Shown: positions 1 through 64,000 of the stretch, piece by piece
How positions within the stretch are numbered: position 1 is the first letter of the stretch
How the letters are laid out: the number at the start of each line of letters is the position of its first letter
Sequence record: DRR378314_2238
DNA: 64,000 bases
Strand: one strand, 5' to 3'
Notes under the pieces: model-generated
Told to the model about the DNA's origin: nothing
The model's database searches: none
The model's input: the letters and a program-made list of their open reading frames with translations, nothing else
Translations under genes and position numbers: made by a program

Positions 1-244
1 TGCAGTTCAAACTGAACTTCGCTCGCTAAGCAGCTTTGCAACTTACCGATGAGCCGCTGATTTTCACTTTTGAGGGCCAGAAGTAAACTTACCCAAATCC
101 GGATTGATAGGGGCCGCTGGACCATGAACCCTAGCGATAATCGCGCCAGGTTATTGGTCTGACTCACGGGACAATCGATCTGGGACCAAGCTTTCAAGCA
201 AACCTGGCGCGAGACAAAATTGTTCCAACGCGAGGTGATGTGAA

Positions 245-1294
245 ATGAACATGTTTTCAATGGCCCTTTTGTCCAAACGCGCGCTTACGGTTTCCGGCGC
301 CTGTTGGATTGCGGCAGCGGCGGGCGCGACCGACTTGCCCAAGCCAGAGGGGCTGCAACAGATCGTCGATGATACGGCCAAGTGGGAACACGTACATTCC
401 GCCCAGTGCTTCACCGAAGGTATCGCAAGTGACGCGGACGGAAATGTCTATTTCAGCGATATTGCTTCAACGGCAGATTGCTCGGACGCGGGGCATCAAG
501 AAGGAACGATCCTGAAATTTGATGCGGGTCAAAACGCGGTTTCAGTATTTCGCTCGCCCAGCGGCCAGTCGAACGGGTTGATCATTGGTGACAACGGAGA
601 CCTCTTTGTGGCGCAAGGTGCCGATTTTGGCGGCCGTCGCGTTTCGCGAATTGATGCAGAAACCGGACGATCGCATGTGGTGGCACACAGCTATCAGGGT
701 CGGCGGTTGAACTCGCCCAATGACCTGACGATTGGGCCGGATGGTTTGATCTATTTTACAGACCCGAGATACAGCGGTCATGAATCAATCGAGCAACCAA
801 TTCAGGGTGTGTATCGTATTGAAAATGATGGCAACGCAACTCTGGTAGTTGCAGATGCTGTCAAACCGAACGGTCTTGCGTTTTCACCGGATGGCAGCAA
901 GCTGTATGTCGCTGCTGCAAATGACAACAGTTCAACGGATTACAGCCGACATGTGAAGGATCAGCCGGTTCATGCGGGCCTGATGGCTGTCCTGGAATAT
1001 CCGGTAAACGATGACGGCAGTGTTGGCCCCCGCAAAATTCTCGTTGACTATGAGGGCGTAAATACTTTGGGCCCCGACGGGATAAACGTCGATGCCTCGG
1101 GTAACTTGTATGTTGCCCTGTTCGGAGTGGATGAGCCGGGGATTTATGTCTATGCGCCGGATGGCCAGCAGATTGGCCGTTTCCCGACCGGCGACGTCTG
1201 GCCAACCAATACAGAATTTGTCCGCCAACCGGACGGAGCTAACTTCCTGTATATGACTGGGGGTGCGGATTTGTATCGCATTCGCCTGAAGTAA
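245..1294 (+). CDS. Secreted SMP-30/gluconolactonase/LRE-family beta-propeller protein
   Basis: N-terminal signal-like segment; FTEG, SNGL, LNSPNDL, YFTDP, PNGLAFSPDG, PDGINVD motifs. Confidence 0.9.
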   Translation: MNMFSMALLSKRALTVSGACWIAAAAGATDLPKPEGLQQIVDDTAKWEHVHSAQCFTEGIASDADGNVYFSDIASTADCSDAGHQEGTILKFDAGQNAVSVFRSPSGQSNGLIIGDNGDLFVAQGADFGGRRVSRIDAETGRSHVVAHSYQGRRLNSPNDLTIGPDGLIYFTDPRYSGHESIEQPIQGVYRIENDGNATLVVADAVKPNGLAFSPDGSKLYVAAANDNSSTDYSRHVKDQPVHAGLMAVLEYPVNDDGSVGPRKILVDYEGVNTLGPDGINVDASGNLYVALFGVDEPGIYVYAPDGQQIGRFPTGDVWPTNTEFVRQPDGANFLYMTGGADLYRIRLK

Positions 1295-1308
1295 CGAACG
1301 CAATGCCT

Positions 1309-1337
1309 GGGGTCCACGCAAGGAAGGCGTGGACCCC
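1309..1337. terminator. Hairpin between convergent genes (probable bidirectional terminator)
   Basis: GGGGTCCACGC-N7-GCGTGGACCCC perfect 11-bp stem. Confidence 0.7.
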
Positions 1338-1348
1338 GTCGAGGCGGT

Positions 1349-2299
1349 TCAGGTTTTGCGGGCCAGCTTCAGAACGGCGTTGGCGGCAGCGATGTCTTCC
1401 AGACCTAACCCAATGGACCGAAAGAACACTGGCCGATCACTGCCGGGCAGCGGGCAATTATCTGTTGCAAGCTCTGCCAGATCGCCCTTGATCTCGCTGG
1501 CGGACCAACCGTTTTCTTGTGCAGCCAGAACCATTTCCCCTGCGGAGGCAGGCGTGGTTTCACGGTAATCGCAATAGACTTGTGCTTGCGAAAGCCAGGC
1601 TGGATCAACCTCATGGGCGCGGGCGACGTTGGTGCTGATTGATGTCACCAGAGCGCCGGGTTGCACAGCTTTGGTATCAATCACCGGGGTGCCCGACGAT
1701 GTACACAACATCACCACATCCGCGTCTTTAGTGCAGTTTTCAGCGCTGTCGCTGAACTGTACATTTGCGGACAAACTGCGCCATTCTGCCTTTCGGCCCG
1801 CGTTCGCCTCCAGCCCCGGAGAGAAGACACGCACCTCGTCCCACTCCCGCAGGCTTTGTACGTGGCGGAAATGGGCTTGTGCAACGGCTCCACTGCCGAT
1901 GATTGCCAGTTTGTGGGCCTCTTTCTTAGCAAGGAAATCTACGGCCAATGCTGTTGTGCCTGCTGTGCGCTCTGTCGTGAGTTGCCCTGCGTCGCACAAA
2001 AGCAGAGGCAGACCAGTTTCCATGGACATCAGAAGGGTCCAGGCTGTGATGATCGGCTTTCCCCCGGTAACCAGATAGGGTGACAATTTGGCGCCGAAAG
2101 TTGCGGCCTGCGCCTGCGCCCCGAGATAGGTGATATAGTCGCCGCGATCATCGGGAAACAGGGTCAGTGTTTGCGCCGGTTGCGCGGCCTGTTTGTGACC
2201 AAGTTCCGCGAACATACTGCGCAGTTCGGTGACCAGATCAATACGCGGTATCAGGTCCGCAATCTGTTCAGCGTTCAGGATGATAGGAGTGTCGGGCAT
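1349..2299 (-). CDS. dauB: Ornithine cyclodeaminase/mu-crystallin family, DauB-like NAD(P)H-dependent L-arginine dehydrogenase
   Basis: TAWTLLMSM, LTTERTAGTTALAVD, LCTSS, TSISTN..RAHEV, YCDYR.TTP.SAGEM, FFRSIGLGLED match P. aeruginosa DauB as recalled; start set at MPDTP. Confidence 0.8.
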   Translation of the reverse strand: MPDTPIILNAEQIADLIPRIDLVTELRSMFAELGHKQAAQPAQTLTLFPDDRGDYITYLGAQAQAATFGAKLSPYLVTGGKPIITAWTLLMSMETGLPLLLCDAGQLTTERTAGTTALAVDFLAKKEAHKLAIIGSGAVAQAHFRHVQSLREWDEVRVFSPGLEANAGRKAEWRSLSANVQFSDSAENCTKDADVVMLCTSSGTPVIDTKAVQPGALVTSISTNVARAHEVDPAWLSQAQVYCDYRETTPASAGEMVLAAQENGWSASEIKGDLAELATDNCPLPGSDRPVFFRSIGLGLEDIAAANAVLKLARKT

Positions 2300-2310
2300 G
2301 TTTTTGTCCT

Positions 2311-3465
2311 TCAACATAGGGTCTGGATCAGGCGAGTCAGAAAAGTCTGGCCTTGTTGCAGTTGTTTGGCAGAAATGAATTCATCCGGCCCGTGGGCCTG
2401 TTCGATGCTGCCCGGACCACAGATCACGGTAGAGTATCCGGTAGCCTGAAAATGCCCGGCTTCTGTCTGGTATGAGACGAACCGGTCATCGTTGTCACCT
2501 GTCAGGCCGCGCACCAGTTGCGCTGCTGTGCCTTGGGGTTCCGGGTTTAGTGCGGGTATGTTCTCGGGCACTTCGACAACGATATGGGCATCACCATGTT
2601 GCGCCTTCATTGCGCTTTGTGCGACTTGAACAATGTTCTGATAGCGCGCCACCCAATCCGCGCCGGTTTCGGGTGGGACAAAGCGTATGTCGCTTTCCAG
2701 AACGCAGGTCTCGGGGATCGTGTTCAGCGCGATACCGCCATGAATTGTGCCAACCTGGGCTGTTGAATAAGGCGGCGTGAAGCCATTCGGCGGCGTCCGC
2801 GAGGCATGCTTTGTAGTTTCATCCTTATGCCATTGGATCAATGTGGCAGCAGCTTCGATCGCCGAGACGCCAAGATCCGGGCGCGACGAATGTGCCGCCT
2901 TGCCGGTGATCGTCGTTGTCAAACCAAGGCCGCCTTTGTGGCCGGTGACCAAACCCATCATGCTGGGTTCGCCAACGATCACTGATGATGCGCGGGGCAG
3001 GTGATCTTGCAGTGCCTGCAGGATCGGCTGTGTGCCGAGACAGCCGATTTCTTCGTCAAAGGAAAAGGCAAACTGTATTGGGCGAACCAGCGGGGCAGCG
3101 GCCATCTGAGGAACGGCTGCTAATACAAGGGCCAGAAACCCCTTCATATCGCAGGTACCGCGTCCGTAGTAATTACCGCCTCTGCAGGTCAACGTCCATG
3201 GGTCAGAAGCCCAGTTCTGCCCTTCCACGGGTACGACATCCGTATGACCGGACAGCAATACGCCGCCGTCGACTTGTGGCCCTATATGCGCAATCAGCCC
3301 CAGCTTGTCGCCAAAGGCGTCGGGCAAAAGGTGGAAACTGACTTTTTGGCGTTTCAAAAGGGCAGAAATATACTCGATCAGATCGGTGTTAGAACGGTGT
3401 GAAACAGTGGGAAAGCGGACCAGCTGTTCCAGTATTTCAAGCTCTGCGCTCAGATCACGGATCAT
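2311..3465 (-). CDS. argE: M20 family acetylornithine deacetylase
   Basis: LSGHTDVVP, GRGTCDMKG, FDEEIGC, VGEP, QAHGPDE motifs. Confidence 0.85.
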   Translation of the reverse strand: MIRDLSAELEILEQLVRFPTVSHRSNTDLIEYISALLKRQKVSFHLLPDAFGDKLGLIAHIGPQVDGGVLLSGHTDVVPVEGQNWASDPWTLTCRGGNYYGRGTCDMKGFLALVLAAVPQMAAAPLVRPIQFAFSFDEEIGCLGTQPILQALQDHLPRASSVIVGEPSMMGLVTGHKGGLGLTTTITGKAAHSSRPDLGVSAIEAAATLIQWHKDETTKHASRTPPNGFTPPYSTAQVGTIHGGIALNTIPETCVLESDIRFVPPETGADWVARYQNIVQVAQSAMKAQHGDAHIVVEVPENIPALNPEPQGTAAQLVRGLTGDNDDRFVSYQTEAGHFQATGYSTVICGPGSIEQAHGPDEFISAKQLQQGQTFLTRLIQTLC

Positions 3466-4070
3466 TTCGCAACGGCCCGGAGGTCATTGTAGATCGTCGC
3501 ACGGCTGACGCCCAATAGTCTGGCGACATAGGCGGCGGCATTGCGCTCGGCCAATGCGTTTGAGGTCTCCAGCGCATTGACCAGTGCGCGCCGATCTTCG
3601 CGATCAAGCGAGTCCACACGCGTGTTGCGATGTGCGCACCAGTCGCTGACAAAGACATTCAGGCGCTCGTGCCAGTCATTGCGAAACAGTGAATCCGGCT
3701 GCGCGGAAGCGACCTGTGCCGGTTGCAGATTGCGCACCAATTGGCTGAGCTGTTGCAGGTCTGCCTGATCGTGATTGATGCACAGGACAAGTCTTGCAAT
3801 TCCTGCTTCGTCGCGGAGCACAACGCTGATCGATCTGAGTATGCTGCCGTCCCAATTCACCTTTTCATAGGGGCCGATTACGGTTTCACCGGGCCGAAAT
3901 TCGGTTTCATGCATATTCGACGGATCGCCCGGTTTGCGCTGCGAAAACGGGTTTTCGATCGAGGCAATGGAATCCGTGTCGAGGTCGTGGAGCACGACCT
4001 CGACACGGTTGCCAAATAGCATTGGAATCGCGCGGGTTAGTGCCTCTGCGTTTGCCCTTAGGTCCTGCAT
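3462..4070 (-). CDS. YheO/DauR-like PAS + HTH transcriptional regulator
   Basis: EVVLHDL, LRSIS, LCIN, C-terminal VARLLGVSRATIYNDL. Confidence 0.85.
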   Translation of the reverse strand: MQDLRANAEALTRAIPMLFGNRVEVVLHDLDTDSIASIENPFSQRKPGDPSNMHETEFRPGETVIGPYEKVNWDGSILRSISVVLRDEAGIARLVLCINHDQADLQQLSQLVRNLQPAQVASAQPDSLFRNDWHERLNVFVSDWCAHRNTRVDSLDREDRRALVNALETSNALAERNAAAYVARLLGVSRATIYNDLRAVAK

Positions 4071-4071
4071 C

Positions 4072-5211
4072 TTAGCGACCTGCTAGAATGTTACCTGTCA
4101 GGTCATTGAGCAGGGACAGTCCTTCACGCAAGTGGTCTTCGGGTAGGGCCGAACTGAACCGAAAGTGGTTTTCTACGCCGAAACGCGATCCGGGGATCAC
4201 CAAAATGTCTTTCTCTTTCAACAGCCGCATCGCCAGATTCTCGGATGATATGGGCAGGTCGAAACGGACAAAGGACATGGCCGATGCCTTTGGCGGTACG
4301 ACGTCGTAGACACCGGGGTGCCGGGCCAGTTCATCCGTCAGAACATCAAAACCTGTCCGGATTAATTGTCGCGCACGGGATTTTAGCTTGGACCGCGTTG
4401 GTTCTGCCAGAGCGATATCAGCCAATTCCATGGACAGCATCGATGCCGCTATCGACGCGTATTCGTGGCGTCGCCAGCTTTGGGTGATGACGTCTTCGGG
4501 CCCGACAAGCCAACCCAGTCGCAGGCCCGGTAGGCCGTAAGCCTTGGACATGGAGTTGACGATCAGAACCTTGTCATAACTGCCCCAGAAAGACGGTGTT
4601 TCTGCGTCGCCTTGACGCTCGGTTCCGGCATAGACCTCATCCGCCACGATCCAGGCACCCACGCGGTTTGCCGCGTCTATGATCGCAGCGCGGTCTTGGT
4701 CGGAAATGACCTGACCAGTCGGGTTGTTCGGGTTGACGACATGGATGATGCGGGTTTTGTCATCCACTGCATTGTTCAAGCCATCTTGGTCGATTGCCCA
4801 GCCATCGGCCTCGACCAGATCGACCCAGCGCACTTCGTTCCCATGGTTTTGGGCATTGCCCGAAATCTGTTCATAGGTGGGGCGGAAACAGATCACGTTG
4901 TCGCCGTGCTGCAAAAGCGTATTTGCGACCAGAGTATTGGCTTCGGTTGCGCCCACCGTAATCATAACACCGTCTGATGACGCGCCGGGATAGAAGCCGG
5001 CGATGGTATCGCGCAGCGATTGCTTTCCGTTGACTTGCGGGTAATCCAACATGGTTTGCATCAATTGCGACATGTCCAGATCGGCCAGATCGACAAGGCC
5101 CTGCAGCGACATCGGGTGTACGCCACTTTCTGAGAAATTGTAGACGACCCCGTGCTCAAGCTCTGAGAGGAATTGTTCGACTTGGAAGGGCGCGAAAGAT
5201 GCGAGTGTCAT
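4072..5211 (-). CDS. Class I/II PLP-dependent aminotransferase-fold enzyme (capreomycidine synthase VioD-like subfamily)
   Basis: NPNNPTG, DEVY, SMSKAYGLPGLRLGW; N-terminal FSESGVH; RBS AGGAG upstream of MTLASF. Confidence 0.85.
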   Translation of the reverse strand: MTLASFAPFQVEQFLSELEHGVVYNFSESGVHPMSLQGLVDLADLDMSQLMQTMLDYPQVNGKQSLRDTIAGFYPGASSDGVMITVGATEANTLVANTLLQHGDNVICFRPTYEQISGNAQNHGNEVRWVDLVEADGWAIDQDGLNNAVDDKTRIIHVVNPNNPTGQVISDQDRAAIIDAANRVGAWIVADEVYAGTERQGDAETPSFWGSYDKVLIVNSMSKAYGLPGLRLGWLVGPEDVITQSWRRHEYASIAASMLSMELADIALAEPTRSKLKSRARQLIRTGFDVLTDELARHPGVYDVVPPKASAMSFVRFDLPISSENLAMRLLKEKDILVIPGSRFGVENHFRFSSALPEDHLREGLSLLNDLTGNILAGR

Positions 5212-5366
5212 GAGGTGGCCGTCTCCTGATGTCAGCATGGGATTTGACGAAAACATCAAAATTAGATAGTTCAGTCTAATCGCGCGGTCAAGGCTCCGAT
5301 TGAGCGGGCAACAGTTAAACAGACATTAAGGGCTTTCACGGCCTGAAGGACCAAAGCAAGCTAACC

Positions 5367-6284
5367 ATGAATAACAGTCCGAAAGACCACACAAGATTTC
5401 AGGATGTTGACCTGAAACTGTTCCATGTTTTCGCCAAGGTCGTCGAAGCCGGGGGTCTGTCCAGCGCCCAATATGATCTGAACATGAGCCTTTCGGCGAT
5501 CAGTACCGCGATCTCGAATCTGGAAACGCGATTGGGTTTCCGCGTCTGCGAAAGAGGGCGCAGCGGCTTTCAGGTCACAGAAGGCGGTCATCTGGTTTAT
5601 TCTCAGCTCAGCCACCTCAATTCAGCGCTTAACCGATTTGAAAGCTCGTTGGATGCGTTCAAGGGGGATATGCGGGGTCAGTTCATCGTCGCCATGGATG
5701 ACGGAATTCTGACCAATCTGAGATGCCCGATTTACAAGGTGATCAGATCTTTCATCACCAGCTTCCCGGACATTGATCTTCATATGTCGATCATGACTGC
5801 ACCAAGAATGGAAAGGGCCTTGCTAAATGATGAGTTGAACGTGGCCATTGGTCCGTTCCTCGAAATCTCGAATGCGCTCGAGTCGGTGGTGGTTCACAGT
5901 GAAAAACAATTGTTATGTTGCGGCCGTGGGCACCCCGCATATGGGGTCGAGGACAAGGACGCGCTGGCAGAAGTCGTGCCGAGATCCGAATATTCCGCGC
6001 GAAAATACGACGATGCCAAGCACAACGCCCCGTCTGGCTCACCGTCCGAGACGACTACGGCGTCTACCGTCGAGGCCATGTTGGGTATGGTTTTAAGCGG
6101 AAAGTACCTTGGCTACTTGCCACGTCATGTTTGCGAGCGTTGGATCGAAAACGCGGAAATTTGGCCGTTAGATCCGAAAACCTATTCGTACAATACGGAT
6201 ATCAAGGTCGCATTTAGGCGGCAACGTAAGGATCGCCGTGCTGAGAAGTTTCTGGCGGCGCTAAACGAAGTACAAAAAATCTAA
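5367..6284 (+). CDS. LysR family regulator (BauR/GbuR-like), divergent from the aminotransferase operon
   Basis: DLKLFHVFAKVVEAGGLSSAQ...LETRLGFRVCERGRSGF HTH. Confidence 0.9.
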   Translation: MNNSPKDHTRFQDVDLKLFHVFAKVVEAGGLSSAQYDLNMSLSAISTAISNLETRLGFRVCERGRSGFQVTEGGHLVYSQLSHLNSALNRFESSLDAFKGDMRGQFIVAMDDGILTNLRCPIYKVIRSFITSFPDIDLHMSIMTAPRMERALLNDELNVAIGPFLEISNALESVVVHSEKQLLCCGRGHPAYGVEDKDALAEVVPRSEYSARKYDDAKHNAPSGSPSETTTASTVEAMLGMVLSGKYLGYLPRHVCERWIENAEIWPLDPKTYSYNTDIKVAFRRQRKDRRAEKFLAALNEVQKI

Positions 6285-6382
6285 GCAACGTCACTTCTGA
6301 CGGACAAGAGTACACTTTTGCATCTTGGGGTTCTTACATCGGCTTCCCCGGAACATATTGAGCAAAACCAAAGGACGACCTC

Positions 6383-7312
6383 ATGGGAAACTTGCCACCT
6401 GTGTGTGCGGCATCCGTGACACCGGTCGACGTGACCGGATCTGTAGACACCCCCAAACTAGCGGCACATTGCCGTTGGTTGCTGGATAACGGGTGCGATG
6501 GCATTGTTCTTTTTGGGACAACTGGTGAGGCGGCATCATTCGGAATCGGTGAAAGACAAGCCGTTCTGGAAGCGATGCTCGCGTCCGGTATCCAGGCGGA
6601 TCAGTTGGTGATTGGTACCGGTTGCTGCTCGGTCGAAGATACAGTGGTTCTTAGCCGACACGCTTTGCAGCAGGGATGCGCAGGGGTGTTGGTTCACCCG
6701 CCATATTTTTTTCGCCCGGCTTCCGACGCCGGTATTCTAGCATTCTTTGTCGGAGTGGTTGAGGCTTTGGGCAACGACGCCTGCGGCCTGATCCTTTATC
6801 ACTTCCCCGAAGCAACAGGCGCCCCAATAAGCCAGACACTTATCAGACAATTGACTGATCGTTATCCCGGTGTTTTTGTTGGGATAAAGGATAGCACTGG
6901 CTGCCTTGAGGATATGCTTGCAGTGGTCCAGCGGTTTCCTGAACTAAAGGTATTCACCGGAGATGATCACCTGCTTTGGCCGCTGCTTGAAGCCGGAGGA
7001 CATGGGGCTATAACTGCGACTGCGAATCTTGTGCCAAACTTGCTGGCGCAAGTCCGGGAGGACTGGCCATCGAAAAGCGAAGCGGTGTGTACTGCACACG
7101 AGAAACTCTCGCTTCTATGGGAGGACGTGTTGCTGAAATTTCCTGTGAGTGAAGCGGTGAAAGACGTAATCGCCTCAGTCTCCGGCGACGAAGGATGGCG
7201 GGCGTTGCGTCCTCCGCTTTTGCCGCTTTCGGCACCCCGTAACGCGCAGCTTGTTCAATTGACAGCACCGTTTGAAATTCAGTTTCCCGAAGGGCTTGGG
7301 AGAGAGGCATAG
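6383..7312 (+). CDS. Dihydrodipicolinate synthase/N-acetylneuraminate lyase family (class I aldolase)
   Basis: GTTGE, PPYF, LYHFP, GIKDS (Schiff-base Lys). Confidence 0.9.
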   Translation: MGNLPPVCAASVTPVDVTGSVDTPKLAAHCRWLLDNGCDGIVLFGTTGEAASFGIGERQAVLEAMLASGIQADQLVIGTGCCSVEDTVVLSRHALQQGCAGVLVHPPYFFRPASDAGILAFFVGVVEALGNDACGLILYHFPEATGAPISQTLIRQLTDRYPGVFVGIKDSTGCLEDMLAVVQRFPELKVFTGDDHLLWPLLEAGGHGAITATANLVPNLLAQVREDWPSKSEAVCTAHEKLSLLWEDVLLKFPVSEAVKDVIASVSGDEGWRALRPPLLPLSAPRNAQLVQLTAPFEIQFPEGLGREA

Positions 7313-7313
7313 C

Positions 7314-8339
7314 ATGATCGAACCGTCAGATTTTCCCACCCTTCAAGACATTATGAGCGCGCGCAAGCGGATTGATCCGATCGTCCGACGAACCCCGTTG
7401 ATATTCTCGGAGTATTTGTCGGAACGCGCCGGGTATGAGATTTGGCTCAAGCTTGAGAATTTGCAGAAAACAGGTAGTTTCAAGATACGCGGGGCCTCGA
7501 ACCGTATTCTGCAAATGACTGACGATGAGCGCGAACGCGGTATCATCGCCGTGTCCAGCGGCAACCACGGACGCGCCGTGGCCTATCTTGCGAAACGCTT
7601 GGGCATCTCGGCGAAGATTGTGGTTTGTGACCTTTGTCCTGAAAACAAGCGCGCCGCTATGCGATCTTACGGGGCAGAGGTCATCGTATACGGTGACACC
7701 CAGGATGACGCCCAGGCGCATGCCGATCAGCTAATCGCGAGCGAAGGCTATACTTGGGCGGACCCTTATGACGATCTGCGGGTGATTGCAGGGCAGGGCA
7801 CGATCGCACTGGAGGCTTTTGCCGATCTGCCGGATGCGGACACAATCATTGCCCCATTGTCGGGTGGGGGCCTATTGTCGGGCATCGCCTTGGCGTCCAA
7901 GGCAATATCGCCGAATGTGTCAGTTATTGGTTCGTCCATGGAGATCGAGCCGGGCATGGTGCGAAGCCTAGAAGCAGGTAAGCCCGTACATGTGGAAGAA
8001 CACCCAAGCCTGGCCAGCAGTATTACCGGCGCGATTGGACTTCGGAACCAGTGCACGTTTCCCATTATCCGAGATCTGATGGACCATGCTGTTCTTGTCT
8101 CCGAAGAAAGCCTCACCAGTGAGATGCGGCGTTTTGCAGACCATGAGGGCATGATTGTCGAAGGCGGTTCGATCACGTCCGTTCTGGCGGCGTTATCCCC
8201 TGGCGTCAAAGATCGAAATCCGAAGAGGGCAATCGTAGTGATGAGCGGGCGAAACATCGACCTCGGTACATTTTATCGTGTCACGCAAGGAAATGAGGGC
8301 GAAAGCCGAGCCACTTGGGAACCGTCCAACCATGCCTGA
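7314..8339 (+). CDS. PLP threonine/serine dehydratase family, EutB-like
   Basis: KLENLQKTGSFKIRGA, SSGNHG, PLSGGGL, SGRNID. Confidence 0.85.
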   Translation: MIEPSDFPTLQDIMSARKRIDPIVRRTPLIFSEYLSERAGYEIWLKLENLQKTGSFKIRGASNRILQMTDDERERGIIAVSSGNHGRAVAYLAKRLGISAKIVVCDLCPENKRAAMRSYGAEVIVYGDTQDDAQAHADQLIASEGYTWADPYDDLRVIAGQGTIALEAFADLPDADTIIAPLSGGGLLSGIALASKAISPNVSVIGSSMEIEPGMVRSLEAGKPVHVEEHPSLASSITGAIGLRNQCTFPIIRDLMDHAVLVSEESLTSEMRRFADHEGMIVEGGSITSVLAALSPGVKDRNPKRAIVVMSGRNIDLGTFYRVTQGNEGESRATWEPSNHA

Positions 8340-8392
8340 GGTGACGGTAGTCTTTGAAAATTCACCTGCTTGAGTTCTATCCCGCCGCGATA

Positions 8393-9298
8393 CTAAAACT
8401 TGGGCTTAAAGCTCTGCTCGATTATCGTTTCCAAAATGCGCTGAGCGCGGGACAGGCGGACCCCAACGGGGAAGGCCGCCTCAAATACTGCATCATAGGA
8501 AAACTGTTCCGGACAAATCTGCCTCATCCGACCGGCCTCGAGATATGATTTTGCACATTGGGCGGGCAAGTGACCTAGAGACTGCCCTGACAAGATGGCC
8601 GCTGCGATGCCATCCATATTACCGCTGTGGATGTTTTCCTGCGCGGGTTTCAGGCCACCTGGCCGTAATGAACCCCCGTAATAGGATCGCGATGCGTAGT
8701 CATAGGATTCAATGTCAGCAGGATCAGCTTGGGGGGCATCGAACAGGGGATGACCGACACCGCAATACAATGCCTGCTGTTCTTTGAACAACGAAACATA
8801 CCTTAGCCCGGGCGCATGGTTGGGGAAGGTGTGAATGCCCATATGAAGCTTTTGCTCTAATATCCGGCGCTCAATCTCTAGCGGCTCCATAACGCGCAGA
8901 TGCAGTTTGACCTGAGGCATTGCGTCTCGCAGGTCAGACAGGATGCGATCCATCGGGAAATCTTCGTTTCCTAAGAGAGCATCAGCAGTGGCAATCTGCA
9001 GCTGGCCTGTAATCTCACCACGCACGCTGTTGGCCCGTGCGACAAATGTCTGGCAATCCCGCAACAGCTCGGTCGCTATCTGATAGATTTCATGCCCTTC
9101 TTCGGTCAGCGCGAAACCAGCGCGTCCACGACGGCACAGACGCATGCCCAATCGTGTTTCCAGATCGTTCATCTGTGTGCTGATTGTCGACTGGCTGACG
9201 TTCAGGGCAATTTGTGCGCGAGAAAACCCTCCGGCTTCAGCTACGGCAACAAAGACACGCAAAAGATGAAGGTCCGGGGTGGAAATCGACGTGAGCAT
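8393..9298 (-). CDS. LysR family regulator (BauR/GbuR-like)
   Basis: DLHLLRVFVAVAEAGGFSRAQ...LETRLGMRLCRRGRAGF. Confidence 0.9.
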   Translation of the reverse strand: MLTSISTPDLHLLRVFVAVAEAGGFSRAQIALNVSQSTISTQMNDLETRLGMRLCRRGRAGFALTEEGHEIYQIATELLRDCQTFVARANSVRGEITGQLQIATADALLGNEDFPMDRILSDLRDAMPQVKLHLRVMEPLEIERRILEQKLHMGIHTFPNHAPGLRYVSLFKEQQALYCGVGHPLFDAPQADPADIESYDYASRSYYGGSLRPGGLKPAQENIHSGNMDGIAAAILSGQSLGHLPAQCAKSYLEAGRMRQICPEQFSYDAVFEAAFPVGVRLSRAQRILETIIEQSFKPKF

Positions 9299-9302
9299 TC
9301 AG

Positions 9303-9326
9303 TTCCTACGATCTTTATAGATGTAA
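9303..9326. promoter_or_regulatory. Candidate LysR operator (degenerate copy of the 12907 palindrome)
   Basis: TTCCTACGA-N6-TAGATGTAA in the divergent LysR/ureohydrolase spacer. Confidence 0.4.
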
Positions 9327-9402
9327 TCATTGTTTATCATGTGTTGTCTGGCGGTAATCAAGCGTGATTTCTGTCTTTCAAAGACAACATAGGGTTATTC
9401 TC

Positions 9403-10353
9403 GTGACAAAATTCGTTCCACCTTCATCGCCCGACATGTTCGCCCCGCGTTACAGCGGGTTGGCTACGTTCATGCGTGCCCCGGTTGCACAGTCGCTGGC
9501 GGACGTGGACATTGGCATTTTGGGTATCCCCTATGATGGGGCCCTGACCAACCGCCCCGGCGCGCGCCATGGCCCGCGCGAAGTGCGCAACCAATCAAGC
9601 CTGATGCGTGCCATCAACCACGCAACGCGCATCAACCCGTATGAGCTGTGCCGTGTCGCGGATGTTGGCGATGTGCCCTTTCAATCCGCATTCGACATTG
9701 AAGCAAGCCACAAGGACATCGCAGAGTTTGCAGCAACCTTAGTCGCGGCGGATGTCATGCCGTTATCCTGCGGAGGGGATCACTCGGTAACTCTGCCGCT
9801 GCTGCGCGCAGTTGCCGCAGAACCGGTGGCTTTGATCCACATCGACGCGCACACCGACACATGGGACAGTTTCCAGGGATCCAAGTTCAACCATGGCGCA
9901 CCTTTCAGACGCGCGCATGAAGAAAATCTGATCGACCCCAGCAAGACGGTTCAGATTGGTATACGCGGGGCGCAAAGTGTTTCCGAAGGCTGGGACTATT
10001 CCGAACAAGCCGGAATGCGCGTCATGTTCATCGAAGAGGTTCAGCAACGCGGTATTGCCGCTATCGTCGAAGAGACACGAAAAATCGTCGGAGATAGCCC
10101 TGTTTACCTGAGTTTTGACATCGATAGCATCGACCCGGCCTTTGCTCCGGGAACTGGTACGCCTGAAGTGGCAGGCCTTACGACCGCCGAAGCGATTGCA
10201 CTGATCCGAGGGTTCCGTGAACTGAACTATGTTGGGGCCGATGTTGTCGAAATTTCTCCTCCGTTTGATGTGGGTGGTGTTACGGCGCTGGCTGGTGCCA
10301 CGGTGATGTATGAGCTGCTTTGCGTATTGGCTGAAGAGCGCGGCAAAAGGTAA
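9403..10353 (+). CDS. Ureohydrolase (agmatinase/guanidino-acid hydrolase family)
   Basis: GGDHSVT, DAHTD, SFDIDSIDP, GTGTPE, VEISPPFD; GTG start uncertain. Confidence 0.9.
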   Translation: MTKFVPPSSPDMFAPRYSGLATFMRAPVAQSLADVDIGILGIPYDGALTNRPGARHGPREVRNQSSLMRAINHATRINPYELCRVADVGDVPFQSAFDIEASHKDIAEFAATLVAADVMPLSCGGDHSVTLPLLRAVAAEPVALIHIDAHTDTWDSFQGSKFNHGAPFRRAHEENLIDPSKTVQIGIRGAQSVSEGWDYSEQAGMRVMFIEEVQQRGIAAIVEETRKIVGDSPVYLSFDIDSIDPAFAPGTGTPEVAGLTTAEAIALIRGFRELNYVGADVVEISPPFDVGGVTALAGATVMYELLCVLAEERGKR

Positions 10354-10360
10354 CCACGTG

Positions 10361-11428
10361 ATGACCCAAACCACGATAGCTGTGGCCGATCAGGGCGGAT
10401 TGAGTGGCGCGTATGTTCCAGTATCCACCGACGACGCCAATGGTTTTCTGCTAGATCACTATGGTTTCCGCGGTGCGTTGCGCAGGTTCGAAACCGAAAA
10501 GGACGATACGTTCAAAGTAACCTGTGAGGATGGGCGCAAGTACGTTCTGAAAATCGCCAACCCCAGCGAGCCGCTGGAAGAGATTGATTTTCAAACCTGC
10601 CTGATGCGCCATGCTGCACAACGTGATCCTGCCCTTCGCATTCCCAAGACAATTGAAACAACTGACGGGCGGGATTTTGTTCCTGTCACCGATAAAGGCG
10701 GGCACGAACGGGTGGCCCGCGTTCTGAGCTATCTGGAAGGTGTTCCTTTGGATTCGACGGAATCCAACCCCCGCGAACGAGTTAAAATTGGTAGGGTTCT
10801 GGGCCGAATGCGTTTGGCAACCGAAGGGTTCAGCCATCCTGGTGCCGCAAGACAATATGCATGGGATGTGCAACACTTGCTGACCCTGGAGCATCTGCTT
10901 GGGCATGTCGAGGATACCACTCAGCGCGCAGCGCTTGAGCAAGGGATTGATCGCTTCCGCAACATCGAGCCAGTTTTGCGACCGTGTCGGCAACAGGTGC
11001 TGCACAATGATTTCAGCAAATCCAATATTGTGGTTGATCATAACCAGGACGAATTTGTCATGGGTATCATCGACTTCGGGGACTCGGTCAAAACAGCGAT
11101 CGCCGTGGATGTGGCGACGGCGCTGCTTAATCAATTGCCGCAGGGGCCGTATGACGACCTGCTTTATCGCGGCAGGGATGTTCTGAGCGGTTATCTGCAG
11201 GTGACTGAGTTGACCGATGATGAACTTGCATTGATCCCGCATCTTGTCATGGCTCGCGTTGTCACGCGTGCCTTGCTGACCCTGTGGCGGGCCAAGATGT
11301 TCCCCGAAAACACGCGCTATATCATGCGCAACACCTATCAAGGCTGGCATCAGCTGGACTGGTTTCTGGCGCGCAGCCCGGATCAGGTTTCCGGTCTCTT
11401 GATGTCTTTTTCCGGTCAGAAAGGATGA
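10361..11428 (+). CDS. Aminoglycoside-phosphotransferase-fold kinase (hydroxylysine kinase-like)
   Basis: YVLKIAN, LSYLEG, AWD, LHND, GIIDFGD. Confidence 0.85.
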   Translation: MTQTTIAVADQGGLSGAYVPVSTDDANGFLLDHYGFRGALRRFETEKDDTFKVTCEDGRKYVLKIANPSEPLEEIDFQTCLMRHAAQRDPALRIPKTIETTDGRDFVPVTDKGGHERVARVLSYLEGVPLDSTESNPRERVKIGRVLGRMRLATEGFSHPGAARQYAWDVQHLLTLEHLLGHVEDTTQRAALEQGIDRFRNIEPVLRPCRQQVLHNDFSKSNIVVDHNQDEFVMGIIDFGDSVKTAIAVDVATALLNQLPQGPYDDLLYRGRDVLSGYLQVTELTDDELALIPHLVMARVVTRALLTLWRAKMFPENTRYIMRNTYQGWHQLDWFLARSPDQVSGLLMSFSGQKG

Positions 11429-11433
11429 TCGCA

Positions 11434-12783
11434 ATGACTACCGCTCAAAAATCTTCCAAACGCGGGAAGATGGTAAACGGGTTCGATCCGGCCAATGCCG
11501 ACAATCTTGACACCCGCACGCGCGCGTTCGTCGAGCGCAGGAGCCGCTTGTTAGGTCCGGCCTATAGATTGTTCTATTCAGACCCGGTCGAGTTCAGCCG
11601 AGCCAATGGCGTCTTTATGTACGATTCAGAAGGGAACGAATATCTGGACGCGTATAACAATGTGGTTTCAGTGGGCCACTGCCACCCGCATGTGAATGCC
11701 GCGATTGCCCGGCAGATGGATGTCATGTGTACCCACACCCGTTACATGCAGGATGGTATACTGGACTTTGCCGAGATGTTGCTGGACACGTTCGAGCCCG
11801 AGATCGAACATGTCATGTTCACGTGTACCGGGTCCGAGGCAAACGATCTGGCCCTGCGCATGGCAAAGCACCACACTGGCAATCAGGGCATCATCGTTAC
11901 CTCAGAAGCTTATCACGGAAACTCAGAACTGACGGCCGGGTTTTCGCCATCTATGGGTGAGAACTCTCCCTTGGGCACATGGGTCCGCCGCGTCCCCGCA
12001 CCTGATACTTACCGCGTTGACACAGCGGATATGGGCGAATGGCTGGCAGCGCGGGTTCAAGAGCAAATAGACGACCTGCACAGACGGGGTCAGGGATTAG
12101 CGGCTTTTGTTGCGGATACGCTTTTTACCTCGGATGGTATTTTTCCCCAAAATGCAAACATGCTGAAGCCGGTCATCGACGTCGTACACAACGCCGGTGG
12201 TGTCTTTGTAGCAGATGAAGTGCAATGTGGATTTGCCCGAACCGGCACGCATATGTGGGGATATCAGCGCCATGGTGTGGTGCCGGATATCGTGTCGTTG
12301 GGAAAACCCATGGGGAACGGTTACCCGGTTGCGGGTATCGCCATTCGGCCTGAAGTTGCTGCGCGTTTCGGACATGACATGCGCTATTTCAATACGTTTG
12401 GTGGTAACACCGTGGCTATGGCAGCCGCAAAAGCGACGTTGGAGGTTATCCAGAATGAGGGTCTCCAAGCCAATTGCGACCGGGTGGGTAGTGTCATGCT
12501 GGAAGGGTTGCGTGATATAGCAGCCCGTCATTCGGGCATCGGTGATGTGCGCGGCACCGGGTTGTACATGGGCGTGGAAATGGTGAAAGACCCCGAGACC
12601 AAAGTTCCCGACAGCCCCAGAGCCCTGGCACTTGTCAACAAGATGCGTGAGCAGCGTATTCTGATTTCCGCCACTGCGTTCAATGCCAATGTCTTGAAAA
12701 TACGACCACATCTGACATTTTCGGAAGACAACGCCACCAGATTTCTGACTGGGTTCGAGGATGCCTTAAAGGCAGTTTCCTAG
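11434..12783 (+). CDS. Class III PLP enzyme, AGXT2L-type amino-alcohol-phosphate phospho-lyase-like
   Basis: YLDAYNNV..VGHCHP, THTRY, GSEANDLALR, ADEVQCGF, GKPMGNG, YFNTFGG, VLKIRP; adjacent to kinase. Confidence 0.85.
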   Translation: MTTAQKSSKRGKMVNGFDPANADNLDTRTRAFVERRSRLLGPAYRLFYSDPVEFSRANGVFMYDSEGNEYLDAYNNVVSVGHCHPHVNAAIARQMDVMCTHTRYMQDGILDFAEMLLDTFEPEIEHVMFTCTGSEANDLALRMAKHHTGNQGIIVTSEAYHGNSELTAGFSPSMGENSPLGTWVRRVPAPDTYRVDTADMGEWLAARVQEQIDDLHRRGQGLAAFVADTLFTSDGIFPQNANMLKPVIDVVHNAGGVFVADEVQCGFARTGTHMWGYQRHGVVPDIVSLGKPMGNGYPVAGIAIRPEVAARFGHDMRYFNTFGGNTVAMAAAKATLEVIQNEGLQANCDRVGSVMLEGLRDIAARHSGIGDVRGTGLYMGVEMVKDPETKVPDSPRALALVNKMREQRILISATAFNANVLKIRPHLTFSEDNATRFLTGFEDALKAVS

Positions 12784-12906
12784 GGTCGAACCCACTGATC
12801 ACAAAGCAAGCGATCCGGCGAAATGCCGGACCTTTGATTGAGCGGTTGCGCAGGGGAACCTTGAGCAACTGCTTAACATGGCGAGCATCTACAATACATC
12901 TGCTGG

Positions 12907-12930
12907 TTACTTCTAAAGAAATAGATGTAA
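12907..12930. promoter_or_regulatory. Palindromic candidate operator upstream of NitT/TauT-type ABC operon
   Basis: TTACTTCTA-N6-TAGATGTAA (8/9 inverted match). Confidence 0.55.
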
Positions 12931-13030
12931 AGTAAACAATTCCCATATTTTTCCCTACTATTTGACCGTGTCTCATATCGGAACGAAGTGGCCGTCAGAG
13001 CCATCCCTTTTCCAACAAGGAGACCAAGAC

Positions 13031-14059
13031 ATGCTAGACCACTCGATTTCCAAGGCAGCCAGAAGGGCCCTGTTGGCCCCGGCTGTTATTGCGATCGCTG
13101 CGAACATGACCCCTGGCGCGGCCCAGGCAGAGGACAGCATAAGCTGTATTTTCCCATTCTGGTTCGGCTTTGCACCCGTATTCGTGGCACAGGAAGAGGG
13201 TTATTTTGAAAGCGAAGGCCTAACCGTAAGCACAGCCTTTGACAATGATCGCGCCAACGTGTTGCCGGCGATGGCGAATGGCTCGATCGAGTGCACGATG
13301 CGGACCATCGGTGAAAGCATGTCGCGCCCACGCCAGCCTGATACAACCGGAACTGTGATCGGCACCATCGATATCTCGGTCGGGGCTGATGGCGTTGTGG
13401 CGTCACAGGAAATCCAGTCGGTCGAAGATCTGATCGGCAAGACCATGGCCGGTGAGATCAACCATCCCGGGACGACCTTGATCCAGCATGCGTTGTCAGA
13501 GAAGGGCAAAAGCATAAAAGACGTCAACATTCAGCTGATTGCCACCGACGACTCGGCTGCGGTTTTTGAAGATCCTAACGTCTCGGCCGTGGCAACCTGG
13601 GAACCGATGATGGGGTCCATCGTCAAAAATACGTCGCGCGAAGGGGCGCACTTGCTTTTGACCTCGGCGGATTATGAGGGTCTGATCACTGATGTGATCA
13701 TTGTTCGCACCGAAGACCTGCAGGAGAACCCCGAGAAATACGCGAAATTCCTGCGCGGGATCTATCGTGCCATTGATCTCTACAACGCTGATCCGGACAA
13801 GTTTATCGCGATCTCGGCCCCCGCTTTCGATGTTCCGGCCGCGGAAATGAAAGAGGCGCTGGCTGGAGTGAAATACACCTCCTTTGAGGAAAGCGTTGAT
13901 TATCTGCCGTCTTCAGCCGGTGATGGTAAGTTAAAAGAGGTCTTTGACTCTTTCAACGACATCAACGTGGTGCTGGATCTTCAAAACGCACCGCTTGACT
14001 ACCAACCCTTTGTCGATGGCTCGGTTCTGGACGGGCTGTTCGATGGGCAAACGCGATAA
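13031..14059 (+). CDS. ABC transporter substrate-binding protein (NitT/TauT family)
   Basis: Signal peptide ending AQA; W.GFAP, DIS.GADG, TWEP; RBS AAGGAG. Confidence 0.85.
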   Translation: MLDHSISKAARRALLAPAVIAIAANMTPGAAQAEDSISCIFPFWFGFAPVFVAQEEGYFESEGLTVSTAFDNDRANVLPAMANGSIECTMRTIGESMSRPRQPDTTGTVIGTIDISVGADGVVASQEIQSVEDLIGKTMAGEINHPGTTLIQHALSEKGKSIKDVNIQLIATDDSAAVFEDPNVSAVATWEPMMGSIVKNTSREGAHLLLTSADYEGLITDVIIVRTEDLQENPEKYAKFLRGIYRAIDLYNADPDKFIAISAPAFDVPAAEMKEALAGVKYTSFEESVDYLPSSAGDGKLKEVFDSFNDINVVLDLQNAPLDYQPFVDGSVLDGLFDGQTR

Positions 14060-14072
14060 CGCTCCGGCGACG

Positions 14073-14095
14073 CCCCGGCGCGGATTGCGCCGGGG
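14073..14095 (+). other. Intercistronic hairpin after SBP gene
   Basis: CCCCGGCGC-GGATT-GCGCCGGGG. Confidence 0.55.
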
Positions 14096-14134
14096 TCACC
14101 ACCACTCTGATTTCTTTTCCCGAAAGGCCTAAGC

Positions 14135-14923
14135 GTGTTCAAGTCTCTGTTCGCTTTTCGCAAACCCCTAAGTCGCCGAACGGACCTGGCCTTGGGAATA
14201 ATCGGCTTTGCCCTGTTCCTGTGCGCCTGGGAGGTTACGGCACGATCCGGTGCGATCCGTCCTGAGTTCCTGCCGTCACCCGTCGCCGTCGTTCAGGCCT
14301 TCATCGGCTTGTTTGTCGAGCGCGACTTTTCGTCTGACATCGTGATCAGTGTCGGACGTGTTTGGTTTGCTTTCTTACTGTCGATGATCGTGGCAATCCC
14401 ACTGGGTCTTTTGATGAGTACCTACAGGTTTGTAGGTGCGATCCTTGAGCCCTTTGTCGATTTCGTCCGGTATCTTCCTGTGCCAGCGCTTGTCCCACTG
14501 CTGGTAATCTGGTTCGGCGTGGGCGAAACATCCAAGATTGCAGTGTTGTGGATGGGTACGTTCTTTCAACTGATCCTGATGATTTCTGATGACACCAAGC
14601 GCGTTCCGGTTGAATTCATTGAATCCGGTCAAACCCTTGGTGGAAGCAACGGGCAGATCATGCGGCACGTCATAATTCCCGCAGCCTTGCCCAACATGGT
14701 CGACAGTCTTCGCATTACGATGGGGTGGTGCTGGACATATCTGATCGTTGCGGAAATCGTGGCAGCGAATTCCGGGATCGGCCACGTAATCTGGTCATTG
14801 CGGCGCTTTGTTAAAACACCCGAAGTGATGGCTGGTATCATTACGATCGGGATCATAGGCCTCTTGACGGATCAGGCTTTCCGTTATGCCCACGCCCGTC
14901 TGTTCTCATATCTGCGCAGGTAA
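14135..14923 (+). CDS. ABC transporter permease (NitT/TauT)
   Basis: FLPSP, RYLPVPALVPL, EAA-like IESGQTLGG, AEIVAANSGIG. Confidence 0.9.
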   Translation: MFKSLFAFRKPLSRRTDLALGIIGFALFLCAWEVTARSGAIRPEFLPSPVAVVQAFIGLFVERDFSSDIVISVGRVWFAFLLSMIVAIPLGLLMSTYRFVGAILEPFVDFVRYLPVPALVPLLVIWFGVGETSKIAVLWMGTFFQLILMISDDTKRVPVEFIESGQTLGGSNGQIMRHVIIPAALPNMVDSLRITMGWCWTYLIVAEIVAANSGIGHVIWSLRRFVKTPEVMAGIITIGIIGLLTDQAFRYAHARLFSYLRR

Positions 14924-14926
14924 CCC

Positions 14927-15727
14927 ATGGATAACTTCATCGAAATAAAGGATGTCGCCAAGACCTACTGGTCTGACGATGGGACGTCGGAAACCAAAGT
15001 TGTTCTGCCATTGTCTATGACGATTGCAGAAGGCGAAATGGTGATGTTTTTGGGGCCGTCAGGTTGTGGCAAAACAACTTTGATGCGTATCGTCGGTGGG
15101 CTTGAGACACCGGATCAGGGAACCATTCATCTACATGGTGATCGGCTTGCCGGGCCAGACCGGAGACGTGGAATGGTGTTTCAGTCATACTCGTCTTATC
15201 CGTGGCTTTCCGTGCGCGACAACATCAAGTTCGGCACCCGCTATCGCAAGGATATCACCGCGCAGGAAAAGGAAGAGGTGACGGACCATTATTTGAATAT
15301 GGTCGGGCTGGCGCAGTATGCCGGTTTCTACACCAATCGCATATCAGGTGGAATGAGACAGCGTGTTGCGATTGCGCGAACGCTGGCCTCTTCTCCGGAT
15401 GTTCTGTTGATGGATGAACCGTTTGGTGCGTTGGATGCCCAAACGCGAGAGTACCTGCAATTCCAGCTTATGGACATCAACAAGGCAGAGAAGAAAACTA
15501 CGATCTTCGTGACCCACGACGTGGAAGAGGCGATCCTGCTGGCCAATCGCATCGTTATCTTTTCGTCCCGACCAGCACGCGTGGTCCGTGAAATACACGT
15601 GGACGAGATCCTGCCGATGGAAAGCCGACGCAACGGCACTGCCGATATGGACCGGTTTTTCAAACTGCGCGCCGAGATACTGGAAATCATTCGCGCCGAA
15701 TACGCGCATACGCTTGAAGGGGTGTAA
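14927..15727 (+). CDS. ABC transporter ATP-binding protein (NitT/TauT)
   Basis: GPSGCGKT, ISGGMRQR, LLMDEPFGALD. Confidence 0.95.
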   Translation: MDNFIEIKDVAKTYWSDDGTSETKVVLPLSMTIAEGEMVMFLGPSGCGKTTLMRIVGGLETPDQGTIHLHGDRLAGPDRRRGMVFQSYSSYPWLSVRDNIKFGTRYRKDITAQEKEEVTDHYLNMVGLAQYAGFYTNRISGGMRQRVAIARTLASSPDVLLMDEPFGALDAQTREYLQFQLMDINKAEKKTTIFVTHDVEEAILLANRIVIFSSRPARVVREIHVDEILPMESRRNGTADMDRFFKLRAEILEIIRAEYAHTLEGV

Positions 15728-15728
15728 G

Positions 15729-16502
15729 ATGGCAGCTGAACTGTCCGGTAAGCATGTGGTCGTTACCGGTGCCAATCGGGGGATTGGTCTGGGGTTGGCG
15801 CAAGGGTTTCTTGACGCAGAGGCCGACGTTACGATTGTGGCGCTAGAGGATGATGTGGGGGAGGTGGCCGAAAAGCTGTCCGGCGATTATGGGCGGCAGG
15901 TCGGGCATGTAAAATGCGATATCTCGGATCTTGGGCAGGTTATGGCGTTGTGTGCGTCAGTGGATCGGGTTGATGTGCTGATCAACAACGCAGGGTTCGA
16001 ATACATCACCCCGATCACCGACCCGGCAGATCATGTAGATGAGGTCTTTCGCCAGATTATCGAGACCAATGTGATTGGCACGTTTTCGGTGACGCGGCAT
16101 TTGCTTGACAAGATCCCGGATGGTGGTCGGATCGTGAACACGGCGTCCATGTGGGGGAAAACAGCGGTTGCAGAATTCAGCGCATACTGCGCCTCCAAAC
16201 ACGCGGTGATCGGGTTGACGCGCTCCCTGGCGCAAGAACTTGCGCCGCGTGGCATTTCGGTAAATGCTGTCTGTCCCGGCTGGGTGCGCACTGTGGCGTC
16301 GATGCGTTCACTGTCCTTCATGGCTGCGCGGCAAAACCGAACCGAGGCTGATCTGCTGGATGAAATTGTTTCGGCTCAGGCGTTGGGCGGCTTGATGGAG
16401 CCTGCGGATATGGTTGCCATGTATGTCTTTCTGGCCGGGCCTGCCGCATCAAACATAACCGGGCAATCTTTTACGGTTGATCGAGGAGAGTTGATGCAAT
16501 GA
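15729..16502 (+). CDS. SDR family oxidoreductase
   Basis: TGANRGIG, NNAG, YCASK, VNAVCPG. Confidence 0.9.
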   Translation: MAAELSGKHVVVTGANRGIGLGLAQGFLDAEADVTIVALEDDVGEVAEKLSGDYGRQVGHVKCDISDLGQVMALCASVDRVDVLINNAGFEYITPITDPADHVDEVFRQIIETNVIGTFSVTRHLLDKIPDGGRIVNTASMWGKTAVAEFSAYCASKHAVIGLTRSLAQELAPRGISVNAVCPGWVRTVASMRSLSFMAARQNRTEADLLDEIVSAQALGGLMEPADMVAMYVFLAGPAASNITGQSFTVDRGELMQ

Positions 16503-17230
16503 CCAACGAGCTTGAGGGCAAAGTCGCCTTGGTCACCGGGGCGGCGCAAGGCATCGGCGCGGCAGTCGTCCGCGCGCTGGCCGGGGCAGGCGCGACCGTG
16601 ATCGCCACTGATATCCGCGATTTGAACCAAACCTGCTTAGGGGTTGCGCGGACACGGGGTGTGACATGCGATGTGTCTGATCCGGCAAGTGTCGACCGGC
16701 TGTTTCACTCGATCGACGAAACCGAGGGCCGTCTGGATCTGGCTGTCAATGCGGCTGGTATCCTGTCCGAGGGACGGCTGGTGGATATGGATATTTCGGA
16801 ATTTGACCGGATTATTTCGATCAATTTGCGGGGGTCTTTCCTGATCGCTCAAGGGGCCGCAAGAATGATGGCGGGGCCTGGTTCGGGTCGGATTATCCTT
16901 ATTGCCTCGGAACTCGCATATCTGGGCCGTGCCGATTTTTCGGCCTACTGCGCGTCCAAGGCGGGCGTCGTCGGGCTGACCCGATCTCTGGCGCGCGAAT
17001 TGGCCCCAAATATCACCGTCAATTCAGTTGCTCCCGGGCCGGTTGATACACCGATGCTTGGGGTCGAAAACATGTCTCAGGACTGGATTGAAAAGGAATT
17101 CGATGTGCCGTTGGGGCGGATCGGCCGCCCCGAAGAAATCGGCGGTCTGGTGCGTTTCCTATGCGGACCAGATGCAGGGTTTTTTACAGGACAGACGCTC
17201 AGCCCGAATGGCGGCGCCGTTATGATTTAA
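16499..17230 (+). CDS. SDR family oxidoreductase
   Basis: TGAAQGIG, VNAAG, YCASK, VNSVAPGP. Confidence 0.9.
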   Translation: MTNELEGKVALVTGAAQGIGAAVVRALAGAGATVIATDIRDLNQTCLGVARTRGVTCDVSDPASVDRLFHSIDETEGRLDLAVNAAGILSEGRLVDMDISEFDRIISINLRGSFLIAQGAARMMAGPGSGRIILIASELAYLGRADFSAYCASKAGVVGLTRSLARELAPNITVNSVAPGPVDTPMLGVENMSQDWIEKEFDVPLGRIGRPEEIGGLVRFLCGPDAGFFTGQTLSPNGGAVMI

Positions 17231-17242
17231 GGAGAAACACCC

Positions 17243-18157
17243 ATGCAACTTGCAAGACCCGTTCCATGGCCCAACGGGGCCAAGGTCGCCTGCGCAATTA
17301 CACTGGATATGGACGCGGACAGCTTGGTTCATATTCATCACGGAAGCAACGCGCAGAACAAATTGTCGGCTACGTCAATGCTGCGCTATGGGCCCGAGGT
17401 CGCGGTGCCCCGCATACTTGAAACTTTTCGGAACTTCGATCTGAAGCAGAGCTTCTTTATCCCGGCCTGGTGCATCGAAAACCACGCCAAAACAGTCGAG
17501 GCTATCGTCGAGGACGGCCACGAAATTGGCTATCATGGCTATATTCACGAAGCGCCGAACAGTTTGTCCGAGGCACTAGAATACGATTGGATGTGCCGCT
17601 CAATCGAGATCATTGAAAAGCACACAGGCAAACGCCCGCGTGGCAATCGTTCGCCGCTTTATCATATGTCTGCTAAAACGCCCGACTTCCTGGCGAAAGA
17701 GGGGTTTTTATATGATACGTCGCTGATGGGTGACGACGTACCCTATATTCTGGAAACGGGTCAGGGGGATTTGCTGGAGTTGCCAGTTAGCTGGGCAACG
17801 GATGACTGGCCGCCCTACGTTCATGCTCCTGATCTGAACTATATGTTCGCACCTCAAGCGCCAGACCGGGCTATGGAAATATTCATGGCTGAATTTGAAG
17901 CACTCCGGCACTCCCCCGGAGGGTTGTGGATTTCCGTCTGGCACCCCTTTGTCAGTGGGCGATTGTCACGCTGGCAAAGGGTCGAAAGGATGATGGAGTA
18001 CATGGTTGGAACCGGCGATGTCTGGTTCGCTACACTTGAGGAAATCGCCTTGCACATTCAGGGCCTTGAGGCTGACAAACGATACACACCGCGCCGGGAT
18101 CGGCTGCCATACTCCAAGGGCGTTCAGGTGCCAGAGGAATTACTGGGCAAGAGCTAG
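17243..18157 (+). CDS. Polysaccharide deacetylase (CE4) family, PuuE-like hydrolase
   Basis: WPNGA, DMDAD, HEIGYHGYIHE, DDVPY, DDWPP, WHP. Confidence 0.85.
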   Translation: MQLARPVPWPNGAKVACAITLDMDADSLVHIHHGSNAQNKLSATSMLRYGPEVAVPRILETFRNFDLKQSFFIPAWCIENHAKTVEAIVEDGHEIGYHGYIHEAPNSLSEALEYDWMCRSIEIIEKHTGKRPRGNRSPLYHMSAKTPDFLAKEGFLYDTSLMGDDVPYILETGQGDLLELPVSWATDDWPPYVHAPDLNYMFAPQAPDRAMEIFMAEFEALRHSPGGLWISVWHPFVSGRLSRWQRVERMMEYMVGTGDVWFATLEEIALHIQGLEADKRYTPRRDRLPYSKGVQVPEELLGKS

Positions 18158-18274
18158 TGGAATTCAGGCCGTGCTCGGTTTCCGATTTTGGGTCAGATTT
18201 TCGATTCCCTCTATGGCCAAATCAAACCCAACACTTCATGACCTGCTCAGGTTTGGCTTCTGGAGACTTTTAGG

Positions 18275-19219
18275 ATGACCGGTGTTTATACCCTTGATGA
18301 GATCAACGCGGTTCTGCCCGAGGTTGATGTGGTAGAGGAAATTGCCAAAGGGTTTGTAGCCTTTTCTCGTGGTGACGTCGAAGTGCCGCCTGTAGGAGAG
18401 CTGTTGTTTCCCGAGAATTCGGGTGAATTGCACATCAAATATGGTGCAATTCGTGGTGATGATCTCTGTGTGATCAAGGTAGCAACGGGGTTCTATGACA
18501 ACCTCAAACTCGGCATGCCACCCTTTGGAGGTTGCATGATTGCCGTCAGCCAGAAAACCGGAAGGATTGAGGCTGTTCTGCTTGAAGAAGGTGAATTGAC
18601 CAATCATCGCACCGCCGCAGCCGGAGCGGTGGCCGCCCAAACTTTGGCCCCAAGCGATCCGAAAATGATCGGAATTGTCGGCAGCGGGGTGCAGGCCCGG
18701 CTTCAGGCGGATTATTTGCGACGGGTCACCGACTGCCGTGACCTGACGATTTGGGCGCGAAAGCCTGACTCGGTTGGCGCTGCAGCCGCTGACATGACCG
18801 CGATGGGGTACGAAGTAACCGTTTCCACCACACTTGCGGATTTGTGCGACAAATCTCGACTTATTGTCACTACCACAACTGCAGAGCAGCCGTTGCTGCA
18901 GGCGGATATGATCCGCCCGGGCACGCATATCACGGCGATGGGATCGGACACGCCCGAAAAAACGGAAATCGCACCTGCGATCCTTGCGATGGCAGATGTA
19001 GTGGTCGCAGACAGCCTGGGGCAATGTGACCTGCGTGGTGAGATTTACCAGGCGCGCCGTGCGGGTATTCCGCTTCAGGGCAAGGCGATCGAGCTGGGGA
19101 ATGTAATTGCGGGTCAATCCATCGGGCGACAAAGTGATGATCAGGTCACGATTGCTGATCTGACGGGTGTTGCGGTCCAAGATATCGCTATTGCGAAGGC
19201 TGTTCTTGGGCGGCTCTAA
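18275..19219 (+). CDS. Ornithine cyclodeaminase/mu-crystallin family protein
   Basis: KVATGF, LTNHRTAAAG, GSGVQA, AMGSD, DLTGVAVQD. Confidence 0.9.
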   Translation: MTGVYTLDEINAVLPEVDVVEEIAKGFVAFSRGDVEVPPVGELLFPENSGELHIKYGAIRGDDLCVIKVATGFYDNLKLGMPPFGGCMIAVSQKTGRIEAVLLEEGELTNHRTAAAGAVAAQTLAPSDPKMIGIVGSGVQARLQADYLRRVTDCRDLTIWARKPDSVGAAAADMTAMGYEVTVSTTLADLCDKSRLIVTTTTAEQPLLQADMIRPGTHITAMGSDTPEKTEIAPAILAMADVVVADSLGQCDLRGEIYQARRAGIPLQGKAIELGNVIAGQSIGRQSDDQVTIADLTGVAVQDIAIAKAVLGRL

Positions 19220-19330
19220 ATTGCTTGAAGAAATAGGATTGGCACGAACTGCGAAGAGTAGGGCGGAAGGTGGTCTTTGATGAGAAGATCAGCATCTGCT
19301 AAAAAGCTGTATTTTTTGAAGTTGAATGAC

Positions 19331-19347
19331 CTGACATGAAATCATAG
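19331..19347 (+). promoter_or_regulatory. Candidate LysR box (weak copy of island motif)
   Basis: CTGAC-ATGAAA-TCATAG, preceded by ATGAC as at 24962. Confidence 0.4.
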
Positions 19348-19387
19348 GTAACGAGTTCACTTGTCCCAAGGAAGAACTCAAACCGAG

Positions 19388-20041
19388 ATGATCACTTTGC
19401 GAACAGCCGCCTTTTCTGCCCTTCTTGCAATAGTGCATTCGACCTCTTTGCTGGCAGATTCCGGCTCTGTTTTTGAGTTACTGGAACAAGGAAATACCGA
19501 AGCAGTTGCACAGGTAATCAAGGGCGATCCGGCCGCTTTGCAGGCACGCAACGCTTCCGGCGACACCCTGCTGCTGATAGCGGCACGTGAAGGTGACATG
19601 AAAGCGGTTCAGATGCTTCTTGACGCTGGTGCCGACGTAAATGCACTGAACAACAGCCGCCGCGATGTCCTGAATATTGCTGTGACGACAAGGAACCCCG
19701 AATTGGCGCGCATCGCTTTGGCCGCAGACGCGGATGCTACAATGATTACATCCGTTTACGAAGGTTCGGCGCTTATCTACGGATCGGCGAAAGGGCAGGA
19801 CGAGATCGTTGAAATGCTGTTGGCAGCAGGAGCACCTGTAGACCGGGTCAACAACATCGGCTGGACCGCGTTGTTGGAGGTTGTGATACTTGGCGACGGC
19901 TCTGGACCTTATGTCCGCATCACAAAGATGCTTTTGGATGCAGGCGCTGACAAAACCATAGCGGATAAGGATGGTCGTATCCCGTTGGATCACGCCAAGG
20001 CACGTGGACATCACAATTTGGCAAATCTGCTAAGTGACTAG
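19388..20041 (+). CDS. Secreted ankyrin-repeat protein
   Basis: Signal peptide; GDTLLLIAA...LLDAGADVN, GWTALLE, GRIPLDHA repeats. Confidence 0.85.
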   Translation: MITLRTAAFSALLAIVHSTSLLADSGSVFELLEQGNTEAVAQVIKGDPAALQARNASGDTLLLIAAREGDMKAVQMLLDAGADVNALNNSRRDVLNIAVTTRNPELARIALAADADATMITSVYEGSALIYGSAKGQDEIVEMLLAAGAPVDRVNNIGWTALLEVVILGDGSGPYVRITKMLLDAGADKTIADKDGRIPLDHAKARGHHNLANLLSD

Positions 20042-20152
20042 ATTGCTTCCTTGAGTTTTCTGATTGTGGCCACCGCGATTTTCCCCGTGGAACGCCACCA
20101 CACCTTACCTTAACACCCGATCCCTGTGACAAAGCCCGTTGGTGCAAATTAA

Positions 20153-21286
20153 ATGGTACAACATACAATCTTGATTTTCGATCCGAACGATTTGGGTTGG
20201 TCAAGTGACAACACGCCTGGAGACCCTTTCGAGGGCTCTTTTATGTTCGATGCGGGCAATACCTCTGGGATTTCGCTGGTCCTGGATGACCTGGATGGTG
20301 ACCCCAATCTGGATGATGGGGGCAACCAGAACGGTGAAATTTTCGATGGTAACGAGCTTTTGGTCAGTTTCGGGGGTGATACGTCCAATGCCGGGCTCGA
20401 CGTCAATTCAAATGACCGTTTCACCGTGACAGGCTCTGACGGATCAAGTTTTGAAGGCACATGGGTGGCCTTTGGGGACGGAACCCCTGTGAGTTCGATT
20501 TCGGACATTCTGGACGAAAACGGAAACCCGCTCGACGGTTCAAGCTTAACAAATTTGATAGGTGGTGGGTATTTCGCATTTACCCAGCCACTTGTCGATG
20601 GTGTCACCTACACGCTTGATGCCTCGAACCCGTTGGGCTCTATCTCTTACGCTAGCCTTATTTGTTTCGCCCGTGGCACAATGATCGAAACCTTTGACGG
20701 TGAGTGTCCGGTCGAGGATTTGAAAGAAGGCGATCTGGTTTTGACTATGGATAGCGGATATCAGCCCATCAGCTGGGTAGGTTCACGCAAGCTTGACCGA
20801 ATTGACCTTGAGTACAATCCAAAGCTAAAGCCAATCATCATTCACACTGATGCGCTGGGTGAGGGCTTTCCAAAGCAGGATTTGATTGTCTCTCCGCAGC
20901 ACCGCATCTTGGTGCGCTCATCCATTGCAGAGCGGATGTTCAAGACCGATGAAGTCCTTATTCCTGCAAATAAACTGATTGCCATCGACGGGATTGAAAC
21001 GCAGAAAGATTGTCCTGACGGGATAGAATATTTTCACATCCTTTTTAAGGATCATCAAATCGTTTACTCTAACGGTGCGCCAACGGAAAGTTTGTTCACC
21101 GGACCCGAAGCGCTAAAGTCCATGTCTCCTGAAGCGCGCAAAGAGATCACATTAATCTTTCCGGACATTTGTGTCCCAGATACCGCCCCCGCCGTGCGTT
21201 ATGTTCCTGAGAAAGGCAAGCTCATGAAGCGACTTGCAGAGCGGCATCACAAGAATAACAAACCGCTCATGTCCCGGCTACCTTAG
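20153..21286 (+). CDS. Hint-domain (bacterial intein-like) protein
   Basis: ICFARGTMIET..G..PVEDL..GD.V.T, VSPQHR, YFHILF..HQIVYSNGAPTES. Confidence 0.9.
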   Translation: MVQHTILIFDPNDLGWSSDNTPGDPFEGSFMFDAGNTSGISLVLDDLDGDPNLDDGGNQNGEIFDGNELLVSFGGDTSNAGLDVNSNDRFTVTGSDGSSFEGTWVAFGDGTPVSSISDILDENGNPLDGSSLTNLIGGGYFAFTQPLVDGVTYTLDASNPLGSISYASLICFARGTMIETFDGECPVEDLKEGDLVLTMDSGYQPISWVGSRKLDRIDLEYNPKLKPIIIHTDALGEGFPKQDLIVSPQHRILVRSSIAERMFKTDEVLIPANKLIAIDGIETQKDCPDGIEYFHILFKDHQIVYSNGAPTESLFTGPEALKSMSPEARKEITLIFPDICVPDTAPAVRYVPEKGKLMKRLAERHHKNNKPLMSRLP

Positions 21287-21446
21287 CGCCTAAAAATGCC
21301 CGGGCAGGCATAGAACCTGATCTGAAATGGCAAACCATAAAATGCGGGTGAGTAATGTTACATTGGGGTTTTGTTCTTCAAAAAAAACTGCAATCCGTCA
21401 GCCAGGAGAAATCAACGAGTGATTTCGATTAGTTGTAAGGGAAAAA

Positions 21447-21770
21447 ATGCTTAAGATTGTCTCGTTCAAGGTCGCAGCTCTGATGCTGTTTGGTTCGGTT
21501 GCTGCTGCAGATGATTTGGAATTTATTTTGTCAAACGAAAGCTCGGTTTCACTAACGGGGTTCTATGTTTCTTCTGCAAGTACGATTGCTTGGGAAGAAA
21601 ATTTGCTGAGCGGTGATCGCCTGGCGGCAGGTGATGACATCGATGTGACCATTGCCGACGGTCTGTTAACCTGCAGCTATGATATTCGTGGCGTATTCTC
21701 CGATGGATCCACGGCTGAAGATTATGATGTGAACTTGTGCGATTTGGGTGAGTATACCTACGGCGACTAG
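21447..21770 (+). CDS. Small secreted acidic hypothetical protein
   Basis: Signal peptide; F.L.N.S, WEENLL, C.YDIR..F.DG, NLC. Confidence 0.75.
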   Translation: MLKIVSFKVAALMLFGSVAAADDLEFILSNESSVSLTGFYVSSASTIAWEENLLSGDRLAAGDDIDVTIADGLLTCSYDIRGVFSDGSTAEDYDVNLCDLGEYTYGD

Positions 21771-21804
21771 TTCACTGCTTGACCTTTAGCAATCAGGTCA
21801 AAAT

Positions 21805-21845
21805 CATGCGCGGCGGACTCGGGATCGGGTTCGCCGCATGCATTT
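21805..21845. terminator. Probable terminator hairpin between convergent genes
   Basis: ATGCGCGGCGGACTCG-GGAT-CGGGTTCGCCGCATGCAT. Confidence 0.6.
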
Positions 21846-21927
21846 GTACTAAGGTATTTCACAATAAAATTCCGTTTCCATACGCACTAACCCAATGACG
21901 GTATCGGGCCTTAAGCGGTAGCAATCA

Positions 21928-22848
21928 CTAGAAAAATTCTTTTCCGAAATCGCTGTCCCGGAATAAGTCGGCCTGATCCAGCAGCCAATCCTGAAACGCT
22001 TTGATCTTTGATTTTTGCGCGATCGAGTGCGGGCAGACCAAATAATAACTCTTGTTCTTGATTATGTAGTTGTACGGAACAACCAGTCTGCCATCACGAA
22101 CATATCGTTCTGCCGCGATCAGACTAACCAAACTTACGCCGTGACCATCGCTTGCCGTTAGCAGGCACATATGCTCTTCCGAATAGGTAACAAAGGGGCG
22201 GAAGCTTTCAGTTTTGGCACCATTTTGGTCCAACCATGTATGCCAGCTGGGGTCCGTGTCCGAAAACCCCGACCATTCGTATTGAATAAGCCGGGCCGTC
22301 GACAGATCCTCGGCTGTCTGAAGGTCTTTGGCAAGCGCCGGATTGCACACCGGCGCGACATAGTCGTCCAGCACCCAGGCACAATGCATTTCGGGGTAGT
22401 CCCCGTACCCATAGCGGATTGCAATATCAATCGGTTCTGACTTGAAATCCGTAACCCCATCGCACCCAAGAATTCTGACAGACAGGTTTGGATAAAGCTC
22501 TGCAAATTGCGCCAGACGGGGGCTCAGCCAGTTTGAGGCAAATGAACTCGTCGTTGTGATAGTGAGATCTCCGGAAATCTCATCCTTCGCCAACGCGTCG
22601 GTGCCCGCAGTCAGATGTTCAAAGGCTTTTGAAATATGTTGAGCGTAAATTACGCCGTCCGGGGTCAAAGAGACGAAACGATTGGAGCGGTTGAGAAGCT
22701 GAAGCCCAAGATGAGTTTCCAGGGATTTCACCTGATGAGAAACTGCCGTCGGCGTCACACATAATTCATCAGCTGCATGTTTGAAGCTGAGATGGCGTGC
22801 GACCGCTTCAAATGCTTGGATGCTTTTGAGATTTGGCAATCGACTCAT
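21928..22848 (-). CDS. LysR family regulator, GcvA-like
   Basis: RLPNLKSIQAFEAVARHLSF.HAADELCVTPTAVSHQVK; DIAIRYG. Confidence 0.92.
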   Translation of the reverse strand: MSRLPNLKSIQAFEAVARHLSFKHAADELCVTPTAVSHQVKSLETHLGLQLLNRSNRFVSLTPDGVIYAQHISKAFEHLTAGTDALAKDEISGDLTITTTSSFASNWLSPRLAQFAELYPNLSVRILGCDGVTDFKSEPIDIAIRYGYGDYPEMHCAWVLDDYVAPVCNPALAKDLQTAEDLSTARLIQYEWSGFSDTDPSWHTWLDQNGAKTESFRPFVTYSEEHMCLLTASDGHGVSLVSLIAAERYVRDGRLVVPYNYIIKNKSYYLVCPHSIAQKSKIKAFQDWLLDQADLFRDSDFGKEFF

Positions 22849-22883
22849 AATTGACCTTCTCCAAATTGGTGTCCAGACGCAGT

Positions 22884-23660
22884 TTAGCCCTGTACTGCCC
22901 CTCGATCTGCATTAATCTTCTGGCCTGTAATGTTCTTTGCGAGCGATGAGGCCAGATATAGATAGCTTAATGCCACATCGGCTGGGGACTGTATGCCGGG
23001 CAAAGACTGCTGCGAACTGATTTCGCTTGCCACCACATCTTCAGAGACGTCACGCTCTTGCGCCATTTGCCGGAGCGTTTCGCGGGCTGGATCTGTCAGA
23101 ACCCAACCAGGGCACACGGCGTTTACGCGAATGTCACGAGGGCCCAGTTCTTTTGCCAGCACACGCATAAACCCAAGGTTTGCGTGTTTGGAGGCAATGT
23201 AGGCGCCTAACTCTGCCTCGGCCGTTGTGCCCCAAATGGAAGACGTGATGATGATATTCCCGCCGCCTTTTATTAGTGGCACTGCGGCTCGGGTGCTGAG
23301 ATAGGTGCCGATGACGTTGACGTCGATGACGCGACGAAAGCGCGCTTCAGCTTCGGACGTCGTATCGGTAATCGGAGTCACAAGTTCGAGTCCCGCGTTG
23401 GCGACAAACGTATCCAGCTTTGGTAGCTGGGAAAAAACACTATCAACGCTTTGGCTGTTTGTTATGTCACATACCCAACCTGTCACCTGTCGGTTTGTCT
23501 TGTCCGAAAGCGTTGATGCGACTTCCAGCGTATCCTGCCCACGGGCCATGATGTGTACGTCCGCGCCACATTCCGCAAACAACTGGGCAACACCGTATCC
23601 AATGCCCCTGCTTGCGCCGGTGATAAGGACGGTTTGGTCTGAGAAATCGAAGGCCTGCAC
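22884..23660 (-). CDS. SDR family oxidoreductase (paralog of 15729..16502)
   Basis: TGASRGIG, ANAGLE.VTPITD, YIASK, VNAVCPGWV; GTG start. Confidence 0.9.
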   Translation of the reverse strand: MQAFDFSDQTVLITGASRGIGYGVAQLFAECGADVHIMARGQDTLEVASTLSDKTNRQVTGWVCDITNSQSVDSVFSQLPKLDTFVANAGLELVTPITDTTSEAEARFRRVIDVNVIGTYLSTRAAVPLIKGGGNIIITSSIWGTTAEAELGAYIASKHANLGFMRVLAKELGPRDIRVNAVCPGWVLTDPARETLRQMAQERDVSEDVVASEISSQQSLPGIQSPADVALSYLYLASSLAKNITGQKINADRGAVQG

Positions 23661-23678
23661 GTTTCTTTCCTTAGATTG

Positions 23679-23712
23679 AAAAAGCGCGGCACCAGATTAA
23701 CTGGTGCCGCGT
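23679..23712 (-). terminator. Intrinsic terminator inside the minus-strand unit
   Basis: CGCGGCACCAG-N5-CTGGTGCCGCG followed by T-run on minus strand. Confidence 0.7.
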
Positions 23713-23730
23713 CAGTTCAGGAAGGTTGAC

Positions 23731-24309
23731 TTACCAAGTCACCTCACCTGGGGGAGATGCGGGAAACCAGCTTTCTGGCTCAGGGTAATCCCAGTCTTCC
23801 GGGAAATGGTAGGTTTCGAAAGTGGTTCCCGTGGCATCTTCGGTTTCGAAGAACGCAAAGGAGTTTTTCCCTTTCCACTTTCCGGATTGCACAACCTTGA
23901 AGCCACGCGCCTCGAGTTCCGCAAGACGTTCTTCCCAAGGGGCGTCATTGCAGTCGTAGGCGACATGGTGGAATGCAGTACCGTTTTTCTCAAGAAAGTC
24001 CTTGAAAATCGATGGTCCCCAAAGCGGCTCCATCAATTCCCAGATCATGTTTCCGGACTTTGCAAAACAAACCTTCAACGCGAATTCGCAGGGTTCGCCC
24101 CGATAGGTCTGATCCGTCACGTTGTCGGGTGAAAAGGTGTAAACCGCCCATGGGCCAATGCCCAGGCGACATAGACCTTCCATGGTTTTGACGTGATCGT
24201 CCGTGACGATTGCCAGTTCAACGACATTACCAAGATAAGTGTTGGACAGGGTTTCGTCGCTGGTGACTTGGGGCAGTTTGGCCAACAGATCTTCTGGTAG
24301 AGCGGTCAT
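23731..24309 (-). CDS. VOC/glyoxalase family protein (methylmalonyl-CoA epimerase-like fold)
   Basis: LGIGPW, WELMEPL.GPSI..FL...G..FHHVA, TTFE. Confidence 0.85.
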   Translation of the reverse strand: MTALPEDLLAKLPQVTSDETLSNTYLGNVVELAIVTDDHVKTMEGLCRLGIGPWAVYTFSPDNVTDQTYRGEPCEFALKVCFAKSGNMIWELMEPLWGPSIFKDFLEKNGTAFHHVAYDCNDAPWEERLAELEARGFKVVQSGKWKGKNSFAFFETEDATGTTFETYHFPEDWDYPEPESWFPASPPGEVTW

Positions 24310-24333
24310 ATCAATCTCCAATATCGGCGAGAG

Positions 24334-24795
24334 TTACTTTTCGGTGCCGTCGACACCGGCGATCGCCAGATGAGGAAGGGGCATAACGCCAAGCTGGAAG
24401 AACAGGCCAAGGGTATCTTCATGGTAGAGATAGTCCGTCACCATGCCGCTCTCATCAAACTTGAACCACTCGGCACCATAGATGTCGACTTTGCGCCCGG
24501 TGCCGGGGACACCGTAAAAGTCGCCCTTGTGGGTGCCGCGCAAACGAAAGCGGGACATAACGGTGTTGCCGTCTGCAACTAGGTCGATGGCGTCTTCATG
24601 AATGTCAGGGAACGCCGTGCGCCAGAAGTTTACCAACGTCTTGAAGCCTTCGCGTCCAGTCGGCCAGCCTTCTAGAAACTGTGCATGACTGACGTTTTCG
24701 GTGAAGATCTCGTCAATCTTGTTCATGTCTCCCTTGTTCCAGCAAATGCCATAAATATCGGCAACAGTCTGTTTGTTGCGTTCCTGATCGCTCAT
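24334..24795 (-). CDS. SnoaL-like ester cyclase (NTF2 fold)
   Basis: ERNKQTV, AFPD, RGTHKGDFYGVPGTGRKV; RBS AGGAGG. Confidence 0.85.
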   Translation of the reverse strand: MSDQERNKQTVADIYGICWNKGDMNKIDEIFTENVSHAQFLEGWPTGREGFKTLVNFWRTAFPDIHEDAIDLVADGNTVMSRFRLRGTHKGDFYGVPGTGRKVDIYGAEWFKFDESGMVTDYLYHEDTLGLFFQLGVMPLPHLAIAGVDGTEK

Positions 24796-24871
24796 TGGTT
24801 TCCTCCTGAAAACTTTGGCAAAGCTAAGCCGAAGGGGCCGCGCCTTGTCACACGATGAATCATCAGCCCGA

Positions 24872-24888
24872 AGTTGAGAGAAATTCAT
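24872..24888 (-). promoter_or_regulatory. Candidate LysR box for the SnoaL/VOC/SDR unit
   Basis: Minus strand ATGAA-TTTCTC-TCAACT (TGA-N7-TCA). Confidence 0.5.
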
Positions 24889-24955
24889 CTACGCATGTCA
24901 TTGTTTTCACGCGTCGCCTTTGTGAGGCCGTCGATATCCTTCAGTGCAATTAAAC

Positions 24956-24983
24956 TTCAGCATGACCTGAGATTTCCTCATTT
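24956..24983 (+). promoter_or_regulatory. LysR-type operator (island motif)
   Basis: TTCAGC-ATGAC-CTGAG-ATTTCC-TCATTT. Confidence 0.65.
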
Positions 24984-25043
24984 TTCTGAAGGCGCAGTTG
25001 ATGTGAGCATGCAGGGGCAACACTTGATGCAGAGGTATTGATC

Positions 25044-25727
25044 ATGACCGCATTTGACCCCGGCAAACCTGACGGCACCAACCAAAGTCTTGAGATTGGG
25101 CTACCGAATGGCGGTTCACCAGAGTTGGGCCGTCGGTACGAGATTCCGGCGCGCTGCGGTCGCGCGGTCAAAGTGCAAAGGGGTCAATCACTAAAGGTCA
25201 TCAATCCGGTTGGGTTTCAGGTTTGTGATTTCTGGATATTCAATACTGAGGATCTAAACGAATACAGCTCGATGGAGCATCTGCACACCAGTTTGCTTTC
25301 CGTTATGCCAAAAGTGGGTGACGGGATTGTCTCGAACCTGCGGCGACCACTGATGACGATCACCGAGGACACATCGCCCGGTGTTCATGATACAGTGATT
25401 GCAGCCTGCGATCATGCGCGTTACCGGCAGCTCGGGGTCGAGGAATACCACGACAATTGCGTGGACAACCTGCGCCAAGCTCTGCTTGCAATTGGGCACC
25501 GCGCGCCGGCCATTCCAGCCCCTTTCAATCTTTGGATGAACGTCCCGATTCAGCCTGATGGGCGTACGGCTTTTGCACCACCCGTATCCAAACCGGGCGA
25601 TTACATGACCTTCAAGGCAGATATGGATGTCATCGCGGTAATGTCTGCCTGCCCACAAGACGTCACTCCAGTTAACGGAGAGGGCACAACCCCGGACCGT
25701 CTGGAGTTTCAGGTCGACGCGGCCTGA
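25044..25727 (+). CDS. DUF1989 (urea carboxylase-associated family) protein
   Basis: G.QVCD, HDTVIAACD, HDNC..NL, PFNLWMN, SACPQD. Confidence 0.85.
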   Translation: MTAFDPGKPDGTNQSLEIGLPNGGSPELGRRYEIPARCGRAVKVQRGQSLKVINPVGFQVCDFWIFNTEDLNEYSSMEHLHTSLLSVMPKVGDGIVSNLRRPLMTITEDTSPGVHDTVIAACDHARYRQLGVEEYHDNCVDNLRQALLAIGHRAPAIPAPFNLWMNVPIQPDGRTAFAPPVSKPGDYMTFKADMDVIAVMSACPQDVTPVNGEGTTPDRLEFQVDAA

Positions 25728-25737
25728 GGAGTAGATC

Positions 25738-27294
25738 ATGGCCGATATGCTCCTGACTGGTCGATGGGTTGTCCTCTCTCCAACTGATGTACTGGAACAT
25801 CATGCGGTCGTTCTTTCAAACGGGCGGGTTCTTGAGGTCGGGCCAACTGATGCGCTGCGCGCCCGTTATCACGGTGTGCCGGAATATGGCGACGACAATT
25901 GTGCGGTGCTTCCCGGTCTGATCAACGCCCATCATCATTGTTATGGGGTCGAGCTCGCCAATCAGAATTTTCAGGATGATTTTCTTGAGCCATGGATGTT
26001 CTGCGGCCCATCGATGGTCGGGTTGTCACCTTATGTGTCAAGCGCACACGCGGGTTTGCGACTGATCAGAACCGGTGTCACTTCGGTCGTTGATATGTGC
26101 TCGGCTGGGGTAAGCTTGAATGAAGGCGTGGCCAGGTTAGAGGAAAAGGCCCAGGCCTATCGGGACGTGGGGCTTCGCGCGGCTATTGCCCCCGGTGAGC
26201 GCTGGCAAAATCGAATGGTGCATGGGGCAGGGGAAGAAAAGGGCTTTTTGGAAAGCTTGCCCCAAGACTTACGTGACGCCCTGCGGACCTGTGAGACGCA
26301 ACGCAAGCGTCTTCCTGAACAAGATTACCTGAGCTTGATGCAGGCGCTTGTTCCTTCGGGCGATGGGATGCAGCAGTTTTGGTTCGGTCCGACCGGTCCC
26401 CAATGGACCCCCGAACCAGTGTTGGAGCAGATTGCACGAGACGCCGAGCGTTTGGACACACGCATTCAGACACATGCACTAGAAAGCTTTTACGAGGGGC
26501 TTGAAAGCCAGCGGATTCACGGCAAGCGCCTGATGCGGCGGTTTTCAGATATGGGGCTGCTGAATGAACGGCTCTCGATGGCGCATGTGGTTTGGGCCGG
26601 GTTGGACGATATGGTCGATATCGCCGCAAGCGGCGCGCAGGTGAGCCATAATCCGGGATCAAACTTGCGGCTGCGATCAGGCGTCTCACCTGCCGCTGAA
26701 ATGCATGCGCATGGTGTCAGTTTGGCGCTGGGGATGGATGGAACCACCCTGGGCGGTGACGAAGATATGTTTGCCGAAATGCGGCTGGCGCGTGCGTTGA
26801 ATACCCCCCCTCATGCGACGGCGGTGCAGTTGACCTCTCGCGATGTGTTTTCGATGGCAACGATTGGTGGAGCCCGGTTGATGGGTCGCCCGCACGAACT
26901 GGGTCAGTTGAAACCGGGATTTTGTGCAGACGCTGTCGTTGTTGATCTCAGCCGCGCGATGGCACCCTGGTGTGCACCCGAGGTTGATCCGATTGATCTG
27001 ATCGTCGGGCGGGCGAAAGCCGATGATATACGGCACGTTGTTGTTCAGGGTGAGGTCGTTCTCGACAGCGGACAGGCCGTGAAGGTCGATGCACCAAACC
27101 TGATCGACCGCCTACAGCGAGAGATTGAGGCCAATCCCCCCGATCCCAGTTCACGCGAACTTGCACAGGATCTGCGCCCATATCTTTTGGCCTGGTACGC
27201 CCGCTGGGAACACCCATCCCTTAATGGTTCCCAGTCAATTTCTGGGCTGCCAGTGCCCGAACCCGTGCTGCGCTACGGCAACAGCAGTATTTGA
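25738..27294 (+). CDS. Metal-dependent amidohydrolase (SsnA/MTA-SAH deaminase-like)
   Basis: PGLINAHHH, THALE, AHVVW, HNPGSNLRLRSG, LGMDG. Confidence 0.88.
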   Translation: MADMLLTGRWVVLSPTDVLEHHAVVLSNGRVLEVGPTDALRARYHGVPEYGDDNCAVLPGLINAHHHCYGVELANQNFQDDFLEPWMFCGPSMVGLSPYVSSAHAGLRLIRTGVTSVVDMCSAGVSLNEGVARLEEKAQAYRDVGLRAAIAPGERWQNRMVHGAGEEKGFLESLPQDLRDALRTCETQRKRLPEQDYLSLMQALVPSGDGMQQFWFGPTGPQWTPEPVLEQIARDAERLDTRIQTHALESFYEGLESQRIHGKRLMRRFSDMGLLNERLSMAHVVWAGLDDMVDIAASGAQVSHNPGSNLRLRSGVSPAAEMHAHGVSLALGMDGTTLGGDEDMFAEMRLARALNTPPHATAVQLTSRDVFSMATIGGARLMGRPHELGQLKPGFCADAVVVDLSRAMAPWCAPEVDPIDLIVGRAKADDIRHVVVQGEVVLDSGQAVKVDAPNLIDRLQREIEANPPDPSSRELAQDLRPYLLAWYARWEHPSLNGSQSISGLPVPEPVLRYGNSSI

Positions 27295-27305
27295 AAGGAC
27301 ATCAC

Positions 27306-28193
27306 ATGATCCGTAATCCAATCAAATGGCCGAATGGTGCGCGCTGCGCCTGTGCGATCAGCTTTGATATCGACGCTGACAGCCTGATCCACATCTCGCG
27401 TCCCAAGGACGGGCATGACCGTCTTTATCCGATCTCGATGGGGCGGTATGGCCCCACCGTGGCAATCCCGCGTATTCTTGAGACCTATCGCAAATTCGGC
27501 CTGAAGCAGTCCTTTTTTGTACCGGGCTGGGTAGTCGAGCAATACCCGGACACGATGGAGATGATCCTGAAGGATGGTCATGAGATTGGCCATCACGGCT
27601 ATTTGCACGAAGACCCGACCGCCCATGGCCCGGCCGAGCAACGCGAATGGTTCGAACGCACTTTGGACAGCCACAAACGGGTCATCGGCAATACACCCAA
27701 GGGTTATCGCGCGCCGGTTTATAATGTGAACCAGTCAGTGATCGACCTGATGATCGAACACGGGTTCGAATACGAAAGCTCGCTGATGGCTGACGATATT
27801 CCCTATTTGATGAAAACGGCCAAGGGCTCTTTGGTGGAACTGCCGGTTCATTGGGGCACTGATGACTGGCCGCCCTTCGCCCATTACGACGAAATCGGAT
27901 ACATGATGCCTGTCGCGGGCCCCAGCCAGGGTCTGGAAGGGTTCTGGGAAGAGTTTGAGGCACAATACGAAGCCGGTGGTTTCTGGCTGGCAATCTGGCA
28001 TCCGTTCCTGACTGGGCGTCTGGCCCGCTGGCGTCAGGTCGAACGTTGGTTGGAGGCCATTTTGGAACGCGGCGATGTTTGGTTTGCCCCGATGCACGAA
28101 ATTGCCGCCCATGTCCGCGCCGAGGCTGCCAAAGACCCGTCGGCCGTTCGCGTTGAACATCTGCCTTACTACACTAAGCCCGTCCTGTTCTGA
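27306..28193 (+). CDS. Polysaccharide deacetylase (CE4) family, PuuE-like hydrolase
   Basis: WPNGARCA, DIDAD, HEIGHHGYLHE, DDIPY, DDWPP, WHP. Confidence 0.87.
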   Translation: MIRNPIKWPNGARCACAISFDIDADSLIHISRPKDGHDRLYPISMGRYGPTVAIPRILETYRKFGLKQSFFVPGWVVEQYPDTMEMILKDGHEIGHHGYLHEDPTAHGPAEQREWFERTLDSHKRVIGNTPKGYRAPVYNVNQSVIDLMIEHGFEYESSLMADDIPYLMKTAKGSLVELPVHWGTDDWPPFAHYDEIGYMMPVAGPSQGLEGFWEEFEAQYEAGGFWLAIWHPFLTGRLARWRQVERWLEAILERGDVWFAPMHEIAAHVRAEAAKDPSAVRVEHLPYYTKPVLF

Positions 28194-29485
28194 TGTCTTC
28201 TGTCGAAGCTCTGGCGCAGGCTCTTGGCCGGGCAGCGCTTCCCACTGCAAAACACGTGTTCTTGCAGCGGGATGATGTCGGGCTGCTGAATCTGGCGCGT
28301 CGTTTTGATGCACAGGCTGCGCAGGGGCAGAAAATAGGGCTGCTAGAAGGCGCGGTAGTTGTCATCAAAGGCAATATCGACATTCTTGGCATGACGACCA
28401 GCGCCGGTTCAAAAAGCTTTGATCCAGCGCCGGCGCCCGCGTCCGCACCACTTGTTTCCGGTCTGGTTAACGCCGGTGCATTGCCGATGGGGCACGCAAA
28501 TTTGTCTGAGTTCGCTTTTAGCGGATTGGGGCTCAACCCCAATTTCGGAACACCTTTGAACGCACTGGACCACTCGGTTGTTCCCGGAGGCTCGTCCAGC
28601 GGATGTGCGACGGCAGTGGCGCTGGGAATTGCCGATCTTGCGATCGGGAGTGATACGTCGGGATCAACGCGCGTTCCGGCGGCCTATCAGGGTATCTATG
28701 GGTATCGGCCAAGCATGGGGCGGTATGACGATGCGGGCATTCTGCCCCTTGCCCCGTCCCTTGATACGCCCGGTCCGATGGCGCGAGACTTTGCCGGAAT
28801 CACCCTGCTGGATGCAGTGATGCGCAAATTGGCGCCGCCAACCGATGGTGCCCGAGCGGATCGGATCATTGTACCGGATGCTGAAAGCCTTGTGCACATA
28901 TCATCTGACATGGCCCAGTTGCTGGAAATAGCGGCCAATGAACTTGCAGCACGGGGTTGGGTCGTTGACACAGTGCCTGTGCCGGTCTTGTCCAATGTGG
29001 CGGCTTCGTTTGAAAGGCTCGGTACCCTTGTTGCCGCCGAAGCACCCGATCAGTTGGCGCAATATACGATGTTGGATAACCCGGCGATTGATCCCAATGT
29101 GCGCCGTCGTCTAGCGCAAGCTTTGCCCGGCGATCCTGTCAAGGTCGAAGCAATCAGGCAAATACGCAAAGACTTGCAGGAGGAGATGCGCGGGTTTCTA
29201 GGCAATAGCTTGTTGCTGATGCCAACCGTGCCCGGACCGCCGCCAAGTCTTGCATCCGTTCAGGCACCGGACCGTTTTGCCGAAGAGAATGCGCGCGCAC
29301 TTAGCTTGACCATGCCCACGGCGTTTCTGGACATGCCCTCGCTGGCCATGCCCGTCAGCGGAAGGGTGCCGGGGCAATCCCTGTCCCTGTGCGGCGTACC
29401 CGGCAGCGATGAACGTCTGCTTGAAGCTGCCAAAGAGATTGCCCCGACGCTGTTGACCCTGAATGCTGAGGCCTTTCATGACTGA
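28193..29485 (+). CDS. Amidase signature family protein
   Basis: IKGN (Lys), PGGSSSG, GSDTSGSTRVPA (Ser-cisSer-Lys triad). Confidence 0.88.
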   Translation: MSSVEALAQALGRAALPTAKHVFLQRDDVGLLNLARRFDAQAAQGQKIGLLEGAVVVIKGNIDILGMTTSAGSKSFDPAPAPASAPLVSGLVNAGALPMGHANLSEFAFSGLGLNPNFGTPLNALDHSVVPGGSSSGCATAVALGIADLAIGSDTSGSTRVPAAYQGIYGYRPSMGRYDDAGILPLAPSLDTPGPMARDFAGITLLDAVMRKLAPPTDGARADRIIVPDAESLVHISSDMAQLLEIAANELAARGWVVDTVPVPVLSNVAASFERLGTLVAAEAPDQLAQYTMLDNPAIDPNVRRRLAQALPGDPVKVEAIRQIRKDLQEEMRGFLGNSLLLMPTVPGPPPSLASVQAPDRFAEENARALSLTMPTAFLDMPSLAMPVSGRVPGQSLSLCGVPGSDERLLEAAKEIAPTLLTLNAEAFHD

Positions 29486-29945
29486 CCAGACCCAAATCGC
29501 GCGCGATCGCGAAGAAATTGCAGCGTTGATTGCTGCACAATTCCGGGCCCTGTGCTGGGACGAAGAAACCCCGCCCGACACGCAGGCGTTGGCGGCGGCC
29601 TATTTGCCCGAAGCATTACTTTTTGCTTCGTCACGGCCTGCCAGCGGTCAAACGGCTGAGACCTTCGGCAATCGAATGAAGGCGCTGCGCGACAGCGGAC
29701 GGATTTCGGTTTTCGAAGAAAAAGGCGTGGGGCTGCACATCTGGGTAACCGGCAATGTTGCCGTGGCCATGGCGGGCTGTGAAATGCACGAAAATCAAAA
29801 CGAAGTCACTGAAGACGTCAGTGCCTTTCTTCTGGTCAAGAACCCTTCGGGCTGGGTCATCGCCGCTCAGGCCTGGGACATCCTTCCATCCATCGCAGAT
29901 GCATTTGCCGCAAGCGGCCTTGATGCTGAGCGTTTCGAAGTCTGA
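29478..29945 (+). CDS. NTF2-like/DUF4440 protein
   Basis: GNVAVA..GCE, FLLVK...GW.IAAQAWD. Confidence 0.65.
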   Translation: MTDQTQIARDREEIAALIAAQFRALCWDEETPPDTQALAAAYLPEALLFASSRPASGQTAETFGNRMKALRDSGRISVFEEKGVGLHIWVTGNVAVAMAGCEMHENQNEVTEDVSAFLLVKNPSGWVIAAQAWDILPSIADAFAASGLDAERFEV

Positions 29946-29971
29946 ACGTAAAGTAGAACTGGAGAATACCA

Positions 29972-30619
29972 ATGCCAAAATCCCTTTTGATCGTACATTC
30001 AAGTGCGCGCCAAAACAGATCTCATACCCGAGAGCTGGCGAAACTTTTCGAAGATAGCTGGACTGCGTCCGGGGGTGGAGAGATCACGCACCGGGACGTG
30101 GGCCTGACACCACCGAAAATCATCGACGAAGATTGGATCGCAGCCGCGTTTACTGAGCCGGGTGAACTGACCGACGGGCAGAAACAAACACTTGCCGAAT
30201 CCGATGCCCTGATCGAAGAAATCAAAGCTGCCGATGTGATCGCCCTGTGTGCTCCGATGTACAATTATTCGATGCCTGCGGCGTTGAAGGCCTGGTTTGA
30301 CTTGATCGCGCGGGTCGGCGTCACCTTTAGTTTCGATCTGGCACGGGGTGATGTTCCAATTGAACCAATTCTGGCTGGCAAGGAACTTGTTGTGCTTTCG
30401 TCGCGTGGCGAGTTCGATTTTGCGCCAGGTGGCAGTCGCGCGCATATGAACGGCCTCGATCCGGCGTTGGCGGCGAGCGCACATTATCTTGGTGCAAACT
30501 CCAACGAGATGCAGACCATCGCGATCGAATATGAAGAATTCCGCGATGCGCGTTGGGAATCGTCAGTGGCAAATGCCCAAGCCCAGACACGGGACGTGGC
30601 CAGTCAGTTGGCTGGCTAA
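29972..30619 (+). CDS. azoR: FMN-dependent NADH:quinone oxidoreductase/azoreductase
   Basis: SSAR..RSHTR.L, PMYNYSMPAALKAWFD, SRG. Confidence 0.88.
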   Translation: MPKSLLIVHSSARQNRSHTRELAKLFEDSWTASGGGEITHRDVGLTPPKIIDEDWIAAAFTEPGELTDGQKQTLAESDALIEEIKAADVIALCAPMYNYSMPAALKAWFDLIARVGVTFSFDLARGDVPIEPILAGKELVVLSSRGEFDFAPGGSRAHMNGLDPALAASAHYLGANSNEMQTIAIEYEEFRDARWESSVANAQAQTRDVASQLAG

Positions 30620-30647
30620 CTATCAATAAACAAAAACTATTTTTCTT

Positions 30648-30675
30648 GGGGGCGTGCCGATTGGCATGCCTCTTT
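30648..30675 (+). terminator. Probable intrinsic terminator
   Basis: GGGGCGTGCC-GATT-GGCATGCCTC-TTT. Confidence 0.6.
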
Positions 30676-30724
30676 CCGTTCGGCTGCCGGATAAGAAATA
30701 CCTGTGTATTCGAAGCAAGCTTAG

Positions 30725-30753
30725 CTCATCCCCGGACTGAGTTCTTATCAATT
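30725..30753 (+). promoter_or_regulatory. LysR-type operator (island motif)
   Basis: CTCATC-CCCGGA-CTGAG-TTCTTA-TCAATT. Confidence 0.65.
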
Positions 30754-30808
30754 GTGTCAACGCACATGCCCGTTTCATTCTCTTTCAAAATGTTAGGGAG
30801 GAAAAAAC

Positions 30809-31906
30809 ATGCGTAATCGCAAACTTGGTTTCAACCGACGCCAGTTCTTAAAAACTTCGGCGGCCACAGGTGTACTGGCCGGTACGTCTGGACTTTATGC
30901 GCCTGCAGTTCATGCGGCGACTGAACCGCTCAAGATCGGGTCCTGGGGCGGGTTCTTTGAGGAAGTGCTGTCTGAGAAGCTTTACCCGGAATTCACGGCA
31001 GCCACGGGCATCGAGGTCGATTCCATCGGAACGCCTAACGGGGATGCGCAAGTCGTACAATTGGCGCAGGCCATTCGCGCGGGAAACATCCCGCTGGATG
31101 TGTCGGCGCTGATTCCCATTCCGATGGTGCGAGCCACAAACGCGGGGATCATCGAAGAACTGGACATGTCCCGAATTCCGAACGCGAAATACCTGCCAGA
31201 GGTTCAGGGGCTTAGCCAAAGCACGGACGGAAACCCCAACGGTGTGGCGTGGTTCTTCTATTTCAATATTCTCGTCACCTTGCGCGACGACTTCCCGCAG
31301 GCCCCCAACAGTTGGACAGAGCTTTGGAACCCGTCCAACAGCGGTTTGGCCGGGGTCATGGCGCAGCCTGAGATATCGAACATCATCGACATCACTGCGG
31401 CCACCTATTTTGGTGGGCCAGATATTCTGAAGACCAAGGAAGGGACACTGGAAGTTCTTCAGAAAGTTGGCGAGCTCAAAGAAACGGTTTCGTTGTGGTA
31501 TCGCGATGAAGCACAATTCCAGAACGGTCTTGAAACCGGCGAATTGCCAATCGGCATCTACTATAACGATGTCGCAACCGTGGCGCAGGCCGAAGGGATC
31601 GAGATCGACCGGGTGTTCCCAAAAGAGGGCGCTGTGAAGAACCCAGCCTATTGGGGTATTTCCAAAGGTACGGCGTTGCGGGATCAGGCGCATGAGTTCT
31701 TGAACTTTACGCTTGATCCGTCGGTTCAGGCGCTGCTGGCTCGGAACCTTGGCGGTGGCCCAGTTGTGCCGCGCGAAACAACTGACCTGACGGATGAGGA
31801 GTGGGGCCAAGTGTCGACCGATGCCAGCACGATCGCGCCAGCATATCATCTGTACACAGATTGGGGTGATTGGACCGCGACTGAGTTCTCGCGCGTAATC
31901 TCTTAA
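30809..31906 (+). CDS. Tat-exported PotD/PotF-type ABC substrate-binding protein
   Basis: NRRQFLK Tat motif; SWGG, SWTELW, FPKEGA. Confidence 0.88.
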   Translation: MRNRKLGFNRRQFLKTSAATGVLAGTSGLYAPAVHAATEPLKIGSWGGFFEEVLSEKLYPEFTAATGIEVDSIGTPNGDAQVVQLAQAIRAGNIPLDVSALIPIPMVRATNAGIIEELDMSRIPNAKYLPEVQGLSQSTDGNPNGVAWFFYFNILVTLRDDFPQAPNSWTELWNPSNSGLAGVMAQPEISNIIDITAATYFGGPDILKTKEGTLEVLQKVGELKETVSLWYRDEAQFQNGLETGELPIGIYYNDVATVAQAEGIEIDRVFPKEGAVKNPAYWGISKGTALRDQAHEFLNFTLDPSVQALLARNLGGGPVVPRETTDLTDEEWGQVSTDASTIAPAYHLYTDWGDWTATEFSRVIS

Positions 31907-31925
31907 CCTGTGAAGGCCCAAGACT

Positions 31926-32978
31926 ATGACCAACCTGACCCTTGAAAACGTCTGGAAGCGGTTTGGCAGCTTTGAAGCTCTGAAACACGTGAATCTGGAT
32001 CTGCCATCAGGCAAAATGATAACTTTTCTTGGGCCTTCGGGCAGTGGAAAAAGTACACTGTTCAGGTTGGTGGCCGGATTGGACAGCGCCTCTGAAGGCG
32101 TTGTCCGTTTCGACGATACAGATGTGACGCGAATGCCCGCTCATCAGCGAAATGTTGGTATGGTTTTTCAGAACTACGCCCTTTTTCCTCATCTCAATGT
32201 TTGGGAAAACATCTCCTACGGGTTGATGCTGCAAAGGCGCCCCAAAGCAGAGCGGCGGGCCCGAGCCGAAGAGCTGCTTGAACTGATCAAACTTCCACAT
32301 ATTGCTGATCGCACATTGAACCAGCTTTCCGGGGGACAAAGGCAACGCGTTGCAATCGCTCGCGCACTTGCGATGGAACCACGCCTGTTTCTCTTGGATG
32401 AGCCGTTGTCTGCATTGGACGCAAAGTTGAGAGAGCACATGCAGAACGAATTGTGCGATCTTCAGCAAACGCTTGGAATAACCACCATCGTCGTAACCCA
32501 TGATCAACGCGAAGCAATGACAATGTCGGATGTTGTCGTTGTGATTGATCACGGAGAAATCCAGCAGGTCGGAACGCCGCTGGAAATCTATCGCAAGCCT
32601 TCTACGCCCTTTGTTGCAGATTTTGTTGGAACTTCGACCCTGCTGGAAGGGATCGCGCGGCAAGACGGTACGTTCGAATTTGAAGGTCGTAGATTAAATG
32701 TTGGGTGCATCGGAGAAGCTGAACGGGATCACACGCCAAGCCTGCTGTGTCTGCGGCCCGAGCAGCTTGCGCTGCGAACCCAAAGCGATGACCCATCTCA
32801 CGCCATTCCGGTTGAAGTGCGCCTGATCCGGGATTTGGGGTCAGAGATCGAAGTGACCGCGTCCTTCGGAAAGTACGAGTTCCTTGTCAAAGAACCATCC
32901 GGGCATTCCCTTGGTTATAGCGAGGGGGACAGGCTGGATCTTCTGCTGCCTGACCACGCGCACGTGATGAGAGCCTGA
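31926..32978 (+). CDS. ABC ATP-binding protein (PotA-type)
   Basis: [30 protein letters not shown] tail. Confidence 0.95.
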
Positions 32979-32982
32979 GTTA

Positions 32983-33870
32983 ATGACTGTGCAGTCAACA
33001 TCCGTTCCCACCGCAGCCAAATCATCATCATTTGGAAGGTTGGATAGTAAAAACCTGATCCTGATCCCCCCGGGCATCATGCTGTTGGTATTTTTCCTGT
33101 GCCCCTTCCTGATCATGGGGGCCGTCAGCTTTTATTATCGCGTGCCGGACGGGTTCTATGAGCCTGATTTTGTGCTGTCGAACTATGCCGCATTCTTTGA
33201 TCCGGTGTTTCTGACCGCTTTGGTAAGATCACTCACGCTTTGCGCGGTTATTTCAGTTGTGTGTGTCAGTCTGGCGATGCCCTTCACCTACCTGGTATCA
33301 AGAATGCGGCGGGTCGTGCAGATACCCATCGTGATCCTTCTGCTGTGCATCCTTACGCTGTCCGAAGTCATCTTGGGCTTTAGCTGGACCATTCTTCTTT
33401 CACGGACGGCGGGGGTATCAAACATCCTGGTTTGGCTTGGTGTTCTGGACAGACCTGTTTCTCTCTACCCAAGCAGCTTTGCCATCATGATCGCGATGCT
33501 GCATTTCTGTTTCCCTTTCGCGGTTCTGACAATCTACCCGCCAATCTCGCGCTTTGATCGCAGTTTGCCTGAGGCCGCCGCGACCATGGGTGCAGGCCCT
33601 GTCCGCGCGTTTTTTACGGTTGTTGTGCCCGCCTTGCGAGGCACGATAATCTCGGCGCTGGTTTTAGTGTTCGTTTTTGCACTGGGCGCTTATTTGTTCC
33701 CGCAAATGCTGGGAAGACCCGCCGACTGGACGTTGTCCGTGTTGATCACAGATCAGGCGATCTACAAATCAAACATTCCCTTTGCAGCTGCCATGTCCGT
33801 GTTTCTGTGCCTGATCTGCTTTTCGCTGATCCTTGGCGTTGGGAAACTGAGCAAGAAAAGCGAGGGCTGA
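32983..33870 (+). CDS. ABC permease (PotB-type)
   Basis: Hydrophobic; EAAATMGA. Confidence 0.9.
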   Translation: MTVQSTSVPTAAKSSSFGRLDSKNLILIPPGIMLLVFFLCPFLIMGAVSFYYRVPDGFYEPDFVLSNYAAFFDPVFLTALVRSLTLCAVISVVCVSLAMPFTYLVSRMRRVVQIPIVILLLCILTLSEVILGFSWTILLSRTAGVSNILVWLGVLDRPVSLYPSSFAIMIAMLHFCFPFAVLTIYPPISRFDRSLPEAAATMGAGPVRAFFTVVVPALRGTIISALVLVFVFALGAYLFPQMLGRPADWTLSVLITDQAIYKSNIPFAAAMSVFLCLICFSLILGVGKLSKKSEG

Positions 33871-33874
33871 TCAC

Positions 33875-34672
33875 ATGAGTGCACGTTTAGGAAAACTCTA
33901 TGTCTGTTTTGTCGCACTGTTTCTGGCGATGCCCTTCATCGTTGTGGCCGGTGTGTCCTTCAATGAAAAGAAGCGCCTGTATTTCCCACCCCGCGGGTTC
34001 AGCTTGGACTGGTATCGCGATGTTGTTTCAACACCGGAATGGCTTGATCCTATCCTGACCAGCCTCACCGTCGCCGCCATAGCAACCGTGATCGCAATCG
34101 CAATCGCCTTGCCCATCTGTTTCATGATGTGGCGGCACGGCATTCTGTTCGCCAAGGCACTCTTTGGATTGGGACTGGTCCCCTTCATGTTGCCTCCGGT
34201 TACTTCGGCGCTTGGTTTTTTGATATTCTGGTCAGAAATTGGCGGCTACGGCTCATTCTGGGCAACGACGATTTCGCATTCTGTCTTTTTGGTAACGATA
34301 CCCTTGATGATGATATCGCTGGGTCTGGAAACGGTTGACGAAGACCTTTTGGATGCGGCTGCCTCACTTGGTGCGACAGAAACCGAAATATTCAAAACCG
34401 TCATTTTTCCACTTATTCTGCCGTTCGTTTTCGGTGCTTCGGCCTTTTGCTTTGTGCTCAGCATGAACGAATACATCATTGCGTTCATGGTCGCGGGTTT
34501 CACCGTCGAAACGCTTCCGATCAAAGTGGTGAATTCGCTGCGTTATGGCTATTCCCCGGCAATGGCTGCGGTATCAGTATTCTCGGTACTCGCGGCGGCC
34601 GGGTTGTTCCTGCTGGTTGCCCGTTTTGGGGATCTGCTGAAAATGGTTGGTGCGCTTGATAAAACCGATTGA
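33875..34672 (+). CDS. ABC permease (PotC-type)
   Basis: FPPRGFSLDWY, DAAASLGA, ETLPI. Confidence 0.9.
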   Translation: MSARLGKLYVCFVALFLAMPFIVVAGVSFNEKKRLYFPPRGFSLDWYRDVVSTPEWLDPILTSLTVAAIATVIAIAIALPICFMMWRHGILFAKALFGLGLVPFMLPPVTSALGFLIFWSEIGGYGSFWATTISHSVFLVTIPLMMISLGLETVDEDLLDAAASLGATETEIFKTVIFPLILPFVFGASAFCFVLSMNEYIIAFMVAGFTVETLPIKVVNSLRYGYSPAMAAVSVFSVLAAAGLFLLVARFGDLLKMVGALDKTD

Positions 34673-34712
34673 GCCGCTCCGCTTCGACAAGATTTTGACA
34701 AGGTGCCTACCG

Positions 34713-35291
34713 ATGCAATCAACTGTTCCACATGCCACACTTCAAACCCGGGTGCGGGTAAGCAACCCGGAGATGGAAAACCCGTTCGAGTGGCGCGCCG
34801 TTTCAACCGAAGATGTTTGCGCTGGTCGGCGGATCGCTATTTTTGCAGTGCCCGCCGCATTTTCGCCGACCTGTTCAGACGAGCATTTGCCAGGGTTTGA
34901 GAAACTCTATTCCGAGATACGAGCCCACGGCATTGACGAGGTGTACTGCCTTTCAGTGAACGATGCGTTTGTCATGTTTCAATGGGCTAAGGCGCTGAAT
35001 GTTAAGAATGTGAAAATGCTGCCCGATGGAAACGGTGAATTTACCCGCAAAATGGGCATGTTGGTCGAATACACAGAAGACGGCATGGGATTGCGAAGCT
35101 GGCGTTACGCAATGGTCGTGAACGATGGTCAGATCGAGTGCATGTTGTCCGAGCCGGGCTTTGGTGACAACGCGCCGGACGCGCCAATGACTGCGTCTGA
35201 TGCTGTGTCGCTGCTCTCGTGGCTGAAGACAAATCAGGAAGAATCTGATACTTCGGCTGAAAGTTGGAAAGTGTCATACTCCGCCGAATAG
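34713..35291 (+). CDS. Peroxiredoxin (Prx5/redoxin type)
   Basis: PAAFSPTCS, SVNDAFVM, PDGNGEFT, GLRSWRYAM. Confidence 0.9.
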   Translation: MQSTVPHATLQTRVRVSNPEMENPFEWRAVSTEDVCAGRRIAIFAVPAAFSPTCSDEHLPGFEKLYSEIRAHGIDEVYCLSVNDAFVMFQWAKALNVKNVKMLPDGNGEFTRKMGMLVEYTEDGMGLRSWRYAMVVNDGQIECMLSEPGFGDNAPDAPMTASDAVSLLSWLKTNQEESDTSAESWKVSYSAE

Positions 35292-35463
35292 CGAGGCTTT
35301 ACGCCGTCTCGAAATCAGTGGATGAACAGCGCGCGGGATATCGTTTGCCGCCGCAAAGTGTTTAAAAAAGCAGGTATTGGTTTGCCCGCGTGCCATCGAA
35401 GATTGGAATTGCTTCGTCATCAACTAACTATCTTAGAAGGAAACTAGTACTGGGCGCCTGACA

Positions 35464-36393
35464 TTGACCCGATTGCCACCACTTAACAGTCTTCGCGCAT
35501 TTGATGCCGCATCCCGACACCTCAGCTTTAAGCTTGCGGCGGAAGAGTTGTGCGTTACGCCAACGGCGATCAGCCATCAAGTGAAGACCCTGGAGAGCCA
35601 ACTCGGCGTAAAGCTGTTCCACCGTTTGACGCGATCACTCAGGCTGACAACCGAAGGGGCCATCTATGCGCCTTTTGTTCAGCAGGCCTTTGGCAAACTT
35701 GTAGAAGGATCTATTGCCCTTGGTCTGGACGATCTGGAAGGTGAGTTGGTGGTTTCGACCACAAGATCGTTTGCAAATACCTGGCTGAGCCCGCGTTTGC
35801 CCAAGTTCAAGAAAGCAAACCCCGATCTCTCGGTTCGTCTCTACAGCTCTGATGATCCGGTCGATTTCCAGCGATTACAGATTGACGTCGCCATCCGCTA
35901 TGGGTTTGGTGACTACCCCGACCTTCATTCTGCCTGGGTATTGGACGACTGTGTTGCTGCAGTGTGTGCCCCTGACTTTCCGCTACCATCCAAGGGACCC
36001 GAGGCGTTGGTTGATCAGCCTCTGATCAGTTACGAGTGGGGGGGATTTACTGACGTCGATCCCGATTGGAACGGTTGGCTTTCCACGTTTGGCATCACGT
36101 CCAAGCCGTCCAATATTGTGGCAACCTATAGCGACGAACAAATGTGCCTGCAGGCCGCACTTGATGGGCATGGGGTTGCATTGGTCAGTTTGATTGCCGC
36201 GGCGCGCAATATCGAGGACGGTTCGCTTGTGGTGCCGTTCGGGGGCCCAATGAAGAACAAAAGCTATTATTTGGTGTGCCCGAAATTAAACGCGGAACGA
36301 AAGAAAGTACGCGTGTTTCAGGACTGGCTTTTGGACGAAGTTGATATTTTTCGGGACAGTCCCATTGGGCGGCGATACTTCGGTGACGGCTGA
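35464..36393 (+). CDS. LysR family regulator, GcvA-like (paralog of 21928..22848)
   Basis: RLPPLNSLRAFDAASRHLSF..AAEELCVTPTAISHQVK. Confidence 0.92.
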   Translation: MTRLPPLNSLRAFDAASRHLSFKLAAEELCVTPTAISHQVKTLESQLGVKLFHRLTRSLRLTTEGAIYAPFVQQAFGKLVEGSIALGLDDLEGELVVSTTRSFANTWLSPRLPKFKKANPDLSVRLYSSDDPVDFQRLQIDVAIRYGFGDYPDLHSAWVLDDCVAAVCAPDFPLPSKGPEALVDQPLISYEWGGFTDVDPDWNGWLSTFGITSKPSNIVATYSDEQMCLQAALDGHGVALVSLIAAARNIEDGSLVVPFGGPMKNKSYYLVCPKLNAERKKVRVFQDWLLDEVDIFRDSPIGRRYFGDG

Positions 36394-36410
36394 GATGCCT
36401 TTGCCCAATA

Positions 36411-36439
36411 CTTATGTGTCGACTGAGATAACCTAATTT
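36411..36439 (+). promoter_or_regulatory. LysR-type operator (island motif)
   Basis: CTTATG-TGTCGA-CTGAG-ATAACC-TAATTT. Confidence 0.6.
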
Positions 36440-36514
36440 GTGGCGCCGGCAGGCGTCTCGCTAAGATTTCCGAACATGGCCCAGAAAAACGCGGGCATGT
36501 TCGGAGGAAATAGT

Positions 36515-37333
36515 TTGACTACCACTAATGTTGTGATCGGTTCGCCCCCTCTCTCGTTTTATGCGGTGCAGGGTGCAGTGGTCGGGAATGTACTAAGCCG
36601 GGCAGGCGCGAGCGTTTCGTTCGTTCGTGAGTTTCACGAGACGATCTATCCCAAAATCGGGTCGGGCGAGATTGATGTATTCGTTGCAAGCTGGCTGCCG
36701 AGCGGACATTCCGAGTTCTGGAAATCGGTAAAGAACAACGCCCGACAGATGGGTGAGATCTTCGATGGAGGCGCATTCTTTCTGGCGGTTCCTGACTATG
36801 TCCTTGAAAATGAAGTGTCCTCTATTTCTGACCTCCGAGACGCGTCTTTCGAGAAGCAGATCGTTTCGGTTGGTCCGGGTGGCGCTGTATTAACCAATAG
36901 GGCGAACGAGGCGCTGGACGATTACGGCCTTCGCGAAGCCGGTTACGAGATTGACGCACGCGAGGAAGCGGATTGGGTTTCGCATACCCTTCAGGCATAT
37001 GGAGAAGGCCGTAAGTTTGCCATTGCGATTTGGCAGCCGTGCTTTCTGAATGACCAGGTTTCGTTGCGGAGGCTTACAGATCCGGACTTGAGCATGGGCC
37101 CGGATGATACCGGTTGGATCATTGCCAATACTGGTTTTCTGGCAGGTGCCCCCGCCTGGATTCATGCGCTGTTGGCCAACATCAACCTGGGAATTCCAAC
37201 TATCACAAAGCTGGACAAACGCATCGTGATCGATGGGCTCTCGCCCGACGATGCCGCCGAAGAATGGGTGCAGAACAATGCCGCGCGCGTGGACGCGTGG
37301 ATCGCAGCAGCCCTCGAAAAGAAGAGTGCCTGA
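36515..37333 (+). CDS. OpuAC/ProX-fold binding protein lacking a signal peptide
   Basis: LSFYAV, IDVFVASWLPSGH, VPDY, WQP.FLN; RBS GGAGG at 36503 then TTG. Confidence 0.75.
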   Translation: MTTTNVVIGSPPLSFYAVQGAVVGNVLSRAGASVSFVREFHETIYPKIGSGEIDVFVASWLPSGHSEFWKSVKNNARQMGEIFDGGAFFLAVPDYVLENEVSSISDLRDASFEKQIVSVGPGGAVLTNRANEALDDYGLREAGYEIDAREEADWVSHTLQAYGEGRKFAIAIWQPCFLNDQVSLRRLTDPDLSMGPDDTGWIIANTGFLAGAPAWIHALLANINLGIPTITKLDKRIVIDGLSPDDAAEEWVQNNAARVDAWIAAALEKKSA

Positions 37334-37334
37334 T

Positions 37335-38462
37335 ATGGAGAGATCGCTCGCAGAGGTTCGATCAATGGCAGTTCCAGCGCCTGAGCAGGCTTATGTGCGG
37401 TTCGAAGGCGTCCAAAAGACATATGATGGCGAAACCCTGGTCGTAAAAAACCTGAATCTGGATATCGCCCGGGGCGAATTCCTAACCATGCTTGGGCCAT
37501 CAGGGTCTGGCAAAACCACAAGCCTCATGATGCTTGCCGGGTTCGAGGCAACGACCGCAGGCAACATCCTTATCGCGGATCGCTCGATCAATCTGATCCC
37601 GCCGCACAAGCGTGGAATCGGTATGGTTTTCCAGAATTATGCCCTGTTCCCGCACATGACGATTTTTGAGAATCTTGCCTTTCCACTTAGCGTCAGAAAG
37701 TTTGGCAAATCCGATATCTCTGAAAAGGTGCGCAGGGCACTCGATCTTGTTGAACTGTCCGCATTCGGAGAAAGAAGGCCCGCGCAGTTGTCTGGCGGAC
37801 AACAGCAACGCGTTGCCCTTGCCCGGGCACTCGTGTTCGAGCCGGAGCTGGTTTTGATGGATGAACCTCTCGGCGCGCTCGACAAGCAGCTGCGTGAGCA
37901 AATGCAATACGAAATCAAACACATTCATGAGCGGCTTGGCGTGACCATCGTTTATGTGACCCACGATCAGTCTGAAGCGCTGACAATGTCTGACCGTATT
38001 GCGGTTTTCAACAATGGTATCGTACAGCAATTGTCCGCGCCAAACGAGCTGTACGAACGTCCCCAGACCAGCTTTGTGGCGCAGTTCATCGGCGAAAACA
38101 ACAAGCTTACCGGTATCCTGCAAACCGTTCAGAACAACCAATGTGTCGTCACACTCGCGGATGGGACGACCCTGAGGGCGTTGCCGGTTAATGTCGGTGA
38201 AACAGGTGCCGCGACCCTGTTGTCGGTCCGCCCGGAACGGGTCGTTGTGAATCCGCCGAAAGACCCGGGGTTCAACGCAGTCACCGCACGCGTCGAAGAG
38301 CTTATCTATCTGGGCGATCATCTTCGCTTGCGGCTCAGCACCTGTGGCACAGATCAGTTTGTTCTGAAAATCCCGAATGCAGAGCAACATCCAACTTTCC
38401 AAACCGGAACCACGATCGAGATTGGCTGGCGTGTCGGTGACTGCCACGCGCTCGATGCCTGA
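37335..38462 (+). CDS. potA: Polyamine ABC ATP-binding protein
   Basis: GPSGSGKT, LSGGQQQR, LMDEPLGALD. Confidence 0.9.
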   Translation: MERSLAEVRSMAVPAPEQAYVRFEGVQKTYDGETLVVKNLNLDIARGEFLTMLGPSGSGKTTSLMMLAGFEATTAGNILIADRSINLIPPHKRGIGMVFQNYALFPHMTIFENLAFPLSVRKFGKSDISEKVRRALDLVELSAFGERRPAQLSGGQQQRVALARALVFEPELVLMDEPLGALDKQLREQMQYEIKHIHERLGVTIVYVTHDQSEALTMSDRIAVFNNGIVQQLSAPNELYERPQTSFVAQFIGENNKLTGILQTVQNNQCVVTLADGTTLRALPVNVGETGAATLLSVRPERVVVNPPKDPGFNAVTARVEELIYLGDHLRLRLSTCGTDQFVLKIPNAEQHPTFQTGTTIEIGWRVGDCHALDA

Positions 38463-38521
38463 GGCGTCGCTTCGGCCCATCTTCCGTTCCATGAAATTCA
38501 TCAACCAAGGGAGTGAACAAA

Positions 38522-39613
38522 ATGAAATCAAGATTGAGAGGGTCGCTGCTTGCGACCGCGATTGGCACCTTGCTGTCAACAGGCGCTTTGGCAGAAGGTG
38601 AACTGACTGTGGTTTCCTGGGGAGGAGCTTATACGAAAAGTCAGGTTGAAGCCCATCACAAGTCATTTTCGGCCGAGACCGGCGTTACGATCCGGTCCGA
38701 GGATTATGACGGAAATATTGGTGTCATCAGATCGCAGGTAGAGTCCGGAAAGGTAACCTGGGACCTCGTCGATACTGAACTTGCCGAGGCGTTGCTACTT
38801 TGTGATGAGGGTCTGACCGAAGTCATTGATCACGCGCAACTTCCGGCGGCTCCTGATGGGACACCGGCAACCGAGGATTTCCTGCCCGGCACACTGCATG
38901 AATGTGCTGTCGCATCGGTCATCTGGACCAATATCTATGCTTATGATCGAACCAGATTCCCGAATGACCAGCCCACCACGGCTGAGGACTTTTTCGATCT
39001 TGAAAAGTTCCCCGGAAAGCGCGGTTTGCGTAAGATCGCCAAGGCGACGCTGGAATTCGCACTCATCGCGGATGGCGTCGAACCCGATCAGGTCTACGAA
39101 GTTCTTGCCACAAAAGACGGCCAGGATCGTGCCTTTGCAAAGCTTGATACCATCAAGGATGACATAATCTGGTGGGAAACCGGTGCTCAGCCGCCGCAAC
39201 TTCTGGCAGACGGCGAAGTTGTCATGTCGACGGCTTGGAACGGACGGATATTCAATGCCCAAGTGGTTGAGAACAAGCCGTTTGAAATCGTCTGGGACGG
39301 CCAGATTTGGGATCTCGACCTCTGGGTCATTCCAAAAGGCGCGCCGAACAAAGACCTTGCGCTTGAGTTTCTGAAATACGCGACCAGCACCGAGCAACTG
39401 GCCGAGCAGGCACGGTGGATTTCCTATGGTCCCGCCCGCAAGTCATCGAACCCGTTGATCACCACCCATGCTGAATCTGGCATCCAGATGGCATCTCATA
39501 TGCCAACTGCGCCCGAAAATCTCACGCGTGCTCGCCAGACTGACGCAGCATTCTGGGCCGATCATGTCGTGGAGTTGACCGAGCGTTTCAACACTTGGCT
39601 CGCTGCCCAGTAA
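38522..39613 (+). CDS. Polyamine ABC substrate-binding protein
   Basis: Signal peptide; VSWGGAYT, WDLVD, QPPQLLADGEV, AWNGR. Confidence 0.9.
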   Translation: MKSRLRGSLLATAIGTLLSTGALAEGELTVVSWGGAYTKSQVEAHHKSFSAETGVTIRSEDYDGNIGVIRSQVESGKVTWDLVDTELAEALLLCDEGLTEVIDHAQLPAAPDGTPATEDFLPGTLHECAVASVIWTNIYAYDRTRFPNDQPTTAEDFFDLEKFPGKRGLRKIAKATLEFALIADGVEPDQVYEVLATKDGQDRAFAKLDTIKDDIIWWETGAQPPQLLADGEVVMSTAWNGRIFNAQVVENKPFEIVWDGQIWDLDLWVIPKGAPNKDLALEFLKYATSTEQLAEQARWISYGPARKSSNPLITTHAESGIQMASHMPTAPENLTRARQTDAAFWADHVVELTERFNTWLAAQ

Positions 39614-39635
39614 GCAGCTTTAAACAAAGAAAATT

Positions 39636-39677
39636 CATCAGACCGGAAGCGACCCCAAAGCGGGTTCCGGTCTGATG
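39636..39677 (+). other. Intercistronic hairpin after SBP gene
   Basis: CATCAGACCGGAA...TTCCGGTCTGATG 13-bp stem. Confidence 0.6.
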
Positions 39678-39702
39678 CCCCCTCAAAACATGACGTTGTG
39701 CA

Positions 39703-40968
39703 ATGACGACTATCGCCCTGAAACACGAAAACACCGCCTCATTGGCCGAAGACCCTCGGACACTGAAAATTAGATTGGCAAAAGCGATACGTCGCAAGCG
39801 GATCAATGCGTTTCTCTACGTCTTGCCTCTGTTCTTGTTTGTATTTGTCGCCTTTGCTCTGCCCATGATGCAGATGGCACGCCTGAGTGTCCAGAATGGC
39901 GCCGGAGGGGACATCTTGCATCGGTCCCAGGTGGCCATGAAAGACTGGACGGGATCAGACCTCCCCTCCGAAGAAATCGCCGCCGCGCTTGTCGCGGACA
40001 TGGTCGAGGCCCGTGAAAATCGGACAATCGGCAAGGTTGCTACACGCGTCAATTATTCACTGCCCGGATCGCGCAGCGTCATCACCGGCACCGCGCGGAA
40101 AGCAAAGTCACTCCAAGCCCCATACCTGGAAGCCTTGGCCACTGCTAACCCCGCTTGGCAGGACCCGCAGATATGGGTTTCTATCCGACGGGCCATCGCA
40201 CCCGTGACGCCAGATTTCTATCTTGCCGCACTTGATCTTGAGCGGGACATGGACGGCAATGTGGTCTTCGTCGAACCCGAACGGCAAATCTATATCACGC
40301 TCTTTGTGCGAACGCTGATCCTTAGTGTGTTGATAACATCGCTATGTCTGCTGCTTGGTTTCCCAGTTGCATACCTGCTTGCGTCTCTTCCGGCCAAATA
40401 TGCCAATCTTCTGATGATCCTCGTCCTGTTGCCATTCTGGACAGCGCTGCTTGTTCGAACAACAGCATGGCTGGCGCTTCTTCAAAGTCAGGGTGTCATC
40501 AACGATATTTTCGTGTTCCTTGGCCTGATTGGCAATGAGCAGCGTTTGCAGTTGATCTATAATGCAACCGGTACGGTCATCGCGATGACCCACATCCTTT
40601 TGCCATTCACGATCTTGCCGCTCTACAGTGTCATGAAGACAATTTCGCCGACCTATGTTCGCGCGGCCGAGTCTTTGGGCGCGGCCCCAAGTGTTGCCTT
40701 CTTCAGGGTGTATCTGCCTCAGACGAAACCCGGTATTGCGGCAGGCTGTCTTTTGGTCTTCATCCTGTCTATCGGTTTTTACATCACACCAGCCCTTGTC
40801 GGCGGTTCAGATGGGCAACTCATCTCAAACTTCATCGCACTTCACGTGCAACGCAGCCTCAACTGGGGGCTTGCCGCAGCATTGTCGACAATTCTGCTGG
40901 CCGCCATCCTCATCCTCTATTGGCTGTTCAACAAGCTCGTCGGTATCGACAAGCTCAAACTGGGGTGA
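39703..40968 (+). CDS. Polyamine ABC permease (PotB-type, long periplasmic loop)
   Basis: LLPFWTALLVRT, RAAESLGA, GFYITPALVGG. Confidence 0.9.
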   Translation: MTTIALKHENTASLAEDPRTLKIRLAKAIRRKRINAFLYVLPLFLFVFVAFALPMMQMARLSVQNGAGGDILHRSQVAMKDWTGSDLPSEEIAAALVADMVEARENRTIGKVATRVNYSLPGSRSVITGTARKAKSLQAPYLEALATANPAWQDPQIWVSIRRAIAPVTPDFYLAALDLERDMDGNVVFVEPERQIYITLFVRTLILSVLITSLCLLLGFPVAYLLASLPAKYANLLMILVLLPFWTALLVRTTAWLALLQSQGVINDIFVFLGLIGNEQRLQLIYNATGTVIAMTHILLPFTILPLYSVMKTISPTYVRAAESLGAAPSVAFFRVYLPQTKPGIAAGCLLVFILSIGFYITPALVGGSDGQLISNFIALHVQRSLNWGLAAALSTILLAAILILYWLFNKLVGIDKLKLG

Positions 40969-40974
40969 TCGACG

Positions 40975-41883
40975 ATGGCACTTCCTCCGTACAAAACTGC
41001 GTTGCAGCGGGCATGGCACTATTCTTTCCGAGGGATCTGCGGGCTTATCTTTGTCTTTTTGATCGCGCCGCTGCTGATCGTTGCCCCGCTGTCGTTCAAC
41101 GTCGAACCCTACTTCTCGTTCACACCAGGTATGTTGGCATTTGAGCCTGAAGCGTACTCGACACGTTGGTACGAGAACATTGTCAATCTCGGGATGGTCA
41201 ATCCGGATGCGTCTTATGCCGAGGGTTGGTGGAAGGATATGTGGGAAAATGCCCAGTGGATCCGTGCCATCAAGAACAGCTTCTTTATTGGCATATTCTC
41301 TGCACTGATCGCGACGGCCCTCGGGACACTGGCGGCACTTGGTCTGAGCAAGCCCGAGATGCCTTTTCGCGCAGCAATTACCGGGTTCCTGATCTCGCCC
41401 ATGATCGTGCCGATCATTGTAACTGCAACCGGGATGTACTTTTTCTACGCAACCATCGGAATTGCAAAGACTTATGTAGGGGTGATCGTGGCCCATGCCA
41501 CTTTGGGTGTGCCCTTTGTGGTCATCACCGTAACGGCAACACTATCGGGCTTTGATCATAATCTGACCCGCGCGGCGCTAAGCCTTGGCGCCACACCCTG
41601 GACAGCCTTTCACAAGGTTATCATGCCGCTCATCCTGCCGGGCATGATTTCAGGGGGGCTTTTCGCCTTTGTAACTTCGTTCGATGACGTCGTGGTGATG
41701 CTGTTTCTTGGTGATCTCGAACAACGCACCGTTCCTCGGCAAATGTGGTCAGGTATCCGAGAGCAAATCAGCCCTACGATCCTGGCTGTTGCGACGATCC
41801 TCGTTCTTTTCTCAATCGCACTTTTGACAGTGGCAGAGTTGCTGAGGCGGCGGTCGGAACGGTTGCAGGGCATCGCGAAATAA
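40975..41883 (+). CDS. Polyamine ABC permease (PotC-type)
   Basis: SPMIVP, RAALSLGA, SFDDVV, QMWSGIRE. Confidence 0.9.
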   Translation: MALPPYKTALQRAWHYSFRGICGLIFVFLIAPLLIVAPLSFNVEPYFSFTPGMLAFEPEAYSTRWYENIVNLGMVNPDASYAEGWWKDMWENAQWIRAIKNSFFIGIFSALIATALGTLAALGLSKPEMPFRAAITGFLISPMIVPIIVTATGMYFFYATIGIAKTYVGVIVAHATLGVPFVVITVTATLSGFDHNLTRAALSLGATPWTAFHKVIMPLILPGMISGGLFAFVTSFDDVVVMLFLGDLEQRTVPRQMWSGIREQISPTILAVATILVLFSIALLTVAELLRRRSERLQGIAK

Positions 41884-41910
41884 CGACTTAGAAAGACACC
41901 GGAGTAGTCA

Positions 41911-42726
41911 ATGAATACAGAGAAACAAAAGATCACGCTCGGCCAACTCAACCTGAGTTTCTATGCAGTGCAGGCCGCGCTTGTGAAAGAGGTCCTTGTC
42001 CAGAAAGGGCACGAGATCGAGCTACGTCAAGGGCCCCATCAGGACGTTTATCCAGAATTGGGTGACGGGAAAATTGACGTGTTCGTGGCGACTTGGATTC
42101 CCTACTCGCACAGTGTTTTCTGGGAAAAATACAAAGACGTCATAACACCACTTGGAACCGGCTTCGAGGGCGGTGAATCCTTCTGGGCGGTTCCCGACTA
42201 CATCCCCGAAGATCTGGTGTCATCTGTTGAGGACCTGAAAAAACCCGAAGTAAAAGAGAAGATGAGGCTGCTTGTTCGGGGGATCGGAGAAGCGACCGGT
42301 GTGACACAGCGATCCAAGAACGTGATTGCAGAGTATGGGCTGGACAAACATGGCTATCATGTCGAGCCCGGAACAGATGCGGAATGGATCGCCAGTATCT
42401 CGGATGCCTATGACGCTGGCGATTGGTTCGTTTGTCCTTTGTGGCAGCCTCAGTTCTTGAACAAGAAGTACAAACTTCGCAAGATTGACGAACCCAGCCT
42501 GTGCATGGGCGGCATTGATACGGGCCGGATCACCGCACACAATGATTTTGTTGCAACTGCGCCTAACGAGACAATTGAAACCATCAAACGCATTTCCATC
42601 GGGGTCGATGCGATTACCGAGATGGACTATTTTGTGAATGTTGATGGCATGACCGCCGAAGGCGCCGCCCAACATTGGCTCAGCAAAAATCCGGAAAAAT
42701 TGCGGCATTGGCTGAATGGAGTGTAG
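41911..42726 (+). CDS. OpuAC/ProX-fold binding protein lacking a signal peptide
   Basis: LSFYAV, IDVFVATWIP.SH, WAVPDYIP, WQPQFLN; hydrophilic N-terminus. Confidence 0.8.
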   Translation: MNTEKQKITLGQLNLSFYAVQAALVKEVLVQKGHEIELRQGPHQDVYPELGDGKIDVFVATWIPYSHSVFWEKYKDVITPLGTGFEGGESFWAVPDYIPEDLVSSVEDLKKPEVKEKMRLLVRGIGEATGVTQRSKNVIAEYGLDKHGYHVEPGTDAEWIASISDAYDAGDWFVCPLWQPQFLNKKYKLRKIDEPSLCMGGIDTGRITAHNDFVATAPNETIETIKRISIGVDAITEMDYFVNVDGMTAEGAAQHWLSKNPEKLRHWLNGV

Positions 42727-42804
42727 CCCGAAAGTTAATGGGTCTACCTGAAGTTTGACAAGATGATGAATGCACGTTTTCCGTAAGCGTTCACATTCGG
42801 TATC

Positions 42805-42836
42805 ACCTGACGCGCTTGATGGCGCGTCAGGTTTTT
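42805..42836 (+). terminator. Intrinsic terminator
   Basis: ACCTGACGCGC-N6-GCGCGTCAGGT-TTTT. Confidence 0.8.
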
Positions 42837-42867
42837 AGGGTTGGCGCGTGCGCGCGAAACACCTCAA

Positions 42868-42896
42868 TTCATCTTAACCCTGAGGTTATCTCATTT
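42868..42896 (+). promoter_or_regulatory. LysR-type operator (island motif)
   Basis: TTCATC-TTAACC-CTGAG-GTTATC-TCATTT. Confidence 0.7.
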
Positions 42897-42949
42897 GATC
42901 GCAATATGGACTCGCAGCATGTTGCAGCCAAGTTGCAGGGGAGGGCGTA

Positions 42950-44470
42950 TTGGCTGCTGTATTGAGTGTCGCAGAGGTTTCAAAATCGTTCGGGGCGGTT
43001 CAGGCTCTGAACAAAGTTACCTTCGAAGCCAATCGCGGTGAATGCATCGCGATCCTTGGGGAAAACGGTGCCGGCAAGACCAGTCTGGCAAGTGTCCTGA
43101 TGGGTCTGTATCAGCCGGATCAGGGCCAGGTTGCGTTGGACGGGACGCCATGCGAGCTGACCAACCCATCTGTTGCGCTGGACAATGGCATTGGCATGAT
43201 CCACCAGCATTTCAGCCTGGTCGAAAACATGACTGCGTTGGAAAATATCCAGATTGGGTTGCCGGCGGCGAAACGTACACAGCGTGCCCTGCGGGACGTA
43301 CACGGCATTTGCTCTGATTTTGGGTTTGATGTCGATTTTTCCGCGAAAGTAGAGGACATGCCGGTGGGCATGAAGCAGCGGGTTGAAATCATCAAGGCGC
43401 TGTATCGCAATGTTTCCATTCTTATTCTTGATGAGCCCACAAGCGTTTTGGCCCCAACCGAGGTTCAGCCTTTTCTGGATGAAATCCGGGTTATGGTGGC
43501 AAAGGGCCTTACTGTTCTTCTGATCACACACAAGCTGGAAGAGATCGTTCAAGCCGCCGACAGGGTGCTCATTATGCGCCATGGCCGGATTGAAGGGGAT
43601 CTGGTGGTGTCCGAAACGGAAACTCACCAAATGTCGTCACTGATGATGGGCAGCGGCGACACCGGGGCGGACCTGTCACAGAAAGTTCTGAAAGAGCCTG
43701 GCAGATCCATAAGCAACGAAACGGCGCTTGCACTATCGAGTGTTTCGGTCGTTACGGAAAACGGCGTGCGCCTCCTTGATGACATTAACCTTGAAATCTC
43801 GAAGGGCGAAATCCTGGGTGTGGCCGGGATTGATGGCAACGGACAACGTGAACTGTCCGAGGCGATCTGCGGTATTCTGGAGATAACGGAAGGTGTGATC
43901 GTTCTTGATGGCACGGACATTACCAGCCAAACGATTTCTGAACGCATCGAGACGGGCATAGGGTTTGTTCCGGAAGATCGCCATGCCGAGGGCTTGGTTC
44001 TGTCGCTCAGCGTGGCGGAGAACACTGCAATTCGCACCATTCAGGACCCAAAGTTCAAAAACGGCGGCTTTGTGAACCGACGGGCAATCACGTCTTATGC
44101 CGATGATCTTGTCGCCGAATACGATATACGCCCGGGCGATCCGTCTCTTCCTGCGTCAGCCCTGTCAGGCGGTAACCAGCAAAAGGTTGTTCTGGGGCGG
44201 GAAATCGAAACGGCGTCGCGGCTGTTGGTCGTTGTGCAGCCCACCAAGGGTCTGGACGTCGGAGCCACCCGTTTTGTCCAGCAAAAGATACTTGAAGCAT
44301 CCCGGCGCGGTGTCGCGGTTCTCTATATTTCTACGGAACTGGAACATGTTCTGGAGGTGTCGGATCGCGTGGCAGTTATCGCGTTTGGCAGAATTTCCGG
44401 GGTCGTTGATCCCACGACAACATCCTCGCAAGAGATTGGCATGTTAATGACAGCGAGCAAGGGAGAGTGA
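42950..44470 (+). CDS. Nucleoside/sugar-type ABC ATP-binding protein (two ABC domains)
   Basis: GENGAGKT, HQHF, LDEPT, PEDR, LSGGNQQK, QPTKGLDVG. Confidence 0.93.
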   Translation: MAAVLSVAEVSKSFGAVQALNKVTFEANRGECIAILGENGAGKTSLASVLMGLYQPDQGQVALDGTPCELTNPSVALDNGIGMIHQHFSLVENMTALENIQIGLPAAKRTQRALRDVHGICSDFGFDVDFSAKVEDMPVGMKQRVEIIKALYRNVSILILDEPTSVLAPTEVQPFLDEIRVMVAKGLTVLLITHKLEEIVQAADRVLIMRHGRIEGDLVVSETETHQMSSLMMGSGDTGADLSQKVLKEPGRSISNETALALSSVSVVTENGVRLLDDINLEISKGEILGVAGIDGNGQRELSEAICGILEITEGVIVLDGTDITSQTISERIETGIGFVPEDRHAEGLVLSLSVAENTAIRTIQDPKFKNGGFVNRRAITSYADDLVAEYDIRPGDPSLPASALSGGNQQKVVLGREIETASRLLVVVQPTKGLDVGATRFVQQKILEASRRGVAVLYISTELEHVLEVSDRVAVIAFGRISGVVDPTTTSSQEIGMLMTASKGE

Positions 44471-44471
44471 C

Positions 44472-45542
44472 ATGAGCGCCAGTCAAATTCAGGTTCGCGT
44501 TTTGCTATCCATCGTGATCGCACTGTGCCTTGGGGGCGTGCTGATCGTAATCGACGGGCATAATCCCCTTGCCGCCTATGCTGCCTTGCTCAATGAATCC
44601 TTTCTCGACTATTGGGGGCTTTCCAACACCCTTGTAAAAGCATCCCCGATGTTGCTGGCCGGGCTGGCCGTGATCCTGCCGCTGCGCGCAGGTGTCTTCA
44701 ATATTGGTGGGGAGGGCCAGATTTACATGGGTGGGTTGTTCGGAGCCGTGGTCGCTTTGAACATTCCGGATACGCCCGGTGTTCTTGGCCTGATCGCGAT
44801 TTTCGGCGCTGCTGCCGTTGGTGGCGGTCTGTGGGCGGCATTCCCGGCTTACCTGCGGGCCTATAAGGGTACGAACGAAGTGATCGTCACTTTGCTGATG
44901 AACTTCGTCGCAATCCACATCGTCAGCTATGCGGTGTCAGGGCCTTTGATGGCTGAAGGTGCCCCATATCCATATTCCGAAGAGATTGCGGATCAGTTCA
45001 AGCTTCCGATCTTGATGCCGCGCTCTGACGCACATCTTGGTATTTTGATCGGGGTGCTGGCGGCAGTCTTGCTATACTTCTGGATCCGGTCGACACCGTC
45101 AGGTTTTCGCTTGGACCTTGTCGGGCGCAATGCGCGGGCAGCGACCTATGCGGGCGTCAACGCAAAGCGTAACATTATGATGTCGATGATTGTTGGCGGC
45201 GCGCTTGCCGGTTTGGCTGGCGCAATCGAGGTTGCCGGGCTGAAGTATCGGCTGTTCCACTTGTTCAGTGACGGTTACGGATACGACGGCATTGTGGTTG
45301 CGTTCCTGGCTGCGCTCAATCCGATTGTTGCCCCTGTCGCTGCTTTCTTTCTTGCTGGGCTTTCTGCTGGCGCGGGGACAATGCAACGCTCTATCGGGGT
45401 TGAGGGGTCCGTCGTTGAGGCGATCGAAGGGATCATCGTCATCTGTGTCGCGGCCGCCTTGGTTGTGCGCAAACCCACAGCAGATTCAGGTTGGTTGAAA
45501 CGTCTGTTGCCGCAGAGAAATAAAAACGCAGGAGGCGTGTAA
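44472..45542 (+). CDS. Nucleoside-type ABC permease
   Basis: FNIGGEGQ, NEVIVTLLMNF, GYGYDGIVVA. Confidence 0.9.
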   Translation: MSASQIQVRVLLSIVIALCLGGVLIVIDGHNPLAAYAALLNESFLDYWGLSNTLVKASPMLLAGLAVILPLRAGVFNIGGEGQIYMGGLFGAVVALNIPDTPGVLGLIAIFGAAAVGGGLWAAFPAYLRAYKGTNEVIVTLLMNFVAIHIVSYAVSGPLMAEGAPYPYSEEIADQFKLPILMPRSDAHLGILIGVLAAVLLYFWIRSTPSGFRLDLVGRNARAATYAGVNAKRNIMMSMIVGGALAGLAGAIEVAGLKYRLFHLFSDGYGYDGIVVAFLAALNPIVAPVAAFFLAGLSAGAGTMQRSIGVEGSVVEAIEGIIVICVAAALVVRKPTADSGWLKRLLPQRNKNAGGV

Positions 45543-46481
45543 ATGTTCGGTTTTGATGCAGCCTTGATCTCGGATGTTCTGGCCTCAAGCGTCAGACTGG
45601 GCGCGCCGATTGCATTTGCCGCCCTCGGTGGGGTTTTTGCAGAACGCAGCGGCACCTACAACGTCGCCTTGGAAGGTGGGATGCTGTCCGGTGCCCTTGG
45701 TGCAGCTTCGGGTGTGTTTATCACTGGAAGCGTCTTCGCCGGTCTGATCTGTGGACTGATCTGCGGTATGCTGACGGGGCTATTGCTGGGCGGTTTGGTC
45801 ATCAAATTGCGCGTCAATCAGCTGGTTGCTGGTCTTGCCGTCAACATTCTTGTGGCCGGATTGACGGCCTTTGGGGCGCGACTTGTCTTCGGAGACATGG
45901 CAGGTGGGGCCCGGGTCGAAGGGTTTTCGACCATGGAAATCCCGGGCTTAAGCAGCTTGCCGGTGATCGGCAGTGCGTTCTTCATGCAAGATCCCTTGTT
46001 CTATCTGCTGGTTGTAGTGGGTGGCCTAAGCTGGTGGTGGCTGTTCCGGTCGAATGCGGGCCTTGATTTCCGCGCCGTAGGGGAAAACCCACGTGCAGCG
46101 GATGTCGCTGGCGTGCGGGTGTTCCGGATGAAATATGTCGCGCTGGCCATCAGCGGTGCTTTGGCGGCGTTGGGTGGGATGCATTTGGTTCTGTCACAAG
46201 TATATGTCTTCACCGAAGGGATGAGTGCAGGGAAGGGCTTTATCGCGCTTGCAGCGATCATCCTCGGGCGGTGGTCTCCGGCAGGTGCAATCGCAGCTGC
46301 GTTGTTGTTTGGGTTTTTCGATGCGGTTCAGTTCAAGCTTCAGTTCAGCAATCCTGATGTGCCTTATCAGCTGTTCCTGATCCTGCCCTATGTTGCATCC
46401 TTGGCGGCTTTGATCTTCCTTGTTGGCAAAACGCGCGCACCTGCGTCGGTTGGCACGGCCTATATTCGCGAGCAACGCTAA
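45543..46481 (+). CDS. Nucleoside-type ABC permease
   Basis: ERSG..NVALEG, GENP.AAD.AG, GKGFIALAA, LPY. Confidence 0.9.
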   Translation: MFGFDAALISDVLASSVRLGAPIAFAALGGVFAERSGTYNVALEGGMLSGALGAASGVFITGSVFAGLICGLICGMLTGLLLGGLVIKLRVNQLVAGLAVNILVAGLTAFGARLVFGDMAGGARVEGFSTMEIPGLSSLPVIGSAFFMQDPLFYLLVVVGGLSWWWLFRSNAGLDFRAVGENPRAADVAGVRVFRMKYVALAISGALAALGGMHLVLSQVYVFTEGMSAGKGFIALAAIILGRWSPAGAIAAALLFGFFDAVQFKLQFSNPDVPYQLFLILPYVASLAALIFLVGKTRAPASVGTAYIREQR

Positions 46482-46579
46482 GAAGACCTGTATGTCTGGT
46501 TTTTCTCTCTACGCGCTCTGATCCGGCAGAGCGCGTGTCGTTAGGACAGAAATGTATGAAAAACAACATATAAGCGGTT

Positions 46580-46608
46580 CTCAGCCATAGTTTCAAAGCC
46601 AATCATTT
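46580..46608 (+). promoter_or_regulatory. Candidate LysR box (variant island motif)
   Basis: CTCAGC-CATAGT-TTCAA-AGCCAA-TCATTT. Confidence 0.45.
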
Positions 46609-46694
46609 TCCACTTTACGCAAAGGTCACGTAGGGCGATAGCCTTGCTTCCGTCTACCAAGTGCTGACGGAAGACTCTTGAACAAAGGTGAACA

Positions 46695-47156
46695 ATGAAA
46701 AAAATTGCTTTGAGCTCTCTCGCAATGGGATTTTGCGCCGTGATGGCGAATGCAGAAACGCGGGATATTTTGACCTACGAACAAGCTGCGGCGGGCGTGG
46801 ACGCCTGCATTTCGATGGCAACCGAAAACGGATGGAATGTATCGATTGTTGTGGTGGACCGCGGCGATAACGCGATCGCGTCTGCCCGGATGACGGAAGC
46901 TTTGAGTGCGTCCTATACCGGTGCAAACCTAAAGGCCTCTTCCGCTTTGGCCTGGGGTATGCCTACGCAGAACATTGAGGGCTTTGTCGCCGACAAACCC
47001 GAATTCCGTGCATTCCCGGGGTTGCTGACCATAGCCGGAGGGGCTCCTGCAACAAGCGAGGCGGGCACGATTATTGGCGGGATCGGGGTGGCTGGCAGCA
47101 GCCCCGACAATGACGCAGCCTGTGCAATGGCGGCGGCAAACGCTGTCGGAAGCTAA
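46695..47156 (+). CDS. Secreted GlcG/HbpS-family heme-binding protein
   Basis: Signal peptide; IVVVDRG, KA.SA, GG.P, IIGGIGVAG...DND. Confidence 0.85.
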   Translation: MKKIALSSLAMGFCAVMANAETRDILTYEQAAAGVDACISMATENGWNVSIVVVDRGDNAIASARMTEALSASYTGANLKASSALAWGMPTQNIEGFVADKPEFRAFPGLLTIAGGAPATSEAGTIIGGIGVAGSSPDNDAACAMAAANAVGS

Positions 47157-47169
47157 CTTTTGAGAACTT

Positions 47170-47196
47170 GAGAAAGCCACCGTCGGCGGCTTTCTC
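47170..47196. terminator. Probable bidirectional terminator
   Basis: GAGAAAGCC-N9-GGCTTTCTC between convergent genes. Confidence 0.65.
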
Positions 47197-47213
47197 TTAC
47201 TTTGCGATTGCGC

Positions 47214-47439
47214 TTACGAATTCTGTTCAAGCCTTGCGAGCTTTTCGTACAGATCATTCAGCCCGGTCTTGCTGTCGAGAGACTTGTATGCGGACTTAAG
47301 TGAAGCGCATTCACGGTCCAGCGCTTCCGACTGTTGTGCAAGATTTTCATAGGCCTCAGAATAGCGAACCAGAATCTGATCGATCTGAGCTTTGAGTCTC
47401 TGTTTTTGCTGATATTTGTTCTGTTTCATTTCACGCATG
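47214..47439 (-). CDS. Small coiled-coil hypothetical protein
   Basis: Follows HTH gene directly; heptad-rich, charged; start approximate. Confidence 0.5.
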
Positions 47440-47442
47440 TCC

Positions 47443-47652
47443 TTAATCGTCGGGCTCATAACTAAGGATGTCACCCGGCTGACAGTCCAGATATTTGCAA
47501 ATCGCTTCAAGCGTTCCGAAACGGATACCTTTCACCTTGCCTGACTTGATAAGACTCAGATTTGTCTCTGACAGTCCGATGGCTTGCGCCAGTTCTCTGG
47601 ACGTCATCTTCCGTTTCACCAGTTCGAGGTCGAGATTTACCAGAATCGTCAT
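47443..47652 (-). CDS. Cro/C1-type (YozG-like) HTH regulator
   Basis: IGLSETNLSLIKSGKVKGIRFGTLEAICKYLDCQPGDIL. Confidence 0.9.
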   Translation of the reverse strand: MTILVNLDLELVKRKMTSRELAQAIGLSETNLSLIKSGKVKGIRFGTLEAICKYLDCQPGDILSYEPDD

Positions 47653-47661
47653 GATACTCGC

Positions 47662-48201
47662 CTATAAAATGTGATTGATTTCATCTTCAATGACTTCGGC
47701 GCGCTCTAGCGTCCGACCGACTGTCACGAAGATTAGCGAAATAATGAGAAAGACGGTTTCGAACCCAATCGGAACAAGAACGGTATCATCAACGACCGTG
47801 GCATCCCATCCCCAGATCACAATCAAGGGTATGACCGTAAACAAAATCGTGCTGCCCAGCCAGAACCCAAGGCAGCCGTAGGCGCTGCGTTTCAATCTTG
47901 AACCCACGAACTGAAAGCTAAGTTCTTTCTTTGACCAAATGAGTTGGTGAAGGGGCCAGAAGGCCAGAATGATACACAGCCAGGTTGCAAGTCCAACCAA
48001 CGCTGTGGGCCAGGCAATGTAACCGGGTTTGTGTTCCGGGCTGACCTCTATGGATAGGAACCACCAAAGCTCCTCGTAGTTTCCAATCATTGTATCAAAG
48101 GCCAGAATTAATGCTTCGAAACCGGATGCAAGGATGACGGTTAGCATGGCTATGGCGACAAGAATTTTCATTGTTTTTCGCTCTGTTGGGTACTTTTCCA
48201 A
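47662..48201 (-). CDS. DUF2975-like membrane protein
   Basis: Four TM segments; C-terminal A..IEDE...I; precedes YozG-like HTH. Confidence 0.7.
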   Translation of the reverse strand: MEKYPTERKTMKILVAIAMLTVILASGFEALILAFDTMIGNYEELWWFLSIEVSPEHKPGYIAWPTALVGLATWLCIILAFWPLHQLIWSKKELSFQFVGSRLKRSAYGCLGFWLGSTILFTVIPLIVIWGWDATVVDDTVLVPIGFETVFLIISLIFVTVGRTLERAEVIEDEINHIL

Positions 48202-48311
48202 TCAATAAACTATCATTATTAAAGTTGCAAACTTTTAACTAAAACATAAAAACTTATTTACATTATGAAAACTTTGACCTAGATGAGTCGCATCGTAAGG
48301 AGTACCAAAAG

Positions 48312-48674
48312 ATGAAAACAAGAAACCTCGCCCTGTGCGTCCCACTGCTTCTGGTTGTTGCATGTGCTGAAAGTCCGGTTGAGCGGAGTCTGGTTGTGGA
48401 TGGGCCGAAAACCGCGGCCTTTGCGGCGGATCGTCGTCACTGCACCAATCTGGCGCTGAATTATGACGATGGGTCTGCTGGTAACGAAGCCCTGATTGGT
48501 GCTGCGATCGGCGCCACCTTTGGTGCGCTCGAAGATGATCTGGAAGGCGCGATTGTTGGTGCCGCTATTGGTGGCGCGCTTGGTGGCCTTGAGGGCAGCG
48601 TGGATCTGGAAGACGAACAGCGCGATGTGCTGATCCGCTGCATGCAGAATCGTGGGCACCAAGTGATTGGCTGA
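48312..48674 (+). CDS. Glycine-zipper lipoprotein
   Basis: Lipobox VVAC; GAAIGA repeats; C...A and RCMQNRGH. Confidence 0.8.
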   Translation: MKTRNLALCVPLLLVVACAESPVERSLVVDGPKTAAFAADRRHCTNLALNYDDGSAGNEALIGAAIGATFGALEDDLEGAIVGAAIGGALGGLEGSVDLEDEQRDVLIRCMQNRGHQVIG

Positions 48675-48707
48675 TGCCTGACCTGACCTGCACGAAAGGA
48701 CCAGTTC

Positions 48708-49055
48708 ATGAACCGATTTGAACAATACGGGCAAAGAAAAGCCAAAGCCGCAAACAAGATGCACTACGGACGTGCGGCGGTATGCTTTTCCATATTCTAC
48801 AGCTTGTTTGCCGCAGGTGCAGTATTGTTGCAGCTGTTGGGAATGGGTGGCGGCATTGTAATCGGTGTTCTGGCGGACCACCCCTATCTTGACCAGTTCA
48901 TCGACAACAGCACCGGTTTCCTGCTGATTTTGCTGTTTGAACTGATGATCAACTTGCCGTTTGGGGCCGTGATCGGCCTGCTGTTCGCTTTCGTCCACAA
49001 CCAGTTGTTGTCCAAGATTTTCGGATTGAATTTGATCGGAGAAGTAAAATGCTAA
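48708..49055 (+). CDS. Hypothetical membrane protein
   Basis: Two to three hydrophobic segments; RBS AAGGA; co-oriented with neighbours. Confidence 0.55.
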   Translation: MNRFEQYGQRKAKAANKMHYGRAAVCFSIFYSLFAAGAVLLQLLGMGGGIVIGVLADHPYLDQFIDNSTGFLLILLFELMINLPFGAVIGLLFAFVHNQLLSKIFGLNLIGEVKC

Positions 49056-49687
49056 AATTCAAGATTCCACTGCTCGCAGCGCTGGTCACTCTGGCAGCCT
49101 GCATTCCGTACCCGGAGACCGAGTTCACGGCGAGTGCAGATGGAATAAGCGTGGTGGGTCTGATTGACGACACAACCACGGAAAACCTGCAAAACGCAGT
49201 TAGCAGGAATCCACAACTGGATACCATTATTCTGCAACATATCCCGGGGTCGGTCGATGACGAGGCGTCGCTGGTAGAGCTCAGCCGCTTTATTCGATCG
49301 AACCATCTAACAACTCGGGTGCCGTCCGACGGCTTGGTGGCGTCAGGCGGAACGGATATGGTGGTCATGGGTGCCCGGCGCATTATCGAACCTGGGGCGT
49401 GTATCGGTGTACACACTTGGTCTGCAGGTTTCATTATCAGCGACATCATAGTCGGCTCGGAACTGTCCAGAGATGATCCGGAGCATGAGCTGTATCTGGC
49501 CTTCTATAGAGAGATGGGCATAGATGAGGACTTCTATTGGTTCACGCTTAATGCAGCCGGCCCAGATGAGGCCCACTGGATGTCACCTGAAGAGATCAAC
49601 CGCTTCAATCTGTCGACAGTACCAGTGCGCGACACTCTGAGAGAAACCCCGCAGCAACGTCAACGCCGCTGTGATCTGAGGCTATAA
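49049..49687 (+). CDS. COG3904-like lipoprotein (ClpP/crotonase-like fold)
   Basis: Lipobox LAAC; PGSVDD, VASGGTD, IGVHTW, FYWFT..AA. Confidence 0.7.
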   Translation: MLKFKIPLLAALVTLAACIPYPETEFTASADGISVVGLIDDTTTENLQNAVSRNPQLDTIILQHIPGSVDDEASLVELSRFIRSNHLTTRVPSDGLVASGGTDMVVMGARRIIEPGACIGVHTWSAGFIISDIIVGSELSRDDPEHELYLAFYREMGIDEDFYWFTLNAAGPDEAHWMSPEEINRFNLSTVPVRDTLRETPQQRQRRCDLRL

Positions 49688-49720
49688 TACCGTATTAGCG
49701 GAACGACTTCTTTACCTCTC

Positions 49721-49757
49721 TTGAGTGTGGCACCGAACTATTCGATGCCACACTCAA
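49721..49757. terminator. Long hairpin between convergent units
   Basis: TTGAGTGTGGCA-CCGAACTATTCGA-TGCCACACTCAA. Confidence 0.7.
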
Positions 49758-49893
49758 TGAATCGCTGCCGAAAGGTTCCATCTCAGTCCGTTTATCGCGG
49801 AGCATATTACGCGATGTGCGATCTGGCAGCACTGTCATGGTCGTTGTGCGAAACAACAATAGTTAGAAATCAAAAGTAGATCGGGGGGGCCTG

Positions 49894-50868
49894 TTATCGT
49901 TCCGCAATGGCCTTTGACAGGACACACATCAGTTCGAAGACCAATGAAATTCCCAGCCATGCCGTTCCGCCAGACGTGTCAAAGGGCGGGGCTACTTCGA
50001 CAAGGTCAGCTCCGATCAGGTTCACGCCGCTTAGTTCACGGATCACTTGTTGCGCCTGAAAACTATTTGGTCCGCCGATTTCCGGGGTGCCGGTGCCGGG
50101 GGCAAAAGTGGGGTCAACAAAGTCGATATCGAAGGTGCAATAGGTTGCCTCGCGCCCCACAATTTCGCGCACTTCAGCCATCACGTGGGGGATGCCGCGT
50201 TCGAACATTTCTTCGATACGGATGATCCGCACACCCTGATCAATGCCCCAGTCGATATCTTCGGTGTTGTAAGCGGTCCCACGGATTCCGACCTGAACGA
50301 ACCGATGTGGATCAACCAACCCCTCTTCGATGGCCCGGCGGAAAGGGGTTCCGTGGGTAAATTTGTGCCCGCCGAAATAGGTGTCGAACAAGTCGGTATG
50401 GCTGTCGAACTGGATCAGACCCACGGGGCCGTCCGAGGCCAAGGCGCGCAAGATCGGCAAAGTGATCAGATGGTCGCCACCTGCTGTCATGGGGGTGATG
50501 CCCTGCGCTTTCATGTCCGAATAGAACTGCGTGACTCGATTCAGGCTGTCGTGGATATCCACCGGGTTCGGAGGGACATCGCCCAGATCCGCGCAATTGA
50601 CTGTTGTGAATGGACTGATGCCCGATGCAGGGTTCATTGCCCGGATCATGGTTGAATAGTCGCGCAGCTGTCGCGGGCCATGGCGCGCGCCGGGCCGGTT
50701 GGTGGTGCCTCCATCCCACGGAACCCCCACCAGCCCCATCTGCACATCGCCATAGCGTGGATGATCTGGGGTCAGGCTCGGCAATCGCATAAAGGTTGGC
50801 ACACCGGCGAAGCGGGCAAGTTCCATTGCTGAAACGGGTTGAAAAAAATCCTTGTCCGCGCTGTTCAT
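49894..50868 (-). CDS. Ureohydrolase, guanidinopropionase (GpuA)-like
   Basis: RFAGVPTFMRLP, GVPWDGGTTNRPGARHGPR, GGDHLIT, DSHTD, FDIDFVDP, GTGTPE. Confidence 0.88.
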   Translation of the reverse strand: MNSADKDFFQPVSAMELARFAGVPTFMRLPSLTPDHPRYGDVQMGLVGVPWDGGTTNRPGARHGPRQLRDYSTMIRAMNPASGISPFTTVNCADLGDVPPNPVDIHDSLNRVTQFYSDMKAQGITPMTAGGDHLITLPILRALASDGPVGLIQFDSHTDLFDTYFGGHKFTHGTPFRRAIEEGLVDPHRFVQVGIRGTAYNTEDIDWGIDQGVRIIRIEEMFERGIPHVMAEVREIVGREATYCTFDIDFVDPTFAPGTGTPEIGGPNSFQAQQVIRELSGVNLIGADLVEVAPPFDTSGGTAWLGISLVFELMCVLSKAIAER

Positions 50869-51854
50869 TGCGTATTCCCCGCTTTTACGTTCTCCGCCAC
50901 CATCGAGATCATCTCAAACATGATAGCCGAAGCCGTCAGAGCCGTGATCTGATTGGGGCTGTCCTTGGTCGGCATCATGCAGACGATATCACCACCTACG
51001 ATATTCATCCCGCGCGCCGCGCGCAGCAGCGCCACGGCTTCGTCGATATCGAAACCCTTCTCGCCAGGTTCCAAGTTCGAAACTGCTGGTGCAATGGTTG
51101 GATCCAGGCAGTCTAAATCGAAAGTGATATAGACCGGGCGTCCAGACAAGACCTCTTTGATCTGGGCCACCACATCTTCGATCCCGCGCTTCCTGAAATC
51201 TTTCATTGTGACTACGTTGTAGCCGTAGTCATAGGAGGGTTCCAGCCAGTCCAGCGTGCGGGCGTGGCCGCGCAGCCCGATCTGCATGGAATGAGATGGA
51301 TCGACTTTACCCTGATCAGCCAGATATGCCCCCCAATGGGCCGCAGATTTCTTCGCCCCCAGAAAGTGATCGACCTTTGTGAATACATCCGTGTGCGCGT
51401 CTAGATGCAGAAAGCAGACCGGCTCGCCTTTGGTAATTCGCCCGCATCCGAGCGCCTGTACAATGCCTCCGGTGATCGAATGATCTCCGCCGACTGAAAT
51501 GGGCCGTGCGCCTGCCGCGTCGATATCTGTGTAAAATCGGGTGATCTGTTCGATGCATGCTTCGTTGTCGTTGGCACGGGGGAAGGGGACGTCGCCGACA
51601 TCGGCAATCTTGGCGGCCGCCCACGGGTCCAGTTGGAACTCTCCATGTACCCGTCTCGACACCGATGAAACATTGCGCAGCGCGCGTGGGCCCAGGTGCT
51701 GATCCCTTTCGGTGGTGCCGTTCCCGGCAGAGTGCGGTACGCCGACAAGGGCGATATCCTGACCTTCCGGTCCTTCATTGGGGCACCGGAACAAGGTCGG
51801 GATGCCCCACCAATACAGATTTTCCATCATGGATTTTTGATATTCGTCGGTCAT
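50865..51854 (-). CDS. Divergent ureohydrolase resembling metformin/dimethylguanidine hydrolase catalytic subunit (MfmA/MefA type)
   Basis: GVPHSAGNGTTERDQHLGPRA, DAHTD, SAAHW, FDLDCLDP, VSNLEPG, DIVCMMPTKD; start may extend to 51893. Confidence 0.8.
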   Translation of the reverse strand: MTDEYQKSMMENLYWWGIPTLFRCPNEGPEGQDIALVGVPHSAGNGTTERDQHLGPRALRNVSSVSRRVHGEFQLDPWAAAKIADVGDVPFPRANDNEACIEQITRFYTDIDAAGARPISVGGDHSITGGIVQALGCGRITKGEPVCFLHLDAHTDVFTKVDHFLGAKKSAAHWGAYLADQGKVDPSHSMQIGLRGHARTLDWLEPSYDYGYNVVTMKDFRKRGIEDVVAQIKEVLSGRPVYITFDLDCLDPTIAPAVSNLEPGEKGFDIDEAVALLRAARGMNIVGGDIVCMMPTKDSPNQITALTASAIMFEMISMVAENVKAGNTQ

Positions 51855-51917
51855 ATGTCGCACCAGAATAAAAGCGCCCCAATGGAAGATCATCGCTGGG
51901 GCAGATTAGGTGTGTTG

Positions 51918-53477
51918 TTACTTTGCGCTCACTCTCCGGCGATAGACACCTTGTGCGATCCGGTCGATGACCATAGCGCAGAACAGGATGGCAAGTCCGC
52001 CGAACAGGCCCTGTCCTTTGGCTGCGTATTGCAGTGCTTCAAGGATCAGCGCGCCCAGCCCCTCGGCGCCAATCAGCGAGGCGATCACGACCATCGACAA
52101 AGACATCAGGATGGTCTGATTGATACCTGTCATGATCGACGGCAGTGCCAGCGGCAGCTCAACATTGAACAGCAATTGCCGTTTTGAGCAGCCAAAGGCG
52201 ATAGCGGCCTCTTTGGTGCTTTCAGGTACACCACGCATGCCAAGCGCGGTCAGGCGGATAACCGGCGGCATGGCAAACACAAGGGTGGCCAGCACACCCG
52301 GCGGCTTGCCTGTGCCAAAGAATGCAATGATCGGGATCAAATATACAAAGGCTGGCATGGTTTGCATGAAATCCAGTACCGGTTCGGCGAAGGCGTACGC
52401 ACGCTTGGATTTTCCAAACCAGATACCCAGCGGGATGCCGATCAGGACGCACAGAAACGCCCCCGCACCAATCAACGCCACGGTGATCATCGACAGCTCC
52501 CACAATCCCATGAAGGCCAGATAAGCCAGCGAAGCGGCGGTGAAAATCGCCACGCGCGGGCCGGCAAGCCGCAAGGCAAGCACAACTGTTACAAACATGA
52601 CCACAGGCCAAGGTGTCTCGATCAGCAGAATCTCAAGTCCGTCCAGCACCCAACGGATGACGGCGGTCACCCCGTCAAACACATCGCCGAAATTGTTGGC
52701 CAGCCAGTCAAATCCCGCATCTCCTTTTTTTGAGAGATAAGCAAAATACTCCCGCCCAACTGGGAACTCGGTGATCGAGATTTTTCCACCCAGAAGCCCA
52801 CCGGTGAGGCCGGCGACAAATTCGTTCGGATTGGCGACCGTAAAGCGGATCAGGGTCAGCGGCCAGATCGCAAATAGCCCAATCAGACCGAATACAATGC
52901 CGGACCGTTTTATCCCCGTCTGTTCGTTCTGCGTTGCGCGCCAGCGCAGATATTGGGCTTCGTAGGCGTAGTTCGCATAAAGCCCCTCGGCCAACTTGAA
53001 CAGCACCATCAGCACCAGCCCGGTCACCAAGATGCCGGTGGCCTCAGTCGAGGCCTCGTTGGCTGCTTGTAACGCCTTTTCGGCTGCGGCGCGCAGATTG
53101 TCTGCAATCTTAAGCTTGGCAGCTGCACCCGTCGCGTCACCTGCGGCAGTCAACTCGGCAGCTTGTACTTCGCGTTTGGCGATGTTCGTGGTCAGCCGTT
53201 CATAGCGTTCCAATTGGTCCGCACCCAATTGCCCCCAAAGGCCGCGTCCGATCTGCACCAATGCGAACAGTTCGAGGACCAGAAAGATCCAGAAAAAACC
53301 CCACACTCCGCGGGCCGCGCCCCAGATCGGACCGAACAAGGCCGCCATCGTATTCCAGGACCATGTAAAACCGGTCTTGCCTTGGATGCGGGCAAATTCG
53401 CGTTCGTAATAAGCGCTGTTTTCAACCGCGAAATGGGTGACGCCGTGGGTATCAGATTCCATCGTTGAATCCTTCAT
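51918..53477 (-). CDS. ProW-type ABC permease with N-terminal DUF2628-like/coiled-coil extension
   Basis: C-terminal PVLDFMQTMPAFVYLIP, EAAIAFG, MVVIASLIGAEGLG; N-terminal YY..F...SWN.AALFGP.W. Confidence 0.85.
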   Translation of the reverse strand: MKDSTMESDTHGVTHFAVENSAYYEREFARIQGKTGFTWSWNTMAALFGPIWGAARGVWGFFWIFLVLELFALVQIGRGLWGQLGADQLERYERLTTNIAKREVQAAELTAAGDATGAAAKLKIADNLRAAAEKALQAANEASTEATGILVTGLVLMVLFKLAEGLYANYAYEAQYLRWRATQNEQTGIKRSGIVFGLIGLFAIWPLTLIRFTVANPNEFVAGLTGGLLGGKISITEFPVGREYFAYLSKKGDAGFDWLANNFGDVFDGVTAVIRWVLDGLEILLIETPWPVVMFVTVVLALRLAGPRVAIFTAASLAYLAFMGLWELSMITVALIGAGAFLCVLIGIPLGIWFGKSKRAYAFAEPVLDFMQTMPAFVYLIPIIAFFGTGKPPGVLATLVFAMPPVIRLTALGMRGVPESTKEAAIAFGCSKRQLLFNVELPLALPSIMTGINQTILMSLSMVVIASLIGAEGLGALILEALQYAAKGQGLFGGLAILFCAMVIDRIAQGVYRRRVSAK

Positions 53478-54523
53478 GCCTTGCCCCCCTGAATACCCTT
53501 AAGCAGGGTCGCGCGATCCACAACGCCAATATCAGAACCGTCGTCATCAGTGATGATGATCACGTTGTCAGTTGTGATGGCGATGTCGATCAAGTGATCC
53601 AGATCCGTACCGTGGTGGGTGCGCGGACTTTCGTCAAAGTTGATAGGGCGTGAGGGTTTGTATTCGTTGATCGGCACCATGATCGAGTGCGCGAAGACGA
53701 GCTTCAGCTTGGAAATACCATCCACGAAATCGCGCACATAGCCGTCGGCGGGCTGGGTCACGATCTCTTCCGGAGTGCCAATCTGCACGATCCGACCGTC
53801 CTTCATGATGGCGATGCGGTTGCCGATACGGATCGCTTCGTCCAGATCGTGGGTAATGAAGACCGTGGTTTTGTGCAGTTCGGCCGACAGCGCCATGAAC
53901 TGATCCTGTAACTGCCGTCGGATCAGTGGATCAAGCGCCGAGAACGGCTCATCCATCAGCAACACGTCCGGGTCCGAAGCCAGTGCCCGTGCCAATCCGA
54001 CCCGTTGCTGCATGCCACCAGATAGCTCGCTTGGAAATCGATCTTCATAGCCGGTCAGGTTGACCCGTTCCAAACAGCGTTGCGACACCTCCCAGCGCCG
54101 CGATTTCGGCTCGCCACGTACTTGCAGTGGGAACCCTACATTGTCCCGCACAGTTCGGTGGGGCAGTAACGCCATATGCTGAAACACCATGCCGATATTG
54201 CGGGCGCGCATCTCGCGCAACTCGCTGTCAGACAGGTTTAACATGTCGTTGCCCATCACGTTGATCTTGCCCGCTGTGGGTTCAATCAGCCGATTCAGAT
54301 GGCGCACCATGGTCGATTTACCAGACCCCGAAAGGCCCATGACGCAAAAAATTTCACCCCGTTTGACCGAGAACGAGACATCCGCGATCCCGACCACGCA
54401 ATTGAATTCCTTCAAAACCTCGGGTTTGGTCAGACCCCGATCGCGCACTGCGGTCATGGCCGCATCCGCGTTGGCGCCGAATATTTTCCAGACACCTTCC
54501 AGAGTGATTACGTCTTCTGTCAT
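53474..54523 (-). CDS. ProV-type (betaine/proline) ABC ATP-binding protein
   Basis: GLSGSGKS, LSGGMQQRVGLARAL, DEPFSALDPLIR. Confidence 0.93.
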   Translation of the reverse strand: MTEDVITLEGVWKIFGANADAAMTAVRDRGLTKPEVLKEFNCVVGIADVSFSVKRGEIFCVMGLSGSGKSTMVRHLNRLIEPTAGKINVMGNDMLNLSDSELREMRARNIGMVFQHMALLPHRTVRDNVGFPLQVRGEPKSRRWEVSQRCLERVNLTGYEDRFPSELSGGMQQRVGLARALASDPDVLLMDEPFSALDPLIRRQLQDQFMALSAELHKTTVFITHDLDEAIRIGNRIAIMKDGRIVQIGTPEEIVTQPADGYVRDFVDGISKLKLVFAHSIMVPINEYKPSRPINFDESPRTHHGTDLDHLIDIAITTDNVIIITDDDGSDIGVVDRATLLKGIQGGKA

Positions 54524-54558
54524 TTCACGCTCCGAGCCTGACCCGCAATTTTGGTAAA

Positions 54559-54583
54559 GGGCGGAGCTTGCACCGCTCCGCCC
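54559..54583 (-). other. Intercistronic hairpin after SBP gene
   Basis: GGGCGGAGC-N7-GCTCCGCCC. Confidence 0.55.
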
Positions 54584-54591
54584 ACAGGTCT

Positions 54592-55542
54592 TTAGTTGAA
54601 CCAGGAATCAACCAGGTCAGAGTTTGCATCAACCCATTCGCGCGCATATTCGGCAGGATCTTTGCCATCCACCGACAACGCATAGACGATGGCGTTAACC
54701 TGTTCGGTCGACAGCTCGACCTGCGACAGCATCGCAGCGGCCTCGGGTTGCGATTCCGCAAGCGCAGTAGCGTAGAACACATGCAATTTGGCGGCGTCCC
54801 AAGCGGTTGGAGCTGTCGAGTTTTCCAGCCAGTTCGGATCGTCCGTTGGTTGCGAGATCTTCCACTGCGCCGCATCATAAGCAGGCTCGGTCAGCGGGAC
54901 CAGATCATAGAGCGAGAACATATGGTGGGGCGTGTAGCAATAGAACACGATGTTTTCGCCTTGAGCGACCGCGTTGTCGACCTGAGCCAGCGCCAGTGCC
55001 TCATCCATTTCCATCAGGTTCATTGTCTCGTCATACCCATAGGATTTGGCGCGGATTTTCTCGACATTGGTGGACGCCCAACCGGCGCCACCGATCCAGA
55101 CTTCGCCGCGACCGTCGCCATCGGTATCGAAGTTCGCGGCCATATCGGGATCGGTCAGATCACTCAGCGCGCTGATGCCGGTGCGTTCTTGCGTATCCTT
55201 GGTAACGCAAATCTGCTGATCTGAAAGCACGGCATTGGGGTTGAACGTCACGCTGGCCTTTTCAGAGACAAAGGTGTCATGCAGGTTCTGCTGATTAGGC
55301 AGCCAGACCTCGGGGTGGACATGCATGGCGCCGGAGTCCATCGCCTCGAAGATGATCGGGTTGGTGCCGTTCTGTAGCTCCACTGTGAGGCCGAGGTTGT
55401 CTTCAATCGCAACTTTGAGAATATGCGCTGTGCCGCGGACCGAAGTCCAATTTGGCACTCCGATAATAACGTCCTGTGCCAAAGCGGCGGTTCCAAGTGA
55501 CGCCGCCAGCGCTGCAGCTGAGAGTGATTTCAGTACTTTCAT
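54592..55542 (-). CDS. ProX-type (betaine/proline) ABC substrate-binding protein
   Basis: Signal peptide; NWTS, PEVWLPN, FDTDGDGRGE.W.G..GW, FYCYTPH. Confidence 0.88.
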   Translation of the reverse strand: MKVLKSLSAAALAASLGTAALAQDVIIGVPNWTSVRGTAHILKVAIEDNLGLTVELQNGTNPIIFEAMDSGAMHVHPEVWLPNQQNLHDTFVSEKASVTFNPNAVLSDQQICVTKDTQERTGISALSDLTDPDMAANFDTDGDGRGEVWIGGAGWASTNVEKIRAKSYGYDETMNLMEMDEALALAQVDNAVAQGENIVFYCYTPHHMFSLYDLVPLTEPAYDAAQWKISQPTDDPNWLENSTAPTAWDAAKLHVFYATALAESQPEAAAMLSQVELSTEQVNAIVYALSVDGKDPAEYAREWVDANSDLVDSWFN

Positions 55543-56846
55543 TGTTGGATCTCCTGAACTGTTGGTTGAATTTTTTTCTTGTTATTGCCATCTTCGGCAT
55601 CCGGTCCGGGTGCGAATGTGGAATATTGTGACAACGCCAACGCGGCCCTGAACAGGACGTTGCAGCCAGCGGCCAGATGTGCAGGTTCGGCCCATTCAGC
55701 CTCGTTATGGCTCAGACCGTCCCGGCAAGGAACAAAGACCATTGCTGTTGGTACTTTTCGGGCGACCAGGCAGGCGTCATGGCCCGCGCCTGAGACCATA
55801 CGACGAAAGGGATAGTCGAGGCCTTTTGTGGCGGTTTCGATGGCGTCAACGCAGCGCCTGTCAAAGCGTACTGGCGGATTGTGCCAGATCATCTCAAGAT
55901 CCACCCGGGCATCCACCTCTGCCTTTGCCGCTTCGGTGATGGCTGTGTCCATGATGCTTAGAACCGCATCGTCAGGATGGCGAAAATCGATGGTGAACCG
56001 CACATCGCCGGGGATCGTGTTGCGGGAGTTGGGGCTGACATGCAATTCACCAACAGTCCCCACGCCGTCAGGGCCATGCGCCAATGCAATTTCCTGTACG
56101 GCTGTGATCATCCGGGCTGCCGCGATCAAAGCGTCACTGCGCCCTTGCATCGGAGTCGACCCTGAATGCGCATCGCGCCCTGTCACCGTCACGTCGTACC
56201 AGCGTTGCCCTTGCCCGCCTGTCACGACGCCGATGATTTCGTCATTGCGCTCCAGCACCGGACCTTGTTCGATATGGGCTTCAAGAAAGGCACCCATCTC
56301 ATGAGCGCCGCAGGGATTGGTGCCGGCATATCCAATCCGGATCAACTCATCCTCCAGACGTGTCCCATCGGCATCCGTTCGGCTGAGTGCAAATTCCAGA
56401 TCGAACAGACCGGCATAAACACCCGAACACAGCATTGCGGGCGCAAAGCGCGCACCTTCTTCATTCGTCCAGTTGACGATCTCGATCGGGGCGTCGGTGT
56501 CGATGCCGAGGTCATTCAGGCTGCGTACGATTTCCAAGCCTGCCATGACCCCATAAACACCATCGAAACGCCCGCCATGAGGTTGCGTGTCTAAATGGCT
56601 GCCAATGGCGATAGGTGGTAAATCCGGGTTCCGGCATTCTCGGCGCGCGAACATGTTTCCCAAACGGTCGAAGGTGACGGTACATCCGGCCTCTTCGCAC
56701 CAGCGGGCGAACAGATCGCGGGCGATCTGGTCATCATCTGTCAGGGCCAACCGCCCGCAGCCGCCGCCCGGCAGCGCGCCGATGCGCGCCATTTCCATCA
56801 GGCTTTGCCACAGGCGGTCGCCGTTGATCTGATTGTCGTCCGTCAT
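55539..56846 (-). CDS. Zn-dependent N-carbamoyl-amino-acid hydrolase (beta-ureidopropionase/hydantoinase-carbamoylase family)
   Basis: GSHLDTQPHGGRFDG, NEEGARF, EAHIEQGP, SGAGHDA, SHNEAE; ATGA-coupled start. Confidence 0.9.
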   Translation of the reverse strand: MTDDNQINGDRLWQSLMEMARIGALPGGGCGRLALTDDDQIARDLFARWCEEAGCTVTFDRLGNMFARRECRNPDLPPIAIGSHLDTQPHGGRFDGVYGVMAGLEIVRSLNDLGIDTDAPIEIVNWTNEEGARFAPAMLCSGVYAGLFDLEFALSRTDADGTRLEDELIRIGYAGTNPCGAHEMGAFLEAHIEQGPVLERNDEIIGVVTGGQGQRWYDVTVTGRDAHSGSTPMQGRSDALIAAARMITAVQEIALAHGPDGVGTVGELHVSPNSRNTIPGDVRFTIDFRHPDDAVLSIMDTAITEAAKAEVDARVDLEMIWHNPPVRFDRRCVDAIETATKGLDYPFRRMVSGAGHDACLVARKVPTAMVFVPCRDGLSHNEAEWAEPAHLAAGCNVLFRAALALSQYSTFAPGPDAEDGNNKKKIQPTVQEIQQ

Positions 56847-57736
56847 GCGTCTTCGCGATGCAGGGCCTGGCACAGGCAATGAACGCCGCCGCCGCCTAAG
56901 GTAAACATGGACATATCCGGGTCGTAGACATCGAACCCAAGCGCGCGCATCTTGGCATTCAGATCGGTGGCTCCGGCCATCGACAACACCTTTCCGTCAC
57001 CAAGGGCAACAAGGTTCACGCCCAGGTTTTTCGCTTCGCGATATTCAACATCGACGATTTCAACGCCCCAACCTTTGACAACGTCCACAAGCCACGACTC
57101 CATCGCGTCAACGCATGCCACGACCAGTTTCTCAGCCAAAGGAACGACCAAACCATCCATATGCACGAATTCCCGGCTGATCGGGGCCACCACGGCCTCC
57201 CATCCTTCGGCCCGGACAAAGTCGGCGACCTGCTCGGATCCTTCCTGCTCGGACCGCTCGCCACAATAGCCGATCAGCACTCGGCCGGGTTCGATAATGT
57301 TGAAATCACCACCCTCGAAATGCCCCGCAGTTGCGAATTTCCAAATCGGGATATTGTTCTCTTGGTAGAATTTGATCGCAGTTGCGTAATCCGCCCGGCG
57401 GCATTTCAGCTGCATGTGGCAGATCAAAGCACCCCACGGGGTCATCGCTGAACTGTCTCGGGCAAAGAAATTGCGATGCAGCACTTCATCGCTGTCCAGA
57501 TAATGACAGGTGACGCCATTTTCCTCGTAGATTGAAACCATCTCGGCATGCTGGGCCATCGCCAGTTGCAAGTCGAACTTCACGCCCGTCTTGTGCGCAT
57601 TGGCCAGCGTGCGCCCGATCAGCGGCCCGGCATCAACCCATTTGAAATACTCTGGACGTCCCAGCAGGACATCGGTCAATTTGGAATAGTCGTTGTTGAT
57701 GCCCCAGTTTTGCGAGATCGCGCCATCTAAACCCAT
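56843..57736 (-). CDS. DDAH/amidinotransferase (pentein) family guanidino-modifying enzyme
   Basis: FFARDS, FEGGD, FVHMD, GGGVHC catalytic Asp/Glu-His-Cys. Confidence 0.88.
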   Translation of the reverse strand: MGLDGAISQNWGINNDYSKLTDVLLGRPEYFKWVDAGPLIGRTLANAHKTGVKFDLQLAMAQHAEMVSIYEENGVTCHYLDSDEVLHRNFFARDSSAMTPWGALICHMQLKCRRADYATAIKFYQENNIPIWKFATAGHFEGGDFNIIEPGRVLIGYCGERSEQEGSEQVADFVRAEGWEAVVAPISREFVHMDGLVVPLAEKLVVACVDAMESWLVDVVKGWGVEIVDVEYREAKNLGVNLVALGDGKVLSMAGATDLNAKMRALGFDVYDPDMSMFTLGGGGVHCLCQALHREDA

Positions 57737-57819
57737 TTCTCGTATCCTCCCACGGGAATGCTGTTTGGGCGCAAGCTATGCACGTAGGAAATTTTGAATA
57801 AACTACAATTTAAGGGACT

Positions 57820-57843
57820 TAACTTGCATAGTTATACATGTAT
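57820..57843. promoter_or_regulatory. Candidate LysR operator in divergent spacer
   Basis: TAACTTGCA-N6-TACATGTAT; same ACTT-N12-ATGT spacing as 12907. Confidence 0.45.
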
Positions 57844-57852
57844 ATTGCGTGG

Positions 57853-58785
57853 ATGCTTCCGCCCTCTTTTTCCAAAGCAGATATGCATTTGCTCTATGTC
57901 TTTTCGGCAGTGGTCGAGGCCCGCGGGTTTTCAGCAGCACAAATCTCGCTGAATGTCTCGGCATCGACCATATCCAGGCAGATTTCTGATCTGGAAACCC
58001 GGTTGGGCATGCGATTGTGTCAGCGCGGTCGGAAAGGCTTTCGCCTGACCGACAAGGGCGAAATCGTTTACTCCGCCTCTCAGAAACTGTTCGCGTCGCT
58101 TGAACATTTTGGCGAAGTTGTGGACGGGACCCGCGGTAAGCTGGTCGGCCGCCTGTCGGTTGCCGCTATCGACAACTGGGCCTTTAACGACGACGCGCCT
58201 ATTGTGGGCGCACTGGGGGAACTGACCCGAATTGCGCCCGATGTTTCGGTCGAAGTGCATTCCCTTGCGCCCGACGACATCGAGATCGCGGTTCAGGACG
58301 GGCAGGTTTCCGTGGGCGTCGGTGTGTTTCACAAGCACAAGCCCGGATTGATCTATGAGCTTTTGGGGACTGAGAAAATTGGGCTGTACTGTGCCCAGGG
58401 TCATCCCCTGTACGAAGCTGCCACTCGTTCAGAGGTCGAGCGTTTGTTGCCAGAAGCAAACTATTGCAAACGCGCCTATCTGAATGAGGACCAGGTTGCC
58501 CCGATATCGATCGGGTTGCGGTCGAATGCAAGCGCACATCAGATCGAGGGGATCGCAATACTGGTTCTGACCGGCGGCTATATCGGTTACTTGCCCGAAA
58601 GTTTCGCGAATATCTGGGTCCGCGAAGGAAGAATGCGATCAGTCGGGGACGGATTGTACGACCTGAAATCAGAAATCAAGTTGGTTCGAAAACGCGGCGA
58701 AGATCCTAATCTTTTGGGTAAAACCTTTATCCAGTTGCTAAAAGACGCGTCCTCGCGTGTGTCGGGGGTCAAATTAATAGGGTAG
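57853..58785 (+). CDS. LysR family regulator (BauR/GbuR/GpuR-like)
   Basis: DMHLLYVFSAVVEARGFSAAQ...LETRLGMRLCQRGRKGF; start uncertain (57838 or 57853). Confidence 0.9.
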   Translation: MLPPSFSKADMHLLYVFSAVVEARGFSAAQISLNVSASTISRQISDLETRLGMRLCQRGRKGFRLTDKGEIVYSASQKLFASLEHFGEVVDGTRGKLVGRLSVAAIDNWAFNDDAPIVGALGELTRIAPDVSVEVHSLAPDDIEIAVQDGQVSVGVGVFHKHKPGLIYELLGTEKIGLYCAQGHPLYEAATRSEVERLLPEANYCKRAYLNEDQVAPISIGLRSNASAHQIEGIAILVLTGGYIGYLPESFANIWVREGRMRSVGDGLYDLKSEIKLVRKRGEDPNLLGKTFIQLLKDASSRVSGVKLIG

Positions 58786-58807
58786 AATGACCTATGGCAC
58801 TAATTTG

Positions 58808-58836
58808 CTCATCTTTACCCTGAGGAAACATCATTT
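58808..58836 (+). promoter_or_regulatory. LysR-type operator (island motif)
   Basis: CTCATC-TTTACC-CTGAG-GAAACA-TCATTT. Confidence 0.7.
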
Positions 58837-58894
58837 TTCGCAACGCCTCCTTCCGCGCAAAGTCGAGCGCGTAAACGCTAGGGAGGATTAGTCG

Positions 58895-59851
58895 ATGAAA
58901 TTCCACAATACCGTTGCGGCAGGTTTTGCAGCTCTGTGTCTGTCGATCACTGGGGCGCATGCCGAAGGTATCAAGAGCGCGGCAATCGTGATGCCGGGGT
59001 CCGTTTCAGACAATGGATGGAACCAGGCGGGCTTTGAAGGTTTGACAAAAGCGGGCGAAGATCTTGGCTTTGATACGGCGTATAGTGAAAGCGTCCATCA
59101 GCCAGAACAGATCGAAGTTCTGAGCGATTATGCCCGGCGCGGCTATAGCCTTGTCATTGGGCATGGCGGTGAGTTTCAAGACGCTGTTGAGCGGGTTGCA
59201 GATCGATTCCCTGACACGATGTTCATGATCAACAACGGCTTGGGCACGTCAGAGAATATTGCGAATGCGGATTTCTACTTCAGCCAGATTGCTTATCTGA
59301 TGGGGTATGTGGCGGGTTCGATGACAGAAACCGATACAATCGGGATCATCGCTGCACAGAAGTTCAAATTCACTAATGACACCGTTGCCGGCTATGAAAG
59401 TGGCGCCAAGGCTGCCAATCCGGATGTCAATGTGCTGGTTACCTGGACCGGCGATTGGGATGATGTAGCTAAAGGCAAAGAGGCCGCTTTGAACCAGATT
59501 TCACAGGGTGCTGATGTCGTCTGGCCAACTATGGACAGCGCCACCTTGGGCTCGATGCAGGCGGTGCAAGAGAAAGGTGTCTACGGCATCGGCATCTATC
59601 GTGACGCAATCAACGAGTGGCCGGAAATTCTGCAGTCGGCCATCCTGGACGTCCGCGGCAACATGAAAAGCTATCTTGAGCTTGCCTCTGCTGGAACGCT
59701 TGAAGGCAACCTGTACCGTGGTGACATGTCAAACAGCCAGGCAATGCGCATCGGAACTTTCCACCCCGACATTCCTGAAAGCGTAGTTGAGGAGGTAAAC
59801 GCTCTGATCGCGCAGATGAATGCGGGCGAATTGGTGATTGAACCAAGATAA
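58895..59851 (+). CDS. BMP/PnrA family nucleoside-binding protein
   Basis: Signal peptide; PGSVSDNGWN, IGHGGEF, TGDWDD..KGKEAA. Confidence 0.88.
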   Translation: MKFHNTVAAGFAALCLSITGAHAEGIKSAAIVMPGSVSDNGWNQAGFEGLTKAGEDLGFDTAYSESVHQPEQIEVLSDYARRGYSLVIGHGGEFQDAVERVADRFPDTMFMINNGLGTSENIANADFYFSQIAYLMGYVAGSMTETDTIGIIAAQKFKFTNDTVAGYESGAKAANPDVNVLVTWTGDWDDVAKGKEAALNQISQGADVVWPTMDSATLGSMQAVQEKGVYGIGIYRDAINEWPEILQSAILDVRGNMKSYLELASAGTLEGNLYRGDMSNSQAMRIGTFHPDIPESVVEEVNALIAQMNAGELVIEPR

Positions 59852-59876
59852 CCAAGTCTACCCCCTCAAACAGGTG

Positions 59877-59904
59877 ATGCCCCGGGATATTCCCGGGGCA
59901 TTTT
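59877..59904 (+). terminator. Intrinsic terminator
   Basis: ATGCCCCGGGA-TAT-TCCCGGGGCAT-TTT. Confidence 0.8.
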
Positions 59905-59977
59905 CGTGTTGCTGATCCGTAGGCAGGTGCCTTGGGTTCACCATCTCGTGAAAGCCTGAGCTTGGTTTGGTCGTCGG

Positions 59978-59994
59978 ATGAAGAAAGATCATGC
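59978..59994 (+). promoter_or_regulatory. Candidate LysR box (weak island motif)
   Basis: ATGAA-GAAAGA-TCATGC about 60 nt before start. Confidence 0.4.
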
Positions 59995-60053
59995 TACGCC
60001 ACGTGCAAAGGCCTCTATTTTTCAGAGACAAAGAAACAAACACGGGTAGCACG

Positions 60054-61067
60054 ATGAAAACTTCCATATACAAATCGCTTCTCACTTCGTCTCTGATCAC
60101 TCTTGCCGGTATGGCGTATGCCGAGGGGGATGTGGCGTTTTGGGATGACGCCTCCAAATCTGTCAGCGTCCCTGCCGAGGCGCTGTACCCCGAGGGGATC
60201 GAGCTGCATCCCAAGACAGGTGAGTTTCTGTTGGGGTCGATCCGCAAGGGAAAAGTCATCGCCTTGTCCGAGGATGGCAGCGTTCGGACCATCGTCGAGG
60301 ATGAGCGGCTGCGCTCGGTCGTGGGTATTCGCGTCGACGAGGCGCGCAACCGTCTTCTGGTGAACAGTTCAGACTATGGCGTGGCCGAACGCAGCGAACC
60401 GTCAGACAAGTTCGCAACCATGGCTTTAGGGGTATATGATCTGGATACGGGTGAGCCGGTTCTGTTCGTGAACCTTGCCGGGTTGCGCCCAGATGAGGCG
60501 CATTTTGCAAATGATCTGGCGGTAGATGACGCAGGCAATGCGTATATTACCGACAGCCTAGCGGCTGCAATATACAAGGTTACCCCTGCAGGTCAGGCAA
60601 GCGTGTTTCTGACACATGAAGATTTCCGGGGATCAGGGTTCAATCTGAATGGTATTCAGGTTCATCCCGACGGATACTTGCTGGTAGCCAAGAAAAGCGA
60701 CGGATCGCTGTTCAAAGTGCCATTGGACCGGCCTGCGGAATTCAGCCGGGTCGCAACCCCCAAGCCATTGGTCGGAACCGACGGGCTGCTTTTGGTTGAT
60801 GCGGACACATTGGTTGTGATCACCAATCTTGCCTCTGGCGTTGAATCAAACACGGTGTTTTCGCTCTCAACTTCGGATGATTGGGGCAGCGCGAATATCG
60901 AAGGCCAATTCGAAACCGGCGATGTCTACCCCACAACAGGCACCATCAAGGACGGTAAGGTCTTTGTGAATTACGGGCGATTGAACACCCTAGGCGCGAC
61001 CTTGGAAAACAACGGAGCCCTTCTGGAAGGCTTTACAATCCAAGAAGTCGGGCAGTTGAAGAAGTAA
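60054..61067 (+). CDS. Secreted SMP-30/gluconolactonase-like beta-propeller protein
   Basis: Signal peptide; LYPEGI, FANDLAVD..GNAYITDS, LNGI, DGL, YPTT. Confidence 0.8.
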   Translation: MKTSIYKSLLTSSLITLAGMAYAEGDVAFWDDASKSVSVPAEALYPEGIELHPKTGEFLLGSIRKGKVIALSEDGSVRTIVEDERLRSVVGIRVDEARNRLLVNSSDYGVAERSEPSDKFATMALGVYDLDTGEPVLFVNLAGLRPDEAHFANDLAVDDAGNAYITDSLAAAIYKVTPAGQASVFLTHEDFRGSGFNLNGIQVHPDGYLLVAKKSDGSLFKVPLDRPAEFSRVATPKPLVGTDGLLLVDADTLVVITNLASGVESNTVFSLSTSDDWGSANIEGQFETGDVYPTTGTIKDGKVFVNYGRLNTLGATLENNGALLEGFTIQEVGQLKK

Positions 61068-61078
61068 CTTCGGGCCCA

Positions 61079-61108
61079 GCCGCACCGGCCAGAATTGGCT
61101 GGTGCGGC
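61079..61108 (+). terminator. Hairpin downstream of SMP-30 gene
   Basis: GCCGCACCGGCCA-GAAT-TGGCTGGTGCGGC; no T-run. Confidence 0.5.
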
Positions 61109-61189
61109 GACCAACATTGATCGCGCAATCGTGAAGGTGATTGCCAATGGGTTTTAGGGTAGAAACTTGGAAATGAGGAGATTGAACAG

Positions 61190-61588
61190 ATGAACAGACG
61201 GATGTTCTGCACCGCGTCGCTTGCTGCGCTCGCTCTTGGGTTCGCAGGCAAAGTCAAAGCCGGTCAAGATGTGAAGTTCCACTTTTACGGTGCGGAAGAT
61301 TGCCCACCTTGTATGGCGTTCAAGCGCAACCACCTGTCAGATGTGAAGGCAGAAGGGCAGGCGCTTGGCTTTGCCGTCGAAGACAATATCATCGCAAAAA
61401 CCCGTGATGTTCCCAATCCGGGCGTCTATGGTGACCGCGACCCAATTCTTCGCTTGGCAGCGCCGCAGCTCGAGCTGGTGTACCCGCCTATATTCTTCGT
61501 GTCCCAAGGTGGGGAAATCGTATCGGTTCATGCGCATGATTGGCGTGCGGCACTTGAATCCGCTCGGCAATTGGTGGATTCAGCCTGA
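61190..61588 (+). CDS. Tat-exported thioredoxin-like protein
   Basis: NRRMF Tat motif; CPPC; YPP.F cis-Pro region. Confidence 0.7.
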   Translation: MNRRMFCTASLAALALGFAGKVKAGQDVKFHFYGAEDCPPCMAFKRNHLSDVKAEGQALGFAVEDNIIAKTRDVPNPGVYGDRDPILRLAAPQLELVYPPIFFVSQGGEIVSVHAHDWRAALESARQLVDSA

Positions 61589-61689
61589 CGACAGGCGCGC
61601 CCTAGCTGTGTATGTAAGGGACCGGCGGGGGGTTTGAAACAAGGGTTTGGCAGCGACAGGTCAACTAAACCTATGAAAGATAGTTGAAT

Positions 61690-62595
61690 ATGACGAAGAG
61701 ACGTTCAATCGTGACCGGTGCGTTAGTCGCAGATGCAGCCTCGCTGGGGCTGCATTGGCTTTATGACCAAGCGCGTATTCAAAAACTGGTCGGACAGACC
61801 CCTGAATTCTGTGCTACCACTGCAGCAGATTTCGAAGGTGTGCCGTCCTATTTTGCACACCCGCTGAAGCAGCCCGGCGACCTTAGCCAATATGGTGAAC
61901 AATGCCTTGTCCTGTTACGTGCTTTGGCGTCCCAGCGGGGCGCATACGATCAAGAGGCTTACAATAATGCCTTCGTTTCGCATTACGGATATGGCGGCAC
62001 CTATTGTGGCTATATCGATGGGGCCACGCGTGGCACGCTGGACAACCTTGCCAATGGAAAATCGGATCAGGTGCTTGGCGCACAGGACACTCAATTGCCT
62101 GCAATTGCGAAACTTCCGCCCCTGATCGCAGCGGGGCAGGAGGCACATGCAGAAGAAGCAATTCGCACAACCAATCAGACTGATCTTGCTTTGTCCTACG
62201 GCCGTGTTGCCTGTGCGATGCTGATCGCCGCACGAGACAACGGGACTGTCGGCGATGTGGTCGAGGCTGCGTTTGAAGCGGCGGATAACAACACACGGCC
62301 AACGCTGGAATTGGCGCGCGCCTCTACTGATCGGGACACTTGCAAATTCACTGAAGAAGTCGGGATGTCGTGTGAGTTGGAATATGGCTTGCCCAGTGTT
62401 CTTCATAACCTGTTGACAGCCAAGACGTATCAGGAGGCCATTCGAACGAATATCCTTGCGGGTGGTGATAATTGCGGTCGCGCTATTCTTCTAGGTGGGG
62501 TACTTGGTGCAACCCATGGCATTCCGGAAAGCTGGGTGTCGAAGGTCCATTCCATGGACGAGGTCGAGGACCTGTTTGAAAAACTGGGCCTCTGA
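61690..62595 (+). CDS. ADP-ribosylglycohydrolase-fold protein (J1-crystallin/SelJ-like subfamily)
   Basis: GALVADAASLGLHWLYD, GD.SQYG, NILAGGDNCGR..LLG..LGA, IPESW. Confidence 0.8.
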   Translation: MTKRRSIVTGALVADAASLGLHWLYDQARIQKLVGQTPEFCATTAADFEGVPSYFAHPLKQPGDLSQYGEQCLVLLRALASQRGAYDQEAYNNAFVSHYGYGGTYCGYIDGATRGTLDNLANGKSDQVLGAQDTQLPAIAKLPPLIAAGQEAHAEEAIRTTNQTDLALSYGRVACAMLIAARDNGTVGDVVEAAFEAADNNTRPTLELARASTDRDTCKFTEEVGMSCELEYGLPSVLHNLLTAKTYQEAIRTNILAGGDNCGRAILLGGVLGATHGIPESWVSKVHSMDEVEDLFEKLGL

Positions 62596-62654
62596 GATTG
62601 GATCGGGTAAAATTTGATGCGGCGGGTTCCTGTTTGGCAAATTGTTAGCCCATC

Positions 62655-62969
62655 ATGGGGGTCCGCGGCGTTAAGTGTGCCCGGAGAAGCGAGATCACTA
62701 CGCTTGTGAACACTGCCAAAAAGCTGTTGCTACCGATCGCAATTCTGCTGATGTTTTTGCTGTCGGTCAGCGCAGTTCCACCCTTCTACCTGGTAGAAGG
62801 GTTGGCAAACACGTTTGGCTACGAATTTTCATCAAAAGAACAATACGTTCAGAGTGTTATGATTGCGCGCGGCCTTTATACAGCCATCGGGCTTATGATC
62901 GTCATTTGGATAGGATGGTCGGTTGTTCGGATGGGGCATAAAAACTCCCGAAATTCCTCGGATATCTGA
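62655..62969 (+). CDS. Hypothetical two-TM membrane protein
   Basis: Two hydrophobic segments; start uncertain. Confidence 0.5.
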   Translation: MGVRGVKCARRSEITTLVNTAKKLLLPIAILLMFLLSVSAVPPFYLVEGLANTFGYEFSSKEQYVQSVMIARGLYTAIGLMIVIWIGWSVVRMGHKNSRNSSDI

Positions 62970-63093
62970 CAACGCCAAAGATCTGGGCTGAATCAGAGGA
63001 TTCCGGGCGGCATATCCTTGCAGCTGGGGTTGCGGGACCAAAATCAATGAACACAGGTCTTTTCATTCTTCTGACAAGCCCCATAATGCCGAA

Positions 63094-63993
63094 ATGCGAA
63101 CGTGGCGGATAAATAGTACGGCTTCGGGACTGCGGAAATGGCAGGATGGCTTGGCTTCTGCGTTCGTGCGTCTTGATGCCCAAGCCGTCGGAAACCACGA
63201 TTTTGTCGGCAGGATCGAGCAAGCCCATCTTCCGACCGGGCAAGTAAGCCGGGTTCGTGCCGCTCCTCATCGGGTGCTGCGGCGTTCGGAACACGTCGCG
63301 CGCAGGCGACGGGATCTGGTCTTTGCCAATCTCCAACTGTCAGGACGTGGTTTGGTCGAGATGCCCCAAGGCCGCTACGAAACTGCACCGATGGATTTGT
63401 GCTTGGTTTCGACGTCTGAACCGTATTCGATCACCCATACTGCACCATTTGAATTGATCTCGATCGCAATTCCGCAAGATGCTCTCCCAGCAACACTTGA
63501 TCCTGGTATTCTGCGCCTGTCTCAAAGCGCTGCTGGCCGCGAATTGGCAAATGTTCTTGCCGGGCTTGGCGCGTTGGCCTTGCAGCTACCTGCGGCCAAC
63601 GATGCGTTGAATGCACAGATCCTCAGCACTTTGTCGCTTGTCACACAGGTTTCTGCGGAAGAAACCGACGACATCGCGCTGCTGGAGGCGATTCAAGCGC
63701 ATATTGCACGATGTCATATGCAACCAGAGTTATCAGCGGCGCCGTTGGCCGCGTCGTTTGGGATAACCGAGCGTAAAATACACGCATTGTTTGAAGAAAC
63801 AGGTCAGACGGTAGGTTCCCGTATCGAGGCTGCGCGCCTTGCAACGGCGCAGTCGCTGCTGGAAACTACCGACCTGCAAATCTCAGCCATTGCCGCGCGA
63901 TCAGGTTTCCGCGACCCCAGCTATTTTGCACGCGTCTTTCGTCGAAAGCATGGGGTAAGCCCGGGCACTTGGCGCGCTGCACAATTGTCCTGA
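63094..63993 (+). CDS. AraC family regulator (FeaR-like ligand domain)
   Basis: C-terminal RL..A..LL, IAARSGFRDPSYFARVFRRKHGVSP. Confidence 0.9.
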   Translation: MRTWRINSTASGLRKWQDGLASAFVRLDAQAVGNHDFVGRIEQAHLPTGQVSRVRAAPHRVLRRSEHVARRRRDLVFANLQLSGRGLVEMPQGRYETAPMDLCLVSTSEPYSITHTAPFELISIAIPQDALPATLDPGILRLSQSAAGRELANVLAGLGALALQLPAANDALNAQILSTLSLVTQVSAEETDDIALLEAIQAHIARCHMQPELSAAPLAASFGITERKIHALFEETGQTVGSRIEAARLATAQSLLETTDLQISAIAARSGFRDPSYFARVFRRKHGVSPGTWRAAQLS

Positions 63994-64000
63994 TCGCTCG

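Follow-up and report, generated by a model that had tools for sequence, protein, structure and literature searches.

Gene content and extent of the locus

The DNA examined, referred to here as the window, is a stretch of 64,000 nucleotides from sequence record DRR378314_2238. At positions 8393–9298, on the minus strand, it carries a gene for a LysR-type regulator (Pfam HTH_1 and LysR_substrate), which is present in 16 of the 17 loci of the window's clade described below. Three plus-strand genes diverge from it. The first encodes a ureohydrolase related to GpuA (9403–10353; 316 aa from a GTG at 9403), placed by PDB matches, motifs and a tree. The second encodes an APH-fold small-molecule kinase (10361–11428; 355 aa), predicted from PF01636, NF004799/NF004800 and motifs to be an amino-alcohol O-kinase, and the third a class III PLP enzyme (11425–12783; 452 aa), which 6TOR, 5G4I and its residues place with phospho-lyases of the ETNPPL/A1RDF1 type. 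The original prediction named these four genes in this divergent arrangement, and sequence and Pfam checks bear out all of them (arginase-family PF00491, E 1.9e-89; APH PF01636, E 3.4e-25; class III PLP PF00202, E 5.5e-74). The plus-strand frames were first listed as 9364–10353, 10310–11428 and 11284–12783; upstream purine-rich sites and relatives indicate 9403, 10361 and 11425 as the likely true starts, and the kinase and PLP genes overlap in an ATGA junction.

The trio had been described as a three-gene unit. The trio is real and its extent was wrong, as about five to six more co-oriented genes accompany it. An ABC importer spans 13031–15727 and comprises an SsuA/THI5-type periplasmic binding protein (13031–14059; PF09084, model and fold search), a TauC-like permease (14135–14923) and an ATPase (14927–15727), the latter two assigned by profile matches. 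Beyond these lie genes for two classical short-chain dehydrogenases/reductases with intact S-Y-K catalytic residues, SDR1 (15729–16502) and SDR2 (16499–17230), and for an amide hydrolase of the CE4 polysaccharide-deacetylase fold (17243–18157; 3RXZ, 3QBU, 3CL6), a predicted ring opener. The whole unit thus has ten genes, from 8393 to 18157. A dyad at 9307–9325, between the LysR and ureohydrolase genes, is the likely LysR operator; its conservation, judged by eye, extends to 10 related spacers. The nearest genome, G001, shares these genes at 97–100% identity and served as the whole-genome stand-in for the window. Two sets of flanking genes were rejected as members: an ornithine-cyclodeaminase-like gene (18275–19219; 0/17 clade loci) and the upstream DapA/EutB/GntC-like genes, of which the DapA-family aldolase gene adjoins the unit in 1/17 of these loci, as against 2/17 for the GntC-like gene.

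A comparison covered 53 kinase-anchored genome loci, 17 of them (from 16 genomes) in the window's clade and 36 outside it. The ureohydrolase gene is immediately 5′ of the kinase gene in 16/16 clade genomes and accompanies it in 0/36 non-clade loci within the locus DNA covered, which argues that the linkage is not due to chance. The original prediction would have been refuted by a ureohydrolase rarely linked to the pair; the neighbourhood count gave linkage for 19/19 kinase–lyase pairs in the clade and 0/59 outside. The clade was defined by the tree and not by kinase identity, as the L183 kinase is 55% identical and has no ureohydrolase beside it. Because the 19 linked pairs form one clade, they count as a single joining that descent and transfer have preserved, not as 19. 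The Pseudomonas MPC6 plasmid was not accepted as an independent second instance of the trio; a sister ureohydrolase gene there lies 6.5 kb from a kinase gene and a class III gene, and those two show only 25% identity and are without the phospho-lyase-type motifs seen in the window enzyme. Permease, ATPase, SDR1 and CE4 genes each accompany the trio in 15/17 clade loci and the binding protein in 14/17, in varying order, and a second, unrelated ureohydrolase family is found beside the unit in five. By record title, the carriers are Ruegeria, Paracoccaceae, Stappiaceae, Inquilinaceae and Tepidamorphus, a branch of the alphaproteobacteria; Ruegeria halocynthiae DSM 27839 (L003) is a carrier in culture.

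A core without the kinase (importer, two SDRs, CE4 or creatininase, and ureohydrolase) is much commoner than the kinase branch. Core binding-protein matches were found in 14/401 genomes of the family and 7/401 of the class, and in 15/15 kinase-less core genomes no close stand-alone kinase is encoded anywhere. L093 contains the complete cassette (78% for the binding protein, 72% for the ureohydrolase) and has no kinase across 14.4 kb. In the Shinella and Gemmobacter cores, the second ureohydrolase family is the sole one.

The kinase and the class III PLP enzyme

The kinase matches the N-terminal part of the NF004799/NF004800 fusions, and its matches to solved structures are weak (E about 1e-7). 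APH catalytic motifs are kept in 21/21 clade kinase sequences, and the kinase gene adjoins that of the predicted phospho-lyase. Homologous kinases carry the automatic name hydroxylysine kinase, and we give automatic names no weight as evidence.

The best solved matches of the PLP enzyme are human ETNPPL (6TOR; E 3.2e-104, 353 bits) and a bacterial phospholyase (5G4I; E 6.6e-96, 325 bits), and the class III enzyme that ranks after them (E 2e-51, 178 bits) follows at a gap of 45 orders of magnitude. The PLP-site Lys and Asp are conserved, and a Lys occupies the dialkylglycine decarboxylase Arg position. Comparison of phosphate-site residues with the phospho-lyases, proposed as a check on the original prediction, came out in its favour: Y76, R105, K293, K424 and R426 (counted from 11428) are kept in 73–74 of 74 aligned homologues, and the Tyr, Arg, Lys and Arg align with Y61, R90, K412 and R414 of 5G4I, which we take to be phosphate ligands. 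The enzyme is thus of the phospho-lyase type and is predicted to catalyse elimination. A plain transaminase would have refuted the original prediction; the closest solved relatives are instead phospho-lyases with matching substrate-site residues. Given these matches and the tight ureohydrolase linkage, the proposed logic holds as a prediction from sequence: an amine would be unmasked, the adjacent hydroxyl phosphorylated and the phosphate eliminated. Quite probably, then, a guanidino compound is converted to urea and a vicinal amino alcohol, and the latter to an aldehyde, ammonia and phosphate.

The pair might instead be a passenger that serves an unrelated amino alcohol, or its PLP enzyme might be a plain transaminase after all. 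Most lineages have the core without the pair, as does L093, and similar pairs are found in many unrelated contexts. We nevertheless consider this quite unlikely, since in each of the 16 kinase-anchored clade genomes the pair follows the ureohydrolase gene immediately, its reading frames overlapping or abutting; it also stays with that gene where the remainder of the unit is inverted, and it retains the phospho-lyase-type residues.

Substrate clues from the ureohydrolase, importer and putative ring hydrolase

Among solved structures the ureohydrolase matches GpuA best (3NIP, E 5.8e-104), followed by GbuA (3NIO, E 1.6e-81), proclavaminate amidinohydrolase (1GQ6, E 2.8e-69) and agmatinase; scores are 351 bits to GpuA, 277 to GbuA and 218 to agmatinase. 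The binuclear metal motifs and catalytic His and Glu are intact. The enzyme passes two agmatinase models (NF002564, 317.7 against a cut-off of 302; TIGR01230, 213.5 against 174.3), but its closer similarity to GpuA and a conserved Arg, which aligns with R72 of GbuA, speak against identity as the agmatinase SpeB. GpuA-like plasmid genes are also labelled speB by these two models. According to one report, this Arg caps the site of guanidino-acid hydrolases for an acidic head group, enzymes that have it reject agmatine and arginine, and a human homologue that has it does not hydrolyse guanidinoethanol (PMC9772407).

The grouping with guanidino-acid hydrolases and the capping Arg make several substrates proposed originally (hydroxyagmatine, guanidinoethanol, 4-hydroxyarginine and 5-hydroxyhomoarginine) less likely. 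Such amino acids or amines, or N-acyl derivatives from which the CE4 enzyme removes the acyl group, would supply hydroxyornithine, hydroxylysine or hydroxyputrescine to a hydroxylysine-kinase-like pair. The automatic kinase names, the agmatinase model scores and the frequency of deacetylases among CE4 enzymes agree with this, as does the third-ranking match, because proclavaminate amidinohydrolase takes an N2-substituted hydroxyarginine. We regard this route as unlikely: the importer is of the SsuA/THI5 type and is neither an amino-acid nor a polyamine system, a linear N-acyl substrate leaves the exchange of CE4 for creatininase described below unexplained, and guanidino-acid hydrolases that have the capping Arg refuse agmatine and arginine (PMC9772407).

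The substrate loops of GpuA, including Tyr157, are not matched in the window enzyme, which has Phe at Tyr157 and four further loop changes. At two of the loop positions the Phe and Thr of GpuA are replaced by Gln and Asn in the window subclade, and this polar swap suggests an extra polar group on the substrate. The same swap is common to the kinase-less sister clusters L067, L068, L093, L096–L098 and L101, so that either the product has another fate there or the swap is not a hydroxyl marker. In the kinase-less cores L144, L147, L150, L151 and L155, the GpuA loops are unchanged, and the L144 ureohydrolase scores 539 bits to GpuA as against 351 for the window enzyme; such near-orthologues of GpuA, present in some cores, speak for a product of three carbons.

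4-Guanidino-3-hydroxybutyrate, which reportedly occurs in marine invertebrates, is the only originally proposed substrate that fits well. An N-amidino-hydroxypyrrolidone-like ring would yield it, and urea, 4-amino-3-hydroxybutyrate and finally succinic semialdehyde, NH3 and phosphate would follow. The acid-capping Arg, ring hydrolase and SDRs all agree with such a route, the SDRs could oxidise the cyclic hemiaminal of a guanidino aldehyde, and related kinase–lyase pairs adjoin hydantoinase/oxoprolinase-type lactamases. An aromatic residue at the Tyr157 position is also compatible with four carbons: a guanidinobutyrase of A. niger has Tyr there and yet prefers the four-carbon substrate 30-fold, so this residue does not fix chain length (PMC10833137). 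The higher score to GpuA than to GbuA and the GpuA near-orthologues in related cores weigh against this substrate, and we consider it rather doubtful. On the sequence evidence its three-carbon homologue, absent from the original list, fits better.

The other genes of the unit also bear on the order of steps. The ureohydrolase had been proposed to act first; with an importer, two SDRs and a ring or amide hydrolase in the unit, a middle step is indicated instead. The modelled binding protein (pLDDT 94) folds like TauA, Thi5, SsuA and ThiY at 15–20% identity, a fold search that gave no clue to the ligand, and ESM Atlas names were generic only. Both SDRs have only generic FabG/hydroxybutyrate dehydrogenase matches among solved structures. 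A role of the pair as a pure hydroxyl epimerase is weakened, since both are also kept beside GpuA-type enzymes. The CE4 enzyme matches 3RXZ (E 6.5e-61), 3QBU (E 2.4e-29) and PuuE (3CL6, E 4.5e-19) and falls short of the cut-off for the allantoinase PuuE (TIGR03212; 79.5 bits versus 424.6).

In the CE4 position, Skermanella (291 bits to a solved creatininase), Rhizobium CIAT894, Salipiger and several genome and metagenome loci (TIGR04448 above cut-off) have a creatininase. This exchange points to a cyclic acylguanidine as substrate. Solved creatininases act on five-membered rings, which counts against a six-membered one. An Amidohydro_2 enzyme adjoins the core in four loci, and the Gemmobacter core has an annotated cytosine permease in place of the ABC system. 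Oxidised-guanine products such as guanidinohydantoin were set aside as branch substrates; they would explain the CE4 enzyme and the creatininase and yield no amino alcohol.

Creatininase also acts on glycocyamidine, which is relevant to a two-carbon route. In this, guanidinoacetaldehyde or 2-aminoimidazole-type rings would be reduced to guanidinoethanol and yield in turn ethanolamine, phosphoethanolamine and acetaldehyde, and an oxidative branch through glycocyamidine, creatininase and the second ureohydrolase would lead to glycine. Among solved structures the PLP enzyme is closest to a phosphoethanolamine phospho-lyase, the second ureohydrolase family occurs as noted above, and the upstream aldolase and GntC-like genes of the window could contribute. 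The rarity of these upstream genes beside the unit and the failure of the capping-Arg human homologue to hydrolyse guanidinoethanol (PMC9772407) make this route very unlikely.

A proposed route and its relation to known systems

Read from gene content, linkage, family membership and conserved residues, the unit probably degrades a small hydroxylated cyclic guanidine as a nitrogen source, the predicted kinase and phospho-lyase carrying out the final pair of reactions. In the three-carbon version, the ABC system would take up the ring compound and the two SDRs would set its redox state, giving a cyclic acylguanidine of the 5-hydroxy-dihydroisocytosine type, with a six-membered ring. The CE4 hydrolase would open this to 3-guanidino-2-hydroxypropionate, from which the GpuA-like ureohydrolase would release urea and isoserine. 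The kinase would form O-phosphoisoserine, and the PLP enzyme would convert it to malonate semialdehyde, ammonia and phosphate. We favour this version only tentatively and hold it somewhat short of probable; we know of no six-membered cyclic guanidine with a 5-hydroxyl in nature from which it could start. Malonate semialdehyde would pass to a (methyl)malonate-semialdehyde dehydrogenase encoded outside the unit. An aldehyde dehydrogenase gene does not accompany the unit in the clade loci, and MMSDH is above cut-off in 5/5 genomes tested, including the kinase-less G082, which makes its presence uninformative for the kinase branch.

The enzyme families are individually known, and no account of the trio, the core or the pathway was found in the literature searched, in line with the original statement that no characterised pathway with this trio was known to its author. 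Hydroxylysine kinase and the 5-phosphohydroxylysine and phosphoethanolamine phospho-lyases (HYKK, PHYKPL, ETNPPL) were reportedly described by Veiga-da-Cunha in 2012. The class III PLP enzyme of the window falls in the subfamily of these lyases and 5G4I and is likewise coupled to an APH kinase; in contrast to them, the window pair forms its own clade, is fed by a ureohydrolase within a larger catabolic unit and, on present evidence, does not act on hydroxylysine. The aminoacetone/1-amino-2-propanol route of the RMM microcompartment is said to have been described by Mallette and Kimber in 2018, and an L190 pair of apparent RMM type is 25% identical to the window kinase and PLP enzyme. That route likewise combines an SDR, an APH kinase and a class III PLP enzyme; the unit in the window lacks shell genes, and the RMM route has no known guanidino step (PMC4207490).

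With GpuA of Pseudomonas aeruginosa (3NIP), its best solved match, the window enzyme shares the metal ligands and the capping Arg, and it differs in five substrate-loop changes and in the linked ring hydrolase, SDRs, kinase and lyase. The gpuA gene has the same divergent LysR layout. As in the creatinine pathway (CrnA, PDB 1J2T, and creatinase), a creatininase-family enzyme in relatives would open a cyclic guanidine before urea is released. Neither creatininase nor creatinase is encoded within 8393–18157, where a CE4 enzyme fills the ring-opener position and an arginase-fold enzyme stands in for creatinase, alongside two SDRs, the kinase and the lyase.

Reductive pyrimidine catabolism, through dihydropyrimidine dehydrogenase, dihydropyrimidinase and beta-ureidopropionase, similarly comprises a redox step, ring opening and release of a three-carbon beta-amino acid, but has no enzyme family in common with the unit and yields CO2 and NH3 from a ureide in place of urea from a guanidine. 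The core (SDR pair, CE4/creatininase-family enzyme and GpuA) might be its counterpart for 2-aminopyrimidine or isocytosine-type rings and at the same time the natural source of the GpuA substrate, with the branch handling a 5-hydroxy ring through an isoserine kinase and an O-phosphoisoserine phospho-lyase, each the first of its kind. This combined reading is doubtful. If it were true, a hydroxylated cyclic guanidine would be abundant and unrecognised where the carriers live.

The branch narrows the substrate beyond any kinase-less copy, because two of its enzymes require a primary amine beside a hydroxyl-bearing carbon, and the specificity of the kinase and phospho-lyase would permit a cheap backward test of the guanidino compound. 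Should the proposed route be correct, genes at present annotated as agmatinase, polysaccharide deacetylase or aspartate aminotransferase would gain functions, and a new amino-alcohol kinase/phospho-lyase specificity and an overlooked nitrogen-rich metabolite would be revealed. As to regulation, a promoter and terminator scan of the window performed no better than chance, and the window contains no Rfam match to a guanidine riboswitch. Such matches are seen only at the carboxylase operons that adjoin the core in L056 and L080.

Composition of the ten-gene unit

The LysR gene (8393-9298, minus strand) is divergent from a trio on the opposite strand, in which an arginase-family ureohydrolase gene (likely start 9403) is followed by genes for an APH-fold kinase (likely start 10361) and a class III PLP enzyme (likely start 11425, end 12783). 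The kinase and PLP genes share an ATGA overlap. In G001, the genome nearest to the window, copies of these four genes are 97-100% identical, and the closest kinase from a named organism is that of Ruegeria halocynthiae (81%). The G+C content of the cluster (0.547) equals that of the window (0.543). The three-gene unit of the original prediction proved incomplete, as an SsuA/THI5-type ABC importer (13031-15727), two SDRs (SDR1 and SDR2) and a CE4 hydrolase (17243-18157), all located 3′ of the trio, also belong to it. A Hint_2-domain protein at 20153-21286 bears no relation to the cluster.

Among the 17 kinase-anchored loci of the ureohydrolase-linked clade (clade loci), permease, ATPase, SDR1 and CE4 genes are found in 15 and the binding protein in 14; genes are missing at contig ends, except for the degenerate SDR2 of L004. 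No aldehyde dehydrogenase is among the genes that accompany the unit. Catalytic residues of the SDRs are intact. All 22 clade sequences of SDR1 carry an Arg in their glycine-rich loop, and most of those of SDR2 an Asp after the second strand. Such differing cofactor-loop signatures would fit a pair of steps, an oxidation and a reduction. Signs of decay, each possibly a sequencing error, were seen in L003 (7065-7511, truncated second ureohydrolase), L004 (SDR2, near 13800) and L005 (7002-8134, ureohydrolase in two frames).

Linkage of the ureohydrolase to a predicted kinase-phospho-lyase pair

A kinase-anchored scan of GTDB genomes yielded 53 loci. In 17 of these, from 16 genomes (L050 and L051 are two contigs under one record title), the kinase is 56-81% identical to that of the window, and the ureohydrolase lies immediately 5′ of it in all 16 genomes. 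Five of the 17 carry a second ureohydrolase of a different family. The other 36 loci have no ureohydrolase within the available DNA. Evenly sampled family genomes gave kinase matches (E ≤ 1e-45) in 18 of 401. The trio is present in all four with 60-98% identity, which are not independent, being G001 and three genomes already in the scan; the 14 at 33-45% lack a ureohydrolase within 8-18 kb. The seven kinase matches besides G001 in a phylum sample of 401 genomes have none within 17-20 kb.

Trees were built from 78 kinase-PLP pairs that lie side by side (rooted on L055; duplicates, L059 and truncated pairs excluded). In them the 19 ureohydrolase-linked pairs, four of them located via the binding protein rather than the kinase, form a single clade with no intruder (support 0.999 for PLP, 0.757 for kinase and 1.0 joined). 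The original reading was right on the linkage, which is one joining event. The trio has been kept through inversions of the remaining unit and across record titles of several alphaproteobacterial families. Sister pairs in rhizobia (L019-L053), often two per locus, have no ureohydrolase; their neighbours include HAD hydrolase, aldehyde dehydrogenase, OCD-like, EutB-like, DAO and cupin genes. A related pair in L060 (2320-12266) and L185 adjoins hydantoinase/oxoprolinase A and B.

Among solved structures, the PLP protein is closest to human ethanolamine-phosphate phospho-lyase (6TOR, E 3.2e-104), then to the bacterial phospholyase 5G4I (E 6.6e-96); the next class III enzyme follows at E 2.4e-51. 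Residues Y76, R105, K424 and R426 (numbered from 11428) align with the phosphate-binding residues Y61, R90, K412 and R414 of 5G4I; together with the PLP lysine, these four are conserved in 73-74 of 74 aligned homologues (five duplicate loci left out). The APH motifs of the kinase are intact; its matches to solved structures are weak and include 6EF6, a mycobacterial aminopropanol kinase. Class III lyases are few and include phospho-lyases, according to PMC8154272. These matches and the linkage agree with the original proposal that the ureohydrolase would unmask an amine, the kinase phosphorylate and the lyase eliminate, and this general logic is probably correct.

A kinase-less core in other genomes

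The binding protein has matches in 14 of 401 family and 7 of 401 class genomes. Of 19 loci fetched from this search (G001 left out), four carry kinase and lyase, with binding proteins 80-85% identical, and 15 lack both within the available DNA. In the DNA available for those 15, an SDR occurs in 14, CE4 or creatininase in 10 and a ureohydrolase in nine; their genomes encode no close stand-alone kinase, and the only matches, at 27-31% in three of them, fall within long fused frames. In the 80 best of 266 metagenome loci, many on short contigs, kinase and lyase accompany 7 of 12 binding proteins of at least 73% identity and 0 of 68 below. A counter-example is L093, a full cassette with a 78% binding protein and no kinase in 14.4 kb.

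A creatininase-family enzyme often occupies the CE4 slot, as in Skermanella (291 bits to a solved creatininase), Rhizobium CIAT894, Salipiger and others; some loci have both. As creatininase opens a cyclic acylguanidine and exchanges with CE4, we infer a ring substrate. The transporter is an annotated cytosine permease in Gemmobacter and an APC permease in Shinella; CIAT894 has an amino-acid ABC system together with class V PLP enzyme and aldolase genes. Rieske oxygenase large subunits (L071, L080, L081, L096) or NtaA/DmoA-type flavin monooxygenases (L095, L097, L100, L168) in or beside cores suggest that the first step of these variants is an oxidation. In L056 and L080 the core directly adjoins guanidine-carboxylase operons headed by guanidine-I and guanidine-II riboswitches (L056:2940-3062 and L080:6326-6372).

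Ureohydrolase specificity and the predicted route

The ureohydrolase scores highest against guanidinopropionase GpuA (351 bits), followed by guanidinobutyrase GbuA (277), proclavaminate amidinohydrolase (237) and agmatinase (218), and passes NCBI agmatinase cut-offs despite this ranking. It retains the arginine equivalent to GbuA R72, a position set against the acid group of the substrate; a human homologue with such an arginine does not turn over agmatine, arginine or guanidinoethanol (both from PMC9772407), which argues against most of the hydroxylated guanidino compounds originally put forward. In a second, highly conserved ureohydrolase family (L011:6807-7781 and relatives; 183 bits to 1WOG, its best solved match), the capping arginine is absent and Ser replaces the late catalytic-site Glu.

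Substrate loops identical to those of GpuA occur in cores L144 (539 bits to GpuA), L147, L150, L151 and L155, pointing to 3-guanidinopropionate in those variants and hence to a six-membered dihydroisocytosine-type ring. In the window's subclade the GpuA Phe and Thr are replaced by Gln and Asn, and the window branch has gained two enzymes predicted to require a hydroxyl adjacent to the amine-bearing carbon. Ring, GpuA loops, loop changes and added enzymes are most simply read together if the ureohydrolase would convert 3-guanidino-2-hydroxypropionate to isoserine, the kinase would form O-phosphoisoserine and the phospho-lyase would release malonate semialdehyde. We hold this three-carbon route tentatively, at somewhat below even chances. 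Counted against it are the presence of Gln/Asn-type changes in kinase-less sisters, the lack of an accompanying aldehyde dehydrogenase, and the finding that the residue at the Tyr157 position does not set chain length (PMC10833137); nor do we know of a natural source for the isoserine route. A four-carbon route is less likely still.

In its last steps the predicted route works as the hydroxylysine and aminopropanol kinase/phospho-lyase routes do; its middle part is like the creatinine route, and its overall plan is that of reductive pyrimidine catabolism. The unit is a member of none of these. No description of trio or core was found in the open full-text literature, which mostly excludes subscription journals. 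The unit is real, conserved and, in that literature, undescribed, drawn from known enzyme families and predicted to be catabolic.

Other clusters lie in the window. A further guanidino cluster at 49894-58785 has two more ureohydrolases (45% and 34% to that of the trio), a ProVWX-type importer, an M20 hydrolase, an amidinotransferase/deiminase-fold gene and a divergent LysR. A second uncharacterised, putative ring-opening cluster (22884-30619) encodes paralogues of SDR1 (46%) and CE4 (47%), VOC and SnoaL-like proteins, DUF1989, a TRZ/ATZ amidohydrolase, an amidase and a flavin reductase. These genes are also annotated together on a plasmid of Alisedimentitalea. At 1349-8339, a PLP enzyme scores 247 bits (cut-off 415) against the model for GntC, the guanitoxin-pathway hydroxyarginine cyclodehydratase, beside YheO-like regulator, ArgE, OCD-like, LysR, DapA-family and EutB-like genes. 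The PLP and YheO-like genes also flank the ten-gene cluster in L011.

Follow-up and report, generated by a model that had tools for sequence, protein, structure and literature searches.

A candidate operon for scavenging nitrogen from short guanidino acids, co-conserved among marine roseobacters

Introduction

Several described systems for guanidino compounds bear on the locus reported here. In the AguA-AguB and arginine deiminase route, a pentein enzyme deiminates the substrate, decarbamoylation follows and the nitrogen leaves as ammonia. DDAH (PDB 1H70, 3RHY) has a compact pentein fold with a Cys-His-Glu triad, and a Lys residue makes space for the dimethylamino group (PMC11659421). Among ureohydrolases, Tyr157 is the specificity residue of GpuA (PDB 3NIP; PMC10833137), and an Arg of GbuA (PDB 3NIO) caps the anionic head group (PMC9772407). 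MfmAB (MefH) and DmgH, each encoded by two tandem ureohydrolase genes with about one-third identity, show that a ureohydrolase can act on a methylated guanidine. Dimethylamine release by these enzymes is Ni-dependent, and their operons encode HypAB and a partner subunit whose metal site is degenerate. MfmA (N200/E321) has lost the catalytic His and retained Glu321 (PMC10927577), and functional MfmA homologues share about 70% identity or more (PMC11399263).

The locus lies in a 64,000-nucleotide stretch of DNA from record DRR378314_2238, hereafter the window. A preliminary description took it for an operon for methylated guanidino compounds and knew of no described pathway with its combination of genes; our literature search likewise found no paper giving this cluster a substrate. 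We hold with moderate confidence that LysR controls an operon here that scavenges nitrogen from short zwitterionic guanidino acids of the taurocyamine or 3-guanidinopropionate class, which have no alpha-amino group.

Operon layout and co-conservation

A LysR-type regulator (57853..58785, plus strand; Pfam HTH_1 and LysR_substrate) diverges from seven minus-strand genes among the ORFs of the stretch, in the order pentein, carbamoylase, ProX, ProV, ProW and two ureohydrolases, termed UH1 and UH2. Profile models placed the products in the families LysR, ADI/DDAH, Peptidase_M20, OpuAC, ABC_tran, BPD_transp_1 and, twice, Arginase; ESM Atlas matches carried generic family names only. Four ATGA overlaps join pentein to carbamoylase, carbamoylase to ProX, ProV to ProW and UH1 to UH2, and gaps of 68 nt and 63 nt separate ProX from ProV and ProW from UH1. 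The single co-oriented, ATGA-coupled unit leaving LysR that was first described is borne out in this order. Three starts were corrected: the carbamoylase to ATG 56846, by its ATGA overlap; UH1 to ATG 51854, giving 329 aa, the most frequent homologue length; and LysR to ATG 57853, the Met at which its homologues begin, the longest ORF opening at 57838. Between LysR and the pentein, a T-N11-A dyad, TTAAG-N3-CTTAA (57810..57822, no strand assigned), adjoins a second conserved AT-rich block and is probably the LysR binding site; the dyad block is kept, with substitutions, in 12 other aligned pentein-type intergenic regions. RNA folding of the 68-nt proX-proV gap, run without a shuffle control, gave a GC-rich hairpin (54559..54583, minus strand) that is possibly a transcript stabiliser. 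A sigma-70 scan returned 1 site against 5.2 expected, a scan downstream of UH2 gave no convincing terminator, and the whole window held no Rfam match of any kind at the gathering threshold, and so no guanidine riboswitch.

Of 420 GTDB stretches with a gene for a UH1 relative, the best 80 were used to follow co-conservation, together with 251 genomes of the family, one per genus. The gene co-occurrence counts are lower bounds, as 27 of these 80 loci span less than 20 kb. A ProX-type gene was found in at least 39 of these best 80 loci, UH2 in at least 28, pentein in at least 14 and carbamoylase in at least 7, the carbamoylase never without the pentein; a LysR orthologue (at least 50% identity) was present in 18. 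UH1 occurred without a ProX-type gene in 41 of the 80, streamlined genomes included, without the pentein in 66 and without UH2 in 52, and was convergent with UH2 in 8. Among the 251 genomes, UH1 was present in 8 of the 9 with a close pentein versus 7 of the 242 others. Pentein and UH1 co-occurred even where UH2 was missing (L028; G372). On a metagenome contig (L198), ProXVW occurs in another arrangement with a pentein (69%), a carbamoylase (58%) and a gene of the UH2 type (59%), and Ruegeria pomeroyi has the operon core as SPOA0230-0235. The linkage exceeds chance, and the operon is real and co-conserved among marine roseobacters.

Pentein and carbamoylase

The pentein (56843..57736, minus strand, 297 aa) carries an active site of the ADI/amidinotransferase type, with R93-D94, E141, H192-x-D194 and C287. 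The E141, H192 and C287 triad is invariant, and the structural model (pLDDT 90.8) gives TM scores of 0.72-0.81 to penteins. Fold and triad are shared with DDAH, as whose relative the enzyme was first labelled, but Glu65 and Lys164 are absent, the ADI-type Asp is kept and an Arg replaces the alpha-amino-binding Asp; the motifs are FARD and HMD, versus VED and HLK in P. aeruginosa DDAH. This Arg88 and the HMD motif are found in 120 of 120 top matches. By our alignments Arg88 sits where DDAH and ADI have their alpha-amino-binding Asp or Asn, a role taken in part from PMC11659421. R113, R161 and both guanidinium-binding Asp residues are invariant in 33 sequences. The pentein scored 39-60 bits (39.5-60) in the DDAH NCBIfam models, whose cut-offs are 300-450, and the DDAH label is not sustained. 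The top profile match was P. aeruginosa DDAH (8.6e-19), narrowly over ArgZ (1.8e-17), and a fold search did not separate NnhA, DDAH, ADI, AGAT and ArgZ, all of them with 15-19% identity. Arginine deiminase ArcA was also considered; its FxRD, EGGD, HxD and Cys motifs are all present, but the pentein has 297 aa against about 410 aa with an additional helical domain in ArcA, scores 51 versus 489 bits in TIGR01078 and has Arg88, not Asn. The arginine dihydrolases ArgZ/AgrE, which have Asn for the first guanidinium-binding Asp, were rejected, since D94 is invariant here where ArgZ has TAN. The pattern points to an uncharacterised subfamily of the ADI/DDAH cluster that appears tuned to anionic substrates, and the enzyme is probably a guanidino-acid deiminase, not of the DDAH type.

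The next gene encodes an M20 N-carbamoylase (55539..56846, minus strand, 435 aa) that resembles beta-ureidopropionase. It scores 434 bits in TIGR01879 (cut-off 204), with the zinc-binding and carboxylate-binding motifs GSHLD, NEEG, EAHIEQG, DFRH and SHN located, and matches the N-carbamoyl-beta-alanine amidohydrolase of PDB 8C46 with an E-value of 6e-136. Unlike 8C46 and yeast beta-alanine synthase, likewise M20 carbamoylases, it is unlinked to pyrimidine-reductive genes and travels only with the pentein; it is a dedicated paralogue, the nearest genome having another copy at 52%. The two enzymes would follow the order of the AguA-AguB and arginine deiminase route. They differ from it in that the pentein shares at most 19% identity with solved structures and has anion-binding Arg residues, in that the carbamoylase is M20, not nitrilase-family, and in that an acid is predicted as the substrate of the route.

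Two ureohydrolases

UH2 (49894..50868, minus strand, 324 aa) matches GpuA over its full length (E 2e-117, versus 5e-94 for GbuA), and the GpuA-like label given at the outset is upheld. The GGDH, DSHTD and DxD motifs and the catalytic His and Glu are retained, Tyr164 corresponds to GpuA Tyr157, and Arg76 corresponds to the acid-capping Arg72 of GbuA. The Tyr157-equivalent is Tyr in 30 of 34 UH2-type matches, the other four not being parsed. SPOA0235 is 74% identical. RefSeq names the UH2 orthologue agmatinase SpeB, a name rejected on scores below cut-off (TIGR01230, 172.7 < 174.3 bits; NF002564, 265.8 < 302 bits) and on the presence of Arg76. The setting differs from that of GpuA and GbuA: UH2 is joined here to a ProU-type importer, a Glu-to-Cys ureohydrolase and a deiminase and carbamoylase branch. 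GpuA and beta-ureidopropionases accept sulfonate analogues, and sulfonate or methylated substrates may be possible for UH2.

UH1 (50865..51854, minus strand) begins with an N-terminal YWW and is 31% identical to the adjacent, ATGA-coupled UH2. It passes the PF00491 cut-off, and its dimetal site is intact, the His, DxHxD and DxD ligands being invariant in the alignment. Among solved structures it is closest to GpuA (E 2e-47); its match to MfmA has an E-value of 5e-14, and it falls short of the identity level of functional MfmA homologues. His173, whose state was read from pairwise alignment since the MAFFT column is off by one in canonical enzymes, and the acid-capping Arg67 are retained, whereas the guanidinium-binding Glu is replaced by Cys292 and a Thr by Asn260. 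Among 120 matches, Cys292 was found in all, His173 in 119 and the capping Arg in 112. UH1 is 85% identical to SPOA0234 and falls in a clade with a support of 99 that consists mostly of Glu-to-Cys enzymes; it appears to form a subfamily with no characterised member found. The proposed MfmA-like label fails, as His is kept and Glu lost in UH1, the reverse of MfmA and of the MfmA/DmgH-alpha signature (His to Asn, Glu kept). A Rhodococcus homologue of UH1 (55%) adjoins a creatininase-family gene, an NCS1 permease and an FAD oxidase; neither the creatininase-family gene nor the oxidase gene there reaches the cut-off of the creatininase or sarcosine oxidase model. At one locus (L134) UH1 has a sarcosine oxidase operon nearby.

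The importer

The binding protein (54592..55542, minus strand) belongs to the OpuAC/ProX family. Its cage of W32, W80, W155 and Y203, with H206 in addition, aligns with the cage residues of ProX and OpuAC, and the four aromatic residues are invariant in 35 sequences. The ProV-type ATPase (53474..54523, minus strand) exceeds the TIGR01186 cut-off, and the ProW-type permease (51918..53477, minus strand, 519 aa) has BPD_transp_1 at 347-513 behind an N-terminal extension of about 240 aa. In fold, cage and ProV the importer resembles the ProU/OpuA-type systems (E. coli ProX, OpuAC, TmoX, DmpX). It differs in that ProX has about 20% identity to all solved members, and three models scored below cut-off (ProX 86 < 215, ChoX 77 < 379 and ProW 260 < 439 bits). 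Proteins related to it at 52-60% identity, compared in a rapid tree built without bootstrap, belong to CuyA/CuyB/HpsN sulfonate clusters and to other, unrelated catabolic modules, so a ProX-type protein does not by itself indicate a methylated cation, as had been supposed.

The R. pomeroyi orthologue SPOA0231 (69% identical) does not bind DMSP, as published, and a published mutant screen gave its transporter no substrate. The screen included proline, arginine, citrulline, carnitine, choline, taurine, ectoine, DMSP and sarcosine; it left out short guanidino acids and glycine betaine, and redundant transporters can escape it. Diatom exudate is not indicated as a source: SPOA0231 shares its 43-fold noon/night ratio with most genes (76% in the cluster), and co-culture with T. 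pseudonana brought no significant change, relative to glucose, in SPOA0231, SPOA0234 and SPOA0235.

Two nitrogen routes and the substrate

The two parallel ways of guanidino removal first suggested, deiminase plus carbamoylase and ureohydrolase, are upheld as predictions. In our model a zwitterion would be imported by ProXVW. UH2 would cut the plain guanidino acid to urea and taurine or beta-alanine, as its close homology suggests. By its active-site residues and synteny, the pentein would turn the plain acid into the ureido acid and NH3, from which the carbamoylase would give the amino acid, CO2 and NH3, with no need of urease. We read the two routes as freeing nitrogen either as urea or directly as ammonia because pentein-bearing genomes are depleted in urease, which was found in 4 of 9 of them versus 198 of 242 others, one per genus (Fisher p 0.016). 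Among 50 genomes of the best 80 loci it was found in 5 of 14 with a pentein locus versus 32 of 36 with other UH1 loci, counts in which kin are not independent and which come without completeness values. Five urease-less genomes also had no urea carboxylase above cut-off. The depletion is a correlation; enrichment of the deiminase route where urease was not found would follow from its independence of urease. In UH1 genomes without the pentein, urease (32/36) is not above the background of 202/251 (p 0.26) and is therefore silent on whether UH1 releases plain urea. Xsc, for taurine carbon, exceeded its cut-off in each of the 5 operon-bearing genomes in which it was sought, a set with no background sample. 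Genome-level statements on urease and xsc refer to the nearest genome (G001), not to the window's own strain.

UH1 is the least certain step. It would take a congener that bears a substituent, most likely a methyl group, on a guanidino nitrogen, because Glu-to-Cys and Thr-to-Asn take away contacts that the terminal nitrogens usually have; we take these positions to be such contacts from arginase structures. Asp194 of the pentein speaks against an N,N-dimethylguanidino substrate for that enzyme, and therefore the operon would need two related substrates or a mono-methyl one. Among the best 80 UH1 loci, MttB is present in 18 and a DMGDH-like gene in 16, in several gene orders, and MttB occurs together with the pentein in only one; elsewhere in roseobacters the two would form a demethylating pair at loci nearly always without the pentein branch. 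The MttB clade is found in 49 of 251 genomes, and its own MttB-DMGDH-LysR module occurs without UH1, so that the linkage could be island co-residence. Of the methylated solute originally proposed, the UH1 pocket, the MttB and DMGDH neighbours and the invariant aromatic cage keep methylation plausible, at about an even chance; ProX does not by itself imply it, and methylarginine is unlikely.

Asterubine, the dimethylated taurocyamine of sponges and sea stars, appears the best named candidate for the UH1 step. An unlikely proposal is that asterubine, or an N-methylated guanidino-sulfonate osmolyte of marine invertebrates related to it, has here its first catabolic pathway, with the Glu-to-Cys class cleaving N-omega-substituted guanidines, MttB/DMGDH entry elsewhere and a deiminase for urease-less roseobacters; if true, marine N, S and C1 cycling would be connected with an animal solute that has been overlooked. 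The orphan UH1 of the 41 loci without a ProX-type gene fits a common compound better than a rare animal solute.

About as improbable is an unmethylated substrate, with UH1 a paralogue for another chain length or head group (guanidinoacetate, guanidinosuccinate) or a hydrolase of a neutral ureido or amidinourea group (gongrine, gigartinine or the pentein's ureido product). Loss of Glu with gain of Asn would suit a carbonyl-bearing substrate, as the Asp-to-Asn change does in dihydrolases such as ArgZ with its TAN. Removal of urea from gongrine leaves 4-ureidobutyrate, the kind of substrate that a carbamoylase takes; the pentein residues are of the unmethylated type, and pentein and UH1 stay together even without UH2. 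Gongrine and gigartinine can make up about half of organic nitrogen in some red algae (PMC13208526). This explanation, however, does not account for the linkage to MttB/DMGDH or for the four-aromatic cage; UH2 is of the short-chain GpuA type, not GbuA-type, and UH1, which lacks the pentein at 66 of the 80 loci and accompanies the carbamoylase at 7, is unlikely to be a mere carbamoylase substitute.

Somewhat more doubtful is a creatine-type substrate with its methyl on the internal nitrogen, from which UH1 would release urea and an N-methyl amino acid (sarcosine, N-methyltaurine) for demethylation by the DMGDH-like enzyme. The DMGDH-like genes, the sarcosine oxidase operon and the Rhodococcus neighbourhood agree with it, the orphan UH1 of streamlined genomes suits a common compound, and ocean particles are over-rich in creatine relative to cultures (PMC8269262). 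Against this, DmgH and MfmA, which handle a methylated leaving amine, change His and keep Glu (PMC10927577), whereas UH1 is changed at the terminal-nitrogen positions, and the Rhodococcus genes are below cut-off. Asp94 of the pentein, moreover, presumably requires an internal N-H on the substrate.

A methylarginine pathway (ADMA, SDMA, NMMA) with a DDAH-like pentein is favoured by automatic names, Pfam PF19420, the narrow top profile match and the ProX cage, but is very improbable given the pentein motifs, NCBIfam scores, undiscriminating fold search and Arg88, a GpuA-type UH2 and a beta-ureidopropionase-type carbamoylase, citrulline not being known as a typical M20 substrate. Equally remote is one heteromeric enzyme of UH1 and UH2 like MfmAB/DmgH: their ATGA coupling and identity near the 33-34% of MfmA-MfmB speak for it, but both retain all metal ligands, of which MfmB has lost 4 of 6, UH2 is often absent or convergent, and no HypAB was recognised by inspection of the window ORFs or annotated recurrent neighbours.

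On the preferred reading, short guanidino acids as substrates, the operon carries two conserved enzyme subfamilies, the Glu-less ureohydrolase and the anion-tuned pentein, for neither of which we found a characterised member, and suggests a marine dissolved-nitrogen currency missing from standard substrate panels. Its redundant routes gain a testable rationale, in which the loss of urease decides between releasing urea and releasing ammonia, and the database labels 'agmatinase', 'glycine betaine/proline transporter' and 'DDAH' are corrected. R. pomeroyi DSS-3 holds the core, and mutants in the SPOA0230-0235 region exist, so the compound could be named there.

Two further neighbours were seen. 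An LLM-ALDH-TPP module near some UH1 genes is, by size, probably not the homarine operon (homB of about 1,700 nt versus a 350-aa LLM). A desaturase neighbour occurs in 82 of 251 genomes and, like the MttB clade, is not UH1-specific at the genome level.

Organization and conservation of the operon

The window is a roseobacter nitrogen-catabolic island, and gene calls and family matches confirmed the operon in the gene order of the preliminary description. On the minus strand, the pentein gene comes first (57736-56843), followed by the genes for the M20 carbamoylase (56846-55539), ProX (55542-54592), ProV (54523-53474), ProW (53477-51918) and the ureohydrolases UH1 (51854-50865) and, last, UH2 (50868-49894), with ATGA overlaps at four gene junctions. 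A LysR gene (57853-58785) is divergent from the operon. In the alignment, a T-N11-A dyad at 57810-57822 lies inside a block kept in 12 other pentein-type intergenic regions. ProW (window 51918-53477) has an N-terminal extension of about 240 amino acids without a Pfam match, which is kept across the transporter subfamily. G001, the nearest genome and a stand-in for the window's strain, has the same operon, at 98-100% identity for the proteins searched.

The unit is also co-conserved. Among the best 80 of 420 GTDB stretches with UH1 relatives (27 shorter than 20 kb, 53 full-length), a ProX-type gene was found in 39 (31/53 full-length), UH2 in 28 (21/53), MttB in 18 (17/53), a DMGDH-like flavoprotein in 16 (15/53), the pentein in 14 (11/53) and the carbamoylase in 7 (6/53), the last with the pentein present each time. 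MttB and the pentein occurred together in only one of these 80 loci. In a sample of 251 family genomes, one per genus, 15 carried UH1; a close pentein (at least 78%) was present in nine, eight of them with UH1, and ProX (at least 52%) in 14, nine of them with UH1. The architectures are LysR facing pentein-(carbamoylase)-ProXVW-UH1-UH2, where the carbamoylase may be missing; LysR facing ProXVW-UH1-UH2, as in Ruegeria pomeroyi SPOA0230-0235; MttB/DMGDH/LysR with ProXVW-UH1 and in some cases UH2; and orphan UH1, including that of streamlined planktonic genomes. The metagenome contig L198 has ProXVW, pentein, carbamoylase, a double-RidA gene and a UH2-type gene, and UH1 is absent within its 16.5 kb, the contig ending after proW. 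The double-RidA product (L198:8980-10200) is 406 aa long and contains repeats of a RidA-like domain; its gene is cotranscribed downstream of the pentein and carbamoylase. Orphan UH1 at L133:5299-9852 (G509) and L134:2354-9955 (G388) adjoins glutamate-synthase-like genes, presumably akin to N-methylglutamate synthase, near a sarcosine oxidase operon.

The two ureohydrolases

UH2 deserves the label GpuA-like, its best match being P. aeruginosa GpuA (E 2e-117), then GbuA (5e-94) and agmatinase (8e-53). It has a Tyr at the position of GpuA Tyr157 and GbuA Met161, named as a recognition residue (PMC10833137), and contains the Arg that caps the anionic head group in GbuA (PMC9772407). The GpuA match, the Tyr157 equivalent and the capping Arg together point to a short guanidino acid as the probable substrate. 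Taurocyamine is also turned over by GpuA.

UH1 had been described as MfmA-like. Its closest solved relative is GpuA (E 2e-47), whereas MfmA matches at only 5e-14. UH1 retains its metal ligands along with His173 and the capping Arg67; the substrate-binding Glu is replaced by Cys292 in 120 of the 120 top matches, AVSN stands in place of the GTGT loop, and YWW is gained at the N-terminus. The tree places UH1 in a clade of 15 enzymes, mostly with the Glu-to-Cys change (local support 99). MfmA retains Glu321 and has Asn200 in place of the His (PMC10927577), and it requires a metal-less partner and HypAB (PMC11399263). Since UH1 keeps the His and loses the Glu, the reverse pattern, and matches MfmA weakly, the MfmA-like assignment was rejected. 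In arginase, Glu and Thr touch the terminal guanidino nitrogens. The loss of both contacts in UH1 suggests a substrate that may have a substituent at the terminal nitrogens or bear a carbonyl.

A UH1 homologue (55%) at L088:8974-9969 (NZ_CP054209.1; also NZ_CP096568.1) is plasmid-borne in two Rhodococcus qingshengii strains, one of which came from soil contaminated with carbendazim, and has both the Glu-to-Cys and His-to-Asn changes. Its neighbours in the CX-1 record are a creatininase-family gene, an NCS1 permease and a urea-carboxylase-associated gene, with a ring-hydroxylating/extradiol dioxygenase cluster beyond an IS element. A possible substrate of this homologue is the cyclic guanidine 2-aminobenzimidazole or a product of its ring cleavage.

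Pentein and carbamoylase

The predicted model of the pentein (pLDDT 90.8) is about as similar to NnhA as to DDAH, ADI, amidinotransferase and ArgZ, with identities of 15-19%. Residues R93-D94, E141, H192, D194 and C287 do not vary across 33 sequences; P. aeruginosa DDAH has the motifs VED and HLK. At the position of Asp194, DDAH has a Lys that makes room for the dimethylamino group (PMC11659421); the DDAH-type assignment was therefore dropped, and the guanidine of the substrate is probably unsubstituted or at most mono-substituted. Because the position of the alpha-amino-binding Asp/Asn is taken by Arg88 (120 of 120 matches; counted back from D94), with R113 and R161 also retained, the substrate is predicted to be anionic and to lack an alpha-amino group. 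A dihydrolase would be less likely than a deiminase since the first Asp is not Asn; amidinotransferase activity is possible.

The carbamoylase scores over the TIGR01879 cut-off and is close to N-carbamoyl-beta-alanine amidohydrolase. G001 has a second beta-ureidopropionase-like gene (G001:C5:125381-126637; 52% to the operon carbamoylase) with one TAG inside the match, which could mean a broken gene or a match that overruns its stop.

Two routes and the distribution of urease

The proposal of two parallel routes of guanidino removal is supported. The ureohydrolase route would yield urea, unusable by urease-less cells, and the deiminase route ammonia. Pentein and urease are anticorrelated. Urease was present in 5/14 genomes with the pentein in the UH1 locus versus 32/36 without (50 of the 80 locus genomes, kin included, completeness not given), and in the one-per-genus sample in 4/9 close-pentein genomes versus 198/242 others (p 0.016). 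Searches for urease (TIGR01792) were negative in both G001 (99% complete) and G370, a genome of one contig, and none of five urease-less genomes had urea carboxylase over the cut-off. We infer that the lack of urease is the cause of the deiminase route. In function, the operon would resemble GpuA combined with a branch in the style of agmatine deiminase. The gene string of the earlier reading stands and its interpretation is partly supported, membership of the operon enzymes in the MfmAB or DDAH families having been rejected.

The importer

The binding protein ProX combines an invariant W/W/W/Y cage with a His, and is only about 20% identical to solved proteins. It had been taken as a pointer to a methylated cation. 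Relatives at 52-60% identity, however, serve CuyA/CuyB/HpsN sulfonate clusters and LLM-ALDH-TPP clusters, so the family is no proof of a methylated ligand. The sulfonate loci (L227:5030-13083, L228, L229, L223) combine ProXVW relatives (52-60%) with CuyA-like, CuyB racemase, aminotransferase and HpsN-like genes of the cysteate/cysteinolate type; L223 also has MttB and DMGDH, a hint of an N-methylated aminosulfonate. The other recurrent module consists of flavin reductase, ALDH, luciferase-like monooxygenase, PF06684, alpha/beta hydrolase and TPP enzyme genes (L131:561-15999 in G511; also L069, L074, L089, L143, L224, L230), and at L131 runs in the same direction as pentein, UH1 and UH2 across 15 kb. 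The module is similar to trigonelline/Rut ring-opening sets and might convert an amino-N-heterocycle into a guanidino acid for the operon.

No ORF of the size of DddD, a protein of about 830 aa, is present in window 1-64000. SPOA0231, the R. pomeroyi DSS-3 ProX, has a KLH11 relative of about 70% identity that clusters with dddD, and itself did not bind DMSP in ITC (PMC10030565). Mutants of the SPOA0231 transporter exist, and a screen gave it no confirmed substrate among about 70 compounds, which included arginine and not short guanidino acids, creatine or glycine betaine (PMC10130141). T. pseudonana exudate did not induce the transporter (PMC8027193).

Substrate of the operon

The evidence on UH2 and the pentein branch converges on a guanidino acid that is short and anionic and has no alpha-amino group, with taurocyamine or 3-guanidinopropionate as the predicted substrate. 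A sulfonate is slightly favoured because sulfonate clusters adjoin and genome G488 has a second xsc copy on the same plasmid. CuyA is over the cut-off in one representative and present in 7 of the best 80 loci, and an hps-like cluster and sulfopyruvate decarboxylase lie near other loci. Alternatively, these sulfonate neighbours may owe their position to sharing an island with the operon.

For UH1, an N-methylated congener has about an even chance, and only to this extent does the earlier proposal of a methylated guanidino compound survive, ProX lending it no proof. The best named candidate is asterubine, a dimethyl-taurocyamine. In sponges and a sea star, asterubine serves as a zwitterionic compatible solute, according to PMC12903071. 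Some operon carriers are animal-associated, one with a bivalve host, and a 96% identical pentein occurs in KLH11, titled a sponge symbiont. Other carriers have strain names of squid, coral and sponge origin. The presence of orphan UH1 genes in planktonic, streamlined genomes speaks for a more common compound than an animal solute and keeps alive a creatine-type substrate, an amidinourea such as gongrine (PMC13208526) and an unmethylated substrate. The literature searched assigns no substrate to the cluster, to SPOA0234/0235 (the UH1 and UH2 orthologues) or to either enzyme subfamily, and SPOA0231 is named there in the main text of two papers only; an assignment in subscription papers or supplements is possible. 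The operon is directly testable in the model strain R. pomeroyi.

Other candidate loci in the window

G001 has 10 ureohydrolase matches. A third ureohydrolase in the window (9364-10353, plus strand; 45% to UH2, 34% to UH1) is accompanied by a LysR gene (8393-9298, minus strand) and followed at 10310-12783 by genes named by inspection as kinase-like, class-III aminotransferase-like and ABC importer, forming another candidate guanidino/amino-compound operon. By inspection only, two stand-alone OpuAC-type-like binding domains (36440-37333 and 41911-42726) flank polyamine-type ABC transporter genes.
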